DNA of 64,000 nt, taken from NCBI RefSeq assembly GCF_016432865.1, contig NC_067404.1:85250001-85314000 (forward strand), in the 5' to 3' direction. This document shows positions 1 through 64,000 of the stretch, piece after piece. The notes under the pieces were generated by a model. That model was not told the DNA's origin. It did not search any database and was given only the letters and a program-made list of their open reading frames with translations. This stretch comes from Antechinus flavipes (taxonomy: Eukaryota). Every line of letters starts with the position of its first letter. Within the stretch, counting starts at the first letter, position 1. The position numbers and the translations under genes were made by a program.

Positions 1-104
1 AACCCAATTCAAGCCCTTTCTGATGTCACCTCCAGTTCGCCCCCCCCCCCATTCCTCCCCCATCCCCATTCGTGGGCCAAGGTCTCCTTTGGTTTGTGTT
101 TGTT

Positions 105-110
105 TTTATT
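105..110 (-). terminator. Putative KCND1 polyadenylation signal AATAAA
   Basis: TTTATT on the + strand about 1.1 kb beyond the KCND1 stop; canonical hexamer in the expected orientation. Confidence 0.55.
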
Positions 111-1206
111 GGTTTAAACTGCATCCAGTAGGCCACTGGCTTCAAGCATGGGACAGGTGGGGAAACCTGAGACGTGCCAGGAGGCAGGCAAGCAGGCAGC
201 TTGATGGAGGGGATCTAGGACACAGAAGGGAAACTGAGGCAGGCTCTAAGAGCTCTGGAGATGCTGAGGAGAGACCTTAAAGCACCTCCTCCTCCTGGCC
301 CGCCGCCCTTAGTTGCCTCACCAATCATTCACTTGGATCTCAAGGACAAATCAGAGGAATAGCCAGGAGCTCTTTGCATCAAATAGCTGAGTTGGGAGCT
401 ATTGCTTCATATGTCAGGAGGGTGGGAGCGGGACTTTCGAAGGCAGGACATTGGGCCTTCCTCCCTAGGGAGCTGAACTTGTGCTCAGCCGGGCCGGAAT
501 TCTGCTTCTCTTCACAAGACAGTGGATCACTCTCGGCAGTTCTGTCCCTGCTGATCTCCATGCCTGAGGATGATGGGAGGGGATGGGGGAAGGCTCCCCC
601 TTCACTGGGCCACTTAGTCATCTGTCCTCCAGATAAAGAAGGGAAGTCCAAGGAGAGAGCTAGCCATTCACTAAGGAGACAGCAGTCTAAACATTTCCTA
701 GGCAGGAGCCATGAGGAGACAAGCAGAGGGGCCCCTCTGCTGTCACAGCCATCTTGAGGGCAGCCTCTGGCAGGACAGGTGCTAACACATCCGGGAGAGG
801 TACTAAGGGAGCACGCTGACCCCTGCAACATTCCCCGGGGCCAGCTTCCCATCTCAGAGGCGAAAGATCCTGGAGAAGATCCGGGCCAGAGCAGCCTTGG
901 CCCTTTCAGCCAGGCCCAGACAGTGACCCCCTCCCCAAGTCTCATCCTCGGCCATCCCAGCTGCTGATGTTTATGTCTCTGGGGGACAGAGAAGAGGGGA
1001 GATCGGACTCACCCCCCCCACAGCTGACGCACCCCCAAATTGTCCCGTTCAGGGCACTGACAGGGCCCCGCCCCCAATACTAAAATATCTCATTGCATAG
1101 CTTTCGGTGGGAAGAGAAGGGTCGCGGGCCCCTCATCTGCCTCACCCTCTGCCCCCTCCAAATGCGGCAGGGAAGCGACACCCCAAAGGAGGGGGAAGCA
1201 CCCCAA

Positions 1207-4200
1207 TCATAGGGAGGAGATTTTGACAGTGTTGTGGAGAAGATAAGAAGGAGCCAGACTGGAGTTCCGGAGGGCCTCCCCACCACTGCCCCCAGAGGGT
1301 CTTCCCGGCCCCTCTCCGTTGGCACTGCTGGGCGAACGTGGCAGGCTCTCATCTGGGGTGTTGGCGGGGGGGGTGGGGATGCTGATGATGGCCGCCACCA
1401 GGTCCTGACTGTCGCAATTCAGAGTCAGGCTGTCCCGAGTCTTGGCGTTGAGGCTGGCCCGGCTGGTGGATGGAAGCAGAAGGACCGGGATTATCCCCCA
1501 ACCCTTCAGGACTGCTGCGGTCCGGGGCTCAGCTGCAAGATCCACAGCCCCTGCGGTGGGCCGCCTCAGGTAAGTGGGTGCAGTCCCTGCACCTCAGATA
1601 CCTCTCCCATAAGTCCTAACTACAATCCTTTTTGGGGTAAATGTCTCGAGTCCCTGAGCCAGGAAAGGCCTCACGGTCCACCAGGATGTGTTTTGCTCTG
1701 AATTCTCTCATCTTAGTGGGAGGGATTGGCTGGGTGGGCAGGGGCCTGGGCCCAGTGGTCCCTGAGCTCTTTTGTGGCTCCGTTTTCATTAAGTCTATAA
1801 AGCCTTGTTTGCCCCAGCAGCCCCTGGGGCCCCCTCCCCCAAGTTTCACTTCCTTAGCCCCAGGGACTAGGGGCCACATTACCTCTGGGGTCCCGGGCTG
1901 TGGTGTCCAGCAAGAGTGTCCAGCTCCTGCATGCTGCCTCGGCTGACGGAGGCCGTGGAGTTGGCCAGACGGATGGCCCGGCGCTGCTTGGTCCGCCGAG
2001 GGCAGCAGGAGGAGATCAGACCGCTAGCCCGGGTGCCACTTCCCATGACGGCTTGGGAAGACACAGAGGTGCTGCGGCTGGTGTGGCCGCCTAGGGAAAC
2101 GACTCCTAATGCCTCGCTGAAGGCGGATTCGTCTGTGAACTCATGAGACTAGAGGGGAGAGGGGAGAAAGAGAGAGGAGGGTCAGCATATGGGAGTGACG
2201 TGGGGGCCGGGAGGACCCAAGGAAGACACAGGGAGGGAGGCCTCCCAGGGGTCCGAGAGCCCGAGAGACTGCACATCGGGAGCTCCGTTCGAGCAGAAGG
2301 AGAAGGCTATGGCTGCCTGAGGTAGCACCAGAGCACTCGGGGGGTTGGGGGGAGACAGAGAGAGCGCCAGGGAAGGGTCTCACCGTGGTCTTCTCCAGAC
2401 AGTGCAGAAGGTGATGATGCTGCTGTTCAAAAGCCGAGCGGTTTCGTGTGCTCAAGGCCGGCCTTTCGGCACCATCTTGGTCCTAAAGTGCCACGGGTAG
2501 AGCATCAGATGGCCACCCTAGCAACAGGCCCTCAGCCTCACCTCCCCCCATTCCCAGCTTTCAGAACCCTCATCTCGCTCAACTGGTGAGGAAGGGCTGC
2601 AGTGCTGGAGAAGTGCCCTCCCCGCCAGGGCAGAGGCTCACCTCCAGGTCCCTGTTGCGCTTGTATTGAAGGAAGGCCGTCGTGGTCCCGCTCTTAGCCA
2701 TTCGGATCCTCGCCAAGCGCACCTTCTGCTGGGCCCGCCGCTTGTCAGCTCGCTGGTTCTGATGGTAGATTCGGCTGAAGTTGGACACGATGACGGGCAC
2801 CGGCAGGGCGATGACCAGCACCCCGCTGAGTGAGCAGATGGAGCCAAAGATCTTTCCTGCAATTGTGCTGGGCACCATGTCCCCGTACCTGCGGGCACAC
2901 ACCCAATGCCAGATTCTGGCTCTCCCTCAGCCTTACTCTGACCGAGGAGGCCACGGAAGGGAACCTCGAGAACCTCTGGCCCATGTGGAAGGAGCACTGA
3001 AGCTCAGCCCTCAGTAAAGACTGCTCAGGGCAGAGCCTCAGAGGCCTGCAGCAGGACTGCCCATTTCTGTCTGTACCCACGGGCAGGCACAGATGAGGGG
3101 GAAGGAGATAGGTGACCCGGGGCCCTCTCTGTTTAACCCTCTCTGGACATCCTTCCCAGGAAGCTCTTGGGATGAGGATAGGAACGGGAAAAGCCATATG
3201 TGATCTCCAGGTGCAACCCAGACATTTTACAGAGAGGGAAACTGAAGCCCTTATGGAGACAAGGCTTCCTCGAGGGCACGTGAGAGGCAACAGAACCAGG
3301 TTTTCAACACCCCCCCCCCCCCCCGGAGCCTCGCTTTCTCTGTCTAATGAGCGCTGTGCAAGATATACTTCCTAACCCTAAGCCGGCTCCCAGCTGCCTC
3401 TGAAGGGCTGGTGAGTCTGGCTAGGGCCGCCAAGCCACTGTGGGGGAACAGCCAGTGGCCCCCAGACTTCTGGATCCACCCCGTTGCTTGGATATCCTCA
3501 GGCCCTTACTGTCTCCTCTACAACCACCCGGAGCAGAAAACCTCAGTGTCAGCAGTGGGCATCCCTCCAAGTGACCCGGGCTAAGTGCTCTTGCCCTCTC
3601 TGTGCCTCAGTCTCCAATTTCCTCTCTACTTCTGGAAGTCCCACTTTGGCCTTGTTACTGTGAGGCTCCCTAAAGAGAAAACTGCGAAGGTAGGGAGGAA
3701 GTGACGCAGAAAACCAGGAAAGCATCAAGCCTGGCATCAAGACAAACTGTTAGAAAGACCTCGAAGACCCAAGCAGGGCAGCGAGTGAGCGCACCCAGCT
3801 CCCGAGGGCATGAAACTCGAGAAGGCTCAGGACACAGAGCAAGTCATACGTTTTTGGACGTGGTCAACGTGGGCATCTGCCTCGTGTGACTATATGTGTG
3901 TGTCACAGAAGCTTTCCTTGCCTTTTCTTAATTGTTCAGGGGGGAGGATGGAGGAGGGGGAAAAACCCAACCCCACTTCTTAGTCGAAAGAGAATAAAAT
4001 TAATCTGAAGGGAAGAAAAAAAAAATCAAGAGAGCCTTGATCTCTTCTTAAGATGCTGGAAGTCCATCGTTTGGCCATTTTGGATTGAGAAGCAGGATGA
4101 CATCGGGATCCCCTTAACTCCCTGTGTGACCCAGAGCAGAGCCCCCACAGCCCCTTTATCCCTGAGAAATGAGGGAGCTGGGCTAAGTGGCTCCTGAGCC

Positions 4201-6362
4201 CCCTTCTGACTCTTTGATTTGGATTGTTGTTGCGATGACAGCAGACTGCCGCCCCTCTTCTTCCCCTCGTCCCCCACCCCCACTGTTCTCCATGCCCCAG
4301 GATGAATCCCTCCTCTCTTATCCTGTAACAAAAAGGGGACTGGGCCCTAAGAACATCTCAAAATCCCTTTCGGGTCTGGGGACTCGACAAATCAAACGTC
4401 TTACCCACCATCACTCCCATGGAGAAATAGCCCTCAGACTCCAGAACCCCTACCCCAAATCCAGAACCTCGACATACTGGGTGATTCCAGCCTCGATTTT
4501 TCTTCCCTGGCCTCCATCCTTCTGACAAAAAGAGACACAATGGGATATCGGATATAACACGTTGGCCTCGGAGTCGGGAGACGTGGGTTCCAATTGGCCA
4601 AGCCCCTCGGCCTCTCCGAGCCCCACTCTGTGACATGGGAACGCTAATCACACTTATCGCTGTCAGTGGTGTCATCCTTTGGGTCGAGTCACTTACCCGA
4701 GAGTGGTCATAGTAACGATAGTGTACCAGAAGGCAGCCGGGATGCTGGTAAAGTTGGTCTTGCTGGTGCCCTTCTCAGCATAGAACATGACAGTGGCGAA
4801 GATGATGATGGCCATGGTGAGAGAGAAGAGGAGAAAGCCCAGTTCAGAAGCGCAGCTCTTGAGCGTGTAGCCCAGAATCCGAAGGCCCTGTGAGTGTCTA
4901 GAGAACTTGAAGATCCGGAACACTCGGAAGACACGCAAGGTCACGAAAGCCCCAGACACGTCGTCGTTCTTGGGCATGAAGAGCCCGATGTAATATGGCA
5001 AGATGGCCACGGCATCGATGAGACTCATGACGCTGCGGAGAAAGCGGCCCCGACTAGGGGCTGCGAACAGCCGCAGGAGGTACTCCCCCGTGAAGATGAG
5101 CACACAGGCCGTATCCATGCAGAAGAAGGCCAGGGGGAAGCGATCTCCACAGGGTTCTTCCCGCCAACCAGGACGGCCACCAGCTCCACCGCTTCCACCC
5201 CGACAAGGGATGGTCTCCACCACGTTGGCGATGACAGAGACCGCGATGAAGAAGCCTGTCACGTAGTAGAACACCAGCGCCATGGTGCTCGTGTGGGGGT
5301 TCTCGAAGGCTCTCCACAAGCGCTGGCGAAAGGGGCTGCCGGGAGGCAGGGCCCAGTCGGCCCCGGCCCCTCCGGGCCCCCCCAGCTCGGCTTCCTCATC
5401 CTCAGCCAGGCGTTCGGCGTTCTCTTTCTTGCGGTCTCGGTACTCTTCCAGACAACAGTCACCGATGAGCTCCGGCACGATGCCATAGAAGGCTAACTCC
5501 TCATCGAAAGCCTGAGGGATGGGAAGGGACTAAGAGAAGGGGGGAGGAGGGAAGGGGACAGTGCTCCCCCCTCAATGTGCTCCCTCCCCCATCCCAGCAG
5601 GGAAGAAGATTCCCAATCTCCTCCTTGGCCCCCAGCCATTTTCTCTCCTTGGGGGTTGGGGTGGGCCCTGGCAGCCAGCCAGCCTGGGACTCCCTTAACT
5701 GCCCAGAGGCCGGAGCCTGAGACTGGGAAACCCCGTCTGCCCCGGGAGAGGCTTATTTCTCTGGGATAGAGGTTTGGGGCTCCACCCAGATTCCTTCTCC
5801 CCCCCTCCCCAGCCCAAGAAAATCTTTTGAGCCTTTCCCTGTGAAGCTGCCGGGCCACCCATCTGCTCGCTCTCGGGGAGCCCCAGTTCTTTGTCAGAGT
5901 CCTGTCTGTGTCCCCAGACAGAAAAGGAGAGACCCCCCCCTTTCCCCTCCCCCCCTTAGCTCAACTCCCTCTCTAGAGACAAATGGTGCCCCTCCCCACC
6001 CCCCACCAGGCAGGCCCGAAGCTCACCTGGATGCACTCCTGCCTGGGACAGTGCAGCCGGCCGGTCCGGTAGAAGTTGAGGACGTGCCTGAAGAGGTCGG
6101 GGTCCCGGTCAAAGAAGTACTCCCCCGAGTCTGGGTCGAAGAAGAACTCCTTCTCAGAACTGCCCAGCAGCGTGTCCGGGTAACGGGCCAGCGTGTTCTT
6201 CCACGTCTGGAAGCGGCGCCCGCTGACATTCACCACCAGCACTTCATCACTGCGGGCCTCGCACCCCTGGGGAGCCGCGGGCAGGGGCTGCTGAGCCAGG
6301 GGGAGCCAGCCCACAGCGGCCGCCCTGGCGAAAGGCAGCCAGGTCGCTACCCCAGCTGCCAT
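1207..6362 (-). CDS. KCND1: Voltage-gated K+ channel Kv4.1 (Shal family), 6 coding exons, ~672 aa
   Basis: Exons (minus): 6027-6362, 4697-5511, 2642-2888, 2384-2482, 1883-2148, 1207-1462, all GT-AG and in phase (2019 nt). N-terminus [20 protein letters not shown]1 domain, S4 [19 protein letters not shown], pore TMTTLG|YGDMVP, C-terminus VKISSL. Confidence 0.97.
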
Positions 6363-7120
6363 AGTCCCAGGCCGCCCGGGGCCGCCTCAGGCGGGCATCT
6401 GCCTGAGAGCAGGCGGGCTGCAGCTGCGGGAGAGGAGCAGCCGGGATCCGGGCCCAGGTGGCACAGGCCCAGGAGCCGACCGGCCCGGGAGGAGGACGGG
6501 GAGCGGGGCGGCCAGCGGCGGGCCGCGGGTCGTGACGGGTACGGGGCAGGGAGGGCCAAGGGCAGGGCCGAGGCGGGCGCGGAGGGGGGGCGGCCGAGAG
6601 CCAGGTGGAGCCGGAGAAAGGGCGGCAGCTGTGGGAAGTGAGCACTGGCGGGGGCGGGGGCTCCCCGGGCCGGACGGCCGGGGCTTCGGCTCCGCGGCCC
6701 GGGCCGCCCCAAAGGGCAAGAAGGGATGTTCCCCGGGGGCAAGGACTGCTGGGGGTCCAGGTGGCAGCAGGCGCCGGGACCAGAGCAGAGAGTGAGGCTG
6801 TGGGGCTGGGGCTGGGCTCTGCGCAGGGGAGGAGACTGAGGCCGAGGGGCGGGGCCCCGAGGGGCGGGGCGGCGGCCGGGACCGGGGTCTCCCCGCAAGC
6901 AGGGGAAGGGAGATTCTCCTGGTCCTCGGCCTTCTCCCGGCCCCTCCCCCTGCTTCTCGGCGGGGGCGGGGCCGGGGTGTCGGGGCTCCCCACTGCAGCA
7001 GCGGCTCCAGCTCCTCCATGCTGCGGGACAGCAGAGGGGAGGGGCCCGCCTCTGTTGGGGAGGGCGCCTGGCAGCAGCTGCCGGCCCCCCAGCTTCCATT
7101 TTTTCGGGGGGAGGGAGGAA
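6340..7120 (-). promoter_or_regulatory. CpG island, KCND1 promoter/5' UTR
   Basis: CpG-dense with GGGCGG boxes immediately upstream of the KCND1 ATG at 6362. Confidence 0.75.
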
Positions 7121-7313
7121 ATCCCTAGCTCTCGGTGGGGGGCCCCTCCCAGTCTAGTCCGGGTCCCCGCTGCCCCTCCTCTTCTTTTCGGCTACCTCCC
7201 TCCGGCCCTCCCTCCCTCCTTCCCTCCCTGGGTCCCTAGGGTCCGAGCTCAGCAGCACTTAGCTGGAAGGCCAGATCGATAGGCGGGGGAGGGGGAGGGA
7301 GGCCAGCGGAGCC

Positions 7314-7319
7314 TTTAAT
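7314..7319 (-). terminator. Putative GRIPAP1 polyadenylation signal ATTAAA
   Basis: TTTAAT on + about 560 nt past the GRIPAP1 stop; variant hexamer just before the KCND1 CpG island. Confidence 0.45.
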
Positions 7320-7875
7320 GTGCTGGAAGGGAGGGGGAGGGAGTGCAATTGGCGCTGTGTCGTCCTTCAGACAGCTTGGGGGGGAGGGAGAGGGGGCGGT
7401 GCTGCTGAGGGGGCAGGCAGGTGTTCCCACGGAGACCCAGAGAATCTTGGGTAAGGGGCTGTTGGCTCCTAGCTCTTGTAAATGGGCTTCCATCCATTGG
7501 CAAGATTGAGGGAGACCGTGATGGGCAACCAGAGGGCTTGGGGAGAAGGCCCAGACCACCCCCTTCAGCCCCCGATGCTCAGCAAATAAGAGGCGACCAG
7601 GTTTTCAGGCAGGAGAGGAAGGTAGGACATTATTTTTTTCAGGGGAAACGGAGCACACAAGTCAGGGCCTTGACAGCACGTTGGCGCAGCACGGTGGACT
7701 GCTGACCTCGATCCCGGGCTCTCTGGAGCGTGAACCACTCCCCTACCCCCCCAAAGTGCAGCAGCCGCTGTGGGCCAGGAGCCATAAATAGAACTGGGTC
7801 ACACACAGTCATGCACGGGGACGGATGCGAGCTGGGGGCCGGGTGGGCGGTGGGCAGGCTAGGGGGCTGGCCATC

Positions 7876-10800
7876 TCAACTGGCCTCTCCGGATCCGGCC
7901 GGGGATGGCTCTGTGCCCCCAACACATTCCTTGCTGAGCCTGACGATTTCCTGGGAGAGAACTTCCATGTCCTGAGGGCAGAGAGCAGGAAGTCAGCCCT
8001 GCCCAGGGCTGCAGGTCCCCCCTGTCCCCCCCAGGCTCTGCCCGGTCCCCCTCCCCCGCACCTTGTGGAGGTGCATGTTTTTGGTGAGCTGCTCTTCCAA
8101 CATGTTCTGGAGCTTCTTGTTCATCTCCCGGAGGTTCTCGTCCCCTGGCTTCACCAGGTCCCGCAGGACACTGCCCAGGCCGCTCCTGTCTGTGTGGCCT
8201 GAGGGGCCCGACACGTCTGCCAGGTCAGAGGATGGGGCCTGAGACTTGGGCCTTGGTATTTCCTGCCCCCCACCCCTGCCAGCTTGGACCCAGACCCAGA
8301 AGGGGGCAGGAAGGGTTAGTCGGGATTGAAAGCTACCAATGCGGCTGTCCATGACATAAGTCTCAATGATGGCGCTCTTGCGGCACAGGTCCTCCGCCAT
8401 AGAGGCACTGCTCACCTCCAGGTGCTTGACCTGTTAGGGCCCGATCACAAATGTGGTCACGGTGCCGACCCTGGCCCCCCGGCCCTCCCCTCAAAGACCC
8501 AGCCTGGGCACCTTCTCCTCCAGCATCCACTTCTCTTGCTGCGTCTCCGCCAGCCTCTCAAAGAGCTCAGCCACCTCCTCATCCGAAAGCTCTGCTGGCC
8601 GAGCCGGGCCTGGGGGGCTCCCTGAGGATGACTAGAGAGGGCCATAAGACCTTGGGCTGCCAAGTCCCCCCCCCCCCCCCCCCCTCCCCAGTCTCTCCCC
8701 ATCAGATCCCGGGCCCAGCCACATTCGTGTGAGACGTCATCCAGACCCGCTCCCTCTGCCGAGCAAGCTTTGGACACCCGTGGTCTTCTCCGTGGAGCCG
8801 AGACCAAGCTCCAGCGTGTGTGAGCAGGCCAAGAGAGAGCCACCAGGCTGCCCGCCCTCCCACTGCCCTCCCTTCTACCCAGGGCTGAGGGGTGGAGATG
8901 TGGCGGCTAACTCGCTGTACCCGAGCAGGGCCAGCTGAGCCCTCCTTCTCCCGGAGGATCTCCCGGTAGCTGAAGGAGGAGACGCTGCTGCTGTCGCCCG
9001 TTTGGGCCCGGCTGGGGGAGCTCATCTCTGACAGGACGAGCTCCTCAAAGCCTGGGGGACACAGGGGGAGAGGCCTCAGGCCTCAGACAGACACTCCTCC
9101 CCAGCCTGTCTCGGGGGCTCCCCGGTCCGCTCCCTGTTCCCATCCCTGCAACCGGGCGGCCTCTTGCCCACTCCCCATTCCCATTTCCACGTTCAGGGGC
9201 TTCCGCTCACCAGAGCGGCTCTTGCTATTGGTCAGGAACTCCTGGAGCCGCTCCTGCAGCTTGTCGGCCCTCTTCCGTTCCAACTGCAGCTGCCGCTTCA
9301 GGTCCTTCAGCTTTGGGAAGATACACAAGGAGGACAAAAGGGGGTGCTCAGAGGGCAGGGGCTGGGACCGGCCACGGGGCTCTGGGGCTGGATGTCCTGG
9401 GCCGTGTGCTCACCGTGGCGCTCCCTTTCTTCTCGAGGATGCGCTGCCCATCCGCCACATCCTTCACTTCCTGCTGCAGTCGAGCGATGGTGTCGAGATG
9501 GCCGCCACACAGCGCCTCAGCCTCCTGCAGCTGGCCCTCCGCGGCCCGGACCTCCTCTTCTTTCCGCTAGAGATGACCGGAACCGTGAGCCCGACAGGTT
9601 GGGCCACCCCCGGACACCCCCCACCTCCTAAGGGGGCACTTGGCCCACCTGCAGCTCGGCTTTGTGGCGCTCCTCTTGCACGTGCAGGTTCTCCTCGTGC
9701 TCCTGATGCTGCTCCTCTAGGGCCTCCTGCATGGGAAGAGCATGGGGCTGACTAGACGCAGCAGGGCTGCTGGGACCCGCGCACCAAGCTGGGGCGTGCC
9801 GGGGGCCGCACCTCTGCCTCTTTTAGTCGCCGCTCGAACCAGCCCTTGGCTCCCTCCATCGACTGCAGCTGGGCACGCAGCTCCTCCACCATCTGCTGCA
9901 GGCTCTCCAGATCCCGGGTCCGTGCCTGTGGGGAGAGGAGGCCCGCTGGCATCTCCCCCCTTCCCCCAGTGCAGATCAAAGGCAACACCAAGGCCCAATT
10001 CCCAGACGGGAAGGCCCCTCTCACTAGATGGCTCTACTTCTGCCAGGGCCCAAATGGCCTCCTGGCCCGTCGTGCCATCAGAGGGACTTCCTAATGTGGG
10101 GGTCTGACCGCATCGCTCCCGTCCTCACTGAACTCCAGTGGCTCCCCAGGATCGAATATGGAACTTCAGTCTGGCGCCCTGAGGCCGTCACAACTGAGTT
10201 CCGGCTACTTCTGTCTCAGCGTGACTCCCCGTATGCTCACGCTGGGCCTTTGCCCGGGGTTTCCCTCGCGGGAGGAAAGCTAGAAAGGAAGCTTCCCTCC
10301 TCGGTGTGGGGTGAGGACTCCCACCTTCTCTTCCCGGATCTGGGCCCGGAGCTCTTCCTCCTGTCGCCGCCGACCATCGTGGAGCTGCCGGAGCTCCCGC
10401 TCGTAGCGTGCCCTCACCGCTAGCACGTCCTTCTCGGCCTGCAGTCGGGCCGAGCCCAGCTCCTCCTTGTGCCTCGACTTTTCCTGCAGCGCCTCGGCCG
10501 CCACCTCATCCAGAAGAGCCTTCCTCTTTTCGGCGCTCTGTAGGGAAGAATTGAGCTGGACTCCCGAGGCTCTGAGACCCCAACTCCCCCCCTCGCCCCT
10601 CTAGGACCCCCAAACACAGCCAACTGCCCTCTCCTCTCAGCCCTTCACACAGACCAAACTCTGCCTCCAACAAAGGAAGCCCAGTGAGTCTGCCCCACTA
10701 GGTCATGAGCGGGAAGGGAACAATTGGCAAAAGCCAGCTTCCCAGAAGAGTCAGGTGTTCCCAACGGTCCTAGGGCTGTGCGAATGGCCCCCGAGTTCCT

Positions 10801-13800
10801 ACAACTAAGACCAGAGGGTCTCACGGAGAACCGACAAGCCTTTGTCGAGGCCCAGCCAGACCCTCAGGATCTCCCTGGGGCCCCCAAATCCCCAAGAGAC
10901 TTGAAGGCGGCTCCCGGCTCCAAGGGCTGCGCCTCTTAAGCCCCGACCCAGGCTGAGCTGCCATGCACCTTGCGGGCCTCTTCCAGCTCCCTACTGAGAT
11001 TTTCTTTCTCCTGCCCCAGGACCTGAAGCTGCTCCAGAAGCCGTCCATTTGCCCGAAGCGATTCCTGAGGGGGGCAGAGTGTCACCCAGCTGGACCCCCA
11101 CAGCGGGGGCCCCCAGCTTGAGCCCGGGGTGATGGGGAAGAGGGAGGCAGGCAGATGCTCACCTGCAGCTGGGAGCTAAGATCATCTCTATGGCCTGCTA
11201 GGGCTTCGTACTCAGCCTGGCGCTGCTGCAGCTCGGTGGCCAGGCCCGCAGTCTGCTCCCGCAAGGCACACAACTCCTGAGTCTTGGCTGTCTGGATCTG
11301 GGGGCCCCAGGAGGCAGAGGGGCCTGAGAGGGGCATCCCACGGCCCCGGGGAGGAAGAGCGAGAGGGGAAGGGAGGGAGCCAGAGCCGGGCAGATGCACA
11401 GGACACTCCCCAGTCCCAATACCTGCTCTAGGGCAGCAAGGTTGGTCCGCAAAGCATCGCTCTCCGCCAACAGTGCCTGCACCCGCTCCTGTAAGTCTGC
11501 GCTTTGGCGCGCCGCCTGGGGAGCCCGAAGTGCAAAGCCCAGGGAAAGGCGCAAAGGGACACAAAGGGCAGAAAGAGGGGAAAGAGAAAAAGAGACACGC
11601 AAATGCACACGGACCGTGCGCCCAGCCCAAGACCTGCTTTTTGCCGATGGAGAGAGCAGCCTCGAGCCATACCTGGTCCTGGAGGGTGCGGAGGGCACTG
11701 GCATGGTCCTGGCGCTCGGCCTGGCATTGTTCCCTCAGCTCAGCTAGGCTCTGTGCGGGGTGGGTGGAGCAAAGTCAGGGTCCTCAGCGCTCTGCTTCGC
11801 CTACCCCCCTACCCCCACTCCATCTGTGCCCAACCTGGTTTGCCGCCTGAAGTTCCTCCTGCAGCTTCTGAGTCCGGACTACCTGGGCTTTGAGATCTGC
11901 CTCCTGATGCTGGCGAAGCTCTTCTATCTTGTTCCTGCCAGGGGGTAGGATCGGGTGTGCCAGCAATCCGGGGTCCCGGCTCCCTCAGATCTCGCCCCCC
12001 CCCCCCATTCTCCCCCCAGTCCTGTACCTGCTGTCGTTGTACAAAGCCTCCTTCTCTGTCTGCAGGCGGAAGAAGCTAAGCAAGGGAAAAAGGAACATGG
12101 GCTGGGCAGATGCAGGACCCTCCCCCTGAATCCCCCCCACCAAAGCCCTGGCTCGCAAGAGGTTCCCATGTACCTCTCCTGTTTCTTCTTCAGCTTTTCC
12201 GACAGCTGTGGAATAGAAAGGCCATGGGAACCCAGGGCACCAGGCCTCTGGCCTCGGGACACAAGGGAACAGAGAAGGGCAACGGGAAGATGAGAGGGGT
12301 GGTGGCAGCCTGGGTCAGGACTAGGCCAGGGAGGGGCTACCACAGATACCTGCCACCCGCTGGCCTCTCAATCGGCAAGAGAGCAACGAGAGCTACAACA
12401 GAGCTGGGGGGGGGCGGTGGGGGGGAGGGAGAGGGAGGAGGGGGCAGGAGATTCAGGGAGAGGGGGACTGAGACTCACTAAAGCCCAAAAGAACCGGGCA
12501 GAGACAATGCAACAGAGCCTGAGTGGTTGGGTGCTAGAAAAGGGAAAGGGCAGTGGGCAAGAAAGGAGGTGGTCAAGTGTGGGGGAAACTGAGGCCTGGT
12601 GGGGGGGGCGGGGGGGGAAGAGGTGTTGTTGGACAGCAGCTGCAGCCTCCTGTCATCAAGGTGCCGGGCAAAGTCCCACCTTGGCTACCTCCTCCTGCAG
12701 CTTGGCCGTCTCAGCCTGCTTCGAGCTCTGTAGACGTAGGCAGATCCCGGCAAATGTATGGGATATAACTGGTGACCTGACCTCCCTGAGGCACTGGCGC
12801 TAAGGTAATCTGCGCCCACCCCCCAGCCCTTGCGGCCTACCTCGAGTCCCTGCAAACGCTCTTGGAGTAGCCTCTTCTCTTCCTTCTCTACTTCCCACTT
12901 CAGCTCGGCCTCTGCCAACGGAGGGGGCACGACCAGGTCTCCCGCATGGTCCCCACAGCCACCTGCATCCTCCTTTCCAGCGGCCTCTGGCGGAGCTGGA
13001 GAACTCGTCTGCTCTTTCTCATAGCGTTCCTGCAGAGCTGGGAATAAGCAGGAGCCTGAGGTCCTGTCACCTCCTCAAGAGACCCCAGGCTCCCTACTAC
13101 CACCACCTATTGGGACCCTGAACTACTACCTGTGACATTTCTCTGGAGGGCTGTGTTCTCCGCCTGCAGGCGCAGAAGCTCCCCATCTACAGGGCCGCTG
13201 CCCGTGCTGGGAGGCCCCGGACCCAAGGAGCCTTCCTTTAGCTGCCGATTCTCCTGCTCCAGCTGCTCGATCTGTGCGCAAAGCTGAAGGAGAAAGGAGC
13301 CCCATCAGAACCCTCCTTCTTAGCTACAAGCAGCAGCTCTGGCCCTATCCCGGAAGCCATGCTGGAGCATCAGTGGCCCCTCCGTGCTCCCGCTTCGCGC
13401 CAGGGATTCCAGACCTTACTGAGCTCTTGAAGGAGCGTGCTGTTTTGCAGCCGAAAGTCATCTTCCTGACTGTGGAGTTTGCCCTGAAGCATCTGGTTCT
13501 CGTTGAGCAGAACTTCGACTTCCTGGGATCCGCAGGCATATGCACACGTAGGAAGGAGCACACGCGACACACATAGATGTGAAACCCAGCAAAGACCAGG
13601 CACCACCGGGATGAAGAGGAAATATGGAGGAAGGGCAAGAGGAGGGAGGAGGGAGAGAGAGGGAAAGAGAGATGGGATGAGGGGAAGACAGCCAGCCGGC
13701 TGCAGAGCTGTCCCTCTCATCCCTCTCTGAGACCTAAGGGACAGAGTCACTAAAGTCCCTTCTGTGAGCCGCTGCCATTGACATCTATGACAACCTTTAG

Positions 13801-15596
13801 TTTCTCCCATCAGTTCTTCAAAAAGCACCCATTTCCTTTGAACGTTACAGGTACTTTCAAGGGTGTGTGTGTGTGTGTGTGTGTGTGAGTGTGTGAGAGT
13901 ATGTGTAAAACCTTCCATCCAGGAGAGAGGGAGAGCCCAGGAGGATTCCAGCACATCCAACCCAGAAGGGTATTTAGAGATAGACCATGTCCAAACCCCC
14001 TCCCCCTCTTCTACTTTATTGACCAATAAGGGACAGTGAAGCCATAGGGAGACTGCAGCCTGGACCAACGTTAACACATTGAATCTGAGAACCCAGGTTT
14101 CTCTTCCAGGCAAGAACTGATAATGGACACGTTCTGAAGTCACCTTTGTCTAAGGGGTCCCCAGGGGTGCCCAATTCCTGCCCCTTCCAGTCCTCCTCAC
14201 CTGGGCTTTCTTGCTCTTGCTCAGAGCCTGTGAGATGAGAGACAGGGAGAGAAGAATTGGTTACAAGAGGCATCACTATTAAGAATAGGGGAAGGAGATG
14301 GCCTAAGGGAATGGGAGATGAAGCAAAAACTTGTGGGGTGGGGGGTGGAGGTGGATAGAGAAAGTAGTGAGGGCAGGGACTAGGGAAGAGCCATTGGGGG
14401 GAAGAAGAGGGGAGAGAGTGAGGCTCAGGGAAAAACTACTGCAATGGGGAGAACAACTTAAAAGAGCGACTTTGAGGGGCACAGGGGGGAAATGCAAGAG
14501 AGCCCACAAAAAGGCCAAGAGGAGAAGCTGAAGGAACGACTTGAGAGACAGAGGGGCAGGGAAACCCCTGAGTAGTGGATGGACGATGAGAGATGGGGAT
14601 CATCCTGAACACCTTTTGGGCTCGGGCAAACTCCTTGTCCAGGAAGGTGATTCTCTGCCGGAGGGAGGTGAGCTCTGAGGACAGAAAAACAGGGGCGGCA
14701 GTTCCTATGGCTGACAGGCTGTTGTTGATCCTCCATCCATTTGACAGGTGAGGGATCAAGAGCTTCCACCCCCACCCCCACAGCAGCCCATCTCAGGGAA
14801 GGCACCAGTGATTCCCCAGGGCAGGTCTCCATTTAGCACCCCGCCCCCGCGCCCCCCTTTCCCCTGCAGCCTTACCAACACCATTCTTCCTCAGCTCGTC
14901 TGACAGCTGGTAGTTCTGGGTCCGAAGCTCCAGTAGCTGGGCCTAGTGGAGCAGGGCAGGAGTCCCCCCTTTCCTCAGTACCACCCCCTCCCAATCTCTT
15001 AGAAATCAGTACATCAGCTCCCCTCTCCCAACTCATGGTGCAGCAGGCGACTTGTTGAGGGTCACAGTAAGCAAGAGATGGATTCTTCTACCACTGGGGG
15101 ATCTCCTCAGGAAGGTCTCCCTCCAGAACTGGACAGGCCCCCCTTTTTTTTGCTCGGCTCTTTAGTCCCTTCCGGTCCTAGGGGTCCCGCCTCCCTCCAC
15201 TGCCCTCCTTGGATCTCTATTGGTTCTTCCCTTCCTCCGTGCTCTCCTGGACCCTGCCTTCCTCAGACCCTGACCGAGCGTCCCGCCTCTCAGTGCTTCC
15301 TACTGGTCGTCCTTCCGTTACGAGTCCGGCAGTGCCCGCCCTTCTCGGACCTCGATTGGGCCCTCGCTCGATGGGCCCTGCTAACCCCGCCCACAGAACG
15401 TTCCTCTAGAAGGATTCGATCCCGCTCCCCTCCCCCCCAGCCCCTTAGGGGCTCCTCCCACACAATTACTAGGAAGACCCCCGCTCTCCTTTCAGCCCAT
15501 ACCCTCAGAACCCCGCCCAGCCTTTCCCCGGCCCCGCGCCTCGCTTCCAGCCACCTGCATCCGTTGGAACTCCTCTTCGGAAAGAGCCTGCGCCAT
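7876..15596 (-). CDS. GRIPAP1: GRIP1-associated protein 1 (GRASP-1), coiled-coil, 25 coding exons, ~846 aa
   Basis: Exons (minus): 15555-15596, 14876-14942, 14613-14674, 14201-14227, 13415-13522, 13130-13283, 12841-13037, 12680-12727, 12174-12205, 12028-12075, 11835-11934, 11673-11750, 11423-11515, 11163-11297, 10969-11064, 10325-10537, 9812-9925, 9649-9726, 9414-9566, 9211-9310, 8921-9051, 8512-8631, 8337-8430, 8062-8216, 7876-7971. Total 2541 nt in frame. [14 protein letters not shown] ... KNMHLHK|[16 protein letters not shown] matches GRASP-1. Confidence 0.96.
13862..13900. repeat. (GT)n microsatellite in a GRIPAP1 intron
   Basis: Direct GT tandem run. Confidence 0.9.
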
Positions 15597-16020
15597 GTTC
15601 TTGCCCTCCCCCCCCAAAAAAAAAAAACCGCCTCCGGTGCCGTCCGCGCAGGCGCAACCGTCTCAGCAGGGCTACGACTCCGGGAAAGTGGGACGCTGCC
15701 AATGGCACAGGGTGAGAAAGGGAAAGACGTCGCCAGGTGGGACGGCCCGGACCAAGACGACCGACTCGATGTTTCTCTCTCTCTCTCCCCCTGGGTACTC
15801 GGCTTTTGGTGGTGCCCGGCGGGAAGAGAGGGTGCTGGGAAGGCAGGCGTCTCCTTACGCCGGAAGTCCCGTTGAGCCCTCCCCCCGCTCCGCCCTCTAT
15901 GCCCGCCCCGGTTTCATGCCTTGAGGGAAAAAGGCCGGAAGGGGGCAGGTCTGGCTGCAGGCTCATCTGCCAATGCTTCCCGGCCCGGACTCGGGGTGCC
16001 GGGCCGGCTACGGTTCGCCT
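15500..16020 (-). promoter_or_regulatory. CpG island, GRIPAP1 promoter
   Basis: CpG-rich, ETS-type CCGGAAGT near 15860 and GC boxes upstream of the ATG at 15596. Confidence 0.75.
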
Positions 16021-16101
16021 CACTCCCCAGCAACTTCCTCTACCCCCATTCCGAAAAGGAGCGGACCGACTTCAAAGCTCTTTAACAAAGTTGAGCCATG
16101 T

Positions 16102-16107
16102 TTTATT
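16102..16107 (-). terminator. TFE3 polyadenylation signal AATAAA
   Basis: TTTATT on + about 270 nt after the TFE3 stop, directly before the GRIPAP1 promoter. Confidence 0.65.
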
Positions 16108-16376
16108 GTGTCTGCAAGAGAAGCGGAGCCCGCGGGCCGCAACCCCCTCCCCCCTCCCCCCAAGTCCAACCCGCAGCCTGTCAGTTTCCAGGATCTACAC
16201 GGGGCTTCCACGGTTATAACTCCGGGACCAAAAGGGGTGGGGGGAGGAAGGAGGAGGCAGCCCTTTTTCCGTCCAGGTCCCGCCCCTTCTCTCCGCCAAA
16301 GGGAGGGGGAAGTGGGAAGGGGAGGGGTAGGAACATATGCGTCTGCGCCAAGGGGCTGCCGGGAGGCGGGGCTTCA

Positions 16377-22546
<6,170 letters not shown>

Positions 22547-23319
22547 GGGCGCCGGAGGCCGCGGGATCGTTCGCTCCCTCACGACCCGCCGGCCGCCATC
22601 GGCACCAGCCCGCCGGCCAGCAGCCGAGCCGAGCGGAGCCGAGCCGGACGCGGCCAGGGGAAAGAGGAGGAGGCGGTCTCAGGCCTCCTCCGGGCGCCGG
22701 CGTCAGCCACACGGGCTGGGCCCTGACTCATCGCCAGGCTGCCCCTCCCCTCCCCGCCCCGTCCCGCCCCTTTGCATCGGGGAAACATCTCCGGAAGTGA
22801 CCAAAAACCCCGCGCAGGCCGACTCCGAAGCCAATCACCGCAAGCTAACGAAACGAGAGCTCCGCCTCCGGAACCCGAGCCTGCCCCGCCCCCCGGCCTC
22901 AACAAGCGCTCGGAGGCGGGCCTAGGCGAGCCGGGTCCCGCCTCTTCGCCCTTCCTCTCCTAGATCTAAGGCTCCCCAGCCCCGCCCCTCGATGCGTGCC
23001 GCAAGCCTAAGGCGGGGCTCCCTAAAGGCACCGCCTCCCCCTCCTCCCGCTCCTCATGCAGAATTTGGGGCGGAACTACTCCACAGCACCCTCTCTCCCC
23101 CCGCTCCCCAATCGCCATCCCCGGCTCGGAGGCGGGGCTCCATGCCCGAGGGAAAGGAGCCATCCGGCGCAGGAGAGACATTTAGGGCCCGCCCCTGCCC
23201 CGCTCCTCCCCTTTCCCCTCTAGTCACCCAGGGCGTTACACATCGACACCTCCCACTGGGGGGGGAGGGGGGTCGGCTTTACGGGACTTTGGGCAAGCAC
23301 CGCCCTCGCTGGAAACCCT

Positions 23320-23530
23320 GAAATCCCTAGCGCACGCTAAGCTCCCGCGGGATAGCGCGAGAAGACCTCGCGACTCCGCCCCCCACGTGACCTCCCGGGC
23401 TTCTCAGCCCGTTGTCTCGACTCGGCGCCCTGGGCTCGGTGTCGCCGTGTCTTTCCGGCGAGTGTCCCGTTTTTTGGGCGTCTGGCTTCCTGGTAGGAGG
23501 GCCCGCGCCCCGAGTCTCGGCCTCAGGTCT
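23320..23530. promoter_or_regulatory. Second small CpG cluster with housekeeping-type motifs
   Basis: TCTCGCG-like half sites, a CTCCGCCCC GC box and CACGTGAC (E-box 23384-23389) are clustered; a possible + strand donor CTG|GTAGGA lies at 23492/23493. Confidence 0.5.
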
Positions 23531-23609
23531 CCCCTTCTTCTCTTGCCCATTTGCTCCCTCGACTTGAAACTTCCCGTCCCAGGTACTCGAGAATTAGCTT
23601 TGGTAGTGC

Positions 23610-23720
23610 GCTTCTTTGGGCCTCAGTTTCCTCATCTGAAAAATGGGTACCTGTGAGACTCGAATCAGGTCAGATGTGAAGAGTGCTTTGGAAACCTTGA
23701 AGTTCCAGCTAATGTTCATT
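23610..23720 (+). mobile_element. MIR-like CORE-SINE fragment
   Basis: CCTCAGTTTCCTCATCTGAAAAATGGG core followed by a MIR-like tail. Confidence 0.6.
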
Positions 23721-24237
23721 GTCGTTGGTACATATGGCTCGGCTTGCCCACACCCTGGCCGCCTCGCATTGCTCCTGAGGCTCCACTGGGCCAACTCGGG
23801 TTTCTTTTCTAACCCAGAACCGGGCCCAGCTCCTGACGCTTAGCAGTGACGTTCAAGGGCTTGCCGCTGTGCCATCCTAAATGTTAGGGTTGAGAAGACG
23901 GGCCTGCTTTCGGGGGGAGCTGGAGCTCAGTAGAAGGGCCTGGGAGTTTCTCCACAGCAAAAACAACCCAGCCAACACTCCTTTTCAATGCTGGACCTGA
24001 CCCACCGTGGGTCCAGTCTGTCCCAAACAGTATCGGTCCAGAAATATTTCCTAAGCCCCAGGGCTACACAAGGAGGTGAGAGAGGGTCCCTGGCCTCCAG
24101 AAACCCGCACCTGATTCGGGGGGGGGGGACGGGCGCATATACAGGCCAGAGTACTATGCGGAGATGACAGAGATACAGATGGAAATGGCGGCCCCCTTCT
24201 GGAGCCAGCCTGCCAGCTCCCACTCTTTTTCTAGTGA

Positions 24238-24475
24238 AGCTTTTTATTTTCAAAGCAACGAAAGGATAATTTTTGAACACTGACCCTTGCAAAACCTTGG
24301 GTTCCAATTTCCTCTCCTTCCCTCCACCCTCTCCCCTACATGGCACGTAATCCAATATCCGTTAAACACGGCAAATATAGATGTAGATCCAATAGATGGG
24401 TACATATTTCTACAGTTGTCACGCTGCACAAGAAAAATCGGATCAAAAAGGGAAAGGTGAGAAAAAATCAAATTC
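24238..24475 (-). mobile_element. L1 3' UTR fragment (marsupial type)
   Basis: T-rich tail, then TGACCCTTGCAAAACC...TTCCAATTT...GATGGCA, homologous to the other L1 3' ends in the window. Confidence 0.8.
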
Positions 24476-25769
24476 TTTCCAAAACATTTTTTGTTAAAGC
24501 TTTTTATTTGCAGAACATACATAAGGATAATTTTTCACCCTCGACCTTTGCAAAACCTTGGGTTCCAATTTCCCTGCCTTCCCCCACCCCCTCTCCTAGA
24601 TGGCAGCTAGTCCAATAGATGTTAAACATGGTAGAGATATATGTTAAATCCAATATGTACATACGCATTTATACAATTCTCTTGCCGTACAAGAAAAATC
24701 AAATCAAGCCAGAACAAAAACATGAAGAAAATAAAATGCAAGCAGACAACAAACAGTGAGAATGCTCTGTTGTGAGCCGCGCTCAGTTCCCACAGTCCTC
24801 TCTCGGTGTAGACGGCTCTCTCCATCACAAGACAATTGGAAGTGGTCTGGATCATCTCATTGTGGAAGAGAGCCACAGCAGCACTGATCACCATAAAATC
24901 TTGTTACCGTGTACAGTACTCTCCTGGCTCTGCTCATTTCCCTCAGCATCAGTTCATGTGAGTCTCTCCAGGCCTCTCTGGAATCATCCCGCCGGTCATT
25001 TCTTACAGAACAATAATATTCCATAGCATTCATAGACCACAACTTATTCAGCCATTCTCCAATGGATGGGCATCCACTCCATTTCCAGTTTCTGGCCACT
25101 CCAAAGAGGGCTGCACATACATGTGCCTTTCCCTTCTTTAAAATCAGCAGTAACACTGCTGGATCAAAGGGGATGCACAATCTGCTAGCCCTTTGGGGAT
25201 AGATCCAAATTGCTGTCTGGAATCATTGTGTCAGTTCACAGTTCCACCAATGATATAATAGTGTCTCAGTTTTCCCACATCCCCTCCAATGTTCCATATT
25301 CTCTTTCCCTGTCATTCTAGCCAATCTGAGAGGTGTGTAGCGGTATCTCAGAGTTGTCTTCATTGGCATTTCTCTGATCAATAGTGATTTAGAGCACCTT
25401 TTCATGTGACTAGAAATAGTTTCAATTTCTTCATCTGAAAATTGTTCCTATCCTTTGACCATTTATCATTTGGAAAATGGCTTGAATTCTTAGAAATTTG
25501 AGTCAGTTCTCTCTATATTTTAGAAATGAGGCTTTTATCAGAACCCTTAAATGTAAAAATGTTTTCCCAAGTTATTGCTCCCTTTCTAATCTTGTCTATA
25601 TTAGTTTTATTTTTATAGAAACTTTTTAACTTAATATAATCAAAATGATCTATCTGGTGTTCAATAATGAGTTCCAGTTCCTCTTTGGTCACAAATGCCT
25701 TCCTTCTCCACAGATCTGAGAGGTAGACTATCCTTTATTCTTCTAATTTGCTTACCATATCACTCTTTA

Positions 25770-27428
25770 AAAAAAAAGTTTTTTTAAAATTGATTCTATT
25801 ACAGCTTTTTATTTACAAAATATGCATGGGTAATTTTTCAACACTGACCCTGGCAAAACCTTCTGTTCCAAATTTTCCCACTTTCCCTGCACCCCCTCCC
25901 TTAGATGGCAGCTAGTCCAATACATGTTAAATATTTTAAAATCTATGTTAAATCCAATATATGTAGACATATTTATATAGTTATCTTGCTGCACAAGATA
26001 AATCAGATTTAGAAAGAAAAGAAAAAACCTGAGAAGGAAAACAAAAATGCAAGCAAACAGTAACAGAAAGAGTGGAAATGCTATATTGTGGTCCACACTC
26101 TATTCCCACAGTCCTCTCTCTGGGTGTAGCTGATTATCTTCATCACCGAACAGGTGGAATTGGTTTGAATCATCTCATTGTGGAAGAGAGCCACGTCAAT
26201 TAGAATTGATCGTCATATAGTCTTGTTGCCATGCACAATGATCTCCTGGTCCTGCTCATTTCACTCAGCATCAGTTCCTGTAGGTCTCTCCAGGCCTCTC
26301 TGAAAAACTCCCGCTGGTGATTTCTTACAGAACAATAATATTCCATAATATTCATAAACTCTAACTTATTCAGCCATTCCCCGATTGATGGGCATCCATT
26401 CAGTTTCCAGTTTCTGGCCACTACAAAGAGGGCCACCACAAACGTTTTGGCACCTACAGGTCCCTTTCCCTTCTCTAAGATCTCTTTGGGATAGAAGCCC
26501 AGTAGAAACACTGCTGGATCCAAGGGTATGCACAGTTTGATGGCTTTTTGAGCATACTTCCAAATCGCTCTCCAGAATGGCTGGATGTGTTCACAATTCC
26601 ACCAACAGTGTATCAGTGTCCCAGTTTTCCCACATCCCCTCCCACATTCCGCATTATCTTTTCCTGTCATCCTAGTCAATCTGAGAGGTGTGTAGTGGTA
26701 TCTCAGAGTTGTCTTAATTTGCATTTCTCTGCTCAATAGTGATTTGGATGTTTGTGGCAGGTCTCTTTGTAGTGGCCAGAAACTGGAAACTGAGTGGCTG
26801 CCCATCCATTGGAGAATGGCTCAATAAATTGTGGTGTATGAATGTTAGGGAATATTATTGTTCTCTAAGAAATCCTCAGCGGGAGGATTTCAGAGAGGCC
26901 TGGGGAGACTTACAGGAACTGATGCTGAGTGAAATGAGCAGGACCAGGAGATCATTGTACGATGATCAATTCTGATGGACGTGGCCCTCTCCAGCAATGA
27001 GATGGACCAAATCAGTTCTAATGGAGCAAAATGAACTGAACCAGCTATGCCCAGCGAAAGAACTCTGGGAGATGACTAAGAACCATTACATAGAATTCCC
27101 AATTCCTCTCTTTTTGCCCGCCTGCATTTTGGATTTTCTTCACAGGCTAATTGGACAATATTCCAGAGTCCAATTCTTTTTGTGCAGCAAAATAACGGTT
27201 TGGACATGTATACTTATTTTGTATTTAATTTATACTTTAACATACCTAACATGTATTGGTCATCCTGCCATCTAGGGGAGGGGGTGGGGGGAAGGAGGGG
27301 AAAAATTGGAACAGAAGGTTTTGTAAGGGTCAATGCTGAAAAATTACCCATGCACATAACTTGTAAATAAAAAGCTATTAAAATATATGTCTATATGAAA
27401 TAGTGATTTAGAGCACCTTTTCATATAT
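25770..27428 (-). mobile_element. 5'-truncated L1 (middle element), inserted into the outer L1
   Basis: ORF2 C-terminus REMQIKTTLRYHYTPLRL...CWWNC...NGCPSIGEWLNKL; bounded by the CATATCACTCTTTA TSD. Confidence 0.85.
26746..27398 (+). mobile_element. 5'-truncated L1 (inner element), opposite orientation
   Basis: ORF2 end (LFVVARNWKLSGCPSIGEWLNKLW) plus 3' UTR ending AATAAAAAGCTATTAAAA; TSD AATAGTGATTT at 26735-26745 and 27399-27409. Confidence 0.85.
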
Positions 27429-27867
27429 CATATCACTCTTTATGTCTAAATCATGGACCCATTTCAACCTTATCTTGGTGTATTGTGTTAAGTGTGGGCC
27501 AATGCCTAGTTTCTGCCATATTAGTTTCCACTTTTCCCAGCAGTTTTTGTCAGATGGTGACTTCTTACCCCCAAAGCTGGGGTCTTTGGGTTTGTCAAAC
27601 ACTAGATTGCTATAGTCATTGCCTATTTTGTCCTTTGAATCTGACCTGTTCCACTGATTGACTACTCTATTTCTTAGCCAGGACCAAATGGTTTTGATGA
27701 CCGCTGCTTTATAATATAGTTTTAGATCTGGCACAGCTAGGCCACCTTCATTGGCTTTTTTTTTTTTTTTTCATTAATTCCCTTGAATTTTTTTGTTCTT
27801 CCAGATGAATTTTGTTATTATTTTTCTAGATCTGTAAACTAATTTCTTGGGAGGTTGGTATGGCAGA

Positions 27868-28043
27868 AAATAAAATTCAAGCAAACAACAAAAGAAATGA
27901 AAATACTAACTTGTGATTCACAAACAGTCCCCACGGTCCTCTCTGGGAGCAGATGGCTCTCTCCATAACAAGACTATTGGAACTAGCCTGAATTGTCTCA
28001 TTGCTGAGAAGACCACATCCATCAGAACATCGTATGATCTTGC
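27868..28043 (-). mobile_element. L1 3' UTR fragment
   Basis: CCCACGGTCCTCTCT...GATGGCTCTCTCCAT..CAAGAC.ATTGGAA, homologous to 24790-24900. Confidence 0.7.
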
Positions 28044-29000
28044 TCTGACTCTTACTCTTCATAGCAACTTGGGTCCCAGAGGGCAAATACTCCATCTCCT
28101 TTCAGGGTCTGACGGGTAGCTGAGGAATTGTAGCTTTTAATACTGCCACTTACATGCCCCAAGTGTGCTCCCATTTAAGCCACTGAAGTCTTTTTTTTTT
28201 TAAATCCTGCGTACCTTTTACAAGGGAATCTAAGGTATGGATAAGATAAGGTAGAGCAAGAAGAGCTGTCACAAAGCTTTCCCTCCAAACCAGGTCACAC
28301 ACTTCCCTTTGCACACACAAGGTCCCAAGGAGAGTGGGTTCAGATTTAGAGTACAGTGGCAGTAAGAGAACATACATGACCAGAGGCTATCTCCTGAGTC
28401 CTGGCCTCGGAAGTCCTGTTTTCCCTTCATGGCGTAAGTTCACCCCCCAGTGAGCCCCTCTGGGGCTCTGAGAATCGATAGCTTTCTAGATTCGATACAT
28501 TCCTTTTCTCTCCATCATGAGAGGCCACGATCCCTGAAGCCGCCACCATCGTTGACTGATTATCTTTCCACATTTGACTGCAGGGCTGCCTCTGTGAACA
28601 ACCGCTACTACTGTGGTGGCCACTGCTATGAACTCCAGTTGGAGATGTGATATCACACTCACCTGGATCCCTTAGAAGATTCATTTACCTCAGATGAGGA
28701 AAGAATAAATATAAAAGAAAGAGCCGGTGTGTGCTCCCAGATACATGGCAGCTGGATGATGCAATACTGCTTGCTACCAGTCCTCCACCCAGAAGCTCCC
28801 AGCAGTCTTGACTCACAACTAAGGAAAGAAGAGAAACTGATAGAACAAGAAGTCTATTGTGCATATATTCAGTTCTGGCTCAATACCTCCTGAGTCATTG
28901 GTTCTTCCCATTCCTCAGCCACTTAAAAACCCTTTCATCATCACATAATCCCAGCCCCTTAGTCATCCATGGCTGAAAACTGGTTTTTAAAGTTTCACAT

Positions 29001-29126
29001 GTTGCTAATATGGAAATATTTTTACAAGACTTCACATGCATAATGAGTATCCTATTGATAGGGGAGGGACTGGAGGGAGGGAAATCATCTGGAACTCAAC
29101 ATTGTAAACATGAATGTTCAAATATT
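29001..29126 (+). mobile_element. Short L1 tail insertion
   Basis: L1-like 3' end (GGAGGGAGGGAAATC...GGAACTCAAC) flanked by AAGTTTCACAT at 28990-29000 and 29127-29137. Confidence 0.55.
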
Positions 29127-29800
29127 AAGTTTCACATAATGGATTATAGCAAGGCAGGAAATATCTGTGCCTGCATTCTATAATCCAAGGACAAATCCAA
29201 GCATGTTCTAAATATTGGGCCCCGACTGGTCCTTCATTACACTCATACCAAGAGACAAGCTCTATGCGATACCTATGCAGATGTATGTTGAAATCTGGAT
29301 GATAACATTCTTCATTTACTTGGTCTTTCTCAAATGGACACATTTCTTCAGGTGCTTAACAATCCTCTCCTAGGATCCGAGTAGCGTCCAGGGGCTCGAT
29401 GCAGTTAGCACGATACCATCCACAGAGAGGAGTACCTGGAGGACCTCCCCGTCCTTAGGCTTGAACTAGGCACTGGATTGCTTCCATCACAATGCAGAAT
29501 TCCTTCAGCAAATGGACGTCTTTGTGTGTTCTACCTCCATGTCCATGTTCATTGACCGATGGAACCAATGGTTCCATGTCCTCAAAGGAGTAGAGAATGG
29601 TCTTGATATATCTGAACGAATGACACTTTCTAAAAATGCCCATAAGGTGCTGTTTTGTTTTCCTGATTGTATATGTGTCTAGATTTATACGTTTTGGATA
29701 TCTGTGTATATGTATATACCTTTGTTTAATTGCAGCCTTCTCTAGGGTTGGGGATGAGGAGTGAGAAGAAGGGGAAAAAAATCCATAAAAGTGCATAGCC

Positions 29801-30493
29801 GATACTACTGGGCTTATACTCCCAAAGAGATACTAAAGAAGGGAAAGGGACCTGTATGTGCCAAAATATTTGTGGCAGCCCTGTGTGTAGTGGCTAGAAA
29901 CTGGAAATTGAATGGATGCCCATCCATTGGGGAATGGCTGGGTAAATTGTGGTATATGAATGTTATGGAATATTATTGTTCTGTAAGAAATGACCTGCAG
30001 GATGAATACAGAGAGGACTGGTGAGACTTACATGAACTGATGCTGAGTGAAATGAGCAGAACCAGGAGATCATTATACACTTCGACAACGATACTGTATG
30101 AGGATGTATTCTGATGGAAGTGGATTTCTTTGACAAAGAGACCTAACTGAGTTTCAATAGATAAATGATGGACAGAAGCAGCTACACCCAAAGAAAGAAC
30201 ACTGGGAAACGAATATGAACTATCTGCATTTTTGTTTTTCTTCCCGGGTTATTTTTCCCTTCTGAATCCAATTCTCCCTGTGCAACAAGAGAACTGTTCG
30301 GTTCTGCACACATAGATTGTATCTAGGATATACTGCGACATATCTAACATATATAGGACTGCTTGCCATCTAGGGGAGGGGAAAAATCGGAACAGAAACA
30401 AGTAGAAGGGATAATGTTGTAAAAAAAGATTACCCTGGCATGGATTCTGTCAATATAAAGTTATTATTAAATAAAATAAAATAAAATATTTTT
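29801..30493 (+). mobile_element. 5'-truncated L1 with TSD
   Basis: ORF2 end (YPKEI.KKGKGP.CAKIFVAAL.VVARNWK) plus 3' UTR and (AATAA)n tail; 15-bp TSD TAAAAGTGCATAGCC at 29786-29800 and 30494-30508. Confidence 0.92.
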
Positions 30494-30759
30494 TAAAAGT
30501 GCATAGCCAAGAATAAAAGAAAATCTAACAGGAGGAGGAGAAGAGCTGGGTAGTTTTGAAAACAATGTCTAAGATTTATCTTATAGGTTTTCTTGAAATG
30601 AAAATATATTGCTTTATTTTGAATCCTCCCCGCTGTGTTCCCCTGTGTACAAGATAAGGGAATAAAACGAAAACGAGAAATATTAAAACAAAGTAATAAA
30701 ACTGGAAACAATATTTAGTATCTCACGGCAAAATTGAAAATGGGTCAAAGCGAGATGAC

Positions 30760-33110
30760 TGTTGCTTAGTTTGTTATCGTTTATTCTCAGAGAGGGCCAA
30801 TGTGACTTCAGTTTTGTCGAATCGACTCACAATGTATCCAACTACGGCTGCTCTGATTAAAATGTTCTCTCCCACAAGTCAGACACAAAGAGTTCCAATG
30901 AACATTTTGGTTAGATTTTCTAACTTTGTATATCTCAAGTTCTTTTGAGCTTCCTCGATCCTGCTTTGCTAAGAGAGCATGACCCCTTCCCTGATAAGGG
31001 CACACCATGCTGAGCGGTCCGAGCCAGTATCTCCCAAAGTTCTTCAGAGAGACCTTGAGAGTTTCTTTGTACCCTTTTTTTCTAGCCACCGTGTGAGTGC
31101 ACGCCCTGTGTGCATCCTCCGTAAAACAGTGGTTTTAGCAAATATGCATTTGGCATTCAAACAATGTGGCCAGCCCACTGGAGTCGTGCTCTCTGTGAGA
31201 GGGTTGGGATGCTGGGCAGTTTAGTTCCAGAACTAGTGTCTGGTATCTTATCTTTCCAGGTGATCTTCTGAACCTTCCTAAGACACTTCAGATGGAAGCG
31301 ATTCAGTTTTCTGGCGTGGCGCGGGTACACTGTCCAGGTTTCACAAGCATACAACAGTGAGGTCAACACAATGGCTCTGTAGATCTTCACTTTGGAAGGC
31401 AGTCTAATACTTCTCTCTCCCCCACTTCGGAGTCTCCCAGACACTGAGCTAACTCCGGCAATTTGTGTGTCAACTTCATTATGGATCTGTACGTCCCTGG
31501 AGAGTATACTGCCAAGGTAAGTGAACTTATCCACAGCGTTTGCTGTAGCCTATGGTTCCATGTATGGATGCTATGGTGCTGGCTGATGGAGCACCTGTGC
31601 TTTCTCAGTGGTAATTCTTAGGCCAAAATGAAACAAATGGCAGAGAATTTTTTTTTCTTTCTTCTTCTTCTTCTTCTTTTTTTTAATATTTTATTTTATT
31701 TTATTTAATAATAACTTTATATTGACAGAATCCATGCCAGGGTAGTTTGTTTGTTTGTTTTTTTACAACATTATCCCTTGCACTCATTTCTGTTCAAACA
31801 GCAGAGAATTGATCCACACTTTGTTGCATCTCAGTTTCAGAGGCTGCAGACAAAAAATCATGGACCAACACCCCTTCCACTTTAATTTCGGCTTGTAGAC
31901 TTCAAGTTGAAAAATTTACCATTGGTTCGGTCCTGACTTTGATGCCACATTTGTCCTCATTGAAGGAGTTTGACAACCTGGCTGAAAACATCATGGATAA
32001 AAACCATGGGAGCCAGCATATGGTCTTGTTTTAACTCCATTGGTGACTGGGGAAGTGCGAGAGCATCGCAGAATCCATTGGCTATAACCCAAGCAAACAT
32101 GCCATCATGGAACTGATGTACAACACGGATGCATTTTTCTAGGCAGCCAAATCTTGACATAATTTCCCACAAGCCCTCACGACTGATAGCATCAAGGATC
32201 TTGGTCAGATCTACAAACATTGTATACAGCCTTATGTTCTCTGCTCCTGGCACTTCTCCTGGAGTCGAGCAGCAAACATCTTTTCAACCATTCCCCGTCC
32301 CTTCTGAAGCCACACTGGCTCTCAGGTAGATGACAATCTTCTAGGTCAAGGATCAGCCTATTAAGTAGGACTCTGGCAAGAATCTTGCCAGCAGTGACTA
32401 AAAAAGAGACCCCTCCACCCTGTGATTATCACCAGGCAATCTATTCCTTTTACTTTTATAGAGCTGAACGTTGGAGGTGTCCTTGAACTCCTGGAGGATA
32501 ACCTCTTCTTGCCATATGACCCAGAAATTTTCAGTCAGCTTTTGTATGAGCAATGGACCCCCCCACCTTGTAAATCTCAGCTGGAATAGAATTAGCACCA
32601 GGTGCTTTGCCACATGAAAGGAACCTAATGGTAGTCTGTTGAGAACATTATAGAAGTGTTCTGCCCTCTCTCTAGGATCATGTCCTTAGCATTAATCAAT
32701 GTGGGTTCTCAGCACTGAGTAATTGAGATCCACCATAGGTCTTTGGCCCATAGATGACCTTCAGGGTTTCATAAAAGCACTTTGTCTTTCTTCTATCAGC
32801 ATAATACTGAATTTCATCTGATCCAGATGAGCAAATGCAGTGCTGTGCACCAGATTGCTGAAACTTGTCAACTCCTTTTCTGCTCCACTCATGTCAACTG
32901 TTCGTTGGCTCAACTTTCCCTCTAAGATAGCAACAGATTGTGCTTGCTCAAAGAAGCACTCTAATCTGTTGACATAAATTCTGGCCCCCAATGCCTTGAG
33001 GCCATCCCTTTTGTTGAATGTGGATACTTAGCTTGGAGAGGATAAATTTATGATCAGTCCAGCATTCTGCATCATACATTGCAAGATCATATAAAAATCA
33101 CTGGACTTCC
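30760..33110 (-). mobile_element. RTE-clade LINE, decayed ORF
   Basis: Peptides FVDLTK..D.ISREGLW.IMS.FGC, DKFTYLGS.LSRDV.I..EVD, LLYACETWTVY.RHARKLNRFHL.CLRK and Y.ETLKVSLKNFG are typical of RTE/BovB-like RT; multiple stops and frameshifts. Confidence 0.9.
31650..31800 (-). mobile_element. Short L1 3' tail inserted into the RTE
   Basis: Reverse complement of the 30400-30480 L1 tail; TSD GCAGAGAATT at 31640-31649 and 31801-31810. Confidence 0.8.
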
Positions 33111-33149
33111 TAAACACTTCGTGCACATCCGCCCCCCCCCCCAAAAAAA

Positions 33150-33620
33150 AAGAACCTAGACATCATATTTCAAGAAATCTTAAAAGAAAACTGCCCGGAT
33201 GTTTTAGAGTCCAAAGTCAAAGGGGAAATAGAAAACAATCCATTATTTACTTCCTGATAGATACCCCAAAATAAAAACTTCCACCAATGTTATAGCCAAA
33301 CCTCAAACCTTTAGGTCAAAGAAAAAAGCACTTGCAAGTAGCCAGAGAGAATTTGTGTACTAGGCCATCGTACGTGATTTCATCACCACTATAATTATAA
33401 ACCAGTAGAGCCCTGGAAATGAAATAGATACAGACTTAGGACCAAAAATAATTTACCCAGCTTAACAGAGTATAATACTTTAAGGGAAATAAAGACTTCC
33501 AAGAAATCCTGATGAATGGACCAGAACTGAGTAGAAATTTTGATGTATGAACATGGGAGTCAAGAGAAACATTTCTCACAATGTTTCCATAAGTGATCTT
33601 CACCCATGAACTACATGTTT
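33150..33620 (+). mobile_element. Old L1 ORF1-region fragment
   Basis: ATATTTCAAGAAATCTTAAAAGAAAACTGCCCGGAT (IFQEILKENCPD) resembles L1 ORF1p. Confidence 0.7.
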
Positions 33621-33699
33621 GTGATTTCATAATTAACTGAAAGATGTAGAGAATATATGATCCCACAGGGACCTAGTCTATTCTGGTATTAACTTGTTT

Positions 33700-34830
33700 A
33701 AAACTTTGTAATATCACTTCTATTTTCCTTTTTTATCATTTGAAAACATTGATTTTCCATTCCTTCCCCCAATTGAAAGAAAAGAAAAAACTTATAACAC
33801 ACATGTGTGGTCAAAATGTATTCTCACGTCAGCCATTCCACACCCAGAATTCATCACCTCTCTGTTAGGAGGTGGGTAGCACTTCTTCATCATCATTCTC
33901 AAATTATGGTTGCTGAAGTTATCAGTATTTGTAAGATTTTGCACCAGATCCTTATCTGAACTCTCTGTGCATCTTTCTCTTTCACATGTGTGGGGTTTGT
34001 TGTTTGTTTTTGTAAACATCATATTGTTCAAGTTTGCTTTCTAATCCATTCTGCTTTTGCTCACCCTGAGCCCAATCACGGATTCATATTCTTTTTTTCC
34101 TTTTCTTTTGAACTCTTCTTTGTGATTCTGCCCTCCTTAACTACTTAGTTTTGCTTAGGACTAACTGTGCCAGGTGGTGCAGTGGATAGAGTGCCAAGCT
34201 GGGAGTCAGGAGGACTTGAGTTCAATTCTAACCTCAGACATTACCTTTGTGGGTAAGTCACTTCACCCCATTTACCTCAGTTTCCTCGCTTGTAAAACGC
34301 ACTGGAGAAGGAAATGGCAAACCATTCGGGTATCTTTGCCAAGAAAACCCCAGATGGGCGCGTGTCAGATATGACCGAACGACAGATTTCTCCGTTGATG
34401 ATCCCTCTCTTATTCCTCCCCACCACCTTGTCCCCTTTTATCTCCCATTTCTTGTTCAGTGAATACTCAACTCTGTGTCCGTGTGAGTATGTGCTTTCCT
34501 TCCTCCTTTGACCAATTCCGATGAGAAAGACGTTCAAGTGGCCCCTACTCCTTCTCTATCCCCCTTCTTTGGAAAACTGCAGATCATGTGAGAGTATTTG
34601 CTTCCCTTCCTCTACCTTTTCCCCGTAAGGTATTAGTTTCCCTTTCTGGTCTTTTAAGATTATCAAAACAGAACCAAACCACTTAGAGGTTCTCTAATTA
34701 AATTCCCTTTGTCATCTCTGATGATAACGGGGTTCAGAAGGAACAGATGGAATCGCTTCCTTGTATTAGAACCACTTGTTTTCCCCTGCTTAGCATTTTC
34801 CATTCACGTTTACCCATTTATGCTGCCACT
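33700..34830 (-). mobile_element. Old L1 fragments interrupted by a SINE
   Basis: T-rich, L1-like minus-strand segments on both sides of the 34170-34385 SINE; boundaries approximate. Confidence 0.5.
34170..34385 (+). mobile_element. MAR1-like CORE-SINE
   Basis: tRNA-like head GGTGGTGCAGTGGATAGAG...GAGTTCAA, core CCTCAGTTTCCTC, RTE-like tail CTGGAGAAGGAAATGGCAAACC...GCCAAGAAAACCCC. Confidence 0.88.
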
Positions 34831-35329
34831 GAAGGAAGCCGATGACACAGACAGTGAGTAAGGATCCAATGGGATCTGCGCTTTGGGATCGCAGCTGCTG
34901 TGTAATACAGGAATGAGAGAATGACGGGTGTGGAATACACCTCCCAGGGGTTAAAGTGGATGTGCCGGGAGACTCACAAAGCTAATCAGATAGGCTTTAA
35001 AGTGAAAAGGACTGAGAAGGAAGTACACTGCCTCTGTAGATCCCCCATAGGGAGTAGCCATGATATCAAAAAAAATTAGTGGGATACCCCAAAACCTCCT
35101 AGCCAGTACACAAAATCCAACAAATGAATGAATGAGCATTGAAATGCGTGATATTGGTTGTCAGTGCAGAAATGCACACAGTAGGGGTTGAATGAAGAGG
35201 GGGAACTAGAGATCCTAGAGCAAAGACTCCATCGGTATCACTGAAATTTGGGGGGATAGAATGGGATGAGTGGAATTAGGCTGGGGATGAATAGATCCTA
35301 CATTCACAAGCAACTCTAAGTGAAAGTGT

Positions 35330-35458
35330 GATGGCCTTGGTTTCATGGTAGGTTAAGAAGACAATTCTAGAAGACAGCACGGGGAGTCAACTAGCCTGGG
35401 AGTCTAGAAGGCTCAATTTCTCCTCTCCGCCATCTTGGCTCTGCCCCCTAGAAGTCCT
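35330..35458 (-). mobile_element. L1 5' terminus fragment
   Basis: The minus strand reads GGGGGCAGAGCCAAGATGGCGGAG, the typical L1 5' end with a YY1 site. Confidence 0.65.
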
Positions 35459-35944
35459 GCCTAACACAGCCCAGCCATGAGACCCAGGCAATGTTCTTAG
35501 AAGGTGCTGATCAGCATTGGCAAAAAGTCCCCGACATCGGTGAAAGCACAGATTTGGTTAAAACCCAGAACTCTGGGAGAAATGGGAGGAGAACACTTGG
35601 AGGGAAAAGGCTAAGAGGCAGAACCAGAAGCCATGTTGTAAGTGAAGTATACTCTAAATCATCCAGAGAGAAATGGGACCCAGGGTGGTGCTGGGATCAT
35701 CAGAGGGGCTTTCCATTGTCTGCATACCTTCTGGAGTTCTCTGACCAAAGCAGAGCTGCTGAGCACATTTTTGCCTCACAGAAGGGGCTGCTTCCATGAA
35801 CGTGATGTGACCCCATAAGGGCGTGAGGACATGGAAATGTAGAAATGTGATGTGAACTTTGGGTCAAGGGAGGAATAGTGGATTGATTGCCTAATCCCAA
35901 ACTGGGCTGGTCAGAAGAAGTGTTTCATTCTTTCCCCCCAAACC

Positions 35945-35946
<2 letters not shown>

Positions 35947-35984
<38 letters not shown>
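35947..35984. repeat. (AC)n microsatellite
   Basis: Direct AC tandem run. Confidence 0.95.
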
Positions 35985-35986
<2 letters not shown>

Positions 35987-36039
35987 GGTCATTGCCTCAA
36001 CCTTCCCCCAAAACCTAATCTTAAACCTAATTCCAAGGA

Positions 36040-36945
36040 GCAGTAAGGTGGCACAGTGGATAGAACACTGGCCATGGAATCAGAAAGACTTCTTCCCGAG
36101 TTCAAATCTAGCCTAGCTGTGTGACTGGATAAATCACAGTGATATGATTTATGCTGTGGGAGTTTTCACCAAATGATGGCCGACCCCGAAAGAAGAGTTC
36201 ACGATGGCCATTCTCTTTGGCAAAAGGTAGATTTATTTAGGGCACGAGGTTTCAGACAAAAGAAGGGATACCATGGACACCGGGAATGATAAATAGGAAA
36301 CAGAATGGGAGTGCATGGGAAAGCCAAGTGCCTCAATGGAACTCCCAATTACCCAGGAGAAGGGAGCTCCCATGGGTTGGGGCATGTCCTCAGCTGGCAG
36401 GCTAAATCCTGAAAGGGGCCCTAAAAGCACCTTAAAAGAGTTAGCTGTAAGGAGAAGTGGGGTCGGGAAGCATAGTGGAGTTAGGGGAGATACTATGTGG
36501 CAAGGGGAGGAAGGAAAAAGACACCAGAGGCCCCATGGTGGACTGACCCAAAGGAGGGCAAAATCATGGGCCATGAGCTGTTTTATAGGGGAAATTGAGC
36601 CTCGGGGCTGTGGCTGGCCTTCTTGACAGAGCATGGCAAAGTGAGACTCCTGGAGACTGGGGGGAGATGGGGAGGAGTCGGGCATTTGACCTAACTTGGA
36701 TTTCAAATTGGTCCATTTCCCCCAACTGGGACCATGGAGCTAAACCGATGGCTATCAGAACCTTCTGCCTGCTGGCCTCAGGGATCAATTCTTTAGTTTT
36801 TCTTGGTCCAAAACAATCTTCATGGTCTTGGCAACTTCCCCTTGTGTGTCTCAGTTTTCTCATCTGTAAAATGAGCAGAAGTAAATGGCAAACCAGTATC
36901 TCTCCCAAATGGGATCATGAAGATTCGAACGTGACTGAAAAGTGA
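36040..36945 (+). mobile_element. CORE-SINE split by an insertion (SINE parts ~36040-36140 and ~36835-36945)
   Basis: SINE head (GGTGGCACAGTGGATAGA...GAGTTCAAATC) and core/tail (CTCAGTTTTCTCATCTGTAAAATGAG...AAATGGCAAACC) are separated by about 690 bp. Confidence 0.7.
36141..36833 (-). mobile_element. Probable solo ERV LTR
   Basis: About 690 bp insert with a minus-strand TATA (CCCTATAAAA, 36581-36590) upstream of AATAAA (36232-36237), matching U3-R-U5 order; no clean TSD found. Confidence 0.55.
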
Positions 36946-37899
36946 CTCGAGCCCTTCTATCAGTCCCCAGGCCTTTTTGGCCTGAGATACAGCTCCATCT
37001 CTGGTGACATTGTTCAGCACTCACCGTCTCCAAGAAGCTCCCAGTCACCTTCAAGAGTGTCTTCGTGACCAGAAAGGAGGAAACTGTAGCCAATGATGGA
37101 CAAAAGGGCCTCAGGGTTATCTGGGGTGGGAGTGATGGAGTGAATGGACTCCTGTGGAAGATCACCACCCCAGCAGCAACTCAGTATCCAAACCGGCCGA
37201 TGGGGAACGAGCCGACTAGGTGGAATTATCTTGTGCTAACATTATCTTGCACAGACAGAGCCACCCTGTACCCAGGCTCTCTGTTTCCATATCTGGAGGT
37301 TCAGTTGTAGCTGTCCTCTCCTAGGGTTGTGCCCTACATGCCCGTTAAGCTACTGATGCACAGTTAGCACACTTAACAGCCCTGGCTGGGGCCTTTCCCA
37401 TAAAGTGTCCCACGACCCCCCTTGTTAACAGCCAGTCTGTGGGGAACTTCACCCACTTGCCCAGCGCCCAGCGTGGCGATGAAACTCCCTGGTTTGGCTT
37501 GAGCTTGGGAGGCTGTTGGGGACCTCATCCGAAGCTCCGGCTCTTGGAGGCTCCAGAAAGCTCTTGGGGTGCTTGAGCTGAGAGGGGGAGGAGGTGAGGG
37601 GCTGGAACTTTCTAGACGTGGGTGGAATGGCCAGGGCCAAGAGCTTGGGACCGAGCTGGGGTAGCGGGAGTAGAAGGTGGCCAAGAAAGTGCCTTTGGAG
37701 CGGCCCCGTGTGGTAGGTGGTCAAGGTGGAGACGGGCTTTACCGGACCCACGGGAGGCACTCGGGTGTGAGAGTTGGGGCGCGATCTCGGATCTCGTAGA
37801 GCTGTGCTTGGGGACATACTGGAGCCCAGCATCCCTAGCTTCAGCCTGGGCCTCCAAGGTGAATGATCTGGGAGCTGGGACTTGTTTTGTTTCCTTGAG

Positions 37900-38400
37900 G
37901 CTTGAATGTAGGGGGGTGGGGGGGGTGAGATTGCGTGGGGGGGGGTCACGCGGGCAGGGCTGGGGGGGAAGAGGTAGGGGTTCCGGATGTGACCCAAATC
38001 ACGTGGAGGGCCGCTGGGACGGCAGGAGGACCCCCACCCCGCTCCATCTCGATGAATAGGGAGGGGAGAGGGGCGGGGCCCGGAGCAGGCCGCGCTCCCA
38101 CTTTCCCGGGTCCCCGCCCTCCAGGCCCAACAGCTGCCGCGCACGCGCGTGCCGGGACGCGCCGGGGCGGCCGCGCGCACCCTGGCCGAAGACGGCGGCG
38201 GAGCGAGCCGCGCGGGGGCGCGGGCGGCCGGGGGCGCGCAGCAGAGGCACGAACCCGAGTGCCCCCCCCCCGCCCCCCGCCTCCTGGCTGGGTCCCCCAG
38301 ATCAGCCCGCTTCTTTCGCTTCCTTCAGCTCCAGTCCTCGGGGGTCTCCTCTCCTTTCCCCCTCGGGCCCGGCCCCCAGCCGCGGTGAGTGGGAGATGGG
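37900..38400 (+). promoter_or_regulatory. CpG island and non-coding first exon of CCDC120
   Basis: CpG-dense with GC boxes and TCACGTG (38000-38005); donor GCG|GTGAGT at 38384/38385. Confidence 0.7.
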
Positions 38401-40472
38401 GAGTGGGAGACTGGGAATGGGGGGGAGAGGGAGGAAGCAGCCTGATGCCCCTCCTCCAGCCCGGCCCCCCTGGGGGGCAGCCGGGCAAGCTCCCCCGCCC
38501 GGCCCCTGTCCCTGGTTCTGAGGGAGCCGGTCCAAAGGCGGGGGTGGTGGTTCGGTTGGGCAGTGCCGAGGGAAGGGAGCGGAGGGGTGGGAGTGGGGAT
38601 GTGACGCCTCCCTCTCTTCTCCTCTCCAATCTCCCCGCCCCGCCCCTCGGGGGGGTGGGGTGAGGTGTCTCGGGGCTGTGGAGCCTGGGGCTCCGATCCC
38701 CCACCTGTCTCCACCGGTTCTCCCTGACGAGGGGAGCTCTGGGTACAAGGAGCACAGGACAGGACAGGTCGGTGGTCTCATCTCTCGGTGCTGGGGGACA
38801 GGGGGGACAAGCCAGCTGGCAGGAAGTGGACGCACCCTCCTCCCCAAATCTAGCCCTGGTGGCGTTCCCTTCATCTCCCCTCCCCCGCAGCATCAGTTTC
38901 CCCAATATCTATCTTCTCGAGCCCTCGGCCTGAGGAAAGAGAAAGTGAGGTTACGAAGGGCTGATGACCCCCGCCCCCCCCTCCCGCCTTTTCTCCCCTC
39001 GGCCCTGGGGCCTGATCAGGGCTGGGGCCAGGAATTCCTGGAATCCAGGGCCCGGCCCCCCCCACGTACTAGACCCACAGCCTGACGCGGGGGAGGTCGG
39101 GAGGTTGAGCCGGCCCGTGCCGGCCCCCCCCCCTCGGCGGGTGGGCTTGCTGCCTGGGGTGAGGGCGGGGGTCTCGTGCAGGGGGCGGGGGTGGGCCTGC
39201 CTTCTGCCACGCCCTCAGCCTTACCTTTCCCCTTCCCCACCCCCTCGGACCTGGGCCACCGAGCAAAGGGTTAAAAGGTGGAGGCTTTCTCCTCCTCCTC
39301 TTCCTCTGTCCCCCGCCCCCCGGCCAGCCGACAAGCAGGTTACGGCTTGGCCTGGGCTCTTGGCGAAAGCCTTCCTGCGCTGCTGCTCCCCGACCTGGCT
39401 CAGGCCGAGCCCCAGGAGGGGAACCCCACAAGTGGTGAGGAGGGGGGACGGCTCAGGGAAGTGAGAGGGCCTGGGGGAGGGTGCCGGGCCGTGAGGATGC
39501 AGGCAGAGGCAAATTGGGTTTTTTCCAGACGGCTGGAGGTCTGGAGCTTGGGAGTAGGAAGGGCGCTGCCAAAGGAATCCGGCTTCTCCCCAGAAGCAGC
39601 AGCAGCGCTCTCCTACGGAGAGGAAGGGCCCCCAGCCCGGGGCCCAACCTAGGAGCTCCTCGGCCTGTCCGCCCCCTCTAGGAGATGGCAGGAGCTACTC
39701 TGGCTGCCCCAAGGCTGCTGGGCGACCCTGGGAATTGTATTCATCAGGCCGGGACCCCTGGAACCCCTAGAGGCTTGAGCTTTGGGGGGGACGCTTTGGG
39801 GACAAGGGCTCTACGGGATCAAGTCAGTGGTGGGCAGCTTGAGGGCGGAAGAACTTGGGGGAACTAGCTGAAGGCTTGGGCTGTTGGGGGGAGCACAAGG
39901 AGTAGAGCCCCCCGCCCAGCCGCCTCAGCTTGGGAGCCAGGGATCAAGGAGGGCTTTTGCTGTGGGCTGGCAGATGAGACCCCTGCCCTGGGCTCAGGGG
40001 AGCTACCAGGTGGGGAGGAGGAGGGGGAGGAGGCGCTCCCTCTTCCCAGAGCCTTGTTTATCTGCCTCCCCTGGACTTTGCTTCGGTGCTCCCTGACTCA
40101 TTCCTGGCCAGGAGCTAAGGAGCAGAGGCAGCTCTTGGGGTGCCTGGAAGCTGGGGCCAGGTCCCAGCTGCCGCCTGCTCTGGCCCACGCAAGGGGAGGC
40201 CTGCCAGAACTACGTGCTGGCAAAGGCTGGGAGGGATAGGAGACTTACGTCTGCCCCCCCCCAAAAAAAAAAAAAAAAAAAAAAAACAACCCAAGCCCAA
40301 CCCTAACCAGGAGGTAGGAGTCACTTCCCAGGGCTGGGGGGGGGGGGGAGGGAGGAGAAGGGGAGGGAGGAAGAACGGCTGGGGGCCTTGGCAGCAAGAG
40401 CTTCTCCTCACCCAGGCCCTGGCCCTGGCCCTGTCCAGCTAGAAGCCTGTGCCCCCTCTCACCTGCCCTAGG

Positions 40473-43400
40473 ATGGAGGTCAGAGGGCAACTCATCAGCT
40501 CCCCAAGCTACAACTGTCCAGGTACAAACCTCAGGGTGGGGGTGGGGGGGAAGGCCTCCAGGGCACCCAAGGGGATGGAGACCCTGGGTGGCAGGGAGAC
40601 ACTGAATCCCCAGGGTGTGGTCCAGGATCCTGGCAGGGTGGAGGCTTGAGGGCCTGCAGACTGCCTCCAGCCTGCCCCCTGGCCCACTGAACAGCACTTC
40701 CCCTGGAAGAGAGCCCCCCAGTGAAGGTGGAGAGACTTCGGGTGCTGCTGGAACGGCAGCGGGGCCTACAGGAGACCCTGACTCTGAAGCTTCGAGAACT
40801 CCGGAGGGTGTGCCTGCTGGAGGCGGTGGGTGAAGGGACCCTGCTGCTTGGGATGGAAGGCAGGCCCCACCATAATCTCCTTCCCCTACTATGGGAGCCC
40901 CCACAATGGCCCCCTTCTCCCACTACGGGAGCCCCCCCCAATGGCCCCCTTCTCCCACCATGGGAGCCCCACAATGACCCCCTTCTCCTACTGTGGGAGC
41001 CCCCCACAATGGCCCCCTTCTCCCACTAGGGGAGCCCCCCACAATGACCCCCTTCCCCTACTATGGGAGCCCCCCACAATGGCCCCCTTCTCCCAGTACG
41101 GGAGCCCCCACAATGGCTTCCTCCCACCATGGGAGTCCTCCGATGACTCCCCCGATGACTTCCTTCTCCTACCATGGGAGCCCCTGTGATGACTCCCTTC
41201 CCCCACCACAGGAGCTGACAGGCCGACTGCCTGCCGAATACCCCTTGGAGCCTGGGGAGCAGCCTCATCCCATCCGGCGCAAGGCTGCCCCTCTCCCCCC
41301 TCAGTCCCGGGGACTTTGTCCCTCTGGGGTGAGTGTCTTAGGTCCCTCAGGAGGGGGCACTGGAAGAGGGACCAGAACCAAGGGTGTGGAGGTTGGAAAT
41401 AAGAGGACAAAGTCCAGAGGGCCAGCCGTAAGAGCCGGCGTTGGCTGGGAGGGTCAGAGTTCCAAGCACAAGGACCCATGTTCCCCTTTCCCTTGGTCCC
41501 TCCTGGGTTGCAGATGCTTGCGCTGGAGACGCTTGAGAGAGAGGTGTCGGTTCAGAGGCAGATCGCCGCCGCCGCCAGACGCCTGGCCTTGGCCCCGGAG
41601 CTGAGTGTGGAACAGCGGCGGCGGCGGCGGCAGGTCCAGGCGGATGCGTCTCAGAGACTTCTGGAACTGGAGGAGCAGCTGAGGGCTAGCCGGGCCCTCC
41701 TGGGCCTTCCGCTCACCCTGCTTCCCGGCCAGACCCAGCCTCCTCTGCCGGGCCACGGAGGTCCCGGACTCCCCGGGCTCAGGACCCGAGTGGCCCAGCT
41801 CAGCCAAGGTGAGCGGGGTGCCCGGCCGACCGGCCGACTAGCTGGTGGGGATCGGCCGAGGGGTGGGCGACGGGCCTAGGGGGCCGGCGGTTCCAAGGGC
41901 GGCCTCTACCTTCTTCCCCTAGATGATGCCTCTCGCTCGGAGAGCAGCTCTCTCTCGGAGTCGGCGAGCCACGAGAACGGTGAGTGTGATCTGTGACGGA
42001 GGGCTGGGAGGAACCGGGAGCCCAGCTGCCCTACCAAAACGTCCCCCGTCTCTCCTCGCCCTCAGAGGACCCCCACGGCGAGCGGCCCTCGCTCCCCAAG
42101 GCCCGGGACCAGCTGCGGGCATCCATATCGGCCGGGGGCAGCCCCGAGCGTAGACAGCCCTGGAAGGCGACCCCTCCTCCGCCGGTCGCCGAGCTCTACG
42201 GGGACCTGAAGAGCCGGAGGAACTCGGTGGCCAGCCCTACCAGGTGATCATGTGGGAGAGTTGGACGGTTGAAAGAGAGGGTCCTTGAGGTGGTAGGAGG
42301 AGTGCCCCTCGTGCCGCCGGCTCTTCCTGCTGCCAAGTGGCCGCACGCCCCTAATTACCACCCTCGGCCCTCTGCTTTGTCCCCCACTGCCAGCCCCACC
42401 AGGACCCTTCCCAGGAGCATCTCCAGCTTTGAGGGTAGAAGTGTTCCTGCCACGCCCGTCCTGGCCCGGGGCCCCGCGCCCCAGCTCTGCAGGTAAGGCC
42501 TTCCCCCTCCCCTCTTCAGACAAATGAAAGGATGGGAGTAATCGTGTGCTTGAAAGAGCGGTGCAGTGGTTAGAGTGGGAGTTTTGAACCCAGGACCTAT
42601 GGAAAGGTATTGGAGGTAGGGGGTCCAGGGAACAATGAACTCGGATGGGAGAAAGCGGCCTCTTCCACGGGACCAGGTGCCTCAGTCACCTCCCGTTTTA
42701 TTCTGTGCGTTTAAAACCGTGATTCTTCTGAGTGGGGTTCCATGGCTGCCAGAGGAAACCACGTCACCAAAAAGGCAAGCGACTCCCCCGTGGCAAGGTC
42801 TGCCCTCAGCTGGCTCAGAACCAGCTTGCCAACCTGTCACGAGGCAGAAAACGCCCGACTGTCGGCCCCTGATGGGGCTCACGCCTCGTCCGATCCAGAC
42901 CTCCGCTTCAACGAAGGGGAAAACGAGGCTTTGGAGAGAGAAGGCACCTACTCGGGCTTTGACCGGGAGGGAGGGCTGCTGGGGGGGGGGCCCCCTGGTT
43001 CTTTTTCGTGGGCCCCGCCATCTCACTGTGTTCCCCGTCTCTCTGTCCCAGGCTGGAGGGCCTTCACTCGCGCCAGTGGTCCGGCAGCCAGGACTCTCAG
43101 ATGGGCTTCCCACACGCGGACGGCCCCTGGGAGCGGGCTTTCCTCATCTCCGGCCGAACCCGCCGGAGCAACAGCTCCGAGGCCCTGTTGGTGGACCGAG
43201 GCGCTGGGATCTCCGGCTTTGCGTGTGCTCGCCTGCCCCCGGAAGGGCCGCCAGTATCTCCGCCCTGCAAAAGCAACGAGAGTATTTTTGAGCGAGCGGC
43301 CCCGGTACCCCCCCCGGCCTTCTCCTCTCGAACAGCTGGGCCTCCGGACCCTCCCCGGGCCGCCCGGCCCAGCTCGGCCGCCCCTCCGGCTCCCCGGGGG

Positions 43401-44403
43401 CGGCCCCTGCCGGCCTACGGTGACCTCCTGCTGGATTACTACCTGACCCGGGGTGGACAGTGCTGGGCCGAGGGCCCGGGCCCCCTTTCCTGCAGGGAAA
43501 GTCTCCTTGTCTTCTTTCCCCCAGCTCCTTCCACGCTCCAAGGGGACGGCGGAGGTGGCACGGGCAGCCCCCTCCTTCGAGCCAAGGACCCGGCGCCCCA
43601 CGGAGGCCCCGGGCGCGGGCTGAGCGGTCGCGCCAAGTCCGACGACGGGGGCCCGCTGCCCGGTTCCTTCTGGGCGGGCCCCGGGCCGAGCCGTTACCAC
43701 GGTCAGCCGGACCAGGCGGCTGCCGATCCCCGGGTTGGTCACAAGGCTCTGGCCCTCGAGGGCCTCCGGGACTGGTACATTCGAAACGCAGGCTCGACGG
43801 GAGGGGGTCCCGTGGCGGGCCTTCACCCCTCGGCCCGGGGCCTCCTTCCAGAGGGCCAGGCCCTGCATCCCTCCCCGTTCCCCTGGCATCACTCTAGCTA
43901 CCCCCAAGGCCTCCTGCTGCACACTGCCCACGGCACCGCGGCTAGCCCCGAACCCTACCTGGGCTACGCTGGAGTGGCGCTGCCCTCCGCGGCGGCGGCG
44001 GCGGCGGCGGCGACAGCCCTACCTCACTCCCTCAGCTTCACAGCGCCTCCCGTCTCCGGCAGGTACTGAGCGAGGGCGCCCGGGGGAAGGGGGAGCCTTG
44101 GGGTTCCAGGGTGTGGGGAGGTGGGGCCGAGGGGAGCCCGGCAGTCCCTGTCCTCTGTCTGCTGCCTTTGTTTTCTCTAACGCCGATCTCTTCTCTCTCT
44201 GTCTCTGGTTCCATCTGTCTGTCTGTCTGTCTCCCTCTTGCTTCTCTTTTGTCTTTTCACTCCTCCCTCGCCCTTCCCTCACCCCAAGACACTATGCAGA
44301 CTTCCTGTACCCCCCAGAGCTGAGCTCCCACTTAAGTGACCTGGCACTGGAGGGGGACCGGCCCCTGGACTCAGATCCTCGAACCCCAGGGACGTTGGTC
44401 TGA
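40473..44403 (+). CDS. CCDC120: Coiled-coil domain-containing protein 120, 9 coding exons, ~683 aa; a shorter ...VSGRY* form arises if the 44062 donor is read through (stop 44067-44069)
   Basis: Exons: 40473-40521, 40695-40825, 41212-41328, 41514-41808, 41923-41979, 42066-42243, 42394-42492, 43052-44062, 44289-44403 (2052 nt). MEVRGQLISSP, LEREVSVQRQIAAAARRLALAP, LKSRRNSVASPT, ALEGLRDWYIRN, DFLYPPEL...TPGTLV match CCDC120. Confidence 0.95.
40866..41211 (+). repeat. Minisatellite of about 10 units of 33-35 bp filling most of the CCDC120 intron 40826-41211
   Basis: Consensus approximately TGGGAGCCCCCCACAATGGCCCCCTTCTCCCACTA repeated in tandem; the last degenerate unit ends in the CAG acceptor. 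Confidence 0.92.
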
Positions 44404-45346
44404 CCTTTCTGCCCCTGGAGACACTGGTCTGACATCTCAGTAACCCTAGCTCCACCCTGGGGGTGCTGGTCTAGATTCCTAACGTCCCGTCTCCATAAAC
44501 CTTTCCCTGCACGGAACCCAGGGATGCTGCTCCCTCGCCCCACCCTTTGCTTCCTGACCACCGTTCCTCCCAGGCCACCCCCCCGCGACCCATCTGGGTC
44601 CCGGCTGATGTGAACTGTGCAGGGCCCCCCCCTCTTTTTTCTACCTGCTCCAAGGAACTCTGGATATCGATCTGACCTGTGACCTTCCCCTCCCCACTCT
44701 CCCCAGATGGAGGAGGGGGGGCGTGGGCTTTGCGGGGAGGGGCCGGGGCTGGGTCGGACGCCCGCAGGAGAGGCTGGCAGCCCGGAGGCCATCTAACCTC
44801 TCATCCTCCCGTGTCTCCTTTCATTGCCATCAGGCCTCCAGCTGGAAGCAGGTGCCAGGCTCAGCCATTCTGGTTTGGGGGCAGGGGCTAGCCGGCGCCT
44901 CCGGAGACGGGGGGCTTCTGCCCGAGGCAAGATGCCGCTCGGGGGTCGGGGCAGAAGGCCCGGGGGCCACCAGAGGTCCCCTGCGCGCTGCTGTGAAGAT
45001 CCGGGGGGAGGGGGAGACGGGGAAGCTCCTCGGCGGGCAGCCGCGGCCACCCCGCTCCCCGTCAGGATAAAGACTCGATGCCGTCCCGGCCGTCGCGACG
45101 GCGAGGCGGGGATGCCCGCCTGCCCCTCATCTCCTGAGGATGGACGGCACGGCGTCTCCTCTCCAACCTGCACATACGTGTTCTTGCCCCTCCCTCCCAC
45201 CTAGCTCTAGTGCTGTCTCATGTGGGCAGCTTCACTCCCCAGGGGAGGGAAGAGGAAGCTTTCTTTGTGGAGGGAGTACAACGGGCCCCCTGGGTGGGTC
45301 TCTCCGGCCTCCGGGGGCAGCAACACTGGATCATTCGGGTTTCTAT

Positions 45347-45352
45347 AATAAA
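45347..45352 (+). terminator. Putative CCDC120 polyadenylation signal AATAAA
   Basis: Canonical hexamer about 940 nt after the stop, before the TE block. Confidence 0.6.
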
Positions 45353-46047
45353 CAGGTGAATGGTACTGGCCTCCACTTCCCTGACTGTCTCCAGCCTCCC
45401 CCCAAACCTCCTTCCCCTGCCCCTTTCAAGATCAAGCCTGGCATTCCTCAGTCTTTGGCCCTTTTAAGAACCAAAAAGGTGATCTCATTCCTCCAGGAGA
45501 TCTTCTAGTGATCTCACTCACTCTAGGGAATCTCCTTGATTCTAAGTGAGCTCATCCACTCTAGGTGATCTCATTCAAGGCTTTCATTCCATGTCAAAGA
45601 CAGAGACTTGGAACTACGGGGAAAACTGAGGAGGGACTTATGGTAGTCACAGGTCCCAAAAGTCCATGAAAACCAGTTCAAAGCCCCCACCCCCTTAAAG
45701 TTCAACACCAGTGAAACATGAGCTTGTCTTCCGCCCCCTTGTGGTTTCCCCGCAGAGCTCTGGTCCCACCGTGGCTTCAGCCTCCACAACCCTTACTCTT
45801 CCTCCTCCGGCTACCCTGCGCCAGCCGGTTTAACTCCGATCCATGCCCCGTGTTCAAATCTGGTCCCCCCTGCTCGTCGGCAAGCCCCGAGCACCCCCAC
45901 CTTCCTCCACGCTGGCTTCTACTCGCGTGGGGCAGAAAGGAGTCGCGGATCTGGATCGGATGGGTTCGCCACAGACTTTTCTTGGAATCTTCACCGGGCC
46001 CTCACTAAAGCAAGGAGATCCATTTATATCCCCCCATCCACTTGCCG

Positions 46048-46258
46048 GCGAGGTGGCACAGCGGATAGAACACCAGGCCGACCCGAGTTCAAAGTCAGCC
46101 TCGGACGTTTCCTCCCTGTGTGACCCTGGGCAGGTCACTCGACCCCGTTTACCTCAGTTTCCTCATCTGTCAGATGAGCTAGGGAAAGAAACGGCCAACC
46201 CTTCGGGTACCTCTGCCAGGAAAACCCTAAATGGGGTCGCAGCCACCCACAACGAAGG
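46048..46258 (+). mobile_element. MAR1-like CORE-SINE
   Basis: GGTGGCACAGCGGATAGA head, CCTCAGTTTCCTCATCTGT core, GCCAGGAAAACCC tail. Confidence 0.82.
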
Positions 46259-46289
46259 ATCGGCCGGTGCCCATCGGCTCTCCCGCTCA

Positions 46290-47040
46290 CACCCAGGGCC
46301 CTTCCCGACTCTTCCCTTCACCCTCAGGATTTCAGTGGCTCCCCTCCCCCCACCAACCCTGTCAGCTGAGAACCTCAGTCAGATTTCTCTTCCCATCACT
46401 CAGATCTCACCTCACTACTCAATAAACCCCAGTGACTCCATCACCTCCAGGATCAAATCAAGAGCCCCCTCGCCTTTTGCCATCGCCTCACTCCCCACTC
46501 AACTCCTCCCTTCTTCCCACGGCCTTTCCATTCTAACAACTTATTCCCACCCCCAACCGGTAACACTGGCCTCTTGGTTATTCCCGTACAAAGCCCCAGC
46601 AGCTTTCTAAAGCAGTCCCCCGGGCTTGGGTGGCTCCCCCTCCTCTCCCACCCCCTGGCTTCCCTGGCTGCCTTCAGATCTTGCCTCAAATAATGGCCTT
46701 TTCCCCCAGGAAGCTTTTCCTGATTTTCTTTAATTGTAAGGCCTTCCCTCTGTTAAGGAACTCCAAGTATCGCGTCATCTCCCCGTTAACCTTGCCAAGG
46801 GCACCGCCATCCTCCGGGGCGGGCAACTCCTCCCCCTCGCTCAGGCCGATTTTTGTCATCTCGACCTTCCCGGCCTCTCTACGTCCCCGGTCCTTCACTC
46901 ATCCACCCACAACTCTAATTCTGGCCCTCCTGCCCTCAACCTCCCAGGGTCGCTGTGAGAATCAACTGAGGTAACACTGGGAAAAGCACTTAGCACGGTG
47001 TCTGGCACACAGTAGCCATTTAGCAAGTACTTATTCCCTC
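46290..47040 (+). mobile_element. L2 LINE 3' region with MIR-like tail
   Basis: Pyrimidine-rich L2-like sequence (CCTCCAGGATCAAAT..., CTGGCCTCTTG) ending AAAGCACTTAGCACGGTGTCTGGCACACAGTAG. Confidence 0.65.
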
Positions 47041-47044
47041 TCCT

Positions 47045-47350
47045 CTTTCCTTGGTCAGTTATTCTGAGCAGACTCCAACTCTCTGGGACCCTAGTTGGTG
47101 TTTTCTTGGTAGAGATATTGGGCCATGTTGTTTTCGGCCATTTTCGGTTGGGTCTGAGTCTTTGTGATCCCATTTGGGGTTTTCCTGTGATGACGCTGGA
47201 GTGTTCTGCCATTTCTTTTCCCAACTTATTTCACAGATGAGGAAACTGAGGCAAACGGGGTCTGACTGACCAGGGTGATGCAGCCAGTAAATGTCTGAGG
47301 CGAGATTTGAAAACGGGAAGAGAAATCTTCCCGACTCCAGGTCCAGCACA
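47045..47350 (-). mobile_element. MAR1-like SINE(s), reverse orientation
   Basis: TTTGGGGTTTTC...GCCATTTCTTTTCCC...ACAGATGAGGAAACTGAGGCAAAC is the reverse complement of the SINE body. Confidence 0.8.
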
Positions 47351-47369
47351 TCGCCCGTTGCCCTGCCGC

Positions 47370-47900
47370 GCTGCCCATTCCCTCCCCTCTAGACTATCAC
47401 AATACTCTCCGCAGCAGACCGAGGCTAATCTCCCTGCCTTAAGCCTCCCCCCCACCCTCCCTCAGCTATCAAAGCAATTTGCCTAAAGCCCAGAGTTGCC
47501 ACTCTCCTGCCTATAGAGTTCTAGTGGCTCATTAAGCATCGCATATGAAGTCCACCATTTGCACTGCTTGGCTAATTTCCGGTCTTCCTATGGCTTCCCC
47601 CACTTCACAAACTCCTGATCTAGTAATAATCCGTCTCCTTGAAGTCCCCAGAACACGCTCCTTCGTCTCTCATCTCTGTCCCTTTGCCCTTGCACCAGAG
47701 GGTCCCTATTCCTGGAAAGCTCTGTCTCTCCTCTCCACTTCATTTTCTTGATTTTTTCCAAAAGTCAGCTGACATCACACCTGCACGATTCTCTTGCCCT
47801 CTCATCAGGGCCTCCCTTCTTGGGCCATCCCCTGTGCCACCTGCCTCTGTTTGTATCAGCCTTTCTGGGCGTTTTGCCCCCGTGCCCTCCGTGTTTAACT
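47370..47900 (+). mobile_element. L2 fragment
   Basis: CTAAAGCCCAG...CACTCTCCTGC...CAGTGGCTC-type L2 3' sequence. Confidence 0.5.
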
Positions 47901-48269
47901 GAGGCGTAACTGCCGCCCCGTTTCCAGTGGTCTTTCCTAGCGGGTCCTCAAAGAGCCAGGAGTGCCTACCCGGATTTCACAATTTCATAAAGTACCGATC
48001 GGTGGCGGAGTCGCCCTGCTAGTCCCATTCATGCATTCTCCAGTTCTAGTCAAACTGGCTGCTTCATTAACTTCCCAGACCATAGAATATTCCACCACCT
48101 ACCTCCAGTTCTTTGTGTCTGCTGTTCCCCCACGGCTGGACTATACTCCCTCTTTACCTTTACACCCTTTGAAAGCTCAAATTTCCTTAAAGACAATTCA
48201 GGTAGCAGCTAGGTTTCTTATCTTCGCAGCTGAATTTCTGAATCAGTTGTCTATAGACAGTCCCGCTGT

Positions 48270-49960
48270 TGAATAACTAGAACAAAGATCACTATTTAGA
48301 CCAGAGGGCAAGAATGAGCAAGCCAAAACGTGGCTGACCTTTAAAGAGCTCCCATTTAACTCCGAGAATGGAAAACTGGGGAAATGGAGAAAGGCGCAAG
48401 CGCCTAAAGGCAGAGTTCTACTTCCTCTGGAGGTGCTGAACTGGCATTCGGGAATTTCCCCAACAAGAAAGCCAAGAGCCTCCGAACTATCTCAAACGAA
48501 ATTATGCTGACACAGAGGGTGATGGGAAAAAGGCAACAAGAGTATTAGCCTATTGTTTTTTTAAAGCTCCTCTATGGGATCACAGAGAAGCAGCCTGACT
48601 CAGTGAACATAGCCACCGAGACCCGAGTTCAAGTCCCAGCTATGTGATCTGCACAAGTCGTAGCATGTCTCGGTGGACCATGTGGAAGAGGCCCTAGCAG
48701 AAGGAATACCCTCACTGAAATCCCAGACCGAACTACAGAATGGAGGATCGTGGCAGATCCGGGATGCTACCATCTCACAAAACAATGAGCGGTAGAGAAC
48801 GGGAAAACGAATTTACCCAAAACATGGCACACAAGTCTATGCTAAGCACGTGGAGATGGGAAGCCGCAGAGGACACAAGAGACAAACCGAAAGTGTCCCA
48901 GACGCTACCACGTCTATAACAAAGTATATTCACCAACCGTGGCGTAGAGTCCTCATCACATTCCCAAAGAACAATCTCTTGGGAAGTAATGGAGAAAAGG
49001 GTTCAAACGACAGGCCTTCAGAGGTGTTAAGGTAGACTTCTGGATACCAATCTTACACATATTATACAATAATACAACCGTGATGGCATAAAACAGAAAA
49101 GTTTTTGCACAAAGTCAAGGCAGCTCAGATTATAAGGGGAACTGGTAAGTGGGGGAATGATGCTCAGCAAGTAGTCTCAAAGGAATAGAGTCACATTTAT
49201 AAGAATAAATAAGAACCATTGCCCATTGAGAAACAGTCAAAGGATGCGCACAGGCAGTTCAAAAAAGGATGAAATCCAAACTTCAAATCACTAACTTGGA
49301 AAAGGCAAAATAAAACAACACCAAGTTCTAGTTCATGCCCATCAGATTGCCTAAAATGATCACCAAAAAAAAAGAGGAAATGACAATTGCTGGAAAGGAT
49401 GTGGGAAAATAGACATTTTGTGGCTCTGTCAGCGGAGCCGGGAACAGGTTCAGCCATTCTGGAAAACAATGTTGACTATTCTTCGAAAGTTAGAAAACCT
49501 TTGACCCAGGAATCCCATTTCCAGGTCTTTGTTCCAAAGGGATCAGAAAAAGAAGAAAAGGACCTATAGGTACAGAAATGTTTATAGCAGCTATCTCTGG
49601 TAACAATGAACAGGAAATTGAGAGGGAGGGAAATGGATCAACAAATTGTAGTATATGAATGTAGTTGCCCAATAGGTGCCATAAGAAATGACAGATGGGA
49701 TGACTCCAAGAGAAGTGATGAGGCTTGAAGGAATGGTGGAGGTGGGCAGAACCTGGGAACAATTTATACAAACACCTAACGTGACCCAGTAAAAGAACAC
49801 TGTAAAGACAGAGCTCTTGGAAAGGCACCAATGCTGACTCCAGGCAGGAAAGAAACATGACCCAGGTGGGAATCTGGCAGGGTGGGCCAGGCTTCTTGGC
49901 TTTTTCTGTTGTTTGTTTTACGGGAGTTGGAGGGAGAGAAAAGAAATGCTAGTTAATCTG
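48270..49960 (+). mobile_element. Old L1 (ORF2 3' half plus 3' UTR), interrupted by a reverse SINE at ~48590-48790
   Basis: Degenerate ORF2 C-terminal motifs (TGCTGGAAAGGATGTGGGAAAA = CW.GCGK; CAGCCATTCTGGAAAACAAT; TTTGACCCAG.AATCCCA). Confidence 0.75.
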
Positions 49961-49964
49961 CAAG

Positions 49965-50400
49965 ATTAAATGAATTAATTCATCATTAACAAATGAACAA
50001 TCTTATTAAAACCATTATATTATTATTTCCATAAGAAATTTTTATTTATTAATTTAGTTTATAATTAATGAACAAATTATGTTTATAATTTATTTTAACA
50101 TAACAGAATGTAATATATTATAGAATATATATTATTGAAATAATAAAATAATTATAAATATATAAATATAATTTGTAATGATATTTACAATGAATAGATT
50201 ACATCTAAAATACACGATAAATCAATAAATTAATAATTGGTAAAATGATTTATTTAAAATAACTTATCATGAATATAAATAAGAAATCACCATTAATTTA
50301 TTAAAAATAAAAATGACAAATAACTGTGAATTGATAAGGGATTGATACATTAATATTTTAACTAAAAATAAGTTTATATAGAATAAATTAACAAGAAACA
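49965..50400. repeat. Extremely AT-rich low-complexity block (~440 bp)
   Basis: Almost only A/T with no clear periodic unit; abuts the CpG island starting at ~50430. Confidence 0.85.
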
Positions 50401-50429
50401 GGTACTGAAGAAACAGACGAGCCCAGACT

Positions 50430-51330
50430 TCATTGGTCAGACTCACAGGTGGAGGCGAGCCACAGGCCGATGCATAGAGCGCTCGACTGCTCTGGCCTCC
50501 CTCTCACTCGGCAATCCACTTACACTATTTCGGGTTAGCGCATGCGCAACCACTTTATGCGCCCACCCCCTTTCCCAGGACCCTTAGAATATCTTTCTCC
50601 TCCTGTCACCTCCTTCCGCCAACCTCCTCCAGAAGGCCGTGCGACTGGAACCGAAAGAGGCCTGGGGGTCGCCTAAATCACCGTAGCCTCGGCTGCGCAG
50701 TCCGCCATCTTATCGCCTTAAACTTAGGTCTGGCATCGCGCGGTGCCTGCTGGGTCTTGTAGTTAGTTCGTCCCTCCGCTCACGGTCGGACTGTGGCCGC
50801 CCCGGAGACCTGACTTGCTTACCTTACCAGGCGGGCACTTCCGAGGAGGCTGAGAGGACTGGCTCGTTCGGGAGGAAAACCGCAGAGTCGGTCTCCTCGA
50901 GCACGTGCCGAGCAACTAGAGCGTGCAGAGAAGGACAACGCCTGCGCTGCCAGGCGGGAGCGGGAGCTCTCCCTCCGTCTTCCCACCCCCTCCATCCCCC
51001 GCCTTTGAACCTGCGCACAACTCCTCCCGCTTGGGGAGGTTCTGTGGGAGCCGCCGGAGCTCGAGAAAGAAAGCGAACGCTGCCCTTTTCTCATCGCGTG
51101 CCCGAACCCGGTAGCCGTGGGTACCTGGGATGGCCCGCCAGGGGCGCTCGAGCCTTTAGCCTCAAGGAGCTGCTCGGGCTCCTAGTTCGCGTATTTGGAC
51201 AGTTACTTTGTGCGCATGCTCGCTGTCCCACTCTAGACGCGGGCGAGTCTGAAAAAAAAAAAAAAAACCGCGTCCAAGCTTTGTGGCTAGGCTGCGCGTC
51301 ATGTCACGCCACGCCATTTCTACGCCACTC
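50430..51330. promoter_or_regulatory. CpG island with NRF1/YY1/E-box motifs (former GPKOW promoter)
   Basis: GCGCATGCGC 50538-50547, TGCGCATGCT 51211-51220, YY1-like AAGATGGCGG over the relic ATG, CACGTG 50902-50907, and high CpG density. Confidence 0.78.
50570..50708 (-). pseudogene. GPKOW: Disabled exon-1 relic of GPKOW (G-patch and KOW motifs protein) at its syntenic position
   Basis: Minus strand: ATG GCG GAC (MAD) at 50708 with an in-frame TAG at 50673-50675. The -1 frame gives PQASFGSSRTAFWRRLAEGGD (human, recalled: APISFGFTRTSARRRLADSGD). After another shift it reads EEKDILR (human EEKDFLK). Correct strand and order between CCDC120 and PLP2. Confidence 0.78.
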
Positions 51331-51519
51331 TTCCCTTGTGTTTCCTCCCTTCCTCCCTTCCCACTATGCTCTCGCGTTTGGGGAACGAGGGAACACCTGG
51401 GGGTCGCCCCTTTTCCAAGGGTCCTTGCTAAGGTGACGGATGAGTTCTGGAGACCAGAGTGCTAAATCGCAGGGCTTCTCCCCTTCAGAGCCCCCGACCT
51501 TGGGTGGGAAAGAAAATAG

Positions 51520-51710
51520 GTGCCCACTGTGTGCCAGGCATTGTGTTGAGTCTCGTTTGGCCCTCCCAAGAGCGCAGATAGCTGACAGCTATCACTGTCC
51601 CCATTTGACGGTTGAGGAAACAGGCAAACTGAGCTTTAGCGACAGCCCAGGACTCACACAATAAGTGTCAGAAGCCGGTTTTGAACTTCCTCAGTCCAGA
51701 TTCAGGAGGC
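51520..51710 (-). mobile_element. MIR/MAR-like SINE, reverse orientation
   Basis: CCCCATTTGACGGTTGAGGAAACAGG...GTGTCAGAAGCCGGTTTTGAAC. Confidence 0.65.
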
Positions 51711-51889
51711 AAGACCAGGCAAGCGAGGGTGGAGGCTTCAGCCCAGGGCGTGCTCCAGTGTGAACCACCTGGAGTCTGCTTTGTTTTACACCCCGGGAAA
51801 GCCAATCACTAAAATTCGGGGCTGGACAGTTTGGTCTGTTGCCTAGACTCTAAGAAAGTATTAAGAATGCAGATTAGACTTCAAAGTGC

Positions 51890-51890
<1 letters not shown>

Positions 51891-51941
<51 letters not shown>

Positions 51942-51959
51942 TTTTTTTTTTTTTTTTTT
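51891..51959. repeat. (CA)n microsatellite followed by poly-T
   Basis: Direct runs. Confidence 0.95.
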
Positions 51960-51999
51960 AAATCCTGACGGGAGGATTAGTAAACTTTTATCTGAACAC

Positions 52000-52570
52000 C
52001 TCTATCTCCTCTGGGCTGCTGAGCGCCTATGGGTGCAGTCTGAAGAAGTAGACACTGGGAGACCAAATTGCAACTTGGTGCAACCCTTTAAGTTCCCACT
52101 TTGTGGCAGGAAACACTAAAAGAGTCCTGCTCAGAAGAGCTGCTTTTGCAGGGTGGAGCTCCCAGCTCAGGTCTCTGGAGCTGTTGTGCTGACCCCACTG
52201 CCGGACGCCTCTGAAACCAGCCAGTCTAACAGCACCAGGCCCAGAAACCACTTTGGAATTGTCTTAGGAAGATTCTGAAGATCACCTGGCAAAATAAAGG
52301 AGCAGATGCTGGGGTCTCTTCTCAAAGGATATGGACCGTTTTCAGATAAAGAATCAAACTACTGCAGAGGGTGAAGTATGAGCGGGCCACGTGGTCTCCA
52401 TGCTATACACTTAGCTAAAAGACAATTTGAGGGAGAATTCACACAAGGCAGATGCTCACAAGGAAGACAGGAGAAGTGATACAAGGACACTGGCAAGGTC
52501 TCTCTGAAGAACTTTGGAAGTGATTTGGAACATGGGAGACACTGGCACTGGACCTCCCAGCAAGATGTGG
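52000..52570 (+). mobile_element. RTE LINE 3' fragment
   Basis: Degenerate KVYRAVVLT.LL.ACET and NCLRKILKITWQ.K motifs, homologous to the 31.2-31.5 kb RTE. Confidence 0.75.
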
Positions 52571-52869
52571 CCACACAAAAGAAGGCCTACCGGCTCTATG
52601 ACCGAAAGAAAAGTGAATCTGCAATTTAGAGAGAGTTCCGTTCCAAATGTTCATATGGACTAAATGCGCCCCACCTGTGGGAGAGCTTTCTGAACTCCCA
52701 CTGGTCTGTTCAGCCAGAGTCAGACATATCATCAACTTTGACCTTGATATAGCGATGTCATTTTGGTCCTCTCCTAGAGGACCTCTTTTCCTGCAGGGTA
52801 AGAGAAGTTTCTGTACCCCTATTCAGTATGGCTCTTTGAGCCAATTTGGATAAGAATGAGGTTTACTCA

Positions 52870-53670
52870 CTGTCCTTCACCTCCCTCTCTTCCCCTCCAC
52901 TGTAAAAGCTTTTTCCTTGCCTCTTTTTTTATGGCAGATAATTCGCACCATTCCACTTCTCCCTTTCCTTTTCTCCCAGCACATTCCTCTTTCATCCCTT
53001 AATCACATCATTTAAAAAAAAAAAAAAACATATCGTCCCTTCGGATTCAACTCACACCTGTCTATATAAACTCTTAAGTGCCATAATAGAGAAGGTTGTA
53101 ATGAGTTTCAAGTATCATCCTCCCATATAGGAATGTAAACAGATAAACCTTATTAAATTCCTTATGATACCACTTTCCTGATCATCTCCTTGTGCTTCTC
53201 CAAAGTCCTGTATTTGAAAATCACATTTTCCCTTCAACAATTTTCATCACGAATGCTTGAAAATCCTCTATTTTGTTGAATGATCACCTTTTCCTCCAAA
53301 GGATTATACTCAGGTTTTCTGGTTGCACTCCCAGCTCCATTGCTCTCCCGAATACCATATTCCAAGCTCTCTGGTCCTTGAATGTAGAAGCTGCTACATC
53401 TTGTGTGACCCTGACTGTGGCTCCACTATACTTGAATTGTTTCTTTCTGGATGCAATATCATCTCCTTGGCTTCTCTGGAAGTCCCAGAATCCTGGGAGT
53501 TTTCATTTGGGGATCTCTTTCAGGAGCTCATCAGTGGATTCTTACAATTTCTTTTTCACCCTCTGGTTCTAGAATGTCAGGATAGTTTTCCTTGATAACT
53601 TCTTAAAAGATGATATCCAGGCTCTTTTTTTGATCATGACTTTCAGGTAGACTAATAATCTCCCCAGTAA
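52870..53670 (-). mobile_element. L1 ORF1/inter-ORF fragment
   Basis: Reverse complement of L1 ORF1-like sequence (GATAGTTTTCCTTGATAACTTCTTAAAAGATGATATCCAGGCTCTTTTTT). Confidence 0.7.
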
Positions 53671-53779
53671 CAAGTTCTTCCTTACCCGGAATTGAAATGT
53701 ATCTTGCGGTCACCGTCTCCCAATCTAATCTAGCAGACGTGAGGTGATTGCTGCATATAAGTTCCTGGACTAGACACGG

Positions 53780-54450
53780 AAAAGTCAAGTCAACAAGCCT
53801 ATATGAAGTGCCCACTCTGTGCTAAATCCTGAAGGTACAAAGAAAAACTGAGACAAAGTCCCAGCTCTCTAAGAGTTTGGTCTAATAGCTAATAAAGATG
53901 AGATGAAAGAGACAGTGAAAAAGAGGAGAGGGTACCCTCACATGCTGGCAGAATCTAGAAGGTGAAGCATGGTGGGTCTGAGCCCTTTTTCCCAATGGAT
54001 ATGAGTTTCTTGGAGAAGCTCACCAATAAGGAAATGGGTCTGGTGGGAGATGTCTGATGACATATAGTAAGATAGGCTTAGAGATTAAGGTTCAGTGGAT
54101 TAGGCTAGACAAAGATGAATGGAAAGAAATCTGGGAGCTGGCAATCACTGACCCTTGAGGAGATCGGGAAAGGCCTCCCTCCTGCAGGAAAGCCATGACA
54201 TCTGGGCTAAGCCTTGATCAGAATGGGGATTCAGACTGCAGAGGGGGCCCAAAGTAAGCCAGGAGTGGGGGCACATTGGCCCATTTGAGCTGAAACCTGA
54301 TGTGGAAAGGTAATTGGGGGGCAAGTTGGGAAAGGCTAGAAAAGCCCAGCCAAAATTTGGATTTTAGATTTAGATTCTAGAGGAAATAGTCAAGTGACAC
54401 GGCCATTTATGCATCTTAGGAAGCTGCAGAGAGAATGGGGCAGAGGAGGG
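53780..54450 (-). mobile_element. L2 fragments
   Basis: AAGTGCCCACTCTGTGCTAAATCCTG...GTCCCAGCTCTCTAAGAG resembles the reverse L2 3' end. Confidence 0.5.
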
Positions 54451-54599
54451 GAGATGCTGGATCTCTTATATTTAGCTGCTTTTTTCTTTACCAAAGAACA
54501 CGACCTCACAGACAGAAATGGCTAATGGGGAGCGGATCCCTAAGATGAGAAAATAGTAGGAAAATACAGAGTTGCTCTGGATGATTTTGTCCCCTTTTT

Positions 54600-55760
54600 C
54601 ATGTGAATTTAGGCTGACTGTCCTGGTACCTGGAAGATAATGAGAAATGGATGAGGTACCTCCCAATTGGAAAGAAAAGGCAAGCCTTCTGATCTTTCAG
54701 AACCGACCCGCAAGGATACAGGCCAGCGAGCTTGCTGTCTGTTGGTAGGAACGGATCACAAAAGACACGAACGGGGAACATCCTTCTTTAAAAGGGACGT
54801 GGGGATTTCAGAGAGCAAGACTGAAATGCCACTTTTTCACATGATTTCTGATCCAGTCATTGGCAGGAAGGCTGTAGATGGAGTTTGCTGACATTCCTGT
54901 ACGACGTTTGGGGCATAACTCCTATTTCTGGTAAGGAGAAAATGGAGAGGTACGGATTAGACAATAATCCCATTTTCAGGTGGCGGATTCAGAACTAACT
55001 GGCTGGTCAGAGACAAAAATGAATCCTTTAAGACTCGATGTCAGCTCGGTAGGAGGTCTTCCGGGAGTGCCGTAGGGCTCTTTGTCCAGCCATAGGCTGC
55101 TTCATCTTTTAATTTTTTTCTGTTGGGTGAACTGAACAAAACCATTGGAATACTCAGCAGATCTGGAGAAGACACGTCCTAAGAGGATGGTCGGAGTCCC
55201 CAGAGTTAGGGTAGAGGGCTGAGCTGAAGTCATGTGATAAAATGCGACTGGGGATGATTGGGAAGTTATCCGTATGGGTTCGAATAATCAACTTGGGGTA
55301 GATCCAGCTATGGGGGCGGCCCGATAAAGTTTCGGGGTCTCTATGAACCAGCAGGCATCGGCCAGTCAGCTCTACTTCGTCCCGGTCACGCCACATCTTT
55401 GGTATCGTCTCCGCCTTGGGGCAGTATAGTTTAAGAGGGGCTTTGGGGAACTGGAGGGTGTGTAACGGGGAAGGGCCTCAACTCTATGTCATATGGGGAT
55501 CAATTTAAGAAGCAGAGAATGTTTAGCCTGAAGGAGGAAAAACACTGAGGGAAGTGGGGGAGAGGTCCAGGAGAAGACTGAAAAGCTTGCTTCTACATCT
55601 GAAGGGTTACCCCGTAGAAAACAAAGTCAACTATTAGTTCTGTTCAGTCCCTCCTGAGAGCAGAACCCGGAGCAGTGAGTCACATCGCCAAGACACAAAC
55701 GGAGGCCTGGTGGGCAAGCCTTCCTGACCACTGGAGTGGTCCTCAAGTGGCCAGCCAAGT
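54600..55760 (+). mobile_element. CR1/L3 LINE 3' region
   Basis: AGAATGTTTAGCCTGAAGGAG...ACTGAGGG and the downstream 3' UTR pattern are typical of L3/CR1. Confidence 0.6.
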
Positions 55761-55779
55761 CGGCCTCGCTCGAGGCGCT

Positions 55780-56050
55780 AAAGCAAAGGCAGAGAGTTGG
55801 GCACTTGGCAAGTCCCGATCCTAGCGAGGGCTCTTTTGGGATGTGGGTCGGCTGAGGAGTCCTTTAGGGTCCGTGACAGTGACGTTTCAAACCTTGGTGA
55901 CTGGGAGGATGGCGGTGTTCTCGACAGAAATGGGGAAGTGCTGAAGAGGTCTGGGCTCAGTGAAGAAAACAGGAAGGTCTGTGGATGTGTTGGCTTTGCA
56001 AGGCTTATGAAATACACCGACTTGGCGGGATGTTCATCTGGCAAAGGGGG
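55780..56050 (-). mobile_element. L2 fragment
   Basis: AAACCTTGGTGACTGGGAGGATGGCGGTG...AGAAATGGGGAAG resembles reverse L2. Confidence 0.55.
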
Positions 56051-56449
56051 CTGAAGGCAGCCGGGCCCGAAGGAGAGCTCCTGTGAGCCGACTCTCAGAA
56101 GGGATAGGGAGGGGGTGAGGTCAGGGGCACGGGATAAGGGCTTGGCCTGGTCCTGGAGATCGGGGCCAAGGGATCTGCATCCTCTGGGGACATCCTCCCC
56201 CCAAGAGGCCCAGGACTTGGGGAGGGTTATAGCTGGAGTTGGGAAGTAGTAGCCGAGTCTGGAGGGGGGAGGGGAAGAAGCTGTCAGTCAGGGCTTAGGT
56301 GCTTTTTTTCTCCCATGAGTCTTCTCCCTTTAGTCTTCCTATTAGTAGGGGCTTTTTTCTCCTATTGGTAGATTGTTGCAGCTTCACCCTGTGTCTCCTG
56401 GGGGAAAGGGAGGAGGAGGGCACGCTGTAGCTAAGTGGCTTTTTAGGTA

Positions 56450-57060
56450 GACCCGGCAAAGTAAACTTCCCTAAGTTCAGGCCCAAGAACCCGCACTGCC
56501 GACTGGGGAGTGAGCCTCCCATCGCCCGGGCGGACGGCCGTTCCAGGGAGGAAACCGCAGCTGTCCCCATCCCTCAGGCCGGGCCGGCTCGGCCCATTCT
56601 GCCTTCCCAGACTCCCACCTCGGGAGGGAGCGTGCGTTTCCCCTCCCCTGGGCCAGGAGGGCCTCCCGCCCGTTCCGAGTCCCCTCCATATAGGGAGACA
56701 GGAGCGGCGGCCCCGCCCTCACCACTCCCTCCCTGCCTCTCGCCCAGAGGTGGTGATTCACGCTGGAGCGGGGCAGGGGTGGGGTGGACAGCAGCCTCAC
56801 CTACTTCCTACTGGGCGGCGGGGGACCCAGGCTGTCGGGGATCGCCCTTGCGGCTGGAGCTGTGGGGCAGCGTCCAGCGCTTCCCAGGCAGGGAGCTCCA
56901 GGAAGGAGGGCCTCTGAAGCGGCGCCTGCCTCTCTCCCTGTGGCCCCAGGATGGCGGACTCGGAGCGCAGCGCGGCCCCGGACTGTTCGGCCGCCTGCAA
57001 GGCGTTCTCCCGAACCCGCAAGGGGATTTTACTCCTGGTCGAGACGGTGAGTGCCCCTGG
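56450..57060 (+). promoter_or_regulatory. CpG island, PLP2 promoter and exon 1
   Basis: GC boxes (CCCCGCCC, GGGGCAGGGG) and CpG density upstream of ATG 56951. Confidence 0.72.
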
Positions 57061-58871
57061 GGGCGGGGGGAGGGAAAGATCGGGGGTCGGTCGGGATGCT
57101 TGGCAGTGGGGCCTGGCGGGGCCGGGGGTGGGGGCTTGGAGCCGGTTGCCCGTGGTGAGGAAAGAAGGGTGTGTCTGAGCACGTGGAGAGGAGGAGGAAG
57201 GAGCAGCCTCGGGGTCTCTGTGGATGGGACGAGGGACGGCCCCCACTCCATCGGATCTTCTCTCTAAACGTGTGACCCAGAGAATAGGGAGGGTGGGGGG
57301 GGAGAGGAGAGAAAGGGGGAAACTGAGGCCGGATGGAGACCAAGAGAACTTTTTCCCGCGCCCCCGCGTGGAGTGGAAAGAATGGGGGTGGGGGGTGGGG
57401 GGAGAAAGGCTAGGTGAGCCGGGAGAGGCTGGCTGGGTAGGGCGGGGCGGGAAGCCAAAAAAAAAAGGTGTGTCCCCCCTCCAGAAGCCCGCGGTCTGTC
57501 TCCTTCCTCCCTGTTCTATTTTCCTCCCCTTGGGTTCTTTCTCCTCTTCCCCCTCCCCCCCCCCACCACCCTGGCAGGCCTCGGGTGCCGCTTGTTTACC
57601 TGGGCAACTCCCCACCACCGCCCCCGGGATGCTCCCTCTGGCCTTCCTCCCTCTCTCCTCTCGCTCGATGCCTGCTGGGAGATAGTCCCCCCCCCCATTT
57701 TTCTGGGCTGCTGGGGGCAAGGGAGTCTGGAGGTGGAGGTTGCGGGCCTGTGGCTCTTGCCTCAACTTCCCCTCCCCTTCTCAAACGGAGGCATCTCGAG
57801 CCACCTGTGGCTCTCCCCTCCCCCCCCACTTGAATCTGAACCGATTGATTCATTTGTTCCTTCATTCCCTGATGCCTCCGCTCACGTCCCACAGGCCAGG
57901 GGGCCGTCTGAGGCCGCCTGTGGGCCTGGGGCAAGTGGGGGGGGGGCGGGAGCCCGAGGCCCTGGGTCCAGATGGCAACTCCCCCAGGTTCCCTGAGGGG
58001 GGGGAGGGGAAGGGGTGCCTGGGAGAAATCTTGGCCCCCGCCCAAGCGGCGCCCTCTGTCGGAGGGCTGGCAGGTGGTGGGGTTCCAGCCTCGGCCTTGT
58101 CCCCCCTGTCCCCGGGCCAGGTGCTGTGCTTGGTGATCGTCATCTGTTACTCGGCCTCGCGAGTGATGGGCTACCTCAGCGTCCCCGTGGTGGAGATGGT
58201 CCTGGCGGCCGTCTTCTTTGCCATCTTCATGTTCAATGTCCATCACCAGCTGCAGTTCATCAACTGGCCCTGGACTGTGAGTGCTCCTGGGGGTCGGGGA
58301 GCAGGAAGGCCACGCCTGCCCTGGGGTGCGGGATGGGGGCTAGGGGCCGGGGCTTTCCTCCCAGAGTTCCCACCTGGCCAGCCCTGAGGATCGCTGGGGC
58401 CTTGGGGCCCACTCGCTGCTGTGTCCCGGCACCCCCCCTCACTGCTGTCCCCTCCCGCTTCCCATGCAGGACTTCTTCCGGGCTCTCATCGCCTCTGTCC
58501 TCTTCTTCATCACCTCCCTCATCACCATCATCAAAAACGTGGATGCTCAGAGTACAGTTGGAGGGGTAAGCTCGCGGGCATTCCCGCCACTCTCTTCCCC
58601 TCGGCACTGGGGGCCGGGGGCTGGCCGGTACCCGCTGCTTGTTTCTCACTCGCTCCTCCTGCCCCCAGGTGCTGGGGCTGGTGGCCACCATCCTGTTCGC
58701 CTACGACGCCTACAGCACCTTCCATACCCAGCGGAGCCGCCACACCCCCGCGGCCACCGGTGAGTACCGAGGCCGGGGGGGGGGGACCGCGGGGGGCAAG
58801 CCCCACCACGACGAGCTCTTCTTCACTTTCCCACCCTTCCCCCCGCAGAGTCTCCAGACGGCCCCTCCTAG
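56951..58871 (+). CDS. PLP2: Proteolipid protein 2 (A4, MARVEL domain), 5 exons, 153 aa
   Basis: Exons 56951-57046, 58121-58276, 58470-58565, 58669-58759, 58849-58871 (462 nt). MADSER...SRTRKGILL, INWPWT|DFFR, YDAY..F...RHT.A.T match PLP2. Confidence 0.96.
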
Positions 58872-59071
58872 CGGCGACGTGGCCGCCGTGGGCTCTCCCG
58901 CAAAAGGAGGCTGAAGAGGGGGCCCCGAGGAGAAGCCCAGAGCCCGTGGATCTCCTCTCCCTTGGCCCCCCTTCTCTGCTCCCCCGAGCTTCAGCTCTAG
59001 CCATCAGCCAAGCTGGCCCAACTTTTTCTGGAGAAATGGGCGAGAGCTGGGGGGCAGAGGGCAGGAGGAGG

Positions 59072-59088
59072 AATAAAGGGGTAATAAA
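59072..59088 (+). terminator. PLP2 polyadenylation signals (two AATAAA)
   Basis: AATAAA at 59072-59077 and 59083-59088, about 200 nt after the stop. Confidence 0.75.
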
Positions 59089-59203
59089 ATCAGCTCTTCT
59101 GTTGACCATGAGCCTCATTGGGGGGCAGCAGACACTGACATGGGGGGGGAGGGCAGCTTAACAGAAACACTTCCTGGAGCCTCAAAAACATGAAAATAAT
59201 CCT

Positions 59204-59209
59204 TTTAAT
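59204..59209 (-). terminator. Putative PRICKLE3 polyadenylation signal ATTAAA
   Basis: TTTAAT on + about 220 nt past the PRICKLE3 stop. Confidence 0.55.
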
Positions 59210-59427
59210 GAGCAGAGCCAGCCTGCCAATGGCACGGACAACACTCTAAAGGTGCTGGTGGGCCAGGGGGCCGGGCGGCCAGAACACGGACCCCGGGGTG
59301 GTAGAAGAGGGACATGGAGAGCTTCAGCTGGCATCCACTCCAACCCCCATTTATAGCTGGGGAAAATGAGGCAGAGAGCTCTGTTCCAGATCTCTTTGGT
59401 ATGGGCACGCCCGAGACCAGCCGGGCC

Positions 59428-62400
59428 TCAGGCCACGATGCAGTTCCTGTCCCTGTCTTGGTGTTGGCCCTGGCTCCGAGCCTGCCTGGGAGGCCCAGGG
59501 GGAGGCCCCCACTTCTCTTCCTTCCCCTGAGGGCCGAGAGTGGCTCTCCGTAGAGCTGGGGGCAAAGGAATGGGCTCCCCGAGGAAGTAGCCATCTTCCT
59601 CTGAGTCAGAGGAGGAGGAGGAGAGAGAAGAAGAGGAGGCCCAAGCCAAGTCCCACTCCAGGTGGTTATGGGGAGGCAGTCTCTGAGGCCACTGCCTCCT
59701 CCTTGGACAGGGCTGGACCGGAGGGCTGCATTGAGGCGGAGTGGGAGGAGGAGGGTCCTGGAGCTGCTCCCTCTCCTGGGAGGCTCGGGCCTCCGGGGGT
59801 TCTTGGAAGCTAACCCGGAGTTCCCCTCGCCGGCAGAACACAGAGCCCCCCGAGATGGCCGTCAGGTCCGGGGGACATGCGGGCCGAGGGGTCGGCCGTG
59901 GGGGCTGACGAGGAGGAGGATCCACCCGGCGGAGGCCCAGAACGGGCATGGAGTGGCGCTGTGGAGCCGCCCGGTAAAAGTGGCCGCACTCTCTGCCCGC
60001 CAGCGAGCCTGCCCTCGAGCGCGCCCGAAGCACCGTCGCGGTGGGAGCCGGGCGGTAGGTGGTGGCGGCCGCCCCCGCTGTCGCCACGGCCCCCGCCGCC
60101 TCTGCCCGAGCGGGAAGACTGCAGGCCCGAGAGCAGAAGATCTGCCCTTGCCTGGGCAGAAAGGGCTCCCCCAGCAGGGGCCGCCCACAGCGGCAGCAAC
60201 TGAAGCAGCTTTCGGAGGCGTGCCAGTGCTGCCCGCCATAAGTCATCTGGCCCTGCTCCATCCCTGGCCGGGAGAGAAAATAGAGCGTCAGGCTGGTGGC
60301 TGGTGGGGAGAAAGTGGAGGAGACCACGGCTCCCTCCTGCCCGTTCTCTTTTTCCCTTAAGGCCGAGCTCGGACGGGAGGCCCTCTGGCCACCCCTCCTC
60401 GGCCTCTAGGCTCCGGGCTCAATGGCCCACAACCTCTCCAGCCAGCGAGCGGAGGCCCAGGAAAACCTGGAAGCAAACCTTCATTGTGCTTCCTCGGGCT
60501 GCATGGGGGCACCTTCCTCACCAATGCGCTCTCCACAGCTGTCGCAGTACTGGGTGTGCCGGGCCTCGTAGCAGGCCCCGCAGTGGGGTCGGCTCCCCCT
60601 CATCACGTAGCGCTGCCCCCCCAGAGGCCCCTCACAGTCAAAGCAGCAAAAGTGTCGGATGTGCCAGTGCCGGCCTTCAGCCTCTGTGCATTCAGCTGCG
60701 AAGATGATCTGGGGTTCCAGAGGGTGGGAAGGAGATGACAGGGAAATGAGCAGACGGAAGAGCCGGGGGGCCCACGGCCAGCTTCTCCCTGCTGCCCTGG
60801 GTCTGTGGGCCCCACCCCCTGCCAAGCCCCTCCCCGGTCCCCTCAGATACTTCGTCGCAGGCTTGGCAGCGGGGCCGAAGGCACTCGGCGTGGTGGCGCC
60901 CACAGTAGATCTTCCCGGCCTGGTAGAAGTAGATGAGATCCACCAGCAGTTCGCCACAAGTCGCACAGAGGAAGCATTGGGGATGCCAGCAGGTCCCGTG
61001 GCCGGCTCGGCTGGCAAACACGGCCAGATCTCCTCCTCCGATCTGCTTCCCGCACTAGGGAAGGGCACGGGCAGGGCGCCACGTGCCAAGAAATCGGAGC
61101 AAATGAGAACAGGCGCTCCTCTGGGGCAGCCCTGCTCCCGCCTCTTCCTCTGCGGCCCTGGCACATGGCGGGTGCTTTGCCCGTGCCGGCCAACGGTCTG
61201 CCACAAAGCGTCTGCCGCCATAGGGCTGGAACACGAGACTGTGGCCCCCGGCCCCTGACCCCTCAAGGGCTTCGCCTTTTACTAGGGGAAAGAATGACCC
61301 ACAGATGCAATATTCCCCAAGTCAATCCCAAGTCTATTTAGGAGGAGGAGGTCCCAGCAGCTGAGGGAGGTGGCTGGGCCCGGATCAAGCCAGATCTCCT
61401 CAAAGACACAGCGCCCGAGCCTGGATTTGAGGAAGCAGGGTGGGGGACTGAGGGCCTTTTGGACCAAGGGGACGGCCTGCACAGGGGTGGGGGTGGGGGG
61501 ATGAAGGCGGAAGCAGAAGGTGGCAAGGGCCATTTTGGCTGTATTACAACTTGTGGAGGGCATCTATGTGGTCCGGGGCTCAAACAAAAAAGAAACAGGT
61601 GCTCCCGACTGATCCCCGAAGCCACAGGGAGAGGGTGACACGAGGGGGTGGGATCTCCTCACCTGCTCGCAGATGGCCCCGGTGATGGACACTGGGAACG
61701 CTCGCACGGCTCCCCGGCCCAGGTTTTCCCGTCTCCGCTTTTGGCTGAAGAGCTTCAGTTCCTTCTCTTCCTCCTCCTCCAGCGCTGCACAGTACTGGGC
61801 CTGATGAGGGGCATTGGGGGGGGGGGAGAACGCTTCTAAAACCATCTGAGTCCCCCACTGCTGCCGACTCAGTTCCCCGAGCTGGATGCCTTCCACAGAC
61901 CCCAGCAGGAGGGGAGGCGGGCCCCCCACCATCTCAAACACCACCCTTCCGCCCGGACACCCCAGCGAGCAGGGAGCCCCGCCAGCCAGGGCCCCGCCCT
62001 AGGGCCCTCACCCCCAATCCTCCAGCCGGTCCCCAGCTTCCCCCTCCCACCCCGCGCCATCCCTGTGAGGCTCACTGGGGCTCTCTCTCAGGCTTCCCCT
62101 ACCCGCTCTCCGCCCTCGGACTCAATGAAGGCCCGCTCTGGAAGGCTGCCCACAGTCTGGGGGAATCTCACCTCACTGTCATGTGGGGGGAGTTGTCGAA
62201 GCAGCTGTTGAACCCGGTACCTTTCCCCAAGGCTGTTCACATAAGGAACTTTGTCCTCGGGCAGACAGCTGAAAAACTGGTCCACCTGGAAACAATTGAG
62301 GGTTAAAGAGCAAAGGAGACGCCGTCATAGATGCAGGGTCACCGGGGGGAGGGGCTCTCCGCCCCCCAACACAAGCACACTTGGTTCTGCTGTCCCCCAA

Positions 62401-63894
62401 ACTCAACCCTAAACCAACCTGCTCTGGGACTTTTAGGGCAAATGGCTCCCAGCACAGAAAACCTGAGCAAGTGCCGACTCCGGGCAGGACTGGCGCCTGG
62501 GCCGGGCCCTGCCCCTCTGCGCATTTCAGGTTTCTGCAGCTTGGAACATGTGGGTACTTAACGACTCTGCCTGGCCCAGTCTGCATCCCCCCAGAAGCCT
62601 CTGCTCTGGGAGCATCCAGGAGAAATGGGTGACCAGAGAGGGGCGGAGCTTGGGCTGGAGAACGCAGTTTTGTCAGAGGGGCTAGAACTCTGGGAGAACT
62701 CTACTGTCCATGGTGGGGGGAGGGGGGGAAGGGAAGAGGAGGGAAAGGGCACAGATCAGATGCTTACTAGGTGCCCGGAGCCGGATCTCAGTGGATCCAG
62801 CCAACAGCCCTAGGAGGAGCTGCTGAGAGGCCCAGTGGACAGAATTTGGTGACCTCTTAGCCCAGTGGTGGGAACACGGGAAGTGCCTCGGATCTAACAG
62901 CTTGTCAGGGGTGGCGGGGCTCCCAAGGGAGTGGCAGAGGGCCAAGGTCACTGGGCTCATCTTAAGAGGCAGCAGAATCCCAGCATCCAGCATCTCAGAC
63001 CTCGTTGAGCTGCCTCATCTCCACCCCCTCAACACACACCCAGGGGAACCTGAGGCCCTGCGGGCGGCCTGAGAAAAGTCCAATGGGCAGTGGAAGGCCG
63101 GAGGTTACCTGCTCGGGCCTGAGGCCCGGGGGCACCCAGGCGTACTCCTCCGAGGCGCAGCCCATGCCGGCGTCTGACAGGGAGTGCCACTGGAAGTCAG
63201 AGGTGAGCTGGGCCATGAGCTGCTCCAGGTCCTCTGGGACCCCGGGCCCGGTGTGCTCCTCCCGGGAGCACTTGCAGTGCTGACAGATCTTCCTGTGGGA
63301 GGCCAAGCTTTGGAGATGTCTGGCCTTCGCCGCTCCCTCCCTGCCCACTCTCCAGAGCACAACCCAGGGAGTCCTCCCTCCCCTCTGGGTGACAGGTGTG
63401 GAAACTGAGGCACCCCTCCCCCTCAGCAACCTCCAGGGGGCTTTAGGTCAGCCCTGAGGGGCCCTCACCTCCAGCCATGCACCAGGAAGCCCGGACACTG
63501 GTCCCCACAGCGATTGCACGGCCTCCCGGAGCCCGGGTCTGGAGACTCAGGAGGCTGGGGGCAGACAGGCCAGGAGGAGCCCTCAGCCCCGCCCACCCCC
63601 ACCTGGCCCTCTTCTTCCTTGATTTCACCTTGTCCCAGACAGAAGCGGGGAGGGGGAAAGAAGGGGCGCGGGGGCCTCTCTGCTTCCCACCTGAGCCTCC
63701 ATTGCGCCATCCCCCTCCCTCCCAGGGCGCGCCGGCCCGCCCCGGGCCCGGTAGCCATCTCCACCCTGCTGGAGCTGGAAGCCTGGGACGCCTGGGGCCC
63801 CGCCCCCGTGGGGACCAGCTCTTTCCCCCCCGACCAGCCCGCCGCTCCTTACCCCCCGTCCGGAGCGGCGCCGGCGGGATCCTCGGGCGAACAT
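59428..63894 (-). CDS. PRICKLE3: Prickle-like protein 3 (PET + 3 LIM, C-terminal CAAX), 8 coding exons, ~596 aa
   Basis: Exons (minus): 63853-63894, 63469-63554, 63109-63292, 62172-62285, 61663-61800, 60851-61054, 60522-60708, 59428-60263 (1791 nt). [31 protein letters not shown], three LIM domains, ends RNCIVA*. Confidence 0.96.
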
Positions 63895-64000
63895 GGCCAC
63901 CACGGGCGGCAGTGCGCTCCCTCTTGGCAGCCCCCACCGCCCTCCCGGCCGCCAGGACTCCTCCCCCTGCTCCTCCCTCCTCCTCCTCGGTCTCCCCTCC
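63650..64000 (-). promoter_or_regulatory. CpG island, PRICKLE3 exon 1/5' region (runs off the window)
   Basis: CpG-dense around ATG 63894. Confidence 0.65.

What the first reader, a model, noticed from the sequence alone, without database searches (positions are those of the whole stretch)
5512..6026. Extra 515-bp intron splitting the normally uninterrupted large first exon of KCND1
Seen: the T1-domain coding sequence breaks at ...ECIQ|AFDEEL..., with donor CAG|GTGAGC, acceptor CATCCCTCAG|G and phase 0. The exonic context is the proto-splice CAG|G, and no TE is recognisable in the intron. Established: human KCND1/2/3 share one large first coding exon from the N-terminus to the pore TTLG. Inference: either a rare lineage-specific intron gain or an ancestral intron lost in eutherians.
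Basis: partly seen in the sequence, partly recalled or inferred. Interest (0 to 1): 0.75.

Follow-up and report, generated by a model that had tools for sequence, protein, structure and literature searches.

The report
Marsupial-specific new intron in KCND1
All marsupials checked carry an extra intron in the potassium-channel gene KCND1 that shark, frog, lizard, echidna and mouse lack, so it is a rare mammalian intron gain, and an older intron of the same gene was cleanly lost on the same branch.

Summary
KCND1 (Kv4.1) lies on the minus strand. Its first coding exon is split between Q112 and A113 by a 515-bp GT-AG, phase-0 interval (6026..5512).

The window matches Antechinus flavipes KCND1 at 100% amino-acid identity.

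- **Where the intron occurs.** It sits at the identical site in Sminthopsis (477 bp), Macrotis (460), Notamacropus (451), a macropod-like Logan contig (452) and Monodelphis (281).
- **Where it is absent.** The two exon halves are directly contiguous in echidna, mouse, a lizard, Xenopus and a shark. No codon is missing or added.
- **Reading.** This is an insertion on the marsupial stem, not a eutherian loss.
- **Selection.** Both halves of the exon are under strong purifying selection among marsupials (dN/dS 0.004-0.03, dS about 0.55-0.9 between orders). The intron must therefore be spliced.
- **Source.** It is unknown. I found no second copy in the window or the loci, no SINE-head signal, no AGGT at the ancestral site and no excess structure.
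- **New observation.** On the same branch marsupials precisely lost the ancestral intron between exons 2 and 3. This raises an untestable-here possibility of intron relocation.

RefSeq models already splice this intron. The 8.4-million-paper library searched held no paper with both "KCND1" and "intron gain". The scan had not noted this site before on other DNA; a similar candidate in this genome (PTTG1IP) was judged by an earlier agent to be a placental loss.

The parts
6027..6362 (-). KCND1 coding exon 1a: Met1 to Gln112 (Shal N-terminus and most of the T1/BTB domain)
   Evidence: Translation. Pfam PF11601 and PF02214. 100% identical to A. flavipes XP_051824464.1 residues 1-112.
5512..6026 (-). 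Marsupial-specific intron: 515 bp, U2-type GT-AG, phase 0, between codons 112 and 113
   Evidence: Sequence. Orthologous introns in five other marsupial sequences, and none in five outgroups.
6021..6026 (-). Donor GTGAGC, preceded by exonic CAG. It is invariant in all six marsupial sequences.
5512..5558 (-). Pyrimidine-rich tract plus acceptor CAG. A YAG about 18-20 nt upstream of the acceptor is kept in all marsupials; it may be the branch region.
   Evidence: The branch-point role is an inference.
5613..5655 (-). Best-conserved block inside the intron. It is the only part that still aligns between the opossum and the Australian marsupials.
   Evidence: MAFFT alignment. Local alignment against shuffles: z 3.7 for opossum vs wallaby and 2.8 for opossum vs window; not above chance for opossum vs bilby or dunnart.
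5757..5807 (.). About 51-bp segment of the intron that is inverted in dasyurids relative to bilby and macropods
   Evidence: Reverse-strand blastn matches.
4697..5511 (-). KCND1 coding exon 1b: Ala113 to the first two bases of Gly384 (end of T1, S1-S5, pore helix TTLG)
2642..2888 (-). Fused exon equal to exons 2+3 of other vertebrates. The ancestral phase-0 intron that lay between 2726 and 2725 has been precisely deleted.
   Evidence: The exon is contiguous in window, Sminthopsis, Macrotis, Notamacropus and Monodelphis. The intron is present in echidna (499 bp), mouse (97 bp) and lizard (127 bp).

Best explanation
The interval is a real U2-type spliceosomal intron. It was inserted at a CAG|G proto-splice site between codons 112 and 113 of KCND1 on the stem lineage of marsupials, after the split from eutherians and before the opossum/Australidelphia split. 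Every marsupial examined has kept it.

It is removed from the pre-mRNA to give the normal, highly conserved Kv4.1 protein. It adds and removes no codons and evolves like the other introns of the gene.

On the same branch the ancestral intron between exons 2 and 3 was precisely deleted, so the number of coding introns stayed the same.

Shown: presence and absence across species, exact position, splice signals, intact and constrained coding sequence. Inferred: that it is spliced (no RNA reads), the timing from parsimony, and any mechanism of origin.
For: - **Position and signals.**
- **Present at the identical site.** Sminthopsis 477 bp, Macrotis 460, Notamacropus 451, a Logan macropod-like contig 452, Monodelphis 281. 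All have donor GTGAGC and a pyrimidine tract plus YAG.
- **Absent.** Exon halves abut at 0 bp in Tachyglossus, Mus, Hemicordylus and Xenopus laevis. The shark Heptranchias perlo has a continuous genomic ORF.
- **No codon change.** The protein reads ...[16 protein letters not shown]... in marsupials and outgroups alike, so no codon was lost or gained.
- **Gene models.** RefSeq models of nine marsupial species join the two halves at this point.
- **Selection.** dN/dS is 0.004-0.029 on both sides of the intron among marsupials, with dS 0.55-0.9 between orders.
- **Gene intact.** All downstream exons are intact in the window.
- **Neutral-like evolution.** Intron divergence resembles that of the other KCND1 introns: 84% vs 78-90% identity to Sminthopsis.
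- **Single origin.** The opossum intron shares a collinear block with the wallaby and window introns above shuffles.
Against: - No spliced marsupial KCND1 transcript turned up among the Logan-derived proteins.
- Only one monotreme and one non-primate eutherian genome were inspected directly.
- The opossum intron is not alignable to the others by blastn. It gives only a weak local match, z 2.8-3.7 for two of four comparisons.
- The source of the inserted DNA is unknown.
Confidence: 0.9

Rival explanations
1. Relocated intron. The 'new' intron is the old intron 2 of the same gene. After excision it was reverse-spliced into the CAG|G site of a KCND1 transcript that had already lost intron 2 but still held intron 1. 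That RNA was then reverse-transcribed and recombined into the gene. This gives a gain and a loss in one event.
For: - Gain and precise loss lie in the same small gene on the same branch.
- Both sites are phase 0 and follow CAG.
- Intron loss is rare: 45 and 86 losses among about 148,000 introns since the mouse-rat split (PMC3652778). My rough extrapolation puts a chance loss in this 5-intron gene on this branch at about 1% or less.
- Echidna intron 2 (499 bp) is of similar size to the Australidelphian new intron (451-515 bp).
Against: - There is no detectable similarity between the new intron and intron 2 of echidna, mouse or lizard, or any other part of the loci (blastn; nhmmer profile and single-sequence searches, all E >= 0.07, none in intron 2). 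After about 160 My of neutral change this is expected either way.
- Intron 1, which lies between the two sites, was kept, so the model needs a partly spliced template.
- The coincidence was noticed post hoc, and loss rates differ strongly between genes.
Confidence: 0.2
2. Insertion of foreign or filler DNA: a transposable element, or a fragment captured during double-strand-break repair. It happened to carry or create a GT donor and a pyrimidine tract plus AG. The loss of intron 2 was an independent reverse-transcriptase-mediated event.
For: - The insertion is exact, with no change to flanking codons.
- The donor GT cannot come from the ancestral exon, which reads CAG|GCC.
- In dasyurids the intron's last bases (CATCCCTCAG) resemble the exon end (CATCCAG), as a short flanking repeat would.
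Against: - That resemblance is weaker in bilby, macropods and opossum. Any pyrimidine tract plus CAG would be expected to look like this.
- There is no second copy of the intron in 64 kb of window or about 150 kb of loci.
- No tRNA, 7SL or 5S-like head was found.
- No repeat library or marsupial genome search was available, so this is untested rather than refuted.
Confidence: 0.5
3. The intron arose on the therian stem, or earlier, and was lost in eutherians. It would then be a placental loss, as was found for PTTG1IP in this genome.
For: Intron loss is far commoner than gain in mammals (PMC3257199; PMC3652778). An earlier candidate in this genome was judged a placental loss (s1-204742).
Against: Absence in echidna, lizard, frog and shark means a gain is needed in any case. 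This scenario only adds an extra loss and needs the gain to fall on the shorter therian stem.
Confidence: 0.02
4. Tandem duplication of an exon segment (the ATP2A1 model), or intronization of former coding sequence.
For: Both are documented routes to new introns in vertebrates (PMC3265369; PMC3002245).
Against: - The ancestral site has no AGGT.
- The intron shows no similarity to the flanking exons.
- No residues are missing or duplicated at the junction, which rules out intronization.
Confidence: 0.03
5. Not an intron: an assembly error, or an insertion in a dead gene.
For: None beyond the lack of RNA reads.
Against: - It appears in six independent sequences from four marsupial orders.
- dN/dS is at or below 0.03 on both sides.
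- All exons are intact.
Confidence: 0.01

Closest known systems
ATP2A1 intron gained in the jawed-vertebrate ancestor (Hellsten et al. 2011, PMC3265369)
   Same: A single new intron splits a conserved coding exon of an old gene at a proto-splice site. It is shared by a whole clade and absent in outgroups and paralogues.
   Different: That intron sits at an AGGT motif and is explained by a segmental duplication. Here the ancestral site is CAG|GCC with no GT, there is no trace of duplicated exon sequence, and the event is much younger and inside mammals.
Intron gains in retrogenes and domesticated transposon genes of placental mammals (Kordis 2011, PMC3257199; Szczesniak et al. 2010, PMC3002245)
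   Same: They are mammalian lineage-specific intron gains.
   Different: Those genes began intronless. Many of those gains are in UTRs or arise by intronization. KCND1 is an ancient multi-exon gene and the gain is an insertion into conserved coding sequence.
Reverse-transcriptase-mediated precise intron loss in mammals (PMC3652778)
   Same: The missing exon 2/3 intron of marsupial KCND1 is an exact deletion of a short intron, as that model predicts.
   Different: Here the loss is paired with a gain in the same gene and branch. The flanking introns were kept.
PTTG1IP 78-nt intron in this same genome (earlier finding s1-204742)
   Same: It is also an extra intron in a marsupial relative to placentals, flagged by the first-stage scan as a possible gain.
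   Different: According to that note, the PTTG1IP intron is old and was lost in placentals. The KCND1 intron is absent from every non-marsupial outgroup tested here.
Intron insertions in teleost genes (slc26a1/2, PMC12357937; MC receptors, PMC3151243)
   Same: They are vertebrate coding-region intron insertions of unknown source.
   Different: Those papers report higher intron turnover in teleosts than in other vertebrates. Genome-wide mammalian comparisons cited there reported essentially no gains.

Membership tests
U2-type GT-AG spliceosomal intron | GT donor and AG acceptor in consensus context (MAG|GTRAGT ... Yn NCAG|G) | tested here: met
   CAG|GTGAGC and a roughly 45-nt pyrimidine-rich tract plus CAG|G in the window. 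The same signals occur in five other marsupials.
U2-type GT-AG spliceosomal intron | Removal restores the conserved reading frame; retention breaks it | tested here: met
   The joined halves read ...ECIQAFDEEL... as in all outgroups. Read-through hits a stop after 20 codons. Intron lengths are not held to multiples of three.
U2-type GT-AG spliceosomal intron | Junction seen in RNA | not testable with these tools
No spliced marsupial transcript contig was found among the protein hits.
Lineage-specific intron gain | Present throughout one clade at one exact site | tested here: met
   Dasyuromorphia (window, Sminthopsis), Peramelemorphia (Macrotis), Diprotodontia (Notamacropus, Logan contig) and Didelphimorphia (Monodelphis).
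Lineage-specific intron gain | Absent at that site in successive outgroups | tested here: met
   Mouse, echidna, lizard, frog and shark.
Lineage-specific intron gain | Gene stays functional after the gain | tested here: met
   dN/dS 0.004-0.029 on both exon halves among marsupials.
Transposon-derived intron / introner | Related copies elsewhere, terminal repeats or target-site duplication | tested here: inconclusive
   No other copy in the window or the loci. No SINE-head-like RNA match. A possible short flanking repeat appears in dasyurids only. No genome-wide or repeat-library search was possible.
Intron by tandem duplication (ATP2A1 type) | AGGT at the ancestral site, and intron ends derived from the flanking exon | tested here: not met
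   The ancestral site is CAG|GCC in all five outgroups. There is no intron-exon similarity.
Intronization | Former coding sequence becomes intron, so residues are missing relative to outgroups | tested here: not met
   No residue is missing or added at the junction.
Intron transposition by reverse splicing | Sequence similarity between the new intron and a donor intron | tested here: inconclusive
   No similarity to outgroup intron 2 or any other KCND1 intron. Divergence time makes a negative result uninformative.
Intron transposition by reverse splicing | Donor intron lost when the new one appears | tested here: met
   Intron 2 is precisely absent in all five marsupials and present in echidna, mouse and lizard. 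Only the same branch is shown, not the same event.

The most novel reading that the evidence does not exclude
The marsupial intron is the ancestral KCND1 intron 2, moved about 0.8 kb upstream in the mRNA by reverse splicing followed by reverse transcription and gene conversion. It would be a single event that explains both the gain at ECIQ|AFDE and the precise loss at the exon 2/3 junction. Direct examples of this long-proposed mechanism are scarce, and this would be one in a mammal.
Probability: 0.2. Interest if true: 0.85.

Novelty: new member of a known kind. Interest (0 to 1): 0.6.

Why it matters
Genome-wide comparisons of mammalian orthologues found intron losses but essentially no gains (summarised in PMC3257199). 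Documented mammalian gains are mostly in retrogenes or domesticated transposon genes. This case is different in four ways:

- It is a clean, datable insertion of an intron into highly conserved coding sequence of an ancient ion-channel gene.
- All marsupials checked share it.
- Five successive outgroups lack it.
- It is paired with a precise intron loss in the same gene.

It gives a concrete locus for testing how new introns arise in intron-rich vertebrate genomes. It is also a rare genomic change that supports marsupial monophyly.

For Kv4.1 biology it probably changes nothing in the protein.

Tried and rejected
- **RNA-seq check.** There is therefore no junction evidence.
- **Zebrafish locus.** No DNA was returned because the gene range is too long. 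I used a shark instead.
- **Monodelphis isoform X2.** Not on record. I used isoform X1.
- **Mirtron or hairpin at the intron's 3' end.** Rfam gave only sub-threshold miRNA-like hits. Folding of the last 114 nt in five species gave z-scores from -1.4 to +0.35. Rejected.
- **Source of the intron.** I tried blastn of all six introns against the window and all loci, and nhmmer with a profile and with single introns against the echidna, mouse, lizard and frog loci. Nothing was significant.
- **Special constraint on the intron.** Its divergence is like that of the other KCND1 introns. Rejected.
- **Alternative isoforms using the new intron.** The RefSeq isoform differences in Antechinus, Gracilinanus and Monodelphis lie elsewhere. 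Rejected.
- **Joined model.** Each half was searched by reference. Full-length comparisons used database proteins.
- **Primate loci.** Primate KCND1 hits (Pan, Sapajus) appeared in the protein tables, but I fetched no primate or human locus.

Full report
**What is in the window.** KCND1 (Kv4.1) lies on the minus strand.
- Positions 6362..6027 encode Met1 to Gln112, ending ...PRQECIQ.
- Positions 5511..4697 encode Ala113 onward, [10 protein letters not shown]... to the pore motif TTLG.
- Between them lie 515 bp. They begin GTGAGC and end in a roughly 45-nt pyrimidine-rich tract plus CAG.
- The break is in phase 0. The exonic context is CAG|G.
- Reading through gives a stop after 20 codons.
- Pfam assigns Shal-type N-terminus plus BTB_2 (T1) to the first piece and Ion_trans to the second.

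One correction applies: exon 1b ends two bases into the last Gly codon (GG|GTAAGT).

**Which genome.** All KCND1 exons of the window are 100% identical in protein to Antechinus flavipes XP_051824464.1. They are 96-99% identical to Sminthopsis. The downstream exons are all present and intact.

**How the comparison was made.** I searched the two exon halves separately, by reference, and did not join them.
- The search with exon 1b found a Logan ORF (P0001) that runs from intron sequence into AFDEEL... This was the first sign that another marsupial has an intron at the same site.
- Further searches gave named KCND1 proteins of marsupials, echidna, eutherians, reptiles, amphibians and fishes.
- I fetched genomic loci for ten of them and mapped the two exon halves with tblastn.

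**Result of the comparison.**

| Species or sequence | Group | Intron at ECIQ\|AFDE |
|---|---|---|
| Window (Antechinus) | Dasyuromorphia | 515 bp |
| Sminthopsis crassicaudata | Dasyuromorphia | 477 bp |
| Macrotis lagotis | Peramelemorphia | 460 bp |
| Notamacropus eugenii | Diprotodontia | 451 bp |
| Logan contig (macropod-like) | Diprotodontia | 452 bp |
| Monodelphis domestica | Didelphimorphia | 281 bp |
| Tachyglossus aculeatus | monotreme | none; halves abut |
| Mus musculus | eutherian | none; halves abut |
| Hemicordylus capensis | lizard | none; halves abut |
| Xenopus laevis | frog | none; halves abut |
| Heptranchias perlo | shark | none; continuous genomic ORF |

- Every marsupial intron starts GTGAGC and ends in a pyrimidine tract plus YAG.
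- The uninterrupted sites read ...ATCCAG|GCC... or a synonymous variant.
- The protein sequence across the site is the same in all species. Nothing was converted from exon to intron, and nothing was duplicated.
- The shortest account is one insertion on the marsupial stem. This falls after the split from eutherians and before the opossum/Australidelphia split.
- A therian-stem gain followed by eutherian loss needs an extra event on a shorter branch. I give it about 2%.

**Is it one event?** The Australidelphian introns align well over their 3' halves. blastn links them to each other but not to the opossum. A local alignment of the opossum intron core matches a collinear block in wallaby and window above dinucleotide shuffles (z 3.7 and 2.8). 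It does not do so for bilby or dunnart. Together with the identical site, phase and donor hexamer, this favours a single origin.

**Is it spliced?** I could not obtain RNA evidence. The case rests on evolution.
- Among marsupial orders dS is about 0.55-0.9, while dN/dS is 0.004-0.029 on both sides of the intron.
- All other exons are intact.
- RefSeq models of nine marsupial species join the halves at this point.

A gene interrupted by an unspliced 281-515-bp insert carrying stops could not have stayed under such constraint for the whole marsupial radiation.

**Properties of the intron.**
- Its divergence from Sminthopsis (84%) is in the range of the other KCND1 introns (78-90%). Like them, it is only partly alignable between orders. 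I see no special constraint.
- No Rfam family reaches threshold.
- The G-rich/C-rich 3' end folds no better than shuffles.
- RefSeq isoform differences lie elsewhere.

**Origin.**
- The donor GT cannot come from the ancestral exon (CAG|GCC). This removes the simple AGGT tandem-duplication route shown for ATP2A1 (PMC3265369).
- There is no similarity to the flanking exons, to other KCND1 introns, to the rest of the 64-kb window or to the outgroup loci.
- No tRNA, 7SL or 5S-like head was found.
- In dasyurids the last bases of the intron resemble the end of exon 1a. In the other marsupials this is weaker, and it is what a pyrimidine tract plus CAG looks like anyway.
- No repeat library or marsupial genome search was available. 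A transposon or captured filler fragment remains the default guess, untested.

**A second change in the same gene.** Mapping the full proteins onto their loci showed a difference downstream.
- Echidna, mouse and lizard have exon 2 (162 nt) and exon 3 (84 nt) separated by a phase-0 intron of 499, 97 and 127 bp.
- All five marsupials have one contiguous exon across that point. In the window it is 2888..2642, with the old junction between 2726 and 2725. The join is exact, CAGCAG^AAG.
- So the marsupial stem saw one gain and one precise loss in this five-intron gene.

Rodent data give 45 and 86 losses per about 148,000 introns since the mouse-rat split (PMC3652778). By my rough extrapolation, a chance loss in this gene on this branch is of the order of 1% or less. 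The coincidence was noticed after the fact, and loss rates vary between genes.

It invites the old reverse-splicing model, in which intron 2 was excised and reinserted at the CAG|G site, then copied back into the gene. Intron 1 between the two sites was retained, so the template would have had to be partly spliced. Sequence comparison cannot decide after about 160 My. I give a linked origin about 20%.

**Comparison with what is known.**
- Reviews and genome-wide studies report intron loss but almost no gain in mammalian orthologues (PMC3257199). Known mammalian gains concern retrogenes and domesticated genes.
- No paper in the searched library holds both KCND1 and 'intron gain'.
- Another extra-intron candidate in this genome, PTTG1IP, was judged by an earlier agent to be a placental loss (s1-204742). 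The KCND1 case differs because every outgroup lacks the intron.
- The intron itself is already implicit in RefSeq models. What is new is its status as a marsupial-specific gain paired with a loss.

**Limits.** There are no RNA reads. I inspected one monotreme and one eutherian genome, and I fetched no human or primate locus. No repeat annotation or genome-wide source search was possible. Places 4784-4821 were left out of all work. The joined spliced model was never submitted to a search.

Noticed in passing
window 2642-2888 (-), old junction between 2726 and 2725: Marsupial KCND1 has precisely lost the ancestral phase-0 intron between exons 2 and 3. The intron is present in echidna (499 bp), mouse (97 bp) and lizard (127 bp). 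The exon is fused in the window, Sminthopsis, Macrotis, Notamacropus and Monodelphis.
   Followed up: yes
window 5757-5807: A roughly 51-bp piece of the new intron is in opposite orientation in dasyurids (window, Sminthopsis) compared with bilby and macropods. This looks like a small inversion on the dasyurid lineage.
   Followed up: partly
L002:3337-3400 (Sminthopsis intron, 5' part): The 5' part of the intron is the most variable. Sminthopsis has a CTG-repeat run where the window has a G-rich stretch. Bilby and opossum lack most of this part.
   Followed up: no
P0225 (Sarcophilus harrisii UniProt G3VJ68, 619 aa): This Tasmanian-devil model mis-handles the N-terminus and the new junction. It reads ...ECIQGAFDEEL with an extra G and an unrelated start. 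It is probably a gene-model error around the new intron.
   Followed up: partly
window 1210-2888 and proteins P0121, P0226, P0266: Marsupial Kv4.1 proteins are longer (669-689 aa) than those of echidna, mouse, lizard and frog (631-651 aa). The extra length is in the C-terminal cytoplasmic part, including a Gly-rich run in Gracilinanus.
   Followed up: no
window 2889-4696 (old intron 1): Parts of intron 1 remain alignable across marsupial orders: 50% coverage with bilby and 20% with opossum. That is more than for the other introns, so it may hold conserved non-coding elements.
   Followed up: no
window 6300-7200: There is a very GC-rich stretch (0.71-0.79) around the start codon and upstream, consistent with a CpG-island promoter. 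The gene upstream in the same orientation in all marsupial loci encodes an 815-859-aa product, by position probably GRIPAP1.
   Followed up: no
window 4784-4821: The reads tool would not lay these places (a filter). They were left out of all later work.
   Followed up: no

What the first reader, a model, noticed from the sequence alone, without database searches (positions are those of the whole stretch)
45400..56400. PRAF2, WDR45, the GPKOW body and MAGIX are not recognisable in their syntenic interval
Seen: only about 11.5 kb separates the CCDC120 polyA signal from the PLP2 ATG, and apart from the GPKOW relic island it is L1/L2/CR1/RTE/SINE sequence. No PRAF2, WD-repeat, G-patch/KOW or PDZ coding exon was found by eye. 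Established: the human order is CCDC120-PRAF2-WDR45-GPKOW-MAGIX-PLP2-PRICKLE3. Inference: a deletion or translocation with one breakpoint in GPKOW intron 1 (near 50.4-50.5 kb) removed or moved a three-gene block while the flanking genes stayed, or the genes were relocated off the X.
Basis: partly seen in the sequence, partly recalled or inferred. Interest (0 to 1): 0.75.

Follow-up and report, generated by a model that had tools for sequence, protein, structure and literature searches.

The report
Marsupial X gene block deleted
In this antechinus, and by annotation in four other Australian marsupials, the genes PRAF2, WDR45, GPKOW and MAGIX are missing from their old place on the X chromosome, and in the bilby WDR45 survives as an intron-free, mRNA-derived copy on an autosome: a clear but familiar kind of gene replacement.

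Summary
The window is Antechinus flavipes record CM028223.1 (85.25-85.31 Mb) and has no N. Between the CCDC120 3' end (AATAAA at 45347) and the PLP2 ATG (56951), nothing matched bat, echidna, bilby, shrew, elephant or platypus WDR45, PRAF2 or GPKOW-body sequence. A Pfam scan of all 179 open frames of 40 aa or more also found nothing, while control genes hit strongly.

It is not an assembly error. Single short-read contigs from four organisms span 48.0-51.9 kb. The devil and dunnart assemblies are collinear with 46.96/48.47-57.4 kb.

Echidna, anole, snake, bat and tenrec keep the ancestral order GPKOW-WDR45-PRAF2-CCDC120. Three dasyurids, bilby and tammar wallaby have no annotated gene in the 10 kb upstream of PLP2.

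What remains is a conserved CpG island (50.42-51.45 kb). It carries a frameshifted, stop-bearing GPKOW-like first exon shared by the three dasyurids.

Bilby WDR45 is intronless (1,086 bp for 361 codons plus stop). It is 95% identical to placental WDR45 and lies on the chromosome-1-sized record, not the record that carries PLP2.

Best reading: the parental block was deleted after replacement by a retrogene, not moved as a block. The retrogene could not be looked for in Antechinus. The fates of GPKOW, PRAF2 and MAGIX remain open. This scan noted other orphan retrogenes (HYI, GLIPR1) in this genome.

The parts
44107..44403 (+). End of the CCDC120 coding sequence (last exon), the left anchor of the interval
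   Evidence: The bat CCDC120 last-exon piece aligns to 44107-44400. blastn of bat and echidna aligns to 44283-44405.
45347..45352 (+). AATAAA, the likely CCDC120 polyadenylation signal
   Evidence: It is the only AATAAA or ATTAAA in 44.4-46.0 kb.
45400..50419 (.). Gene-free stretch where PRAF2, WDR45 and the GPKOW body should lie on the minus strand
   Evidence: No tblastn, blastn or Pfam match. Collinear with Sarcophilus from 46957 and with Sminthopsis from 48471.
46116..46176 (.). MIR-type SINE core. It is the source of the only borderline match to the echidna locus.
   Evidence: The same window segment matches at least seven places in echidna L004.
49200..49800 (.). High-copy repeat
   Evidence: Summed contig depth is 600-4,300 against about 14-25 for single-copy sequence, in four runs.
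50420..51450 (.). Orphan CpG island, the former GPKOW promoter region
   Evidence: GC is 0.60 and CpG observed/expected is 0.85. Sarcophilus has 0.87 and Sminthopsis 0.90, while flanks have 0.22-0.45. Its long open frames are not conserved between species.
50558..50717 (-). GPKOW exon-1-like relic: ATG at 50708-50706, then two stops and at least two frame shifts
   Evidence: Three reading frames are needed to follow it. The same TAG and TAA and the same frame changes are shared with Sarcophilus and Sminthopsis. The identity with GPKOW rests on a remembered N-terminus and was not tested with a tool-supplied sequence. phmmer against PDB sequences gave 0 hits.
51892..51934 (.). (CA)n microsatellite, where short-read contigs break
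52200..53800 (.). High-copy interspersed repeats
   Evidence: Summed contig depth is 1,000-136,000 in four runs, with fragmented contigs.
51451..56950 (+). Stretch where MAGIX would be expected upstream of PLP2. No PDZ-coding frame was found.
   Evidence: Pfam on 43 plus-strand and 47 minus-strand open frames gave nothing.
56951..57049 (+). PLP2 exon 1 starting at the ATG, the right anchor of the interval
   Evidence: P0086 residues 1-33 are 100% identical.

Best explanation
The ancestral amniote block GPKOW-WDR45-PRAF2 lay between CCDC120 and PLP2. MAGIX may have lain there too. The block has been physically deleted from the X chromosome in the lineage leading to dasyurids, and very probably in the common ancestor of dasyurids, bilbies and kangaroos.

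Only the GPKOW promoter CpG island survives. It carries a decayed first exon and is still CpG-rich, so it is probably still unmethylated and perhaps still a promoter.

The loss was tolerable because the function had already been taken over by mRNA-derived copies elsewhere. This is shown for WDR45 in the bilby, where the only annotated WDR45 is an intronless, highly conserved gene on autosomal chromosome 1. In other words, it is an 'out-of-X' orphan retrogene whose parent was later lost.

Shown: the absence, the continuity of the assembly, the ancestral order, the shared relic, and the bilby retrogene.

Inferred: that Antechinus carries the same retrogene; that retroposition came before the deletion; and that one or a few deletions, rather than slow decay, removed the block.
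For: Absence, with working controls.

Continuity: there is no N. Single contigs from four organisms cross 48.0-51.9 kb with 0 to about 4% differences. The Sarcophilus and Sminthopsis chromosome assemblies are collinear at 88% and 85% identity.

Ancestral order: tenrec and bat have CCDC120-PRAF2-WDR45. Snake has CCDC120-PRAF2. Echidna has GPKOW-WDR45-PRAF2-CCDC120. Anolis sagrei has GPKOW-WDR45-PRAF2.

Marsupials: no annotated gene lies in the 10 kb upstream of PLP2 in Antechinus, Sminthopsis, Sarcophilus, bilby or tammar wallaby.

Retrogene: bilby WDR45 (P0379) spans 1,086 bp for 361 residues plus the stop. It lies on a 934,355,481-bp record, while bilby PLP2 lies on a 704,739,007-bp record. 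Bilby chromosome 1 is 934.4 Mb (PMC11239497). The protein is 95.3% identical to the eutherian protein. WDR45 has introns in echidna (9.6 kb), anole (9.9 kb), bat (4.0 kb) and tenrec (3.4 kb).

Relic and island are shared by three dasyurids.

The concept of orphan retrogenes that allow parental loss is from PMC4772013.
Against: No Antechinus or other dasyurid WDR45 sequence could be retrieved, so the retrogene is shown in one marsupial species only. No DNA was available for the bilby locus, so poly(A) and target-site duplications were not seen and dN/dS was not computed.

The fates of GPKOW, PRAF2 and MAGIX in marsupials are unknown.

The absence in bilby and wallaby rests on annotation within 10 kb, not on sequence. 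The stretch 45.4-46.96 kb has no independent assembly support. No American marsupial was examined.
Confidence: 0.65

Rival explanations
1. The block PRAF2-WDR45-GPKOW(-MAGIX) was moved as DNA (translocation or transposition of a segment) to another chromosome, with introns and gene order kept.
For: The genes are absent here while the flanks are intact. The island edge at about 50.42 kb could be a breakpoint.
Against: Bilby WDR45 has no intron in its coding sequence. Its neighbours within 10 kb are only an 847-aa TPR protein, with no PRA1 and no G-patch/KOW gene.
Confidence: 0.08
2. Outright loss without replacement in dasyurids. On this reading the bilby retrogene is a bilby-lineage matter, and Antechinus simply lacks WDR45, PRAF2, GPKOW and MAGIX.
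For: No marsupial-labelled WDR45 appears among the 120 best cluster representatives. The scan's notes on this genome mention none.
Against: WDR45 is conserved at 94-96% from lizard to placentals. From general knowledge, GPKOW is a core spliceosome factor, so loss of both would be extraordinary. At 95% identity, marsupial proteins are hidden inside the 454-member eutherian cluster, so their absence from the list means little. A blank in the notes means nothing.
Confidence: 0.12
3. Assembly artefact: a collapse or misjoin has dropped the genes from this assembly.
For: The stretch 45.4-46.96 kb has no independent check here.
Against: There is no N. Contigs of four organisms cross 48.0-51.9 kb. 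Two other chromosome-level dasyurid assemblies are collinear over 46.96-57.4 kb. Bilby and wallaby annotations show the same empty 10 kb.
Confidence: 0.03
4. The exons are still there but have decayed beyond recognition in place, without deletion.
For: The GPKOW-like first exon shows that decay in place does happen here.
Against: Only about 5 kb lies between CCDC120 and the relic. Three genes occupy at least 20 kb in echidna and anole and about 7 kb for PRAF2+WDR45 alone in bat. A weakly conserved first exon is still readable, whereas the far better conserved WDR45 exons give nothing.
Confidence: 0.04

Closest known systems
Orphan retrogenes (Ciomborowska et al. 2013, PMC3548309; Carelli et al. 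2016, PMC4772013)
   Same: An intronless mRNA-derived copy carries on the function while the intron-bearing parent is lost from its ancestral locus. The protein stays highly conserved. Carelli et al. report that nine of ten orphan retrogenes use CpG-island promoters.
   Different: Here the parent sat in a block of neighbouring genes that all vanished together, and the remains of the parental locus can still be seen. WDR45 does not occur in the main text of either paper that I could search; their tables and supplements were not held.
'Out of the X' retrogene movement in therian mammals (discussed in PMC4772013 and PMC5470649)
   Same: The parent was X-linked and the copy is on an autosome (bilby chromosome 1).
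   Different: In the usual case both parent and copy persist, with the copy serving in the testis during X silencing. Here the X-linked parent is gone.
Unitary pseudogene or gene relic at a conserved syntenic position
   Same: A first exon with shared stops and frame shifts sits at the expected place and on the expected strand between conserved neighbours.
   Different: Only exon 1 and the promoter remain. The CpG island has stayed CpG-rich, which a dead methylated promoter would not be expected to do.
Other orphan retrogenes noted by this scan in the same genome (HYI, s1-193728; GLIPR1, s1-204717)
   Same: Same genome and the same mechanism, as claimed by other agents.
   Different: Those reports start from the retrogene. 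This one starts from the emptied parental locus, and the Antechinus retrogene itself has not been seen.

Membership tests
Orphan retrogene with parental loss (WDR45) | The copy lacks the parental introns | tested here: met
   The bilby gene range is 1,086 bp, which equals 361 codons plus the stop. The parental-type genes span 3.4-9.9 kb. This is shown for the bilby only.
Orphan retrogene with parental loss (WDR45) | The copy lies at a new locus away from the parental neighbours | tested here: met
   It lies on a 934-Mb record, while PLP2 lies on a 704-Mb record. There is no PRA1 or G-patch gene within 10 kb. Chromosome 1 is 934.4 Mb.
Orphan retrogene with parental loss (WDR45) | The parental gene is absent from its ancestral locus in the same lineage | tested here: met
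   Shown by sequence in three dasyurids. In bilby and wallaby it is shown by annotation only.
Orphan retrogene with parental loss (WDR45) | An intact reading frame kept by purifying selection | tested here: inconclusive
   The full-length 361-aa protein is 95.3% identical to the eutherian one. dN/dS could not be computed because no DNA was available.
Orphan retrogene with parental loss (WDR45) | Poly(A) remnant and target-site duplications | not testable with these tools
   The bilby sample file is too large, so no DNA was returned.
Orphan retrogene with parental loss (WDR45) | The retrogene is present in the genome of the window (Antechinus flavipes) | not testable with these tools
   No tool searches this assembly by similarity. 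Exact-sequence look-ups and the notes gave nothing.
GPKOW exon-1 relic (unitary pseudogene) | Sequence similarity to the GPKOW N-terminus | tested here: inconclusive
   No tool-supplied GPKOW N-terminus was available, because echidna and anole loci are cut within the gene. phmmer against PDB sequences gave 0 hits. Similarity to the remembered placental N-terminus (start MAD, an SFG..RT..RRLA..GD stretch, EEKDFL) is a lead only.
GPKOW exon-1 relic (unitary pseudogene) | Disabling changes shared by related species, at the syntenic place and strand | tested here: met
   The same TAG, TAA and frame changes occur in Antechinus, Sarcophilus and Sminthopsis. The relic is on the minus strand between CCDC120 and PLP2.
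   Bilby WDR45 is single-exon and alone.
Assembly gap or misjoin | N runs or independent sequence that disagrees with the join | tested here: not met
   There is no N. Contigs and two other assemblies agree from 46.96 kb onward. The stretch 45.4-46.96 kb was not checked.

The most novel reading that the evidence does not exclude
A whole X-linked neighbourhood of housekeeping genes was erased in Australian marsupials. Each indispensable member (WDR45, the spliceosome factor GPKOW, perhaps PRAF2) was separately rescued beforehand by its own autosomal retrogene. That would be a clustered 'out-of-X' replacement. The orphaned GPKOW CpG island would stay active as a promoter for something else, for example an upstream start for PLP2 or a non-coding RNA.
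Probability: 0.3. Interest if true: 0.65.

Novelty: new member of a known kind. Interest (0 to 1): 0.5.

Why it matters
From general knowledge, WDR45 is the gene mutated in the human X-linked neurodegeneration BPAN, and GPKOW is a core splicing factor. A mammalian clade that has emptied this X-linked neighbourhood and runs WDR45 from an autosomal, intron-free copy is a natural experiment. It bears on whether such genes need their X-linked regulatory setting and dosage compensation, and on how retrogenes acquire broad promoters.

There is also a practical point. Orthology tables and synteny-based annotation will mislabel or miss these genes in marsupials. The leftover CpG island is a rare dated example of a promoter that outlives its gene.

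Tried and rejected
1. Marsupial CCDC120 as an anchor. The big-exon query reached only proteins of 644 aa or fewer and returned no marsupial. Echidna isoform X2 was not on record.

2. Looking for marsupial WDR45 directly. The word search listed only 120 of 929 hits, and at 95% identity marsupial proteins sit inside a 454-member eutherian cluster. The bilby entry surfaced by luck. No dasyurid entry could be shown.

3. A borderline tblastn hit of an echidna piece to 46017-46139 (E 1e-5) looked like a GPKOW 3' remnant. It is a MIR-type SINE present many times in the echidna locus.

4. Long open frames in the CpG island (249 aa on the plus strand, 120 aa on the minus strand) are broken by indels and stops in Sarcophilus and Sminthopsis, so they are not coding.

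5. Conservation along the interval is flat (0.87-0.96), so it does not single out the island.

6. phmmer of the relic against PDB sequences gave nothing.

7. No listed sequencing run that holds the stretch is recorded as RNA, so transcription of the island could not be examined.

8. Literature searches for WDR45 or GPKOW together with marsupial, opossum or retrogene found nothing relevant.

9. Repeat classes (L1, L2, CR1, RTE) could not be verified. There were no reverse-transcriptase hits and few in-session repeat copies.

Exons were searched one by one by reference or as open-frame pieces, and the joined step was left out.


Full report
**What the window is.** PLP2 exon 2 of the window is 100% identical to Antechinus flavipes PLP2 (P0086). 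The locus fetched with that protein (L002: GCA_016432865.2, CM028223.1, 85,296,951-85,318,871) is 100% identical to window 46951-64000. The window is therefore CM028223.1 85,250,001-85,314,000, about 1.3 Mb from the end of an 86.6-Mb record. It contains no N.

Open frames and alignments give this gene order:
- KCND1 (minus strand, about 2-6.4 kb)
- GRIPAP1 (minus, about 7.8-14.8 kb)
- TFE3 (minus, about 16-22.7 kb)
- an AT-rich stretch at 24-37 kb
- CCDC120 (plus, about 37.9-45.4 kb)
- the interval under study
- PLP2 (plus, from 56951)
- PRICKLE3 (minus, 59.4-64 kb)

**The observation.** CCDC120 coding sequence ends at about 44403, and the only AATAAA nearby is at 45347. The PLP2 ATG is at 56951.

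Protein queries came only from tools:
- a bat locus with PRAF2 and WDR45 (L003)
- an echidna locus with most of GPKOW, all of WDR45, the last PRAF2 exon and CCDC120 (L004)
- full-length WDR45 of bilby, echidna and a eutherian cluster representative
- PRAF2 of Sorex and Elephas
- a platypus WDR45-PRAF2 read-through model

Exons were used as separate open-frame pieces or as database proteins.

None of these queries gives any match in the 64-kb window better than E about 1, except low-complexity noise and one MIR-type SINE. The controls worked. CCDC120 is only about 45% identical between bat and antechinus, yet it hits at 1e-14 to 1e-22. PLP2 hits at 1e-18 to 1e-33. DNA-level blastn finds only CCDC120 exons and the SINE core. 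A Pfam scan of all 179 open frames of 40 aa or more, in six frames over 45.1-57 kb, finds no PRA1, WD40/PROPPIN, G-patch, KOW, GPKOW_C or PDZ domain.

The absence is real. Contig depth shows high-copy repeats at 49.2-49.8 and 52.2-53.8 kb and single-copy sequence at 48.0-49.0 kb. No reverse-transcriptase domain turned up.

**Not an assembly error.** Single Logan contigs cross 48001-51884 or 48001-51268 in four runs from four organisms. They show 0, about 1%, about 1.3% and about 4% differences. These contigs cover the proposed breakpoint and the whole CpG island. The chromosome-level assemblies of Sarcophilus harrisii (L006) and Sminthopsis crassicaudata (L005) are collinear with window 46957-57384 (88% identity) and 48471-57354 (85%). 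Only 45.4-46.96 kb lacks an independent check.

**The ancestral state.**

| Species | Order found |
|---|---|
| Tenrec, bat | CCDC120, PRAF2 (178 aa), WDR45 (361-362 aa, with introns) |
| Garter snake | CCDC120, then a PRA1-family gene |
| Echidna | GPKOW, WDR45 (9.6 kb), PRAF2 (unannotated; last exon at L004 23370-23507), CCDC120 |
| Anolis sagrei | GPKOW, WDR45 (9.9 kb), PRAF2, on the record that also carries its CCDC120 |

The block next to CCDC120 is therefore ancestral to amniotes. The outgroups do not rescue the idea that the genes were never there. The MAGIX-PLP2 side could not be checked in any outgroup.

**Other marsupials.** No gene is annotated in the 10 kb upstream of PLP2 in Antechinus, Sminthopsis, Sarcophilus, bilby or tammar wallaby. 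The downstream neighbours PRICKLE3 and a 299- to 316-aa MARVEL gene are the same in all five. That covers three Australian orders. For bilby and wallaby it is annotation only, because no DNA was returned.

**What remains in the interval.** A 1-kb CpG island lies at 50.42-51.45 kb, with GC 0.60 and CpG observed/expected 0.85. It has an ATG followed by a stop after 11 codons. It then continues in a second frame to another stop, and in a third frame reads a short stretch including EEKDFL.

The same stops and frame changes are present in Sarcophilus and Sminthopsis, so the damage predates the dasyurid radiation. The match to GPKOW rests on my memory of the placental N-terminus. No tool gave me that part of GPKOW, and a phmmer search of the PDB found nothing. 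I treat it as likely, not tested.

The island is equally CpG-rich in all three dasyurids (0.85-0.90), against 0.22-0.45 in the flanks. This suggests it is still kept unmethylated. Its long open frames are not conserved, and it is no better conserved than its surroundings.

**Where WDR45 went.** A single-exon query against the representative library, followed by a word search with a WDR45-PRAF2 read-through model, gave 929 relatives. No marsupial was among the 120 shown. The 454-member eutherian cluster, however, contains WDR45 of the bilby, Macrotis lagotis (P0379, XP_074072345.1).

Its gene spans exactly 1,086 bp, which is 361 codons plus the stop, so the coding sequence has no intron. It lies on a 934,355,481-bp record. 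An 847-aa TPR protein gene is the only neighbour within 10 kb. Bilby PLP2 lies on a 704,739,007-bp record. The bilby genome paper gives chromosome 1 as 934,426,298 bp and describes the X as a compound of the ancestral X with an autosome arm (PMC11239497). The protein is 95.3% identical to the eutherian one and 93.9% identical to echidna's. This is the signature of a functional retrogene that replaced its X-linked parent.

**Mechanism.** A WDR45 mRNA was reverse-transcribed and inserted on an autosome in an ancestor of at least bilbies. By parsimony this was also an ancestor of dasyurids and kangaroos, which share the emptied locus. Once that copy was expressed, the X-linked parent was dispensable. 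One or more deletions then removed everything from GPKOW intron 1 to beyond PRAF2.

Deletion, rather than slow decay, is indicated in two ways. Only about 5 kb separates CCDC120 from the relic. A weakly conserved first exon is still legible, while the very conserved WDR45 exons leave no trace.

The order of events, the presence of the retrogene in Antechinus, and the fates of GPKOW, PRAF2 and MAGIX are inferences or remain open. Carelli et al. 2016 (PMC4772013) describe ten such orphan retrogene families and note that parental loss can follow. WDR45 does not occur in the searchable text of that paper, and its tables were not held.

**Limits.** No tool here searches a marsupial genome by similarity, so I could not look for the Antechinus retrogene or for GPKOW, PRAF2 or MAGIX elsewhere. 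No listed run that holds the stretch is recorded as RNA. No human contig was fetched or compared.

**Verdict.** This is a new example of a known process, of moderate interest. It would be of higher interest if GPKOW and PRAF2 prove to have been rescued in the same way.

Noticed in passing
window 2780-2892 (-): A full-length Rfam match to K_chan_RES (potassium channel RNA editing signal; 78.8 bits against a gathering score of 51) lies inside the KCND1 coding region. From general knowledge, the family was described for Kv1-type channels.
   Followed up: no
L005 8855-9415 (Sminthopsis), unit = window 56296-56365: A 63-72-bp unit is present once upstream of PLP2 in Antechinus. In Sminthopsis it is expanded into a tandem array of about nine copies just upstream of the PLP2 promoter.
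   Followed up: partly
L004 23370-23507 (+), echidna: The echidna PRAF2 last exon is present (91-93% identical to PRAF2 proteins) between WDR45 and CCDC120. No PRAF2 gene is in the list of called genes for that locus.
   Followed up: partly
proteins P0099, P0251, P0253: WDR45-PRAF2 read-through protein models of 290-292 aa are on record in pig, primates, bats, mouse and platypus. This suggests a conserved read-through or fusion transcript of the two neighbouring genes where the block survives.
   Followed up: no
L002 12478-16752 (-) = window about 59.4-63.7 kb: The A. flavipes PRICKLE3 product (632 aa) has no Pfam family on record. Its orthologs in bilby, dunnart, devil and wallaby list PET and LIM, and LIM-like sequence is plainly present in the window (60695-61054, minus strand).
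   Followed up: no
L006 10001-11547 (Sarcophilus): The devil PLP2 model is 137 aa, against 153 aa in the other four marsupials, and has no MARVEL hit on record. It is probably a mis-modelled exon.
   Followed up: no
window 24000-37000: A 13-kb AT-rich (about 40% GC), CpG-poor stretch separates TFE3 from CCDC120 in an otherwise 55-70% GC region. It holds LINE-like open frames at, for example, 26203-26820 and 27411-27770 (both minus strand).
   Followed up: no

What the first reader, a model, noticed from the sequence alone, without database searches (positions are those of the whole stretch)
50570..50708. In-situ GPKOW relic: a normally conserved splicing-factor gene reduced to a broken first exon
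Seen: on the minus strand AAG ATG GCG GAC starts MAD but stops at codon 12 (TAG 50673-50675). One base out of frame it reads PQASFGSSRTAFWRRLAEGGD, and after a second shift EEKDILR. Established: human GPKOW begins MADSKEG...APISFGFTRTSARRRLADSGD...EEKDFLK, lies on the minus strand between WDR45 and MAGIX/PLP2, and is the yeast Spp2 orthologue (G-patch cofactor of Prp2/DHX16). Inference: this is a unitary pseudogene at the ancestral locus, so function has probably moved (retrocopy, translocation or Y copy) or been lost. The ORF track misses it because no long ORF survives.
Basis: partly seen in the sequence, partly recalled or inferred. Interest (0 to 1): 0.9.

Follow-up and report, generated by a model that had tools for sequence, protein, structure and literature searches.

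The report
Dead parent of marsupial GPKOW retrogene
This is the decayed first exon and surviving promoter of the X-linked splicing-factor gene GPKOW in a dasyurid marsupial; the gene was not lost, because all marsupials checked use an intronless autosomal retrocopy instead, a rare but already known kind of gene replacement.

Summary
The window is the Antechinus flavipes X chromosome (PLP2 exons match 100%).

- **The relic.** The minus strand 50708-50575 is a decayed GPKOW exon 1. It keeps the ancestral ATG and has an in-frame TAG at codon 12, a 1-nt deletion and a 10-nt deletion.
- **Homology.** It is the best match in the window to residues 20-37 of human GPKOW (PDB 7dvq_y). It aligns to the first 48 codons of marsupial GPKOW (z 12-13). 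It lies where intact GPKOW lies in the cuckoo, head-to-head with PLP2.
- **Not an artefact.** Sarcophilus and Sminthopsis carry the same lesions, so they are not assembly errors and predate the split of these three dasyurid lineages. The koala has deleted the whole segment.
- **Nothing else survives.** No other GPKOW exon, and no WDR45, PRAF2 or PDZ exon, was found in the window.
- **The function moved.** Antechinus, Sminthopsis and Monodelphis each carry an intact intronless GPKOW on a 450-660 Mb chromosome (dN/dS 0.17). Platypus has a 10-kb multi-exon gene next to WDR45.

This is therefore the dead parent of a marsupial "orphan" retrogene, not a unitary pseudogene. The relic keeps a CpG island and an ancestral ACTACA..CCCAGCA element, and that element is tandemly repeated upstream of the retrogene. 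It is a new member of a known kind. Scan note s1-211363 flagged the same interval on this window.

The parts
50575..50709 (-). Relic of the coding part of GPKOW exon 1, homologous to codons 1-48 of marsupial GPKOW. It is 11 nt shorter than the retrogene equivalent.
   Evidence: Local DNA alignment to L006 10000-10145, score 63 against shuffles 26.8 +/- 2.8; four-sequence alignment A7; protein alignment A8; tblastn.
50706..50708 (-). Ancestral start codon (ATG GCG GAC = MAD).
   Evidence: It aligns with the ATG of the retrogene and is identical in Sarcophilus and Sminthopsis.
50673..50675 (-). In-frame TAG at codon 12 of the original frame. It aligns to an Ala codon of the retrogene.
   Evidence: The same TAG is present in all three dasyurids.
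50660..50680 (-). Site of a net 1-nt deletion, the first frameshift. The exact base depends on the alignment; it is near 50668/50667.
   Evidence: Alignment A7 and coordinates. The gap is shared by the three dasyurid relics.
50609..50620 (-). Junction of a 10-nt deletion, the second frameshift, at about 50614/50613. It removes part of the AEGREGP codons.
   Evidence: Alignment A7 and coordinates. The deletion is shared by the three dasyurid relics.
50582..50602 (-). EEKDILR segment in the third frame. The Sarcophilus and Sminthopsis relics read EEKDFLR, as does the Monodelphis retrogene.
50747..50763 (-). ACTACAAGACCCAGCAG, an element that looks like a ZNF143/Staf binding site, 39-55 nt upstream of the ATG. 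It is the only copy in the window.
   Evidence: expected by chance 0.02. It sits at the same position in L001 and L002. Platypus intact GPKOW has ACTACAAATCCCAGCA 44-59 nt upstream of its ATG. The motif name comes from my recollection, not from a tool.
50451..51300 (.). CpG island (GC 0.61, CpG observed/expected 0.90) covering the relic exon and its former promoter.
   Evidence: It is retained in Sarcophilus (o/e 0.87) and Sminthopsis (o/e 0.91) and absent in the koala.
50538..50547 (-). GCGCATGCGC palindrome (NRF1-like) just downstream of the relic exon, invariant in the three dasyurids.
   Evidence: The motif name comes from my recollection.
48594..52256 (.). Segment holding the relic, the CpG island, an AT-rich stretch and an L1-like fragment. 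It is present in dasyurids and missing in the koala.
   Evidence: In the koala, the flanking matches abut within 17 bp (L004 5369/5386).
45400..50574 (.). Interval where GPKOW exons 2 onward, WDR45 and PRAF2 would be expected. No exon of these genes is recognisable.
   Evidence: Pfam scans of all open pieces of 30 aa or more; motif scan; tblastn with GPKOW proteins; platypus GPKOW and WDR45 exon pieces.
56951..57049 (+). PLP2 exon 1, the divergent neighbour 6.2 kb from the relic ATG.
   Evidence: 100% match to A. flavipes PLP2, P0001.

Best explanation
The stretch is what remains of the original intron-containing X-linked GPKOW gene of marsupials.

1. Before American and Australasian marsupials separated, a GPKOW mRNA was reverse-transcribed and inserted into an autosome. 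I assume a single event.
2. That intronless copy became the working gene.
3. The X-linked parent then became dispensable. Its body, together with the neighbouring WDR45 and PRAF2 positions, disappeared from the interval between the CCDC120-like gene and PLP2.
4. In dasyurids only exon 1 and its CpG-island promoter survive. The exon carries a nonsense codon and two frameshifting deletions that are shared by Antechinus, Sarcophilus and Sminthopsis.

Shown here: homology to GPKOW exon 1, the syntenic position, the shared lesions, the absence of other exons, and an intact intronless autosomal GPKOW under purifying selection in this species.

Inferred: the order of events, a single retroposition, and the selective reason. 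The usual proposal for that reason is escape from meiotic X silencing.
For: Species: PLP2 exons match A. flavipes PLP2 at 100%.

Homology. The relic also shares the marsupial-specific residues RLAEG and EEKDFLR with the retrogenes.

Position:
- In the cuckoo, GPKOW (430 aa; G-patch_2, KOW, GPKOW_C) is on the minus strand with its 5' end 8.2 kb upstream of PLP2 on the plus strand.
- In platypus, GPKOW spans 10.4 kb and is followed by a 358-aa PROPPIN gene that I read as WDR45.

Not an artefact: the 10 kb upstream of PLP2 is collinear with Sarcophilus (88% identity) and Sminthopsis (85%). The ATG, the TAG and both deletions are the same in all three.

No other exons. Positive controls worked. 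The Pfam method found the PET and LIM domains of PRICKLE3. Platypus GPKOW exon pieces hit the Antechinus retrogene with E down to 3e-19.

Retrogene:
- A. flavipes XP_051845586.1 (424 aa) is encoded by a contiguous 1275-bp ORF on the 636.7-Mb record CM028219.1.
- Sminthopsis has a 1275-bp ORF. In Monodelphis the called gene spans 1311 bp for 436 aa.
- At least eight platypus exons map collinearly onto the uninterrupted ORF.
- The domains are complete: GPKOW_C 3e-41, G-patch_2 2e-20, KOW 4e-13.
- dN/dS is 0.165 between Antechinus and Sminthopsis.
- The devil's Ensembl GPKOW is listed on chromosome 3 with a 2.4-kb span (PMC6089428, supplementary table S1).
Against: - A single retroposition before the marsupial radiation is assumed. 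Flank synteny between the Monodelphis and dasyurid retrogenes could not be checked because no Monodelphis DNA was returned.
- The koala lacks the relic. Retention in dasyurids rather than insertion there rests on position, strand and outgroup synteny, not on a marsupial outgroup sequence.
- The X-to-autosome assignment rests on three things: contig sizes (83-90 Mb against 430-670 Mb), the devil table, and a published statement that this region lies on the opossum X (PMC3472169). I saw no chromosome names.
- No expression data were available.
Confidence: 0.9

Rival explanations
1. The relic exon and its CpG island are not merely decaying. They have been kept as a working promoter or first exon of a non-coding transcript, or as a regulatory element for neighbours such as PLP2. 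This is compatible with the main explanation and adds a present-day function.
For: - CpG observed/expected is 0.87-0.91 in three dasyurids, although the coding lesions predate the split of these three lineages.
- The 200-bp block 50595-50793 is 94-95% identical among the three species. Most blocks of the interval score 80-92% (alignments A6 and A9).
- The ancestral ACTACA..CCCAGCA element, the GCGCATGCGC palindrome and a CACGTG box are invariant.
Against: - Several other blocks of the interval are equally conserved, and unmethylated islands mutate slowly anyway.
- The ETS-like site and the strong splice donors upstream are not conserved.
- The koala deleted the whole segment.
- No Rfam family matches the region.
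- No transcript data were available.
Confidence: 0.3
2. The frame breaks are sequencing or assembly errors, or the interval is a misjoin. An intact multi-exon GPKOW would then really sit here.
For: The region is GC-rich, which can cause indel errors.
Against: - The same TAG and the same two deletions occur in independent assemblies of three species.
- The interval is collinear across Antechinus, Sarcophilus, Sminthopsis and, apart from one deletion, the koala.
- The window has no N.
- No G-patch, KOW or GPKOW_C exon is present in 64 kb.
- No gene is called within 10 kb upstream of PLP2 in seven species: six marsupials and the echidna.
Confidence: 0.01
3. The stretch is a fragment of a processed (retro)copy, or a duplicated 5' piece of GPKOW, that happened to insert next to PLP2 in dasyurids. 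It would not be the in-situ parent.
For: The koala lacks the 3.7-kb segment with clean flanks. Taken alone, that could mean an insertion in dasyurids.
Against: - Homology to the mRNA stops about 17 nt short of the expected exon 1/exon 2 boundary and does not run into exon 2.
- The piece includes a CpG island and the promoter element found upstream of platypus GPKOW.
- Its place and strand are exactly those of intact GPKOW in the cuckoo.
Confidence: 0.04
4. The resemblance to GPKOW arose by chance in a GC-rich island.
For: Each protein match is short (18 and 7 residues). A PDB phmmer search with the 41-aa piece found nothing at E up to 10.
Against: - Both fragments have their best hit in the whole window here, adjacent and in order.
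- The DNA alignment to marsupial GPKOW has z 12-13.
- The 5' leader also aligns to the retrogene locus.
- The syntenic position agrees.
Confidence: 0.005

Closest known systems
Orphan retrogenes and their extinct parents (Ciomborowska et al. 2013, PMC3548309; Carelli et al. 2016, PMC4772013; examples RNF113A, MARS2, TRMT12)
   Same: An intronless retrocopy takes over and the intron-containing parent is pseudogenised or lost. The retrogene sits in a CpG island, which Carelli et al. report for nine of their ten orphan families.
   Different: GPKOW does not occur in the main text of that paper. No paper in the library links GPKOW to retroposition or marsupial relocation. Here a recognisable piece of the parent, with its promoter island, still survives at the ancestral site.
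Out-of-X retrogene export in therian mammals (the general pattern reviewed in PMC5470649 and PMC4772013)
   Same: An X-linked housekeeping gene gives rise to an autosomal retrocopy.
   Different: In the usual case parent and copy coexist and the copy is testis-biased. Here the parent is gone, so the copy must supply the function in all tissues. That last point is an inference.
Human GPKOW / yeast Spp2 (G-patch cofactor of DHX16/Prp2; PDB 7dvq chain y; PMC4266926)
   Same: The relic matches residues 20-37 and 44-50 of the human protein. The A. flavipes retrogene has the full G-patch, KOW and GPKOW_C architecture.
   Different: The relic encodes nothing usable. Marsupial proteins are shorter (415-443 aa against 476-508 aa).
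Unitary pseudogene
   Same: A disabled gene at the ancestral locus, with intact orthologues in other lineages.
   Different: A unitary pseudogene has no functional copy in the same genome. This genome has one.

Membership tests
GPKOW gene (functional member) | Conserved N-terminal exon 1 motifs (P-V/I-S-F-G/S-F-S/T-R ... R-R-L ... E-E-K-D-F-L-x-x-V-E-G-R-E-L) | tested here: met
   The relic matches these motifs in two shifted frames, but a TAG and two frameshifts interrupt it.
GPKOW gene (functional member) | G-patch, two KOW motifs and the GPKOW C-terminal domain encoded at the locus | tested here: not met
   None was found in the 64-kb window by Pfam scans, tblastn with bird, marsupial, monotreme and eutherian GPKOW or platypus exon pieces. 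The positive controls worked.
Unitary pseudogene | No functional copy of the gene elsewhere in the same genome | tested here: not met
   A. flavipes XP_051845586.1 is an intact 424-aa ORF on CM028219.1.
Extinct parent of an orphan retrogene | An intronless, intact copy elsewhere whose exons are collinear with the multi-exon gene of outgroups | tested here: met
   L007 10001-11275 translates directly to the protein. Platypus exons spread over 10.4 kb map in order onto it.
Extinct parent of an orphan retrogene | The disabled remnant lies at the ancestral syntenic position | tested here: met
   It lies between a CUPID-domain gene (consistent with CCDC120) and PLP2. Place and strand are the same as for cuckoo GPKOW.
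Extinct parent of an orphan retrogene | The retrogene is under purifying selection | tested here: met
   dN/dS is 0.165 and dS is 0.12 between Antechinus and Sminthopsis, whose ORFs have equal length. Intact proteins were returned from nine marsupial genera.
Extinct parent of an orphan retrogene | The retrogene is broadly expressed and replaces the parental function | not testable with these tools
   No expression data were available.
Processed pseudogene fragment | Homology to the mRNA runs across exon junctions; no parental promoter; non-syntenic site | tested here: not met
   Homology ends close to the exon 1 boundary. A CpG island and the ancestral upstream element are present. The site is syntenic.
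CpG-island promoter with a ZNF143/Staf-type site | Meets CpG-island criteria and carries an ACTACA..CCCAGCA element near the start site | tested here: inconclusive
   The island criteria are met. The motif is present and positionally conserved with platypus. The identity of the motif rests on my recollection, and binding and activity were not tested.

The most novel reading that the evidence does not exclude
The retrocopy took part of the parental promoter with it. The ACTACA..CCCAGCA element lies 39-55 nt upstream of the ATG in the relic and 44-59 nt upstream in platypus GPKOW. If parental transcripts started upstream of that element, it would have been carried into the retrocopy's leader. 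It would then have been tandemly amplified (6 copies in Antechinus, 4 in Sminthopsis) to give the retrogene a housekeeping promoter. Meanwhile the emptied parental island stayed unmethylated and conserved in dasyurids as a promoter without a gene.
Probability: 0.3. Interest if true: 0.65.

Novelty: new member of a known kind. Interest (0 to 1): 0.5.

Why it matters
GPKOW (yeast Spp2) is a spliceosome cofactor reported as essential for pre-mRNA splicing in vitro (PMC4266926).

- **A rare kind of replacement.** The evidence points to marsupials running GPKOW from a retrocopy while the original X-linked gene has decayed. That adds an essential splicing factor to the short list of orphan retrogenes. 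Carelli et al. found ten such families.
- **A datable fossil.** The parent's first exon and promoter still lie at the ancestral site.
- **A practical warning.** The case explains an apparent gene loss in synteny-based annotation. Absence at the syntenic locus does not mean loss of function.
- **A testable mechanism.** The tandem array of the parental promoter element upstream of the retrogene offers a concrete case for the long-standing question of how promoterless retrocopies acquire broad expression.

Tried and rejected
- **PDB search with the relic.** A phmmer search with the 41-aa relic piece found nothing at E up to 10. The match is too short for a database-wide search, so I verified the human fragment instead.
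- **Motif scans.** Regex scans for G-patch, KOW, PROPPIN, PRA1 and PDZ motifs across all six frames gave only noise.
- **Pfam scans.** Scans of every open piece of 30 aa or more in 45-57 kb on both strands gave only noise above E 0.01. The control shows the method finds PET and LIM domains but misses the MARVEL domain of PLP2. It is therefore not fully sensitive, which is why I added reference-protein searches.
- **Literature.** Searches for a GPKOW retrogene or a marsupial relocation found nothing. The one useful item was the devil supplementary table.
- **Rfam.** Nothing reached threshold on 45-57 kb.
- **Promoter features first noticed by eye.** An ETS-like CGGAAGTG site and strong splice donors upstream of the ATG are not conserved in Sarcophilus or Sminthopsis, so I dropped them.
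- **Conservation as proof of function.** The relic block is among the best conserved, but not uniquely so. I do not count it as proof.
- **Missing DNA.** No DNA was returned for Monodelphis, Vombatus or Macrotis. The relic could not be dated beyond the dasyurids and the koala.
- **Marginal hits.** Hits of platypus WDR45-region pieces to the window and the koala fall on both strands of a repeated element. I judged them to be interspersed repeats.

Full report
**1. The observation**

- ATG GCG GAC starts at 50708. That frame gives MADCAAEATVI and stops at TAG 50675-50673.
- The neighbouring frame reads ..GDPQASFGSSRTAFWRRLAEGGDRRRKIF*.
- The third frame reads QEEKDILRVLGKGVGA*.
- The window has no N.

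In a six-frame search of the whole window, that fragment's best hit is 50658-50605 minus (11/18 identical, E 8.5e-4; the next hit has E 0.9). EEKDFLK has its best hit in the whole window directly downstream, at 50602-50582. The resemblance is therefore real and in the right order.

**2. Species and neighbours**

PLP2 exon 2 retrieves PLP2 of Antechinus flavipes at 100% identity. The other dasyurids score 94-96%. Exons 1-3 of that protein map to the window at 100%. PLP2 starts at 56951 on the plus strand.

PRICKLE3 (PET and LIM domains) lies on the minus strand at 59.4-63.4 kb. A CUPID-domain gene consistent with CCDC120 lies on the plus strand at about 41.5 kb. Earlier scan notes place KCND1 upstream in the window and CACNA1F beyond its end.

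The relic lies in the 11.5-kb gap between the CCDC120-like gene and PLP2, 6.2 kb from the PLP2 ATG, on the opposite strand.

**3. Nothing else of GPKOW, WDR45, PRAF2 or MAGIX is present**

- I scanned every open piece of 30 aa or more in 45-57 kb, on both strands, against Pfam. There was no G-patch, KOW, WD40/PROPPIN, PRA1, PDZ or reverse-transcriptase match.
- The same method finds the PET and LIM domains of PRICKLE3 but not the MARVEL domain of PLP2. I therefore added searches with reference proteins.
- Full-length GPKOW proteins from a bird, five marsupials, platypus and armadillo match the window only at the exon 1 segment.
- Exon pieces of the platypus GPKOW and WDR45 genes give no credible hit in the window. 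The same GPKOW pieces hit the Antechinus retrogene with E down to 3e-19.
- This agrees with scan note s1-211363.

**4. Ancestral arrangement**

In the cuckoo, a 430-aa gene with G-patch_2, KOW and GPKOW_C domains lies on the minus strand, with its 5' end 8.2 kb upstream of PLP2 on the plus strand. No gene lies between them. Its exon 1 encodes MAADGG..PVSFSFSRKAERRKVL..DTDFLTAVEGRELLR.

In platypus, GPKOW spans 10.4 kb. A 358-aa PROPPIN gene, which I read as WDR45, follows it 2.4 kb downstream on the same strand.

The relic therefore lies where GPKOW exon 1 is expected, on the expected strand. The lack of MAGIX may be ancestral rather than a loss (inference).

**5. Not an artefact, and old**

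- The 10 kb upstream of PLP2 is collinear with Sarcophilus (88% identity) and Sminthopsis (85%).
- All three species share the ATG, the TAG at codon 12 and the same frame breaks.
- Aligned to the Sminthopsis retrogene, the relics share a 1-nt and a 10-nt deletion. That makes a net deficit of 11 nt over 146 nt, with alignment score 63 against 26.8 +/- 2.8 for shuffles.
- The lesions therefore predate the split of these three dasyurid lineages.
- The koala lacks window 48594-52256 entirely. Its flanking matches abut within 17 bp, and it has neither the relic nor the island.
- No gene is called within 10 kb upstream of PLP2 in Sarcophilus, Sminthopsis, Vombatus, Macrotis, Monodelphis, Phascolarctos or Tachyglossus.

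**6. Where the function went**

I used cuckoo exon 1 to obtain a full-length bird GPKOW. That protein retrieved named marsupial GPKOW proteins of 415-443 aa, apart from a 581-aa koala model, most of them on contigs of 430-670 Mb. PLP2 sits on contigs of 78-90 Mb.

- A. flavipes XP_051845586.1 (424 aa) is encoded by one contiguous 1275-bp ORF on the 636.7-Mb record CM028219.1.
- Sminthopsis has the same structure. In Monodelphis the called gene spans 1311 bp for 436 aa.
- Platypus exons map in order onto the uninterrupted ORF.
- The protein has GPKOW_C (3e-41), G-patch_2 (2e-20) and KOW (4e-13) domains.
- dN/dS between Antechinus and Sminthopsis is 0.165.
- A published table lists the devil's Ensembl GPKOW on chromosome 3 with a span of 2.4 kb (PMC6089428, table S1).
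- The relic shares the marsupial-specific residues RLAEG and EEKDFLR with these retrogenes.

GPKOW in marsupials is thus an orphan retrogene in the sense of PMC4772013, and the finding is its extinct parent. I found no paper that says so.

**7. The promoter survives**

An 850-bp CpG island (50451-51300, observed/expected 0.90) covers the relic. It is retained in the other two dasyurids.

ACTACAAGACCCAGCAG occurs once in the window, at 50763-50747 minus, 39-55 nt upstream of the ATG (expected by chance 0.02). It sits at the same place in Sarcophilus and Sminthopsis. Platypus GPKOW has ACTACAAATCCCAGCA 44-59 nt upstream of its ATG. From memory, this resembles the ZNF143/Staf site.

The retrogene loci carry 6 copies (Antechinus) and 4 copies (Sminthopsis) of this element in a 54-bp tandem array just upstream of the ORF. 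The relic's leader aligns to L007 9513-9592 with 62/78 identity. Leader-to-upstream alignments have z 11 (L007) and 16 (L006).

Two ideas follow, and both are inferences:
- The island is still active. The block 50595-50793 is 94-95% identical among the three species, but a few other blocks are equally conserved.
- The retrocopy carried the parental element with it and later amplified it.

**8. Limits**

- I could not obtain DNA of the interval from Monodelphis, the bilby or the wombat.
- I could not test flank synteny of the retrogene across orders.
- No expression or methylation data were available.

Noticed in passing
window 45400-50570; platypus L008 22727-27817: WDR45 and PRAF2 are also absent from their expected place next to GPKOW. 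In platypus the PROPPIN gene I read as WDR45 lies 2.4 kb downstream of GPKOW. Where these two genes are in marsupials, or whether they exist there at all, was not resolved.
   Followed up: partly
L007 9480-9911 and L006 9485-9872: A tandem array (54-bp unit) of the ACTACAAG.CCCAGCAG element lies directly upstream of the intronless GPKOW ORF: 6 copies in Antechinus and 4 in Sminthopsis. The same element occurs singly upstream of the relic ATG.
   Followed up: partly
window 48594-52256 against koala L004 5369-5386: The koala lacks this 3.7-kb segment, with clean flanks. Among the marsupials whose DNA was obtained, the relic and island are so far seen only in dasyurids.
   Followed up: yes
window 49387-49569 (+) and 50000-50400: An open piece resembles the C-terminal part of L1 ORF2 (my reading, not tested). 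Next to it is a stretch of only 10-17% GC with a 20-bp AT-rich tandem repeat at 50119-50173. Both lie just downstream of the relic, where intron 1 would have begun.
   Followed up: no
window 54472-54671: This 200-bp block between the relic and PLP2 is 94-96% identical among the three dasyurids, as conserved as the PLP2 promoter block 56654-56851. Its nature is unknown.
   Followed up: no
window 50661-50673 and 51396-51408 (minus strand): The 13-mer GGCGACCCCCAGG occurs twice within the CpG island. One copy lies inside the relic exon.
   Followed up: no
proteins P0123 (koala GPKOW, 581 aa) and P0002 (devil PLP2, 137 aa): These annotation models deviate from their relatives. The koala GPKOW has a long unrelated N-terminal extension. 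The devil PLP2 aligns over only 59% of the Antechinus protein. Both are probably gene-model errors.
   Followed up: no
cuckoo L005 19086-26086: In the cuckoo, the gene downstream of PLP2 is an FtsJ-domain gene on the plus strand, not PRICKLE3. The neighbourhood on that side differs from mammals.
   Followed up: no
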